The translations under genes were made by a program, and so were the position numbers. A DNA stretch of 28,229 nucleotides from positions 1-28,229 of the forward strand of contig JBFXGD010000032.1 in NCBI GenBank assembly GCA_050178385.1, read 5' to 3'. The notes beneath the pieces were generated by a model. The model was given only the letters and a program-made list of their open reading frames with translations. It did not search any database and was not told the DNA's origin. The stretch comes from Calditrichaceae bacterium. GTDB lineage: Bacteria > Calditrichota > Calditrichia > Calditrichales > JBFXGD01. Shown here piece after piece: positions 1-28,229 of the stretch (the first letter of the stretch is position 1; each line of letters opens with the position of its first letter).

Positions 1-1
1 C

Positions 2-961
2 GCGCATGGAACTCACTACGAGATAGATGATTTCTATGACGCCATGCTGGCAACGCATCCGACGGAAAGCTGGGGGGGAAACACATATCCTTCATTGGAT
101 GAAGATGAAGATACCTGCAATGTCATCCTGCATCTTGCTACCGTTACAAACGGTGAATTATCATATCGTTCCTACAAGAATCTTGAAGAAAAAGTCGGAT
201 TGCCGTTAGCTGATCTTGTGGAGAAATCCAGAGATGTGAGAGTGGGATACACCGATCTTCAGGCGCAGCCCCGGCGATTCGTAAACAGCCCCATGTGGTC
301 TGGCCTGGTAACGGACGGCAGAGCTTATTCTCCGTTCACCTATAATGTGGAAAGGGATGTGCCCTGGAGAACGTTGACGGGAAGACAGCATTTCTATCTT
401 GATCATCCCGGTTATATTCAATTCGGTGAACATCTGCCCACTTATAAACCGAAACCCTCACCATCACAATACGCGGATCTGACATTCAGTGATAAAGAAA
501 CAAAATCGATGATGCTGAATTATTTAACTCCGCACGGGAAATGGCATATTCATTCGACCTATGGGGACAACCACCGCATGACAACGCTTTCACGGGGTGT
601 TGAACCTTTCTGGATGAATGATAAGGACGCGGCCGAACTCAGCATCAATGACAACGACTGGGTTGAAGTGTATAACGACAACGGGGTTGTGGTAACGAGA
701 GCATGCGTCAGCGCCCGTATTCCAAGGGGAATTTGTATTCAGTATCATTCACCTGAGCGCACATTCTCGGTTCCAAAATCCCCCATGCGCGGAAATCGGC
801 GGGCTGGCGGACACAACAGTCTGACGAGGACCCGTTTGAAGCCCAATATGCTGGTTGGAGGATACGGGCAGTTTACATTTCATTTTAACTATTGGGGACC
901 TACGGGATCAAACAGGGATACACATATTCTGGTTCGAAAACTTCCCGAATTAAATTGGTAA
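2..961 (+). CDS. narG: Respiratory nitrate reductase / nitrite oxidoreductase alpha subunit, C-terminal part (5' truncated by window edge)
   Basis: Frame is open from position 2 to TAA at 961. NarG C-terminal motifs are present: [57 protein letters not shown]. Lies directly upstream of narH. Confidence 0.96.
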
Positions 962-985
962 TAACGATTCAAGAGGAAATATAAA

Positions 986-2476
986 ATGGATGTCAGATCG
1001 CAAATATCAATGGTTTTTCACCTCGATAAATGTATCGGGTGCCATACATGCAGCATCGCGTGTAAAAATATCTGGACCGACCGCAAGGGAACGGAGTACA
1101 TGTGGTGGAATAATGTTGAGACGAAACCGGGCACGGGATATCCGACAAAGTGGGAGGATCAGGAGAAATATAACGGAGGATGGCAGTTAAATAAGAACAA
1201 ACTCACGTTAAAGTCAACCGGAAAAGCGCGAATCGTCGCTAATATTTTTCATAATCCATCCATGCCGAGCATGGCGGATTATTATGAACCGTGGACATAT
1301 AAATATGATGAATTGTTCAACGCGCCGGAAGGGAATGATCAACCGACAGCCACGCCGGTTTCAATGGTTTCCGGTAAATACATAGATATCGAATCCGGAC
1401 CGAACTGGGATGATGATTTAAGCGGATCCCCCGTTTATGCCGAAAATGATCCAAACTTTACCGCGCTTACCGAAGAACAGAAAAGTCAGCTCTTTGCCAT
1501 TGAACGTCTGATGTTTTTTTATTTTCCGAGAATTTGTAATCATTGTATCAATCCGGCCTGTGTCGCTTCTTGTCCTTCTGGCGCGTTGTATAAGCGTGGT
1601 GAGGACGGAATTGTTCTTCTTGATCAGGAAAGATGCCGCGGCTGGCGGTCCTGTGTATCCGCCTGTCCGTATAAAAAGACATACTATAACTGGTCAACCG
1701 GTAAATCAGAAAAGTGTATTTTGTGTTTTCCGCGTATCGAAACGGGCCAGGCGCCTGCTTGTTTTCATTCCTGTGTGGGAAGAATCAGGTATCTCGGTGT
1801 TTTGCTTTATGACGCGGATAGGATTGATGAAACCGCGAAAAAAAGTGACAAGGAACTGGTTGAAGCGCAGCGTGATATGATATTGGATCCATTTGATCCT
1901 GAAGTCATAAAAGCGGCCCGGGAAAACGGCATCCATGATGATGTGATCAAATCCGCTCAAAAATCTCCGGTCTATAAATTTGTAAAAGAGTGGAAACTGG
2001 CTCTGCCACCGCATATTGAATACAGAACCTTGCCCATGTTGTTTTATGTGCCGCCAATGCTTCCTGTTATTTCAAGTTTTGACGGAAAAACAGTCAAAAA
2101 TGAAGCGGAAGGGCTTTTTCCTGATTTTGATAAAGCGCGCGCTCCGATCGAATACCTGGGTAAAATGTTTGCGGCGGGAAATAACAGTAAAATACGGTAT
2201 GTACTGAAAAAACAAATGGCAGTCCGGAATTATCGCCGGGCGGTCACAGTAGGTGATATTGAAATGAATGTGGCGGAGAAAATGCTCCTGGAAGCGGATT
2301 GCTCGGTGGCGGAAGCGGAATCCATATATAAGCTGACTTCTCTCTGTACCTTCAATGACCGGTTTGTTATTCCGCCGTCTCACAGGGAAGAGGCGATCGA
2401 AATGATGAAGGATCCACTAGAACATAAACAATCCGTTGGATTTGGATTCAGAGAAGAACCGAAGAGGGGATTATAA
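986..2476 (+). CDS. narH: Nitrate reductase / NXR beta (Fe-S) subunit
   Basis: Four Cys groups: CIGCHTCSIAC, CNHCINPACVASCP, CRGWRSCVSACP ([3Fe-4S]-type with Trp) and CILC...CFHSC. NNVETKPG motif; GAGG RBS. Confidence 0.97.
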   Translation: MDVRSQISMVFHLDKCIGCHTCSIACKNIWTDRKGTEYMWWNNVETKPGTGYPTKWEDQEKYNGGWQLNKNKLTLKSTGKARIVANIFHNPSMPSMADYYEPWTYKYDELFNAPEGNDQPTATPVSMVSGKYIDIESGPNWDDDLSGSPVYAENDPNFTALTEEQKSQLFAIERLMFFYFPRICNHCINPACVASCPSGALYKRGEDGIVLLDQERCRGWRSCVSACPYKKTYYNWSTGKSEKCILCFPRIETGQAPACFHSCVGRIRYLGVLLYDADRIDETAKKSDKELVEAQRDMILDPFDPEVIKAARENGIHDDVIKSAQKSPVYKFVKEWKLALPPHIEYRTLPMLFYVPPMLPVISSFDGKTVKNEAEGLFPDFDKARAPIEYLGKMFAAGNNSKIRYVLKKQMAVRNYRRAVTVGDIEMNVAEKMLLEADCSVAEAESIYKLTSLCTFNDRFVIPPSHREEAIEMMKDPLEHKQSVGFGFREEPKRGL

Positions 2477-3018
2477 TGAATAAGATGTTCAATTCATTTG
2501 CGGAAGTATTTTCTTATCCTGTGATAGACTATCAAAAAAATACAGCGGAGCTCGGAAAACAGATTGATGTTGATGAAGAAAATCGTCAAAAATATGATGA
2601 ATTTATAAAGTATGTTGAAAGAACCGAACTTTCTGATATCGAAGAGCTGTTTACCAGATCGTTTGATATGAATCCTTTAACCTGCCTGGAAATAGGATGG
2701 CATCTATACGGAGAAGATTATCAGCGCGGAGAATTTCTTGTCAAAATGAGACAATCGCTGGAAGAGTTCAAAATCACCGAGTCAGTCGAATTGCCGGATC
2801 ATCTCAGCCATTGTCTTAAATTGATGGCAGTGCTTGAGAGTGATGAGGTTCAGATTTTTTCGGAAAATTATCTCCTTCCGGCCATCGGGAAAATTCTAAA
2901 AAATTTCTCAGGTGATAATCCTTATAAACCGGTTATTGAAATTTTGAAATATGTAATTGATGAAAAATACGCCTCATCCGGAAAAATGTCCGGAGACAGA
3001 GTCTCAGCTCAAGTTTGA
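2476..3018 (+). CDS. narJ: Nitrate reductase molybdenum cofactor assembly chaperone (delta, TorD-like)
   Basis: Motifs LYGEDYQRG and ELPDHL. TAATG overlap with narH; sits between narH and narI. Confidence 0.9.
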   Translation: MNKMFNSFAEVFSYPVIDYQKNTAELGKQIDVDEENRQKYDEFIKYVERTELSDIEELFTRSFDMNPLTCLEIGWHLYGEDYQRGEFLVKMRQSLEEFKITESVELPDHLSHCLKLMAVLESDEVQIFSENYLLPAIGKILKNFSGDNPYKPVIEILKYVIDEKYASSGKMSGDRVSAQV

Positions 3019-3083
3019 TCCTGAGAATAAAAGTAAAAACTTAATTGGTAGAATCATTAAACCATAAGTATCAGGTGAAAATT

Positions 3084-3818
3084 ATGGCCCAAAATGCAGC
3101 TTTTTTTACATCATTGAATTTGTTCTGGTTCGCCGTACTTCCGTATGTCGCGCTCTTTACGTTTTTTGGCGTGACTATTTCTCGGTACAGAAAACACGGA
3201 TACAGCTATTCCAGTTTATCTTCCCAGTTTCTTGAAAACAGGGTTCATTTTTGGGGAATGGTTCCGTTTCACTACGGCATTATCACGCTTTTTTTCGGGC
3301 ATTTGATCGGTTTCCTGATCCCGTCACAGGTCCTGATTTGGAACAGCAATCCGCTCAGGCTTTATATCCTGGAGATAACCGCTTTTATAGCAGGTCTTTT
3401 TACACTGATCGGAATGGTCAATCTGTTTGCCCGCCGGCTGACAGACAGTAAGACAAAATCGGTGACAAGCCCGTTTGACTGGATTGTGCTGTCCATATTA
3501 TTCCTCCAGGTGATCACCGGTCTTTATACTGCTGTTTTTCACAGTTGGGGAAGCTCCTGGTTCGCGGCATCTATGACGCCGTACCTCTGGTCATTACTTA
3601 CTTTTACTCCCGATATCGCTTATGTGACACCAATGCCGATTATGGTTAAGCTTCATATTATAGGTAATTCTCTGATTGTCCTGTTATTCCCATTTACCAG
3701 GCTTGTTCATGTTCTGGTGGTTCCGAATCCGTATCTCTGGAGAAAACCGCAGCTTGTAAGGTGGAACTGGGACAGAAAAACAATTCGTACACCGGGATTT
3801 GTCATCAAACGTAAATAA
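3084..3818 (+). CDS. narI: Nitrate reductase gamma subunit (di-heme b membrane anchor)
   Basis: SSLSSQFLE motif. Heme-ligand His pairs in FHYGI...GHLIG and KLHI...FPFTRLVH; about 5 TM helices. ATG at 3084 after AGGTG is preferred over the ORF-track TTG at 3045. Confidence 0.93.
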   Translation: MAQNAAFFTSLNLFWFAVLPYVALFTFFGVTISRYRKHGYSYSSLSSQFLENRVHFWGMVPFHYGIITLFFGHLIGFLIPSQVLIWNSNPLRLYILEITAFIAGLFTLIGMVNLFARRLTDSKTKSVTSPFDWIVLSILFLQVITGLYTAVFHSWGSSWFAASMTPYLWSLLTFTPDIAYVTPMPIMVKLHIIGNSLIVLLFPFTRLVHVLVVPNPYLWRKPQLVRWNWDRKTIRTPGFVIKRK

Positions 3819-3839
3819 AGAACAGTATAAAGGAATCTT

Positions 3840-5174
3840 ATGAGACCCGATAAGCAGAACAGTTTACTTACCGGATCACCAATTAAAGCGTTATTTGGTA
3901 CGACAGCCGGTTTTTTTGTCGGATTTGCGGCGGTTTCGCTTTTTGGCCCGACCGCAAAGCTAATAAATCAGACGATGATGATGACATCCGTTCAGTTAGG
4001 CTTACTTGTGGCGATGCCGAATTTATCCGGTTCGCTGCTTCGTATTCCTTTTGGCGCCTGGGTTGATACGACCGGCGGAAGAAAACCATTCTTGATCCTG
4101 CTTCTATTGTCGTTTTTGGGTATGTCCGGTTTATTCATTCTGCTATATACAGTTGGTCCTGAAAATCTTAACATGAATCATTACCCTGTATTGCTGTTTC
4201 TGGCTCTATTTAGCGGATGCGGGATCGCGACATTTTCTGTGGGTATCGGGCAGGTATCCTATTGGTTTCCGAAACAGAAACAAGGCTGGGCGCTGGGAGC
4301 ATACGCAGGGTTCGGTAACATCGCCCCCGGTCTTTTTTCATTCCTTATTCCGCTGCTGATTGGGATTTTAGCATTAACCAATACGTATGCCGTTTGGCTG
4401 ATTGTGCTCGTCGCGGGGATTGTATTGTATTTCCTTTATGCCCCGAATGCTTTTTATTTTCAGATCCATAAAGAAGGCAAAGGAAAATCCGCCGGAGAAT
4501 CAAGGCATGTTGCTGCTGATGCCGGACAGGAAATTTTTCCACAGGGAGGCGTATTGGAGGGGCTGATCAAAGCGGCCTTAATCTGGAGAACATGGGCGCT
4601 TGTTTTTCTGTATTTCACGACTTTCGGTGGATTTCTGGCCCTTACTGTCTGGTTCCCGACATACTGGCAGGAATATTTCGGTACGGATCTGAAAACAGCC
4701 GGCGCGCTTACAATGCTATATTCGGTATTAGCGTCACTCGTAAGAGTCGCGGGTGGCAGCGCTTCTGACCGGTTTGGCGGTGTGCCTACCATCATATTTT
4801 CTATTACTACCATGATAATTGGAGCGGTTTTATTAATTTTTTCAAATATGACCATTCTCGCTATTACCGGTCTTATTCTGATGGCGGTTGGTATGGGGGT
4901 GAATAACGCCGGTGTATTTAAACTTGTGCCGCAGTATATCTCTGAGGCTGTCGGGGGAGGGGCCGGCTGGGTAGGCGGTTTAGGAGCTCTTGGCGGATTT
5001 CTTATCCCGCCTCTACTCGGATTTTTTGTTGAAAGCCAGGGCATTCAGGGCTACGCCAGCGGATTTTTTGTATTTGTCGGACTTGCTGCTTTGTCTCTTG
5101 TTGTAGTACTGTTCCTTAGAAAAACAGACATGACATCACAAGCTGAAGGTTTTGGACAGGTCGCCGAAAACTGA
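3840..5174 (+). CDS. narK: MFS nitrate/nitrite transporter (NarK family)
   Basis: About 12 hydrophobic segments. NNP-family Arg motifs GSLLRIPFG and ASLVRVAGG, plus YFTTFGGF and GGLGALGGF. Follows narI. Confidence 0.9.
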   Translation: MRPDKQNSLLTGSPIKALFGTTAGFFVGFAAVSLFGPTAKLINQTMMMTSVQLGLLVAMPNLSGSLLRIPFGAWVDTTGGRKPFLILLLLSFLGMSGLFILLYTVGPENLNMNHYPVLLFLALFSGCGIATFSVGIGQVSYWFPKQKQGWALGAYAGFGNIAPGLFSFLIPLLIGILALTNTYAVWLIVLVAGIVLYFLYAPNAFYFQIHKEGKGKSAGESRHVAADAGQEIFPQGGVLEGLIKAALIWRTWALVFLYFTTFGGFLALTVWFPTYWQEYFGTDLKTAGALTMLYSVLASLVRVAGGSASDRFGGVPTIIFSITTMIIGAVLLIFSNMTILAITGLILMAVGMGVNNAGVFKLVPQYISEAVGGGAGWVGGLGALGGFLIPPLLGFFVESQGIQGYASGFFVFVGLAALSLVVVLFLRKTDMTSQAEGFGQVAEN

Positions 5175-5214
5175 GAAATTTTAAATCGAAATGTGTATTC
5201 AGGAATGGTGAAAA

Positions 5215-5868
5215 ATGACTAACAGGAATATTGCTATTGTATTGATAATCGCCCTCTTCGCGGGGACGCTGATTTATATGAGCAGTGTTAATCTGAATCT
5301 GCCGGGAATCAGTCAGGGATACGCTCCGGAACAGCCAGTGGCATTTTCACACAGACTTCATAGCGGCGATTTGCAAATGGCCTGTACCTATTGCCATAAC
5401 GGCGCTGAACGAAGCAGATACGCGGTGATTCCCGATGCGGCAACATGCATGAATTGTCATCGGTTTGTAACATCAAGATGGGATAAAGTTAAAATTGAGG
5501 AACAGAAGGCGCAGGAAGAAAACAGGCCTGCAAAACTGATTGTTTCTGACCAGTTACAAAAAGTCTATGACGCGGTCGGCTTTTCTACCGATGAGATGAA
5601 ATATATGGGAGAAACCGGACAGCCAATCGAATGGGTTCGTGTCTATAAAGTTCCCGATTTTGTATTCTTTGATCACCGCAGGCATGTTAATGGCGGTGTG
5701 GCGTGTCAGACCTGTCACGGACCTGTTGAAACCATGGAAAAAGTCACACAAATCCCTGATTTGACCATGGGATGGTGCGTGAATTGTCACAGGGATGTCA
5801 ATAACGGACTCGTTCCGGAATTGAAAGGTAAATATGCTTCAACAAGCTGTACGGTTTGCCATTATTAA
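5215..5868 (+). CDS. actA: Alternative Complex III pentaheme cytochrome c subunit (cytochrome c3-like, N-terminal TM anchor)
   Basis: Five CxxCH motifs (CTYCH, CMNCH, CQTCH, CVNCH, CTVCH). Typical ActA motifs GYAPEQPVAFSHRLH, PDFVFFDH and MGWCVNCHR. Confidence 0.92.
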   Translation: MTNRNIAIVLIIALFAGTLIYMSSVNLNLPGISQGYAPEQPVAFSHRLHSGDLQMACTYCHNGAERSRYAVIPDAATCMNCHRFVTSRWDKVKIEEQKAQEENRPAKLIVSDQLQKVYDAVGFSTDEMKYMGETGQPIEWVRVYKVPDFVFFDHRRHVNGGVACQTCHGPVETMEKVTQIPDLTMGWCVNCHRDVNNGLVPELKGKYASTSCTVCHY

Positions 5869-5925
5869 ATGTTCGATACATGGATAAATTGAACTATTAA
5901 GAAAAAAAAATAACGGAAAATAAGC

Positions 5926-8900
5926 ATGTCAACTGATCAGGAAAAGAAATACTGGAAGGGTATTGAAGAAAGAGAAAATACCAAAGAATTTCAGGAAACA
6001 CTTGAAACTGAATTCCCTGAACCGGTATCGTTGAGCAAATTTCTTGAAAAAGATTCAAAACTGGCAAAATCCGGATTATCACGCCGGTCTTTCTTAAGAG
6101 CAGCCGGTTTTACCGTTACAGGTTCGATTTTGGCTTCCTGTGTTAAGGGGCCGGTTGAGAAAGCGATTCCGCTGCTGAACCGACAGGAAGAAGTTGTTCC
6201 GGGTGAGGCATACTGGTACGCTTCAACCTGCAGAGGCTGCGAAGCCTCCTGCGGAATTTTGACAAAAAATAGTGACGGCAGGCCGGTGAAAATTGAAGGC
6301 AATCCTGAGCATCCGATTTCAAAAGGCGGTGTCTGCGCTGTTGGGCAGGCGTTGATTCTTGGTCTCTATGATTCACAGAGACTGCAAAAGCCGATGCGCG
6401 CCGGTATTCCTGTCGAGTGGTCGGTGATTGATAGGGATATTACGTCAGAACTCAAGAATATCAACGACGGTGTTTATTTTTTGACGGGCACGCTGGCAAG
6501 TCAAACGACCGGCGCAATGATCGCCCGATTTTTAGAAAGATATAAGAAGAGCGGGCATATTGAATATGATCCTGTTTCATATTCCGCGATCCTTGATGCG
6601 CATGAAAAAACATTTGGCAATAGGATCCTTCCACATTACCGGTTTGATCTCGCTGACGTGATTGTAAGTTTTGACGCGGATTTCCTGGGTACATGGATCT
6701 CTCCCGTAGAGTTTACCAAAGCATATACATCGAAGAGAAGACCGGATGAGTCCGTTAACGGATATTCTTATCATATTCAGTTTGAGGGCCGGATGTCATT
6801 GACGGGCTCAAATGCCGACCGGAGAGTGACCGTTACGCAAGATGAGAGCGTTATTACATTAATGGCAATCGCTGAAATATTATCAAAAAAATCCGGTACA
6901 GAGGCTTTGCCATGGAATTCTGTTGAGCCGACCACAAAAGTAGATCGTGAACAGATTGATGATCTTGCGGATACCCTTTGGGAATCGAAGGGGAGAAGTC
7001 TTATCATAAGCGGAATGAATGATACTGAGACGCAGTCGGTGGTAAATTATATAAATTTCCTTCTTGGCAATTATGGCAAAACGATTGAAACGGATAATCC
7101 TTCCTATCAGTGGCGGGGAAATGACCGGGCCTTTCAGGAACTAGTTGAAAAAATGGAAACCGGTGAAGTAAAGGCACTGATTTTGTCTGATGTAAATCCG
7201 GTATACAGTTATCCCGATCAGCAGAGATTTATAAAAGCGCTCAAAAATGTACCGTTAACCATTTCCTTCAGCGATCATCATGATGAGACATCCGAATTGG
7301 TCAGATATGTCTGCCCGCCGGATCATCCGCTTGAATCCTGGGATGATTTCAGGATCACGGGAAGTGTTATCGGTATGTCACAGCCGGTAATCCCAAAACT
7401 GGGAGATACCCGTTCATTACGCAAGTGTCTGGCGATGTGGATGAATGACACCCGGGCAGATTTGGAGATCATGCAGGAGTATTGGAAAAAAAACTTGTTC
7501 AGGATGCAGAATCAGGAACCGGATTTTCAAAAATTTTGGGATAAATCGGTTCATGACGGATTTGCGAATCTGCAACAGAAAACTGTCAGGTTGAGCGATT
7601 TCCGGATGGGAACACTGACTCGACCGGAAATTATGAATGCGGAAAATGAAGACGGATTTGAACTTGTGCTCTATCAAAAAATCGGGATGCTGGACGGGCG
7701 CAACGCTCATAATCCCTGGCTGCATGAACTGCCTGATCCGATCACTAAAGTTGTATGGGATAATTACGCCTGTATGGCTCCGGCCACGGCCGGCGAATTA
7801 GAGGTTGAACAGGGAGATGTGGTCAGTTTGACCATGCATGACAGGGAGATTAAACTCCCGGTTCTTCTGCAGCCCGGGCAGCATAAAAATGTTATATCTG
7901 TCGCGCTGGGTTACGGGCGAAAAGGAACGGACCGTTTTTCGGAAATAGGGCCGCAATGGCTGGAGAGCCGTCTGACGGTTGAGAAGGGCGGGACGGTTGG
8001 AAAGAACAGCTTTATCTTTGTAACCAGCCGGAACCGGAATTTTTTCTATTCAGGCCGTGTGACAGTCAATCCGACGGGTGAAAGCGCGCATCTTGCGCTC
8101 ACTCAAACACATCAGACGATTACGGAACCGAAAAACCTGGGCGGGCATCGCCGCAATATGGTTCGTGAAACGGTTGTATCGGAATTTAAAAATGATCCCT
8201 CTTCCGGAAATCATTTTGAACATGAAAGTCTGCAATTGTGGGAGAATGATCATGTCTATACCGGTTATCACTGGGGTATGAGCATTGATCTCAACCGGTG
8301 TACAGGATGTTCCGCCTGTGTGATCAGTTGTCAGGCTGAAAATAATATACAGGTTGTAGGAAAAGACGAGGTGTACCGCAGGCGGGAAATGCACTGGATC
8401 CGGATCGATCGTTATTATTCCGGAGATGACGGCGATGTTGATGTGCTGCATCAACCGGTCATGTGCCAGCATTGTGATCACGCGCCCTGCGAAGGAGTTT
8501 GTCCTGTTCTGGCGACCGTTCACAGCGATGAGGGAATCAATCAGCAAATATATAACCGGTGCGTTGGAACCCGGTATTGCGCGAACAACTGTCCTTATAA
8601 GGTTCGCAGATTCAATTGGTTTGAATATCTGACTGAGGAGAAGAAAGAAAATCTTGTCCTGAATCCCGACGTCACGACACGTTCAAGAGGCGTAATGGAA
8701 AAATGTTCTCTTTGCGTACAACGAATTCAGGATGTAAAAGCGAAAGCAAAACGGGAAAACAGACCGATCGCTGATGGTGAAATTAAGGTCGCCTGTCAGC
8801 AGTCATGCCCGGCGGATGCCATTGTTTTCGGGGATAAATTAAACCCGGAAAGCCGCATCGCAAAAATCAAAGTGAATCCTCGACATTACCATATGTTGGA

Positions 8901-8976
8901 AGAATTGAATTTCCGGCCAAATGTCGGATATATGACCAAGGTGCGTAATGATAATAAATTAGACGGAGAGGTTTAA
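5926..8976 (+). CDS. actB: Alternative Complex III subunit B (Tat-exported molybdopterin-oxidoreductase-like domain fused to a 4Fe-4S ferredoxin domain)
   Basis: KYWKG N-terminus, Tat motif SRRSFLR and lipobox-like [17 protein letters not shown] and [13 protein letters not shown] motifs. C-terminal Fe-S motifs [37 protein letters not shown] and CSLC..CQQSCP. Confidence 0.94.
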
Positions 8977-8980
8977 CAGC

Positions 8981-10399
8981 ATGTCCATGACCTATTCGGC
9001 ACTTAGAAAGCCAATAATTGAAGGAAATAAATCCCTCAAACAGGTAACAGACGATATCTCGAAGCCTCTGGAAAAAAAGCCGACAAAATTATGGTGGATC
9101 GCTTTTATTTCAGCTTCTTCATTTCTGATGCTGGGTATCGCGGCCGTCAGTTATCAGATCAAAGTCGGGATCGGAACCTGGGGTCTTAACAAGACAGTGG
9201 GCTGGGCGTTTGATATCACTAATTTTGTTTTCTGGGTTGGAATCGGTCACGCCGGCACATTGATTTCCGCTATCCTGTTTCTATTTAGGCAACGATGGCG
9301 AACTTCGATCAACCGCTCAGCCGAGGCAATGACTTTGATCGCCGTTATGTGCGCGGGCATCTTTCCGTTAATACATATGGGACGGCCTTGGTTTTTTTAC
9401 TGGATCGCGCCATACCCGAATTTCAGAGGTCCGCTTTGGGTGAATTTCCGTTCACCGTTATTGTGGGATTTTTTCGCGATAAGCACATATTTTACGATCT
9501 CGGCGGTATTCTGGTATATCGGATTGATACCGGACATGGCGACTCTCCGGGACAGAGCGAAAACAAAGATCAGAAAAATGGTTTACACCATCATGAGTTT
9601 TGGGTGGAACGGATCCATGCGCACCTGGCATCGTTATGAAACCACCTATATGCTTCTTGCCGCCCTGGCGACTCCTCTTGTATTGTCGGTGCATTCAATT
9701 GTGAGCATGGATTTTGCCACATCGGTCATTCCGGGATGGCACACCACTATTTTTCCACCATATTTTGTCGCGGGCGCTGTGTTTTCAGGTTTCGCCATGG
9801 TGCTGACTTTAATGATTATCGCGAGGAAAGTGCTCAACTACGAAGAATATATCACTCTGAATCATCTGGAAAAAATGAGTAAAATCATCATCGTGACCGG
9901 TGGAATCGTTGCCTTCTCCTATGCGACCGAAATGTTTATGGCATGGTATTCGGTCAATGAATATGAACGGTTTGTGTTCATAAATCGAGCCTTTGGGCCT
10001 TACGCCTGGGCGTACTGGACCATGGTGACGTGTAATGTTTTTATTCCTCAGTTATTCTGGTTTAAAAAGATCAGAACGAATCTCGTGACCCTGTTTATTA
10101 TCTCAATCGTAATTAATATAGGGATGTGGTTTGAAAGGTTTGTAATAATAGTCACGTCTTTGCACAGGGATTTTTTGCCTTCGAGCTGGGCTATGTACGC
10201 TCCAACAAGTATAGAAATCGCGACGCTGCTCGGTAGTTTTGGTTTGTTTTTTACCGTATTCCTTCTGTTTGCCCGATTCCTTCCTTTTATCGCCATTGGA
10301 GAGGTGAAGGGAGTATTGACTTACGGCAGGAGGAGAGAAAATAAAGAAACAGAGAAATCGGTTGAAGTTCCGATGGCAGCCGAAACTGAATCTGTATGA
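8981..10399 (+). CDS. actC: Alternative Complex III subunit C (NrfD/PsrC-family quinol-binding membrane subunit)
   Basis: Motifs [61 protein letters not shown] and GMWFERF. Confidence 0.95.
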
Positions 10400-10423
10400 T
10401 TTTGATCTGAGAGAGGTAGATAG

Positions 10424-10951
10424 ATGAAAAATCCGTTATTGTTGGGGATATTTGCTGATGAAGATGATATCATCAGGGCCACGCGGGCCACTCGGTCAGC
10501 CGGTTATGACATTTTTGACGTCTATACTCCCTATGCGGTTCATGGGCTGGATGAAGCCATGGGGCTCAAACCGAGTAAGTTGACATGGGTTTGTTTAATC
10601 TCAGCGGCATTGGGATTATTACTGGCGGTTTATACGCAGTTTTGGATTGGATCGATTGACTGGCCGCTTAATGTTGGCGGAAAACCATTCAACTCGCTTC
10701 CGGCTTATTTGCCGGTAATGTTCGAAATGACGATCCTGGTCGGTGGACTGGGGGTGGTCTTTATGTTGCTCTTCAGAACAAAGCTTTATCCCGGAAATTT
10801 AAAAAAGCTTGTGGATAATCAGGTGACTGATGATCATTTTGTACTTGCTCTGGAAGAAAAAAACGCATCCTATGATGCGGAAATACTAAAAAATCTATGG
10901 GAACAGTATCATGTCATAGATATCAGGGAGTATATGGAGGCCGGTAAGTGA
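10424..10951 (+). CDS. actD: Alternative Complex III subunit D (DUF3341)
   Basis: Motifs DVYTPYAVHGLDEAMG, DWPLNVGGKP and P..FEMTIL; two TM helices. Confidence 0.92.
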   Translation: MKNPLLLGIFADEDDIIRATRATRSAGYDIFDVYTPYAVHGLDEAMGLKPSKLTWVCLISAALGLLLAVYTQFWIGSIDWPLNVGGKPFNSLPAYLPVMFEMTILVGGLGVVFMLLFRTKLYPGNLKKLVDNQVTDDHFVLALEEKNASYDAEILKNLWEQYHVIDIREYMEAGK

Positions 10952-11514
10952 AGAAGCTATTCGGAGTTACCATTATCATAGTTGGTACATTATTTGTTCT
11001 AAGGATTTTATTAGGGCAGGACCCTGAAAAACGTAACCGGGATTATTATCCGGATATGGCAAAAACGTACGCATATAAATCCCAGACTCCCAATCCTTTT
11101 TTTAACAACGGTCAGACACAGCAAAAAACTGTAGAAGGAACAATTCCAAGGGGTATGATGCCGCTCCATTACGGCGCTTCAGCGGAGGAAGCTTTCCGCG
11201 CGGGTGATGAGTTGTTAAATCCTTTCGGTCCGGACAACCTGGCCGATTTAGCGAGGGGGCAGGTAGTATATCAAACATTTTGTCAGATGTGTCATGGGCC
11301 TGGTGGGAAGGGAGACGGTCTTGTGGTTCAGAGAGGGTATCCGCCTCCGCCATCATTACTGCTTGACAGGATCAGACTTATGAAAGATGGACAGATTTTT
11401 CATACAATCACGTTTGGTTTTAACAATATGCCGCCCTACGCGACACAAATTGAAAGATTTGATCGCTGGCAGGTGATAGCATATATAAGAAAATTACAAG
11501 AGAGTCAGCTATGA
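10948..11514 (+). CDS. actE: Alternative Complex III monoheme cytochrome c subunit E
   Basis: GTG start overlapping the actD stop (GTGA). PDM and VEGTIPRG motifs; single CQMCH; distal Met region DGQIFHTITFG..NMP. Confidence 0.9.
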   Translation: MKKLFGVTIIIVGTLFVLRILLGQDPEKRNRDYYPDMAKTYAYKSQTPNPFFNNGQTQQKTVEGTIPRGMMPLHYGASAEEAFRAGDELLNPFGPDNLADLARGQVVYQTFCQMCHGPGGKGDGLVVQRGYPPPPSLLLDRIRLMKDGQIFHTITFGFNNMPPYATQIERFDRWQVIAYIRKLQESQL

Positions 11515-12686
11515 TAAAAAATATTTCGGGATTGGTTATTCCAAAAGCTGTGAATCGATATTTGTTAAGTATAGCGGGGGTGGGATTACTTATTTTTGTC
11601 GCTGGTCTGTTTACCGCGCCGGGTCGTATATGGCCTAATTTTTTGATCGCGGAATTTTATTTGATCAGTCTTGGTCTTGGAGGCGCGTTTTTTATTGCCG
11701 TTTTATATGTTTCCAATGCCGGATGGGGAACGGCATTCCGCAGAATCCCGGAAGCAGTCATGTCAACTTTGCCCGCGGCGGCGATCGGAGCTATCATACT
11801 AGTTTTCGGGATACATACGCTATACGAATGGAGTCATCACTCTGTTGTGGTCAGCGATGATATATTGAGCGGAAAAGCAGGGTGGCTGAATAAGAGTTTT
11901 TTTATTAGCCGATTAGTATTTTATTTCTTTATCTGGATTTTCTTTACTAAGATCATCGAAAAAAATTCAAGGCTTCAGGATCAAAATGGCGATGTTCTTT
12001 ATACAAAAAAAAATGTTCGAAACTCGGCCATATTTATCATTCTGGGAGCTTATACTTTCGCTCTGGCCAGCATTGACCTGCTGATGTCGCTGCAGCCGCA
12101 TTGGTACAGCACTGTCTTTGGATTTCTGTCTATCTCGGGAATGTTCCTCAGCGGACTGGCGATCATTACAGTATTTATGGTAATTATGCGAAATCTTGGA
12201 TACAAACATATTTACACAACAGATCACCTGCAGGATATGGGACGGCTGCTCATGTCGTTCAGCGTATTTTGGGTCTATATGTGGGTTTCACAGCATATGC
12301 TTATCTGGTATTCGAATATACCCGAAGAAACCTCCTATTATATTTTCCGGCATTTCGGGGGATGGGGATCATTATCATTTTTAAATGTGATTCTAAACTG
12401 GCTGATTCCCTTTCTGGTATTACTGCCGCGCTCCACAAAAAGGAATGATAAAATTATGCTGTATATGGCTGTGGTCATCCTTATCGGTCACTGGCTTGAT
12501 CTTTATATAATGGTAATGCCGACAGTATTTGGAGCTGAACCGGCTTTTAGCATCTGGGAAATTGGACCCATGATGGTTGTACTCTCTGGGTTCTTCTGGA
12601 TTGTGTTTAAGCGGCTCTCCAAAGGAAATCTTATCCCTGTGAATGATCCGTATCTGGTTGAAAGTCTTCCGCAGCATGAACATTAG
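11511..12686 (+). CDS. actF: Alternative Complex III subunit F (NrfD-like membrane subunit)
   Basis: ATGA overlap with actE. Motifs RRIPEA, YEW, DLLMSLQPHWYSTVFG, QHMLIWYSNIPEE and GHWLDLY. Confidence 0.9.
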   Translation: MIKNISGLVIPKAVNRYLLSIAGVGLLIFVAGLFTAPGRIWPNFLIAEFYLISLGLGGAFFIAVLYVSNAGWGTAFRRIPEAVMSTLPAAAIGAIILVFGIHTLYEWSHHSVVVSDDILSGKAGWLNKSFFISRLVFYFFIWIFFTKIIEKNSRLQDQNGDVLYTKKNVRNSAIFIILGAYTFALASIDLLMSLQPHWYSTVFGFLSISGMFLSGLAIITVFMVIMRNLGYKHIYTTDHLQDMGRLLMSFSVFWVYMWVSQHMLIWYSNIPEETSYYIFRHFGGWGSLSFLNVILNWLIPFLVLLPRSTKRNDKIMLYMAVVILIGHWLDLYIMVMPTVFGAEPAFSIWEIGPMMVVLSGFFWIVFKRLSKGNLIPVNDPYLVESLPQHEH

Positions 12687-12705
12687 TTAAATCACGGATG
12701 TCATT

Positions 12706-13119
12706 TTGAGATTATCAAAAACCACCGAATATGCCATCAGAGCTTTGATTTATCTTGCAAACGATGAGAAGCAAATTTATTCCGTCAATTATCTTCATAA
12801 GGAATTGGATATACCCTACAAATACCTGGCTAAACTGATGCATAATTTATCGGAAGCGGGATTTGTTTATTCTGTGCAGGGTAATCAGGGCGGATATCGG
12901 ATTAACAGGAATAAATCAGATATCTATCTATATCAAATTGTCGATGTTGTGGAAGGCCTTGACGATTATTCCCGCTGTATCCTGGGGTTTGACAAATGCA
13001 ATGATGAAGACCCTTGTCCTATGCACTTTTACTGGACGGAAGAAAGAGGGCATCTTACGGAGATGTTGTATAAGATATCGCTGAATGACCTTTGTAAAAG
13101 CCTCAAGAAAAGAATTTGA
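12706..13119 (+). CDS. Rrf2-family Fe-S transcriptional regulator
   Basis: MRLSKTTEYAIRALIYLA N-terminus; wHTH with SVQGNQGGY; C-terminal C-x6-C-x5-C-x2-H. TTG start. Confidence 0.92.
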   Translation: MRLSKTTEYAIRALIYLANDEKQIYSVNYLHKELDIPYKYLAKLMHNLSEAGFVYSVQGNQGGYRINRNKSDIYLYQIVDVVEGLDDYSRCILGFDKCNDEDPCPMHFYWTEERGHLTEMLYKISLNDLCKSLKKRI

Positions 13120-13217
13120 TCAAACTGATTTCCGATTCTAACCACTATATTGAAATGATTCCCGCTCGATAATTTGATCTTTCGGTTTCAATTAAATCCA
13201 AAAAAACACCTAATTTT

Positions 13218-13246
13218 TTGCATGTGATATTTAATATTTGTATATT
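13218..13246 (+). promoter_or_regulatory. Putative sigma70 promoter upstream of the qNor gene
   Basis: TTGCAT (13218-13223), 17-bp spacer, TATATT (13241-13246). The AT-rich context makes a chance match possible. Confidence 0.45.
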
Positions 13247-13290
13247 CCCACTCGCTGGTGGTAATTAAGGCAATATTTTTTTATATGTAT

Positions 13291-13332
13291 ATACTACCGT
13301 CACATAGCATTTGGTGCCGGTAGTATTTTTTT
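13291..13332 (+). terminator. Intrinsic-terminator-like hairpin in the rrf2-nor intergenic region
   Basis: ATACTACCGTCAC ... GTGCCGGTAGTAT forms a 13-bp stem with one mismatch, followed by a T tract ending at 13332. Confidence 0.6.
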
Positions 13333-13377
13333 AAACACAAATACCACATGAAGGTAGAAATACAAACTGGAGGTTAT

Positions 13378-15594
13378 ATGAACAATTTTATTGAGCGGCT
13401 GATGAGCAGGAAAGGGCTCTACGCGTCGTTCTGGTTTATCGCTATCGTTATGGTGGCGGCGCTCATTTACTATTCAGCGGGACTTGTGAAAGAAGTGCCG
13501 CCGATACCGGAACAGGTTGTCTCAGAATCCGGTGAAGTTCTTTATTCATACGATGATATTGTTGAAGGAAAGGGATATTTCCAGCAGTTTGATTTAATGG
13601 ATTACGGCACACTGCTGGGTATGGGAGCATATCTTGGCCCGGACTTTACATCAGACTTTTTCCATAAACGCGCCGAATTTCTATATGACTATTATGGTAA
13701 GGAAATGTATGGTGTTCCCATGTCATCATTAACAGAAGAACAAACAGGCGCGGTGAAGGTCAGAGTTAAAAACGACTTTCACAAAAAAACAATATTAACG
13801 GAAAAAAGTGTGGTTTATACCGCCGCTTCAACTGCCGCCTATAAAGCAAATGTTGATTATCTTGTCGATTTTCTGGTTAATGGAAACAGGGAGAAGGGAT
13901 TTACCGGCGGGGTGATCAGAACGGATGAAGCCGTTAAAATTGCCGCGTTTGTGGATTGGTCTCAGATGGTGTCCTCATCCATTCGTCCGGGAACAGATTA
14001 TACCTGGTCGAATAACTGGCCGCACGAACCTTTGGTTGATCAGGATTCAAGCTGGAATAATGTATTCTGGTCGCTTATGCAGCTTCTGCTTTTATGGACG
14101 CTGACCATTATCGTGTTTTATCTGCTCTATGAATATGTCATCAAACGTGATAAAAATGAGCAGCCGGAACCTCCGCTTAAAATTGAGAAATTATTTCCGT
14201 CACAGAAGAAACTTCTTAAATATGTTCCGGTAGTGACGCTGTTTTTTCTTCTCCAGGTCATTCTTGGCGGATATATTGCTCATATTTATACAGATCCGGC
14301 AAATGATTTTATTATTTCTCAAAATATCCTGCCGTTCAATGTCATGCGCGCACTGCACGTCAATATCGCCATTGTCTGGGTGACAATCGGCTGGCTCGTA
14401 GGGGGTATGTTTATCGCTCCTCTTGTCGGTAAGGAAGATCTTCGATTCCCATGGCTGGTGGATGTATTATGGCTGGCACTGCTAGTTGTCGGCGCCGGCG
14501 GATTGTACGGTATTTATATGGGTGCCACCGGTGAGATGCGTGAAGTATGGTTCTGGTTAGGAAACGAAGGGCGTGAATATCTTAATCTTGGCCGTGTTTG
14601 GGATATTGGTCTTGTGGTGGGACTTGTTCTCTGGTTTTTCATGGTATATACAACCATCCGCAAGGCAAAAACGAACAATGTGATGGTCGGGACTATTATA
14701 TGGTCCGCATTTGGTATCGCCACTTTATATATGGCGGGTATGGCTCCTGTGCACAAAATAATGCCAAATTTCACTATCGATGATTATTACCGCTGGTGGG
14801 TTGTTCATCTATGGGTTGAGTTGACATTTGAACTATTCGCTGCCGGTGTTCTGGCTTATTTAACCGTCGTGCTGGGTCTTGTGCCAAGAAAAACAGCTGA
14901 ACGCGTTATGTTGTTCGAATTGTTTCTGGTCGCGCTCTCGGGTACCCTCGGAGTGGGACACCATGTCTGGTGGCAGGGAACGGATCAATACTGGATTGCC
15001 ATTGGCAGCACCTTCTCAGCTCTGGAACCGGTACCATTGGTTGTGCTGATGATTGAAGCCTGGAAAGAGTACAAAAAGATACAGACTGAAGGGACAAATT
15101 TTGCATTCAAAACACCGTTTATGTGGCTGACCGGTTCCGCTATCCTGAACTGGTTCGGCGCGGGATTCCTCGGAATGGTGATTAATACACCTGAAGTTAA
15201 CTACTATGCGCATGGCACTTATTTGATTATGCCTCATGGTCATGTAGCATTGCTTGGCGCTTTCGGTTACATTGCCATCGCGTTTATTTATATAACGGCA
15301 AGAGCCAATGCCATGGCCAAAGGTCTGGTATGGAAGGAAACATTAAGCCGCTGGGGATTCTGGTTGGTAACCGTCGGAATAATCCTGTATACAGTCCCGA
15401 CTCTTGTTATCGGATTTGAGCAGGCTAAAGTTGCCTCGGAACTTGGGTATTATGCAGCCCGAAGCAGGGAGACTCTTGAAAGCATGGGATTCTGGCTCTG
15501 GATTCGTCTTGTACCGGATACAATGCTCATATTAGGAGCATCGCTCGTATTTATTGATTCATTACAAAAAACATTTCTGGCAAAAAAAGCTTAA
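13378..15594 (+). CDS. norZ: Quinol-dependent nitric oxide reductase (qNor, heme-copper oxidase superfamily)
   Basis: GGAGG RBS before ATG 13378. Motifs GAYLGPDF, WSNNWP, RALH, WWVVHLWVE..FE, GVGHH, SALEPVP, HGH and RLVPD. N-terminal soluble domain lacks CxxCH. Confidence 0.88.
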   Translation: MNNFIERLMSRKGLYASFWFIAIVMVAALIYYSAGLVKEVPPIPEQVVSESGEVLYSYDDIVEGKGYFQQFDLMDYGTLLGMGAYLGPDFTSDFFHKRAEFLYDYYGKEMYGVPMSSLTEEQTGAVKVRVKNDFHKKTILTEKSVVYTAASTAAYKANVDYLVDFLVNGNREKGFTGGVIRTDEAVKIAAFVDWSQMVSSSIRPGTDYTWSNNWPHEPLVDQDSSWNNVFWSLMQLLLLWTLTIIVFYLLYEYVIKRDKNEQPEPPLKIEKLFPSQKKLLKYVPVVTLFFLLQVILGGYIAHIYTDPANDFIISQNILPFNVMRALHVNIAIVWVTIGWLVGGMFIAPLVGKEDLRFPWLVDVLWLALLVVGAGGLYGIYMGATGEMREVWFWLGNEGREYLNLGRVWDIGLVVGLVLWFFMVYTTIRKAKTNNVMVGTIIWSAFGIATLYMAGMAPVHKIMPNFTIDDYYRWWVVHLWVELTFELFAAGVLAYLTVVLGLVPRKTAERVMLFELFLVALSGTLGVGHHVWWQGTDQYWIAIGSTFSALEPVPLVVLMIEAWKEYKKIQTEGTNFAFKTPFMWLTGSAILNWFGAGFLGMVINTPEVNYYAHGTYLIMPHGHVALLGAFGYIAIAFIYITARANAMAKGLVWKETLSRWGFWLVTVGIILYTVPTLVIGFEQAKVASELGYYAARSRETLESMGFWLWIRLVPDTMLILGASLVFIDSLQKTFLAKKA

Positions 15595-15603
15595 TATAAA
15601 CAC

Positions 15604-15635
15604 AAGACGGAGGGGTATCCCTCCGTTTTTGTTTT
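15604..15635 (+). terminator. Rho-independent terminator after qNor
   Basis: ACGGAGGG-GTAT-CCCTCCGT hairpin followed by a T-rich tract, about 10 nt after the stop. Confidence 0.85.
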
Positions 15636-15824
15636 ACATACCGGAATACTATCAACATCCGCAAAATTTTACGTATAATTCAAAATACTTCCAAATTTTA
15701 AAATTAATCCCTTAAATATTTGATTTTTATGTACTAATTTATCATTTTTTAGATATACATAACATTTATTCTCTCAAACAAAAATATGAATTATACTATC
15801 CACTAATTATTATGAGGTGAGAAT

Positions 15825-16718
15825 TTGCTGACACCTGTCATATTTGGCGAAGTACTATTTGATATATTTGAATCGACTCACTCCGTACTTGGAGGGGCGC
15901 CGTTCAATGTAGCCTGGCATTTAACCGGATTCGGTATGAATCCGGTTTTCATAAGCCGGGTCGGAAATGACGCGCCTGGAACGGAGGTATTAAAAAAAAT
16001 GAGTTCATGGGGTATGAATAAAAGCGGAGTACAGACTGACCACGAGCATCCGACAGGGAGAGTAAGGGTTGAAATGCATGATAAGGAACCGGAGTACACC
16101 ATTGAATCCGATCAGGCGTATGATTTTATCGCTCCCCCGGAACCGGCGGTTTTGCAACATGTGGATCAGACCATTCTTTATCACGGTTCTCTCGCTCTGC
16201 GAAATGCACAATCCCGGCTTGCGCTGTCTGATTTGAAAAAACGTTCACCGGTATTAGTCTTTTTTGATGTAAATTTGCGTCAGCCATGGTGGAAAAAAGA
16301 AACAATTCTGGAAGAACTATCAGATACGGACTGGTTAAAGTGTAATGAACAGGAACTGAAAGAAATCATCCGTTTGATGGGTACGCCGGAAAAAACCAGG
16401 GAAAAGCTGGCATTCCGGGTGATCGAATATTTTGATTTGAAAGGTATTGTGGTGACTATGGGCAGCAAAGGCGCCTTGATGGTCAGAAATGACGGTGATG
16501 TCCGTTATACTAATCCTAATCCGGTCGCGGAATTGGTTGATACGGTTGGGGCAGGAGACGCTTTTGCGGCGGTCACGATCATGGGGTTGCTTAAAAATTG
16601 GGAAGGGCAGCAAATTTTAGACAGAGCTTCTGAATTTGCCGCGGAGATCTGCCGGATAAGGGGAGCGACGATAGAAAGGCTTGAACTTTATCAATCGAAA
16701 AATGAATTATGGGGGTAA
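15825..16718 (+). CDS. PfkB-family carbohydrate kinase, probable fructokinase
   Basis: Motifs FGEVLFD, GGAPFNVA, FDVNLR and the PfkB signature DTVGAGDAF. TTG start with GAGGTG RBS; first gene of the sucrose cluster. Confidence 0.9.
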   Translation: MLTPVIFGEVLFDIFESTHSVLGGAPFNVAWHLTGFGMNPVFISRVGNDAPGTEVLKKMSSWGMNKSGVQTDHEHPTGRVRVEMHDKEPEYTIESDQAYDFIAPPEPAVLQHVDQTILYHGSLALRNAQSRLALSDLKKRSPVLVFFDVNLRQPWWKKETILEELSDTDWLKCNEQELKEIIRLMGTPEKTREKLAFRVIEYFDLKGIVVTMGSKGALMVRNDGDVRYTNPNPVAELVDTVGAGDAFAAVTIMGLLKNWEGQQILDRASEFAAEICRIRGATIERLELYQSKNELWG

Positions 16719-16720
16719 AA

Positions 16721-18910
16721 ATGACGAGCAATGAAGCGGATGGTCTGTACATTCTGCTGTTAAGTATTCACGGTCTCGTTAAGGGGCAAAGTCCGGAACT
16801 GGGACGTGACGCGGATACCGGGGGGCAGATAAAATATGTGGTTGAATTTGCGCAGGCTCTCTCAAAAAATCCGCGGGTCAAGCGGGTGGATTTGCTGACA
16901 AGACTGATTACCGATAATAAAGTTGATGAAATTTACAGCCGGCATCTGGAAAAAATATCAGATAAGGCGAATATCGTGAGAATACCTTGCGGTCCGGGAA
17001 GATATCTAAGGAAAGAAGTACTTTGGAACTATCTGGATGTGTTTTCTGATCAGGCCGTACAGTATATAAGACGCGCGGGTCAGGTTCCGGATATCATACA
17101 CGGTCATTATGCGGATGCGGGTTATGTGGGCGCTCAGATATCCCGGCTGCTTGGTGTGCCTTTCATTTTCACCGGTCATTCCCTGGGAAGAATTAAGAAA
17201 GAGCATTTAATGGAAAAGGGCATGATTATTCCGAAAATGGAAGCCCGCTACAACATAAGTCACCGGATCGACGCGGAAGAATTTGCTCTGGATACCGCCG
17301 CGCGCGTTGTGACCAGTACCGTTCAGGAAGTGGAAGAACAGTATAAAATTTATGAAAATTACGCGCCTGAAAGGATGGTTGTCATACCACCGGGTGTTGA
17401 TCTGGAGATATTTTCGCCATCTTCCCATCCCGGGGCGGCATCAAAAATTACGGAGGATATAAATAAGTTTTTATCCGACAGAAAAAAACGAATGATTCTG
17501 GCTATGTCGAGAGCCGATGAAAGAAAAAATATTGAGGCGCTCATCCATGCCTATGCGGGGAATGAATATTTGCGAAATAATGCAAATCTTGTTATTATTG
17601 CCGGCAACCGCAATGATATAAAATCCCTTGAAAAGGGGTCGCGAAAAGTTCTTACCAATATTCTGCTGCTTATTGATAAATATGACCTGTATGGAAAAGT
17701 GGCATATCCCAAAAGTCATGCTCCAGAAGATGTACCAGATATATACAGAATGGCCACTAAGTCAAAAGGAGTATTTGTAAATCCTGCCCTGACTGAACCA
17801 TTCGGGCTGACTATTATTGAAGCTGCCGCGAGTGGATTGCCCGTGGTGGCGACAAATGACGGCGGTCCAAATGATATCATAAGCAATTGCAGAAACGGCC
17901 TGCTGGTTGATCCTCTGGATCCGGAGAAAATGGGAAAAGCGGTTCAGAAGGTGATTGAGGACAGGAATCAATGGAAAGTTTATTCGAAAAACGGTCTAAA
18001 AGGTGTGAAAAAATATTATTCATGGAATAGTCATGTAAAAAAATATCTATCGATGACAAATAAAATTCTTAATAAAGGAGCTTATAGACAGAATGTCATG
18101 AGACTTGCGAAAAGCCGTTTGCCTTTAGTTGATAGAATGATAATCACGGATATCGATAATACGCTCCTGGGTGACGCGGAGGCTTTAAGAGAATTTATCG
18201 AATATCTGAAAATGCATGGAGAACATACCGGGCTTGGCATAGCAACGGGAAGACGGCTGGAGAGCGCCATTGAGGTGCTTTCTGAATCGGGTCTGCCGAT
18301 ACCAGATGTATTTATCACCTCCGTTGGAAGTGAAATCAACTATGGTCCGGAAAAAATTGAAGACCGTACCTGGTCACACCATTTGAAGTATTATTGGAAA
18401 CCCGAATTAATAAGGGATGTTCTCGGGAAACTTGAGGGTTTGAGATTACAGCCGGACATTGACCAGAGAAAATATAAAATAAGTTATTATCTGGATCCCG
18501 GGAACGCTCCCGGAAGAAACAAAATTATCGGTCACCTGAGAAAACACAAGTTGCGTGTAAAAGTCATTCATTCCCATAATGCTTACCTTGATATATTACC
18601 AATCCGCGCTTCAAAGGGTCTGGCTGTCAGATATCTGGCGATGAAATGGGGTTTACCGCCCGAGAGAATACTGGTGGCCGGTGATTCCGGAAATGACGAA
18701 GAAATGTTAAGGGGAAATATGCTGGGAGTTGTTGTGGGGAATTTTAGTTCTGAACTTAAACGACTTTACGGAAAACCAAGGATATATTTTGCTGAGAACA
18801 CTTATGCCAGAGGTATATTAGAAGGAATTAAGCACTACAATTTTTTTGGAGAACAGATTATAACGGGAGAGGAAAATGAATATGAATATGATTCAGAAAA
18901 CCATAGATGA
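16721..18910 (+). CDS. sps: Sucrose-phosphate synthase (GT4) fused to a HAD sucrose-phosphate phosphatase domain
   Basis: GT4 motifs [32 protein letters not shown] and [15 protein letters not shown] motifs TDIDNT, ATGR, SKG and GDSGND. Start is 16721 or the in-frame ATG at 16709. Confidence 0.94.
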
Positions 18911-21269
18911 ACACCGGAAATCAGTTTATTCGCTATTTAGAAAGTACCTTGAATTATCACGACCCTTTTTGCTTAGATCGGAGTTAATAGACGAGTTTAA
19001 TAAATATTCAGAAACAGAAACGGGGAAAGCCTTAAAAGGTACTATTGTAGAAAAATTGATCCTTAATACCCAGGAAGCGGTTATCCAGGATCCCTGGATC
19101 TATTTTGCCATAAGAGATGATATCGCGAGTTGGGAATATGTCCGCTTTCATATCCATGATGTGTTGCATGAGTATATAAATGGACGGGAATTTTTAGCTT
19201 TTAAGGAACGGATTGTGGAACCGGGTCAGAGTAATGATGATTGGGTCCTTGAATTCGATCTTGAACCGTTTGGAAGAGGTTTTCCAAAATTAAAAGATAA
19301 AAGATCCTTAGGCCGTGGAGTTGAATACTTAAACAGGCACCTTTCCAATCGCTTGTTTGCGGAACTTGAAAAAGGGGATAAGCGGCTGCTTGATTTTATG
19401 CGGGTTCATCAATACCGGGGACAGCAGCTCATGCTGAATTCTTTTATAAGTGATGTGCGCGAGCTTCAAAAAAATCTGCGTAGAGCGGAAGAATATCTGG
19501 AAGGTCAACCCAATGATGCGGGATGGCCGCATGTTAAGGAGCAAATGCAGGCGCTTGGATTCGAACCGGGTTGGGGAAATAATGTATCCCGCATGCTGGA
19601 TACATTAAATCTGCTTTCCGATATACTTGAAGCACCGGAACCGACAAATCTCGAAAAATTATTAAGCCGTATTCCAATGATCTTCAATATCGTAATTCTG
19701 TCTCCGCATGGTTACTTTGGGCAGTCAAATGTGCTTGGATTGCCGGATACCGGCGGGCAGGTCGTCTATATTCTGGATCAGGTCAAGGCTCTCGAGAAAG
19801 AAATGCGTTTGCGAATCAACGAACAAGGTCTTGATATTGAACCGCAGATCCTTGTCATCACACGTTTAATACCGGAGGCCGGTGAGACAACCTGCAATAT
19901 TCCCAAAGAGAAAATCATAGGCACAGAAAACGCCAAAATTCTGCGTGTACCGTTTCGGCAGTCGGACGGCAATGTGGTTCCGAACTGGATTTCAAGATTT
20001 AAAGTCTGGCCTTTTCTCGAACAGTTTACTCTTGAATCAGAAAAGGAACTTCTCGCTGAACTCGGGGGACGCCCGGATCTGATCATCGGAAATTATTCAG
20101 ACGGGAATTTGGTGGCATCGCTTTTATCACAGCGTCTTGGAGTGACTCAGTGTAACATAGCCCACGCGCTGGAGAAGACAAAATATCTGTTTTCAGCGCT
20201 TTACTGGAAACATAATGAAGAGCAATATCATTTTTCTACTCAATTTACCGCGGATCTTATGGCGATGAATACAGCGGATTTTATCATAACCAGTACATAT
20301 CAGGAAATAGCGGGCAACAAGAATTCGGTCGGGCAGTACGAAAGTTACGGATCTTTCACCATGCCGGGACTGTACAGAATTATAAACGGCGTGGATGTGT
20401 TTGATCCAAAATTCAATATTGTTTCTCCGGGGGCGGATGCCAATGTGTATTTTCCATATACGCAAAAGGATAAAAGGCTAACGGACTTGCATTCGGAAAT
20501 CGATGATATGATCTTTGGAGAGCAATCTGAATACGCCACAGGTAAATTAGATGATGCGGGTAAGCCAATTATATTCGCAATGTCGAGATTGGATCATATC
20601 AAAAATATCAGCGGACTGGTTGAATGGTATGGACAGAATAAGAATTTACAGGATGAAGCAAACCTGTTTATTGTAGCAGGATATGTCAATGAAGCTCTTT
20701 CCGGTGATGAGGAAGAACGGTTCCAGATTCAACAGGTTCATCAGTTGATCGGGCAGTATGATTTGACCGGCAAAATCCGCTGGGTAGGTAAGCAGCTCGA
20801 TAAAAATTTTACGGGCGAACTTTACCGGTTTATCGCGGACAATGGCGGGGTGTTTGTCCAGCCGGCTCTTTTTGAGGCATTTGGTCTGACGGTTATCGAG
20901 GCCATGGCATCCGGGCTGCCTACATTCGCGACAAAATATGGCGGACCGCTGGAGATAATTGAGAACGGCAAATCCGGTTTTCATATTGATCCGAACCACG
21001 GAAATGAAGTTTCGGAAATGCTGTTGGATTTCTTTAAAAAATGTCAAAAGAATCCGAAAAACTGGAATAAAATTTCAGACGCGGGAATCGAGCGGGTTGA
21101 TGATCGATATACCTGGAAATTGTACGCGTCACGATTAATGACTCTCTCCAGAGTTTACGGATTTTGGAAGTATGTAACGAATCTTGAGCGGGATGAAACG
21201 CGCCGGTATCTCGAAATGTTCTACGGACTGATGTTGAAAAATCTTATAAAAAACGTGCCCGAAAGTTGA
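18876..21269 (+). CDS. susA: Sucrose synthase
   Basis: 797 aa. Motifs [61 protein letters not shown] and [11 protein letters not shown]. Confidence 0.96.
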
Positions 21270-21287
21270 ATACGATACATACCCGGT

Positions 21288-21321
21288 TATGCTCCGGTGG
21301 TTTTCCCGGGGCATATTTTTT
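21288..21321 (+). terminator. Rho-independent terminator after sucrose synthase
   Basis: TATGCTCCGG...CCGGGGCATA 10-bp stem (one G-U pair) followed by T6. Confidence 0.75.
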
Positions 21322-21523
21322 ACTCGTAAAAATATTTACATGCCAATATAATTCTTTGGATTATTCCCGTTCAATAAACCGTTCTATCTGAAATCGAAGG
21401 AATAATTTAAAATTCACAAAATTCTGATTTCTCCGGATCAATTTAATTTATTAACAGATATAAAAGAGTGGTTGTAAAAAAATAGCAGAAGTAAGGTTGT
21501 TCAATCAAACCAAAGGGGAGAGT

Positions 21524-22621
21524 ATGTTCAAAGTTTACAGGTATTCAATCGGTATTGTTATTGGTATGTTGTTCTTTTTAAATCCCGGAAAAGGCTGGTC
21601 GCAAATCGTGATTGATCAAAATGAATACGATATCACGTTCGGGAAAAGTTTTTTTCAGTATTATGTCGATGGCACGGAGAATCCTGTGCCGGTGAATGTT
21701 GGATCAACGGGCGGCCCGCAGACCTGGACGTTCACTCTTAATGACTTTCCAAACGGTGAGACCTACACCACTACAATTGTTAATCCTTCAACAACTCCTT
21801 TCGCTCAGGATTTTCAGAATTCAGACCATGCCTGGTTATCCGAATTTGATACGCTAAGTGTTTATTTCTATCTGGATCTGACTTCAACCGAATTGTTAGG
21901 TCTTGGCAGTGGAAGTTCAGACGGTGATACAACATATGTCCAGAAATATAACCCATCCGATAGAATTTTAAAGTTCCCTTTATCAATGGGGACAACATGG
22001 ACCAGCAACTATATTGAAAATATTTCCGGTTCGGATATGTTCGAGATCATCGATTCAACAAGCAGTACGTCAACAGTTGATGCCTGGGGGACGATAAATA
22101 TACCGGCGGGGAGTTTTAATTGCCTGAGGGTAAAAACTGAAGAAACTGATTTTTCATTTTTTATATCAGACGGGATTATCGTTTTTAGCGATACTTCCAG
22201 CTATATTTCATATTACTGGATCACAGAAAATGAAGGCCTTTTGGCTGATGTCTCAAGCATGGAAGGAGAGACCAATCCGAATTTTACGGAAGCGGATGAT
22301 TTTTCGATGCGGGTCACGGAACCCACTTCGATTACAGAACCTGAACCGTTTATGATTCATTCATACAATTTGATGCAAAATTATCCGAATCCCTTTAATC
22401 CTTCGACCGCTATTCGATTTGAATTACTGTCTTCCGGCTCAGTGAGTTTAAAGGTGTATGATTTGCTGGGTAAAGAAGTCAGGACACTGGTCAACGGCTG
22501 GGTTGCCGCGGGAGCTCATGAAGTGCTTTTTGACGGATCAAATCTGTCAAGCGGTGTATATTTCTACCGGCTTGAAACAAATGATTATTCTCAGATGCGG
22601 AAAATGCTCCTGGTAAGATAA
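21524..22621 (+). CDS. Secreted protein with C-terminal T9SS type A / FlgD-Ig-like sorting domain
   Basis: Signal peptide (..GWS/Q). C-terminus LMQNYPNPFNPST..KVYDLLGKEV..LSSGVYFYRL..RKMLLVR. ATG 21524 after GGGGAG is preferred to the ORF-track start at 21497. Confidence 0.85.
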   Translation: MFKVYRYSIGIVIGMLFFLNPGKGWSQIVIDQNEYDITFGKSFFQYYVDGTENPVPVNVGSTGGPQTWTFTLNDFPNGETYTTTIVNPSTTPFAQDFQNSDHAWLSEFDTLSVYFYLDLTSTELLGLGSGSSDGDTTYVQKYNPSDRILKFPLSMGTTWTSNYIENISGSDMFEIIDSTSSTSTVDAWGTINIPAGSFNCLRVKTEETDFSFFISDGIIVFSDTSSYISYYWITENEGLLADVSSMEGETNPNFTEADDFSMRVTEPTSITEPEPFMIHSYNLMQNYPNPFNPSTAIRFELLSSGSVSLKVYDLLGKEVRTLVNGWVAAGAHEVLFDGSNLSSGVYFYRLETNDYSQMRKMLLVR

Positions 22622-22631
22622 CTGATATATG

Positions 22632-22663
22632 AAAAAGGCAGAATCAATTCTGCCTTTTTTTTT
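22632..22663 (+). terminator. Rho-independent (possibly bidirectional) terminator
   Basis: AAAAAGGCAGAAT-CA-ATTCTGCCTTTTT hairpin with a T9 tail. Confidence 0.85.
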
Positions 22664-22698
22664 ATACAAATTGTTATACGAGAAATGACAAGAAATAA

Positions 22699-22727
22699 TT
22701 GACAGTAAAAACAGATTTATTTAAATT
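22699..22727 (+). promoter_or_regulatory. Sigma70 promoter for tRNA-Ala (probably also ffs)
   Basis: TTGACA (22699-22704), 17-bp spacer, TAAATT (22722-22727), 13 nt upstream of the tRNA. Confidence 0.7.
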
Positions 22728-22740
22728 AACATTTCTAACA

Positions 22741-22816
22741 GGGGCTGTAGCTCAGTTGGGAGAGCGATGCGTTCGCAATGCATAGGTCAGCGGTTCGATC
22801 CCGCTCAGCTCCACCA
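22741..22816 (+). tRNA. tRNA-Ala (anticodon CGC)
   Basis: GGGGCTG/CAGCTCC acceptor stem with G3:U70. Anticodon arm ATGCG-TTCGCAA-TGCAT, T loop GGTTCGATCC, encoded CCA; 76 nt. Confidence 0.97.
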
Positions 22817-22901
22817 GTAAGAACAAAGATAAAAAAATGAAAAAAATCAAAGGGTATCATCAGGTTTTACTTTTTTCAATAGTCTTTGCTCTTAATAATT
22901 T

Positions 22902-22998
22902 AGCCAGGTCCCACGCAATAGGACATCGCCCAACCCCGTCAGGTCCGGAAGGAAGCAGCGGTAAGCGTTCGGACTATGTGCCGTGGGTTTACCTGGCT
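22902..22998 (+). ncRNA. ffs: Small signal recognition particle RNA (4.5S)
   Basis: Conserved TCAGGTCCGGAAGGAAGCAGC core; terminal stem AGCCAGGT/ACCTGGCT; conserved position upstream of dnaX. Confidence 0.95.
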
Positions 22999-23016
22999 TT
23001 TTCATAGGAGTGCTAA

Positions 23017-24633
23017 GTGTCATATATGGTGATTGCCCGGAGATGGCGTCCACAGCAATTTGATGAGATTATCGGTCAGGAACATGTTTCCCAGACCATA
23101 TCCAATGCGATAGCCCATAAGCGAATAGCGCACTCCTATATATTTACCGGTCCGCGGGGTGTCGGAAAAACATCGACGGCAAGAATTCTCGCTAAGGCGG
23201 TCAATTGTGAGAAAGGACCGACACCAACTCCCTGTAATGAATGTCCATCCTGCCAGTCCATCAACAAGGGAAATTCCATGGATGTCCTTGAGATTGACGG
23301 CGCATCCAACCGCGGTATCGATGAAATCCGCAATTTGCGTGAAAATATCCGTTTTACGCCGACCCTGGGAAAATATCGGATTTATATCATCGATGAAGTC
23401 CACATGCTCACGAAGGAAGCGTTTAACGCTCTTCTAAAAACCCTTGAAGAACCGCCTTCACACGCGCTGTTTATTTTCGCCACCACGGAAATTTATCGTG
23501 TTCCGGCTACGATTTTATCACGTTGTCAGCGGTTTGATTTCAAGCGCATTCCTCTAAAGACCATCATGGAGCATTTGAAATACATCTGTGATAAGGACAA
23601 TATCGCGGCAGATGAAGATGCTTTGCTGCAGATCGCAAAAAAAGCCGATGGTTCTATGAGAGATTCGCAAAGCATCCTGGATCAGATCATTTCATTCAGC
23701 GGTGATAAAATAACATTCGAACATGTATCCCAGGCTCTGGGAGTTATAAACCTTGATATGTTTTTTGAAGCAACTGAGCATATCAGGAACCAGAATCTCA
23801 AAGATTTGATTGTTCTTACAAAAGATATCATTTCTTCCGGTTTTGATTTAAACGAATTTTTACTGGGTCTCGAAGAACATTTCAGAAATATACTGATTGC
23901 GGGAACAATGGGATCGACCGAGTTGCTTGATGTATCCGAGAACTATTTAACGCGATATACCGAAGCGGCAAAAGAAATAAAGGAGAATGACGCGCTTGGA
24001 TATCTGCAAATTGTGTCAGACACGTTGAACTCAATCAAATGGAGTCAGCAGCCTCAGTTAAAATTTGAACTTGGGCTGATAAAAATGGCAAAAATGCCTT
24101 CGTCTTTCCGGATTGAGGAAATTCTTGAAAAACTGGATCTGTTAAAAAAAAAAGTCCGGAATGATGTAAAATTTGATTCAGCTCCGGCCATAATCGCGGA
24201 ACCCGGTCAGCCGCAAAACAATCCGGTCGCGCAAAATCCTGTTGAAATGATCGATGTTATCAATGATAAATGGCAGCAGATTATCGATGCTGTTCATGCA
24301 AAAAAACCATCCCTCGCCACAGCATTCGAATCATTTGAAATATCCGAAGTAAATAATGACAAAATAATTTTATCGTTCATAAATTCGAATCCCTTCCATT
24401 TGAGTTCCCTCGAGAAAAATAAAATTTTAATAGAGAAAATTATCTCTAAAATCGTTCAGTCAAAACTGCATATCGAGATAGACGCTCCCGATGTCATGGA
24501 ACACAGTGAGCCAAATCAAGTAAAAACGGAACGGAAAGGGGATAATGATAAACTTAATAAATTCAATGAAATCAAGTCGAATGATCAATTAATTTCCAAA
24601 TTAATTCAGGAACTCGATCTGGAATTAATTTGA
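23017..24633 (+). CDS. dnaX: DNA polymerase III subunit gamma/tau
   Basis: GTG start with AGGAG RBS. ARRWRPQ, Walker A GPRGVGKTS, Zn-finger cysteines, IIDEVHML and SRCQRF. Confidence 0.97.
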   Translation: MSYMVIARRWRPQQFDEIIGQEHVSQTISNAIAHKRIAHSYIFTGPRGVGKTSTARILAKAVNCEKGPTPTPCNECPSCQSINKGNSMDVLEIDGASNRGIDEIRNLRENIRFTPTLGKYRIYIIDEVHMLTKEAFNALLKTLEEPPSHALFIFATTEIYRVPATILSRCQRFDFKRIPLKTIMEHLKYICDKDNIAADEDALLQIAKKADGSMRDSQSILDQIISFSGDKITFEHVSQALGVINLDMFFEATEHIRNQNLKDLIVLTKDIISSGFDLNEFLLGLEEHFRNILIAGTMGSTELLDVSENYLTRYTEAAKEIKENDALGYLQIVSDTLNSIKWSQQPQLKFELGLIKMAKMPSSFRIEEILEKLDLLKKKVRNDVKFDSAPAIIAEPGQPQNNPVAQNPVEMIDVINDKWQQIIDAVHAKKPSLATAFESFEISEVNNDKIILSFINSNPFHLSSLEKNKILIEKIISKIVQSKLHIEIDAPDVMEHSEPNQVKTERKGDNDKLNKFNEIKSNDQLISKLIQELDLELI

Positions 24634-24649
24634 AACAGGAGAATATATT

Positions 24650-24994
24650 ATGAATTTAGGCAATATGGGTGATCTTTTAAAGCAAGCCCAAAAAGTCCAG
24701 AAGGAAATGCAGAAAGTTCAGGATGAGCTGGCTAATATTACCGTGGAAGGAACTTCCGGCGGAGGGATGATAAAAGCAGTGGCTAATTGCAAACTGGAGA
24801 TCATTTCCATTACCATCGAACCGGAAGTTATAGACCCTAATGAGAAAGAAATGCTGGAAGATTTAATTGCGGCAGCGGTGAATCAGGCGGTAAAAAACGC
24901 GCAAAAAAGAGCGAATGAAGAGATGCAAAAAGTCACCGGTGGTATGCTCGGGGGATTGAACCTGCCTGAAAATTTTAATTTTCCGGGAATGTAG
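24650..24994 (+). CDS. ybaB: YbaB/EbfC nucleoid-associated protein
   Basis: Motifs GTSGGGM and EMLEDLIAAAVN; lies between dnaX and recR. Confidence 0.95.
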   Translation: MNLGNMGDLLKQAQKVQKEMQKVQDELANITVEGTSGGGMIKAVANCKLEIISITIEPEVIDPNEKEMLEDLIAAAVNQAVKNAQKRANEEMQKVTGGMLGGLNLPENFNFPGM

Positions 24995-25600
24995 ATGATG
25001 ATATCACATGGTATTCCTTCACTGGATAATTTAATCAACGAGCTGAGCCGGCTGCCGGGTATCGGCCGGAAAACTGCTCAGCGGCTGGCGATATTTGTAC
25101 TAAAGGCTGAGCCTGAGTTTGCAAAAAATCTTGCTGAGGCTATTGTCAGAATTAAATCGGAAACACGGTTATGCGCACAATGTTTTAATATCTCTGAACA
25201 TGAATTGTGTACGATCTGTTCCGATGCGCGCAGGGATTCAAAAAAAATCTGCGTCGTCGAGGATATTGTGGATATCATGGCAATAGAAGGGTCAAACGAA
25301 TATAGAGGGCTCTATCATGTTCTTGGAGGCGTCATTTCACCTTTAGCCGGAATAAAATCTGCAGATCTTCGTATTCAGGAACTGGCGGTCCGTGTGAAAA
25401 AAAATGAAACCGATGAAGTCTTACTGGCCCTTAATCCCAGTACAGAAGGCGAAGCAACCATGATATATATTTCAAGGATGCTTAAGGATAAAGAAGTGCG
25501 AATTACCCGTATCGCCAGCGGTGTGCCCATCGGCTCACATCTTGAGTTTGTGGATCAGGCGACGATCGGACGGGCAATTCAAAGCCGTCAGGAAGTATAA
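24995..25600 (+). CDS. recR: Recombination mediator RecR
   Basis: HhH LPGIGRKTAQRLA, C4 zinc finger, Toprim motifs YHVLGG and EGEAT. Confidence 0.97.
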   Translation: MMISHGIPSLDNLINELSRLPGIGRKTAQRLAIFVLKAEPEFAKNLAEAIVRIKSETRLCAQCFNISEHELCTICSDARRDSKKICVVEDIVDIMAIEGSNEYRGLYHVLGGVISPLAGIKSADLRIQELAVRVKKNETDEVLLALNPSTEGEATMIYISRMLKDKEVRITRIASGVPIGSHLEFVDQATIGRAIQSRQEV

Positions 25601-25601
25601 T

Positions 25602-26513
25602 CTATAAAATCCATTCCCATTTTTCAGTTGCCAGCTCACTATTCTTAAACAATTTCCTGGCATCTCTCTCAATTTCACCGAGTACATCATCATCATTGTT
25701 AGGATCATGATGGAACAGGAGTAATTTTTTAACATTTGCCTGTGTTGCGGCATCACAAGCCATGGCAAAACTGCTATGGCCATATCCGTTAAAACTCCTA
25801 TACTGTTCTTCAGTGTATTGGGCGTCATGTATCAGAACATCGGCATCTTTGGAAAATGTGATTAGCCGCTGATCTCCACCGCAATATTCTTCCACATCCG
25901 TGGCATAAACCAGCTTTTTGTCTTTCCATTCAACCCGATAGATATAATTCCCATCCTTTGGGTGAAAGTAATATTTCATATTTTGAACAAGAAATTCGGC
26001 GCTGTCCGGTACTGTTTCATTTGTGCGGGCTATCTGCGGTTCACCAACACCCGGAAGAAAATAGATGGTCATATTTTCATTGATATTTTGGAAGCTTTTA
26101 CTTGAGCGGAACTCATCCATCGAAACAGGAAAATACTGAGGATCGACAAGCCGTCTTAGTATCTGCTCAAAATCCATCCCTAATGTCGCGGGACCGATGA
26201 AATGAATAAAAACATTTGGCATATATAGCGGCGCAAAGAATGGAAGACCGATTAAATGATCGGAGTGTGTATGAGTAAATAAAAATGTAATATGCAGGGG
26301 ATCGGCTGATTTTTTACTATGCTCCACGATCTCACCGATCAGGTCCTTACCTAATTTTATCAATCCGCTACCGGCATCAAATATGACAATATGCTTTTGA
26401 GAACGAACCAGCAGACACGGAGTATTGCCTCCTATTTTGGTCCCGTTTTCCGGTGCGATCGGGTAGCTGCCGCGAACGCCGTATAACTTTGCCATGAATT
26501 GAAACTTACCCAT
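25602..26513 (-). CDS. MBL-fold metallo-hydrolase (RNase Z / phosphodiesterase-like)
   Basis: Motifs GVRGS, GGNTPC, DAGSG, THTHSDH, HDAQY, GHS and FHHDP. Confidence 0.9.
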   Translation of the reverse strand: MGKFQFMAKLYGVRGSYPIAPENGTKIGGNTPCLLVRSQKHIVIFDAGSGLIKLGKDLIGEIVEHSKKSADPLHITFLFTHTHSDHLIGLPFFAPLYMPNVFIHFIGPATLGMDFEQILRRLVDPQYFPVSMDEFRSSKSFQNINENMTIYFLPGVGEPQIARTNETVPDSAEFLVQNMKYYFHPKDGNYIYRVEWKDKKLVYATDVEEYCGGDQRLITFSKDADVLIHDAQYTEEQYRSFNGYGHSSFAMACDAATQANVKKLLLFHHDPNNDDDVLGEIERDARKLFKNSELATEKWEWIL

Positions 26514-26596
26514 TAATCAATACCCTTTGTTTGTAACTCCAGTTCAGTTATTTTTGCGCTGAAATCAGAATAAGTGATTCAAAAAGCAAAATGATC

Positions 26597-27151
26597 TCAG
26601 GAATTTGATTCAAGCTGCTTTATCATATCACGCAGACGGGCTGCTTTTTCATATTCTTCAGATTCAACTGCTTTCTGCAATTCTGATTTTAGACGTTCTA
26701 TTTCATCAGTACGGCTTTTAAATATAAAACTTCTGTTTTTTATTTCCTCTTCATCATCAGGAATATAGGCGGCTTGTTCCATTACCAGATCATCGACGAA
26801 AATGGGGATGCCGATGCGCACGGCAAGCGCGATTGCGTCACTTGGCCGGGAATCCACTTCCAGAAGACTCGAATCTTTTTTCAAATGAATCACGGCATAG
26901 AATGTGTTTTCTTTTAACTCGGTAATCAGAACATTCTCGATCGTGATTTTGCATGTATTTAACATATTTACAGTCAGATCATGCGTAATCGGCCGGGGAG
27001 GTTTAATATCTTCCAAACCCAGGGCAATAGACTGCGCCTCATATTCACCTATGATGATCGGCAACGTACGTTCACCGTTCTTTTCTTTCAGCAGTATCCC
27101 GCTTGCCTGTGTAGGAGTTAAAAAGATTCCGTTGACATTTACTTCTATCAT
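26597..27151 (-). CDS. Bifunctional nuclease (DUF151) with C-terminal UVR coiled-coil domain
   Basis: Motifs LPIIIGEYEAQSI, RPITHDL and DSRPSDAIALA; UVR motif EEYEKAARLRD. Confidence 0.92.
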   Translation of the reverse strand: MIEVNVNGIFLTPTQASGILLKEKNGERTLPIIIGEYEAQSIALGLEDIKPPRPITHDLTVNMLNTCKITIENVLITELKENTFYAVIHLKKDSSLLEVDSRPSDAIALAVRIGIPIFVDDLVMEQAAYIPDDEEEIKNRSFIFKSRTDEIERLKSELQKAVESEEYEKAARLRDMIKQLESNS

Positions 27152-27185
27152 GGGTTAATCCTCTATTTTAGGATTCCGTGACTAA

Positions 27186-27407
27186 CTAAATTGCTTCAAC
27201 GGCTGTGATCTCTGGAACCTGCATCTTTACAATTCTCTCGATACCCTGTTTCAAAGTGAGAGTGGACATTGGGCAACCGCCACAGGCGCCCACAAGACGT
27301 ATATAGACTATATTATTTTCGTCAATTCGGACAAATTCAACATCGCCGCCATCGGCCTGCAGACCGGGGCGAACACTTTCCAGTGCTTTTAAAACTTTAT
27401 CATTCAT
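27186..27407 (-). CDS. NifU C-terminal-domain (Nfu-type) Fe-S carrier protein
   Basis: Motifs VRPGLQADGGDV and GACGGCPMS. ATG at 27407 with AAGGT RBS. Confidence 0.92.
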   Translation of the reverse strand: MNDKVLKALESVRPGLQADGGDVEFVRIDENNIVYIRLVGACGGCPMSTLTLKQGIERIVKMQVPEITAVEAI

Positions 27408-27685
27408 CAATATTTACCTTATGATTAGTATTTTTAGAAAGTTGAATAATTTATTGAATAAAGTCAAATTCTTTTTTAGAACATAGTAGTGACCGCGGTT
27501 TTTTTCAAACCCGTAAAACAAAATTTATTACCTCACGCATGAATTTTATATAAAATATATGCTAATAAGAATAAAACGCTATGATGAATCGCACTCCATG
27601 AATTCCTCACGATCAGTATGAAACTATAAATGAATTCTTCATTTTTAACCTTGATGCTTAATATTCAAATAACTAACTTATTTAC

Positions 27686-28229
27686 ATGCGTTTAAATCAT
27701 AAAATATTTGTATCGTTGATGTCCGTATTAATTTGTTTTCAGGCTAACGCCGGCGTATATGTCCACCCGGTTGGCTTGCGGTCCGGCCTGTCTGTCTGGA
27801 TTGATCCGGATGAAACTTTGCCTGATGTTGTGATGATCGTTCATTTTCTAAAGCCGGCTGCGTCGGATGATTCCGAGTTTGGGATTTATTCAGAGTTTAT
27901 GTGGCAGTCGATTCAGCAGAAATTCGAACAGTTGACGGGTGAGACTGTCTCATTACCGTTGAAGTGGCTTCCTGATCAACCATATAACTGGCAGGAAAAC
28001 CGTTTCTTGACTTATCGGACCGACAAAATCTCATTTACAGAAAACATAGGGAAAATACTTGATATTTTTGATATGGTTCATAGCGGATCTTTGGGTAAAA
28101 ATCTGAAGTTTTGTCAGGGAAATTATTATAATCAGCAGGATTCACTTCTCTGGACGAGCATAAGTCCTTACAGCATCAAAAAATTTTGCGCGGCTGCGGA
28201 TTCAGTAAAAAGAAGTGATAGATCGGAAG
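27686..28229 (+). CDS. Secreted hypothetical protein, 3' truncated; N-terminus weakly resembles the M16 peptidase fold
   Basis: Translated by hand: open from ATG 27686 to the window end (MRLNHKIFVSLMSVLICFQANA/GVYVHPVGLRSGLSVWIDPDETLPDVVMIVHF...), with a Sec signal and ANA cleavage site. Absent from the ORF track because there is no stop codon. Confidence 0.6.
   Translation, partial: MRLNHKIFVSLMSVLICFQANAGVYVHPVGLRSGLSVWIDPDETLPDVVMIVHFLKPAASDDSEFGIYSEFMWQSIQQKFEQLTGETVSLPLKWLPDQPYNWQENRFLTYRTDKISFTENIGKILDIFDMVHSGSLGKNLKFCQGNYYNQQDSLLWTSISPYSIKKFCAAADSVKRSDRSE

What the first reader, a model, noticed from the sequence alone, without database searches (positions are those of the whole stretch)
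2..15594. Nitrate reductase/NXR operon joined to an actABCDEF Alternative Complex III set, with an Rrf2 regulator and qNor, but no oxidase or cytochrome-c-dependent acceptor
Seen: narGHJI-narK-actABCDEF-rrf2 are co-oriented with gaps of at most 65 nt and several overlaps. No terminator hairpin is visible in the 40-nt narK-actA gap, and qNor follows. Established: ACIII is a quinol:cytochrome c/HiPIP oxidoreductase, usually encoded beside an (c)aa3 oxidase, whereas NarGHI and qNor take electrons directly from quinol. So neither neighbour needs ACIII, and no cox, nirS, nirK, nrfA or nosZ gene is in the window. Inference: this is a nitrogen-oxide-dedicated ACIII. It may (a) feed a periplasmic nitrite/N2O reductase encoded elsewhere, as NarC does in the Thermus nar operon, (b) associate with Nar in a supercomplex, or (c) carry reverse electron flow if the enzyme runs as NXR.
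Basis: partly seen in the sequence, partly recalled or inferred. Interest (0 to 1): 0.82.

Follow-up and report, generated by a model that had tools for sequence, protein, structure and literature searches.

The report
Nitrate reductase operon with own ACIII
This bacterium carries a second, complete "alternative complex III" inside its nitrate reductase gene cluster, apart from the usual oxygen-linked copy, and the same pairing recurs in about a dozen bacterial groups, which likely marks an unstudied way of passing electrons to nitrate.

Summary
Observation confirmed; the linkage is not chance. The window is a whole contig that starts inside narG. An overlapping contig supplies the rest of narG, a dihaem narC, a sigma-54-like promoter and a two-component system. 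The genome has a separate ACIII-caa3 cluster, so this ACIII is a nar-linked paralogue with intact quinol-site and proton-path residues. narGHJI-narK-actA-F recurs in 7 of 85 other genomes of the phylum (likely Calditrichota). Of the 80 closest ActA loci in species genomes, 63 lie beside nar genes and none beside cox. ACIII-linked NarH forms one clade. No periplasmic acceptor is shared: 22 of 58 carriers show no nirS, nirK, nosZ or nrfA, and two lack any haem-copper oxidase. The rrf2-qNor tail is a local add-on. Best reading (0.45, inferred): quinol to ACIII to NarC to NarI to NarHG, a nitrate counterpart of ACIII-caa3. Against it: NarI keeps its quinol-site residues, and no binding or expression data exist. 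I found no description in ten literature searches, but this scan noted the same arrangement on at least eight other genomes. New variant of known parts; interest 0.66.

The parts
2..961 (+). narG, last 319 codons (cytoplasm-facing nitrate reductase alpha). The rest of narG, a dihaem narC (C80:10969-11829), a sigma-54-like site (C80:10889) and a sensor kinase/sigma-54 activator pair lie on overlapping contig C80
   Evidence: TIGR01580 positions 918-1233; C80 holds positions 24-990; overlap 244 nt; no twin-arginine motif at the N-terminus; Pfam of C80 genes
986..2476 (+). narH, Fe-S beta subunit
   Evidence: TIGR01660 670 bits, over cut-off; ACIII-linked clade
2476..3018 (+). narJ chaperone
   Evidence: PF02613 over cut-off; TIGR00684 below cut-off
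3045..3818 (+). narI, dihaem b membrane subunit (probable start 3084); haem ligands H76, H86, H204, H222; G85/H86/R105 match E. coli G65/H66/K86
   Evidence: TIGR00351 over cut-off; alignment to 1Q16_C; column counts
3840..5174 (+). narK-like MFS nitrate/nitrite transporter
   Evidence: TIGR00886 E 2e-50, below cut-off; PF07690
5215..5868 (+). actA, pentahaem cytochrome c with an insertion of about 33 residues between haems 2 and 3
   Evidence: 5 CxxCH; haem spacing median 86 against 53 in oxidase-linked copies
5926..8976 (+). actB, Tat lipoprotein with Mo-free MopB domain and four Fe-S motifs
   Evidence: TIGR04519, QrcB/QrcC profiles; Cys motifs as in the oxidase-linked copy
8981..10399 (+). 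actC, NrfD-like quinol-binding subunit
   Evidence: 660 bits to 6BTM_C, 617 to 6F0K_C; 27 of 27 listed R. marinus residues kept
10424..10951 (+). actD
   Evidence: PF11821 173 bits
10948..11514 (+). actE, monohaem c with a hydrophobic N-terminal anchor and no lipobox cysteine
11511..12686 (+). actF
   Evidence: 40% to the oxidase-linked ActF, 25% to ActC
12706..13119 (+). Rrf2 regulator with three cysteines; accessory at this position
   Evidence: TIGR00738 over cut-off; rrf2 hit in 14 of the 80 ActA loci, mostly beside narC
13348..15594 (+). qNor (NorZ) after a 228-nt gap; accessory
   Evidence: PF00115 and PF22085; metal-ligand motifs; behind act only in G038 and L075 among loci seen
15604..15629 (+). 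intrinsic terminator-like hairpin closing the block
   Evidence: 11-pair stem with T tail

Best explanation
The block is a conserved narC-narGHJI-narK-actABCDEF cluster with its own ACIII, which likely works as one nitrate-respiring chain: ACIII would oxidise menaquinol on the periplasmic side and pass electrons through ActB, ActA and ActE to the dihaem NarC, which would feed the b haems of NarI, then NarH and NarG, where nitrate is predicted to be reduced in the cytoplasm. NarC would play the part of the cytochrome c domain of caa3, and NarGHI the part of the oxidase. If ActC moves protons as proposed for ACIII, this route would conserve more energy per nitrate than quinol oxidation at NarI alone. 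Shown: genes, order, conservation, clades, intact catalytic residues. Inferred: co-transcription under sigma-54, direction of flow, the ACIII-NarC contact, proton pumping.
For: (1) Paralogue: the genome has a canonical actA-G-sco-coxII/I/III cluster (ActC 64%, ActA 35%) and a cbb3 oxidase. (2) Linkage: 7 of 85 other phylum genomes; 63 of the 80 best ActA loci have nar genes, 9 narK only, 8 none, 0 cox; actA follows narI directly in 15 of 80. Reverse test: among NarI loci with at least 3 kb downstream, 16 of 18 of the window's NarI type have act genes (4 of them near-duplicates) against 0 of 11 of the other NarC type. (3) NarH tree: 57 ACIII-linked rows plus G048 form one clade (SH-aLRT 99), apart from 7 narC-only rows of the same phylum. 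(4) No shared outside acceptor in 58 carriers: nirK 4, nosZ 14, nrfA 24, nirS 0; 22 have none (union counted by hand). G007 (100% complete) and G009 have this as their only ActD match and no haem-copper oxidase. (5) ActC keeps 27 of 27 quinol-site and half-channel residues in 58 rows (one D-to-E). (6) NarC's first domain matches the N-terminal monohaem domain of F. johnsoniae ActA (6BTM_A 57-149, E 1e-8), proposed there to shuttle electrons to aa3 (PMC8552683, passages). (7) Thermus NarC binds NarI in two-hybrid tests (PMC7694296, passages).
Against: NarI keeps G85, H86 and an arginine at the K86 position in 65, 68 and 68 of 68 ACIII-linked rows, as in 10 of 10 narC-only rows, so its own quinol site is not visibly lost and would compete. 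In Thermus NarC is proposed to carry electrons out of the enzyme, not in (PMC7694296, passages). The step from a c haem to haem bD is probably uphill (E. coli potentials recalled). G048, L167 and L183 have this Nar type without act behind it. Hao-like octahaem proteins occur in all 5 phylum carriers tested and could be acceptors; they were not surveyed in the other phyla. 56 of 58 carriers have some haem-copper family member. The nirS search had no positive control, and completeness is unknown for 50 of the 58 genomes. Proton pumping by ACIII is a structural proposal. No expression data.
Confidence: 0.45

Rival explanations
1. The ACIII is co-regulated with Nar but works in parallel: NarI oxidises quinol itself, while ACIII (and NarC, as in Thermus) supplies reduced cytochrome c to whichever periplasmic acceptor the host has (Hao-like nitrite reductase, NosZ, NrfA, cNor or a high-affinity oxidase).
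For: NarI quinol-site residues kept; Thermus NarC proposed as an exit (PMC7694296, passages); 36 of 58 carriers have nirK, nosZ or nrfA; Hao-like proteins in 5 of 5 tested; this genome has NosZ, cbb3 and two octahaem proteins.
Against: 22 of 58 lack all four reductases; this genome's NosZ cluster has Rieske, cytochrome b and pentahaem genes and its Hao-like gene sits beside a membrane multihaem cytochrome; most carriers checked already own another ACIII; Nar of carriers is a distinct clade with its own invariant residues; none of the loci places a reductase behind act consistently.
Confidence: 0.28
2. The ACIII runs in reverse, like Qrc: periplasmic donors reduce ActA/ActE, ActC reduces menaquinone, and NarI re-oxidises the quinol for nitrate reduction.
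For: Homology of ActA/B to QrcA/B/C profiles; Qrc carries electrons from cytochrome c3 to quinone (PMC8076601, passages); NarI quinol site kept; the host is rich in multihaem proteins.
Against: ActC is far closer to the quinol-oxidising ACIII of F. johnsoniae and R. marinus; no donor enzyme is linked in the loci as annotated against my reference set; it leaves NarC without a role.
Confidence: 0.12
3. The enzyme is a cytoplasm-facing nitrite oxidoreductase; NarC passes electrons to an oxidase and ACIII carries reverse electron flow.
For: Nitrobacter has a similar cluster with a NarC homologue (PMC7694296, passages); most carriers have an oxygen reductase.
Against: G007 and G009 have no haem-copper oxidase and G003 only a qNor-sized match, just cytochrome bd; no RuBisCO in 5 of 5 tested; qNor and NosZ in this host point to anaerobic respiration. 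I did not compare NarG with Nitrobacter NxrA and did not test for reverse TCA.
Confidence: 0.08
4. Chance juxtaposition or mis-assembly.
For: The assembly is fragmented (320 contigs) and breaks inside narG.
Against: Same order in 7 relatives and 63 of 80 loci from about 12 phyla.
Confidence: 0.01

Closest known systems
ACIII-aa3/caa3 of Flavobacterium johnsoniae (6BTM) and Rhodothermus marinus (6F0K)
   Same: ActABCDEF set and order, pentahaem ActA core, Mo-free ActB, all listed ActC quinol-site and proton-path residues.
   Different: No oxidase, sco or actG beside it; linked to nar; ActE lacks the lipobox; ActA has an insertion between haems 2 and 3 and lacks the sixth-haem domain, whose homologue is in NarC.
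Thermus thermophilus narCGHJIKT (NarCGHI)
   Same: Dihaem membrane-anchored NarC ahead of narGHJI and narK (PMC7694296, passages).
   Different: The Thermus operon as described has no act genes and is controlled by DnrST/DrpAB; here ACIII follows and control is predicted to be sigma-54 with a two-component system. Sequence homology to Thermus NarC was not tested.
Complex-III-coupled periplasmic Nar of haloarchaea (recalled, paper not read)
   Same: A quinol-oxidising complex III encoded with a Nar, thought to raise the energy yield.
   Different: There NarG faces outward and the partner is a Rieske/cytochrome b; here NarG has no Tat signal, NarI is kept and the partner is ACIII.
QrcABCD of sulfate reducers
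   Same: Homologous multihaem, Mo-free MopB, Fe-S and NrfD-like modules in anaerobic respiration.
   Different: Qrc profiles score far below cut-off; ActD, E, F present; Qrc reduces quinone.

Membership tests
Alternative complex III (ActABCDEF) | Six subunits in order: pentahaem ActA, ActB, ActC, ActD, monohaem ActE, ActF | tested here: met
Alternative complex III (ActABCDEF) | ActC quinol site (W82, H139, D169, D253) and half-channel residues of R. marinus | tested here: met
   W75, H132, D163, D244 and 23 more kept; list from PMC5928083 passages
Alternative complex III (ActABCDEF) | Tat-exported ActB with four Fe-S motifs | tested here: met
   TIGR04519, RR motif and Cys motifs
Alternative complex III (ActABCDEF) | Quinol:cytochrome c oxidoreductase activity | not testable with these tools
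   needs biochemistry
Oxidase-linked ACIII (ACIII-aa3/caa3) | sco and cox genes behind actF/G; lipoprotein ActE | tested here: not met
   none in the window or in 80 loci; the genome's other copy has them
Respiratory nitrate reductase NarGHI | NarG, NarH, NarI over curated cut-offs; four haem ligands; no Tat signal | tested here: met
Respiratory nitrate reductase NarGHI | Quinol site at the distal haem (G65, H66, K86; roles recalled) | tested here: inconclusive
   G85, H86 kept, K to R105; neighbouring residues differ
Thermus-type NarCGHI | Dihaem membrane-anchored cytochrome c first in the operon | tested here: met
   C80:10969-11829, 2 CxxCH, hydrophobic C-terminal segment
Thermus-type NarCGHI | NarC-NarI contact and NarC as electron exit | not tested
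   no job or experiment on this pair
Cytoplasmic NXR (Nitrobacter type) | NxrA clade membership | not tested
   no Nitrobacter sequence fetched; only the distant anammox NXR 7B04 was seen
Cytoplasmic NXR (Nitrobacter type) | Host with cytochrome c oxidase and Calvin cycle | tested here: not met
   no RuBisCO in 5 of 5; no haem-copper oxidase in G007, G009; this host does have oxidases

The most novel reading that the evidence does not exclude
A widespread, undescribed nitrate 'supercomplex': ACIII replaces NarI as the quinol entry point and drives a cytoplasm-facing nitrate reductase from the periplasm through NarC, pumping extra protons. It would be the first ACIII shown to end on a non-oxygen respiratory enzyme inside its own operon, and would raise the energy yield of nitrate respiration in Acidobacteriota, Planctomycetota, Bacteroidota, Calditrichota and others.
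Probability: 0.35. Interest if true: 0.85.

Novelty: new variant of a known kind. Interest (0 to 1): 0.66.

Why it matters
ACIII is treated as an aerobic or photosynthetic complex; a 2023 survey says the ActB family is known to take part exclusively in aerobic respiration (PMC10100899, passage). A nar-linked lineage kept in about a dozen bacterial groups, and in genomes with no haem-copper oxidase, does not fit that. It changes how act genes in sediment and soil genomes should be read, and it offers an oxygen-free system in which to test the open question whether ACIII moves protons.

Tried and rejected
Complex prediction of ActA + ActE + NarC: no verdict, score 0.00, neither support nor evidence against. 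Expression: no sequencing-run result was obtained, so co-transcription is untested. Loss of the NarI quinol site as a marker of ACIII dependence: my first reading (K86 to Y) was a misalignment; counted properly it is K to R and is shared with narC-only operons. One clade for all nar-linked ActC: not shown; the quick tree needs 3 changes, leaves three planctomycete rows unresolved and nests three non-nar planctomycete rows; the careful tree did not finish, and the oxidase-linked rows are all from one phylum. qNor and rrf2 as core parts: rejected. NosZ as the target: rejected as a general explanation (14 of 58). The G075 actA gene was missed by my ORF filter and recovered. L039 and L040 were left out of trees as repeats of loci already held; 11 of 61 nar-linked loci were left out of the genome surveys. 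Literature: searches and passages of 15 papers gave no description of a nar-act operon; subscription reviews on ACIII gene clusters (Refojo 2010, 2012, 2013; Marreiros 2016) and the Pyranulibacter description could not be read, and no supplements were opened.
Full report
Observation. The window is the whole contig C32 of a 3.9 Mb, 320-contig genome, 94% complete. The scan has no terminator hit in the 40-nt narK-actA gap. The host is likely a member of Calditrichota, judged from the titles of the nearest loci.

The operon is longer than the window. Contig C80 overlaps the window start by 244 nt with four synonymous differences and holds the first 987 codons of narG, preceded by a 286-residue dihaem cytochrome c with a hydrophobic C-terminus (narC), a sigma-54 activator with receiver domain and a HAMP sensor kinase. 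Upstream of narC lie a TGGCAY-N5-TTG[A/T] site and two GCATA-N6-TATGC palindromes. The same set is in 7 of 7 phylum operons of this Nar type that have upstream DNA (six carriers plus G048, which lacks act) and in 0 of 6 narC operons of the other type; shuffles give the site at most 0.004 per region. The patterns were fitted on these sequences, and the -12 element departs from the TTGC consensus that I recall. rpoN is present. Sigma-54 control is an inference.

The rest of the genome. A second, canonical cluster actA-G, sco, coxII (with a c haem), coxI, coxIII lies on C74/C108; its ActC is 64% and ActA 35% identical to the window's. There are also a cbb3 oxidase, cytochrome bd, a clade II-type NosZ with its own Rieske, cytochrome b and pentahaem genes, and two octahaem proteins. 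No nrfA, nirS or nirK was found.

Conservation. In 86 phylum genomes, narI and actD lie 6.7-9 kb apart on one strand in 7 including this one, and an eighth is split over two contigs. Their order is narC-narGHJI-narK-actABCDEF where the contigs reach; the rrf2-qNor tail is only in G038, of the same genus. They come from Acidobacteriota, Planctomycetota, Bacteroidota, Ignavibacteriota, Chlorobiota, KSB1, Verrucomicrobiota, Hydrogenedentota, Hinthialibacterota, Myxococcota, Elusimicrobiota and Calditrichota. The gene before actA is narK in 57 and narI in 15; the NarK proteins range from 25 to 69% identity, so the transporter is exchanged while nar and act stay together. In the reverse test, NarI from metagenomes with at least 3 kb downstream has act in 16 of 18 loci of the window's type (H68) and 0 of 11 of the other type; two short loci of the other type (L193, L194) do have act directly behind narI.

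Trees and features. NarH of 57 ACIII-linked loci plus G048 forms one clade (SH-aLRT 99, quick tree), apart from 7 narC-only rows of the same phylum. The window's ActC groups with 9 other nar-linked copies (100), away from 8 oxidase-linked copies (99), but nar-linked ActC is not resolved as a single clade. All 27 quinol-site and half-channel residues named for R. marinus ActC (PMC5928083, passages) are kept in 58 of 58 rows, one as D to E. Nar-linked ActE has a hydrophobic anchor without the cysteine seen in all 8 oxidase-linked copies, and ActA has about 33 extra residues between haems 2 and 3. NarI keeps four haem ligands and G85, H86, R105. NarC's first domain matches the N-terminal monohaem domain of F. 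johnsoniae ActA, proposed to shuttle electrons to aa3 (PMC8552683, passages); this is a common cytochrome fold, so it is a hint only.

Who takes the electrons? In 58 carrier genomes (8 of the phylum, 50 of 61 others): nirS 0 (no positive control rang), nirK 4, nosZ 14, nrfA 24; 22 have none of these. 56 have a haem-copper family member, but G007 (100% complete) and G009 have none, and this is their only ActD match. Hao-like octahaem proteins are in 5 of 5 phylum carriers tested, and C. abyssi is proposed to use such a protein for nitrite (PMC5317091, passages), so an outside acceptor is not excluded.

Mechanism. The simplest reading is that the acceptor is in the operon: menaquinol, ActC, ActB, ActA/ActE, NarC, NarI, NarH, NarG, nitrate (0.45). 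The nitrate couple at +433 mV (PMC10100899, passage) leaves room for extra charge movement if ACIII pumps. The main difficulty is that NarI still looks able to bind quinol and that Thermus NarC is proposed as an exit (PMC7694296, passages), which keeps a parallel-branch model alive (0.28). Reverse, Qrc-like flow (0.12) and NXR (0.08) fit less well; NarG was not compared with Nitrobacter NxrA.

Novelty. Each part belongs to a known family; the combination was not found in ten full-text searches. I read only passages of 15 papers (PMC10732223, PMC13608581, PMC7694296, PMC3903129, PMC6995999, PMC6338057, PMC10100899, PMC8552683, PMC5928083, PMC10609526, PMC9270275, PMC9426454, PMC8076601, 10.1101/197269, PMC5317091) and no supplements; subscription reviews of ACIII gene clusters may mention it. 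One paper notes ACIII as a donor for N2O reduction (PMC9270275, passage). Earlier agents of this scan reported the same arrangement on at least eight other genomes; these are unchecked notes, and my reading was formed before I saw them. Verdict: real, conserved, a new variant of known respiratory modules with an untested mechanism; interest 0.66.

Noticed in passing
L009:6943-10664 and 10670-10905 (contig C80): HAMP sensor kinase and sigma-54 activator beside narC, with two palindromes and a sigma-54-like site conserved in 7 phylum genomes; a likely uncharacterised nitrate or redox sensing system.
   Followed up: partly
L193, L194: NarI of the other NarC type with actA directly behind it (ActA 34-37% identity): possibly a second, independent nar-ACIII pairing.
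   Followed up: no
L125, L126, L128, L138: A third ACIII-like cluster in families f6-f8 of the phylum, with no cox, nar or separate actE hit and a long ActC branch.
   Followed up: no
L082, L088, L115: Planctomycete ACIII nested among nar-linked ActC but without nar; two have a four-haem ActE, one an upstream NarC-like cytochrome.
   Followed up: no
L032 (G048), L167, L183: Nar of the ACIII-linked type without act behind it: probable losses, useful natural controls.
   Followed up: partly
L141 (contig C40:7000-16000): NosZ cluster with Fe-S flavoprotein, Rieske, cytochrome b and pentahaem genes upstream.
   Followed up: partly
L139:5474-8317; L140: Hao-like octahaem protein with a membrane pentahaem partner, and a second octahaem protein; candidates for the missing nitrite reductase.
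   Followed up: partly
window 15825-21269: PfkB kinase, sucrose-phosphate synthase/phosphatase fusion and sucrose synthase cluster (TIGR02472, TIGR02471, TIGR02470 over cut-off).
   Followed up: no
window 21497-22621: Secreted protein with a type IX secretion sorting domain and no other family hit.
   Followed up: no
L015:737-5436 and L013:12668-13632: A second Rrf2 (55% identical) with a PepSY membrane protein and a DUF438-hemerythrin-PAS protein; a second narK (54%) at another contig end.
   Followed up: no
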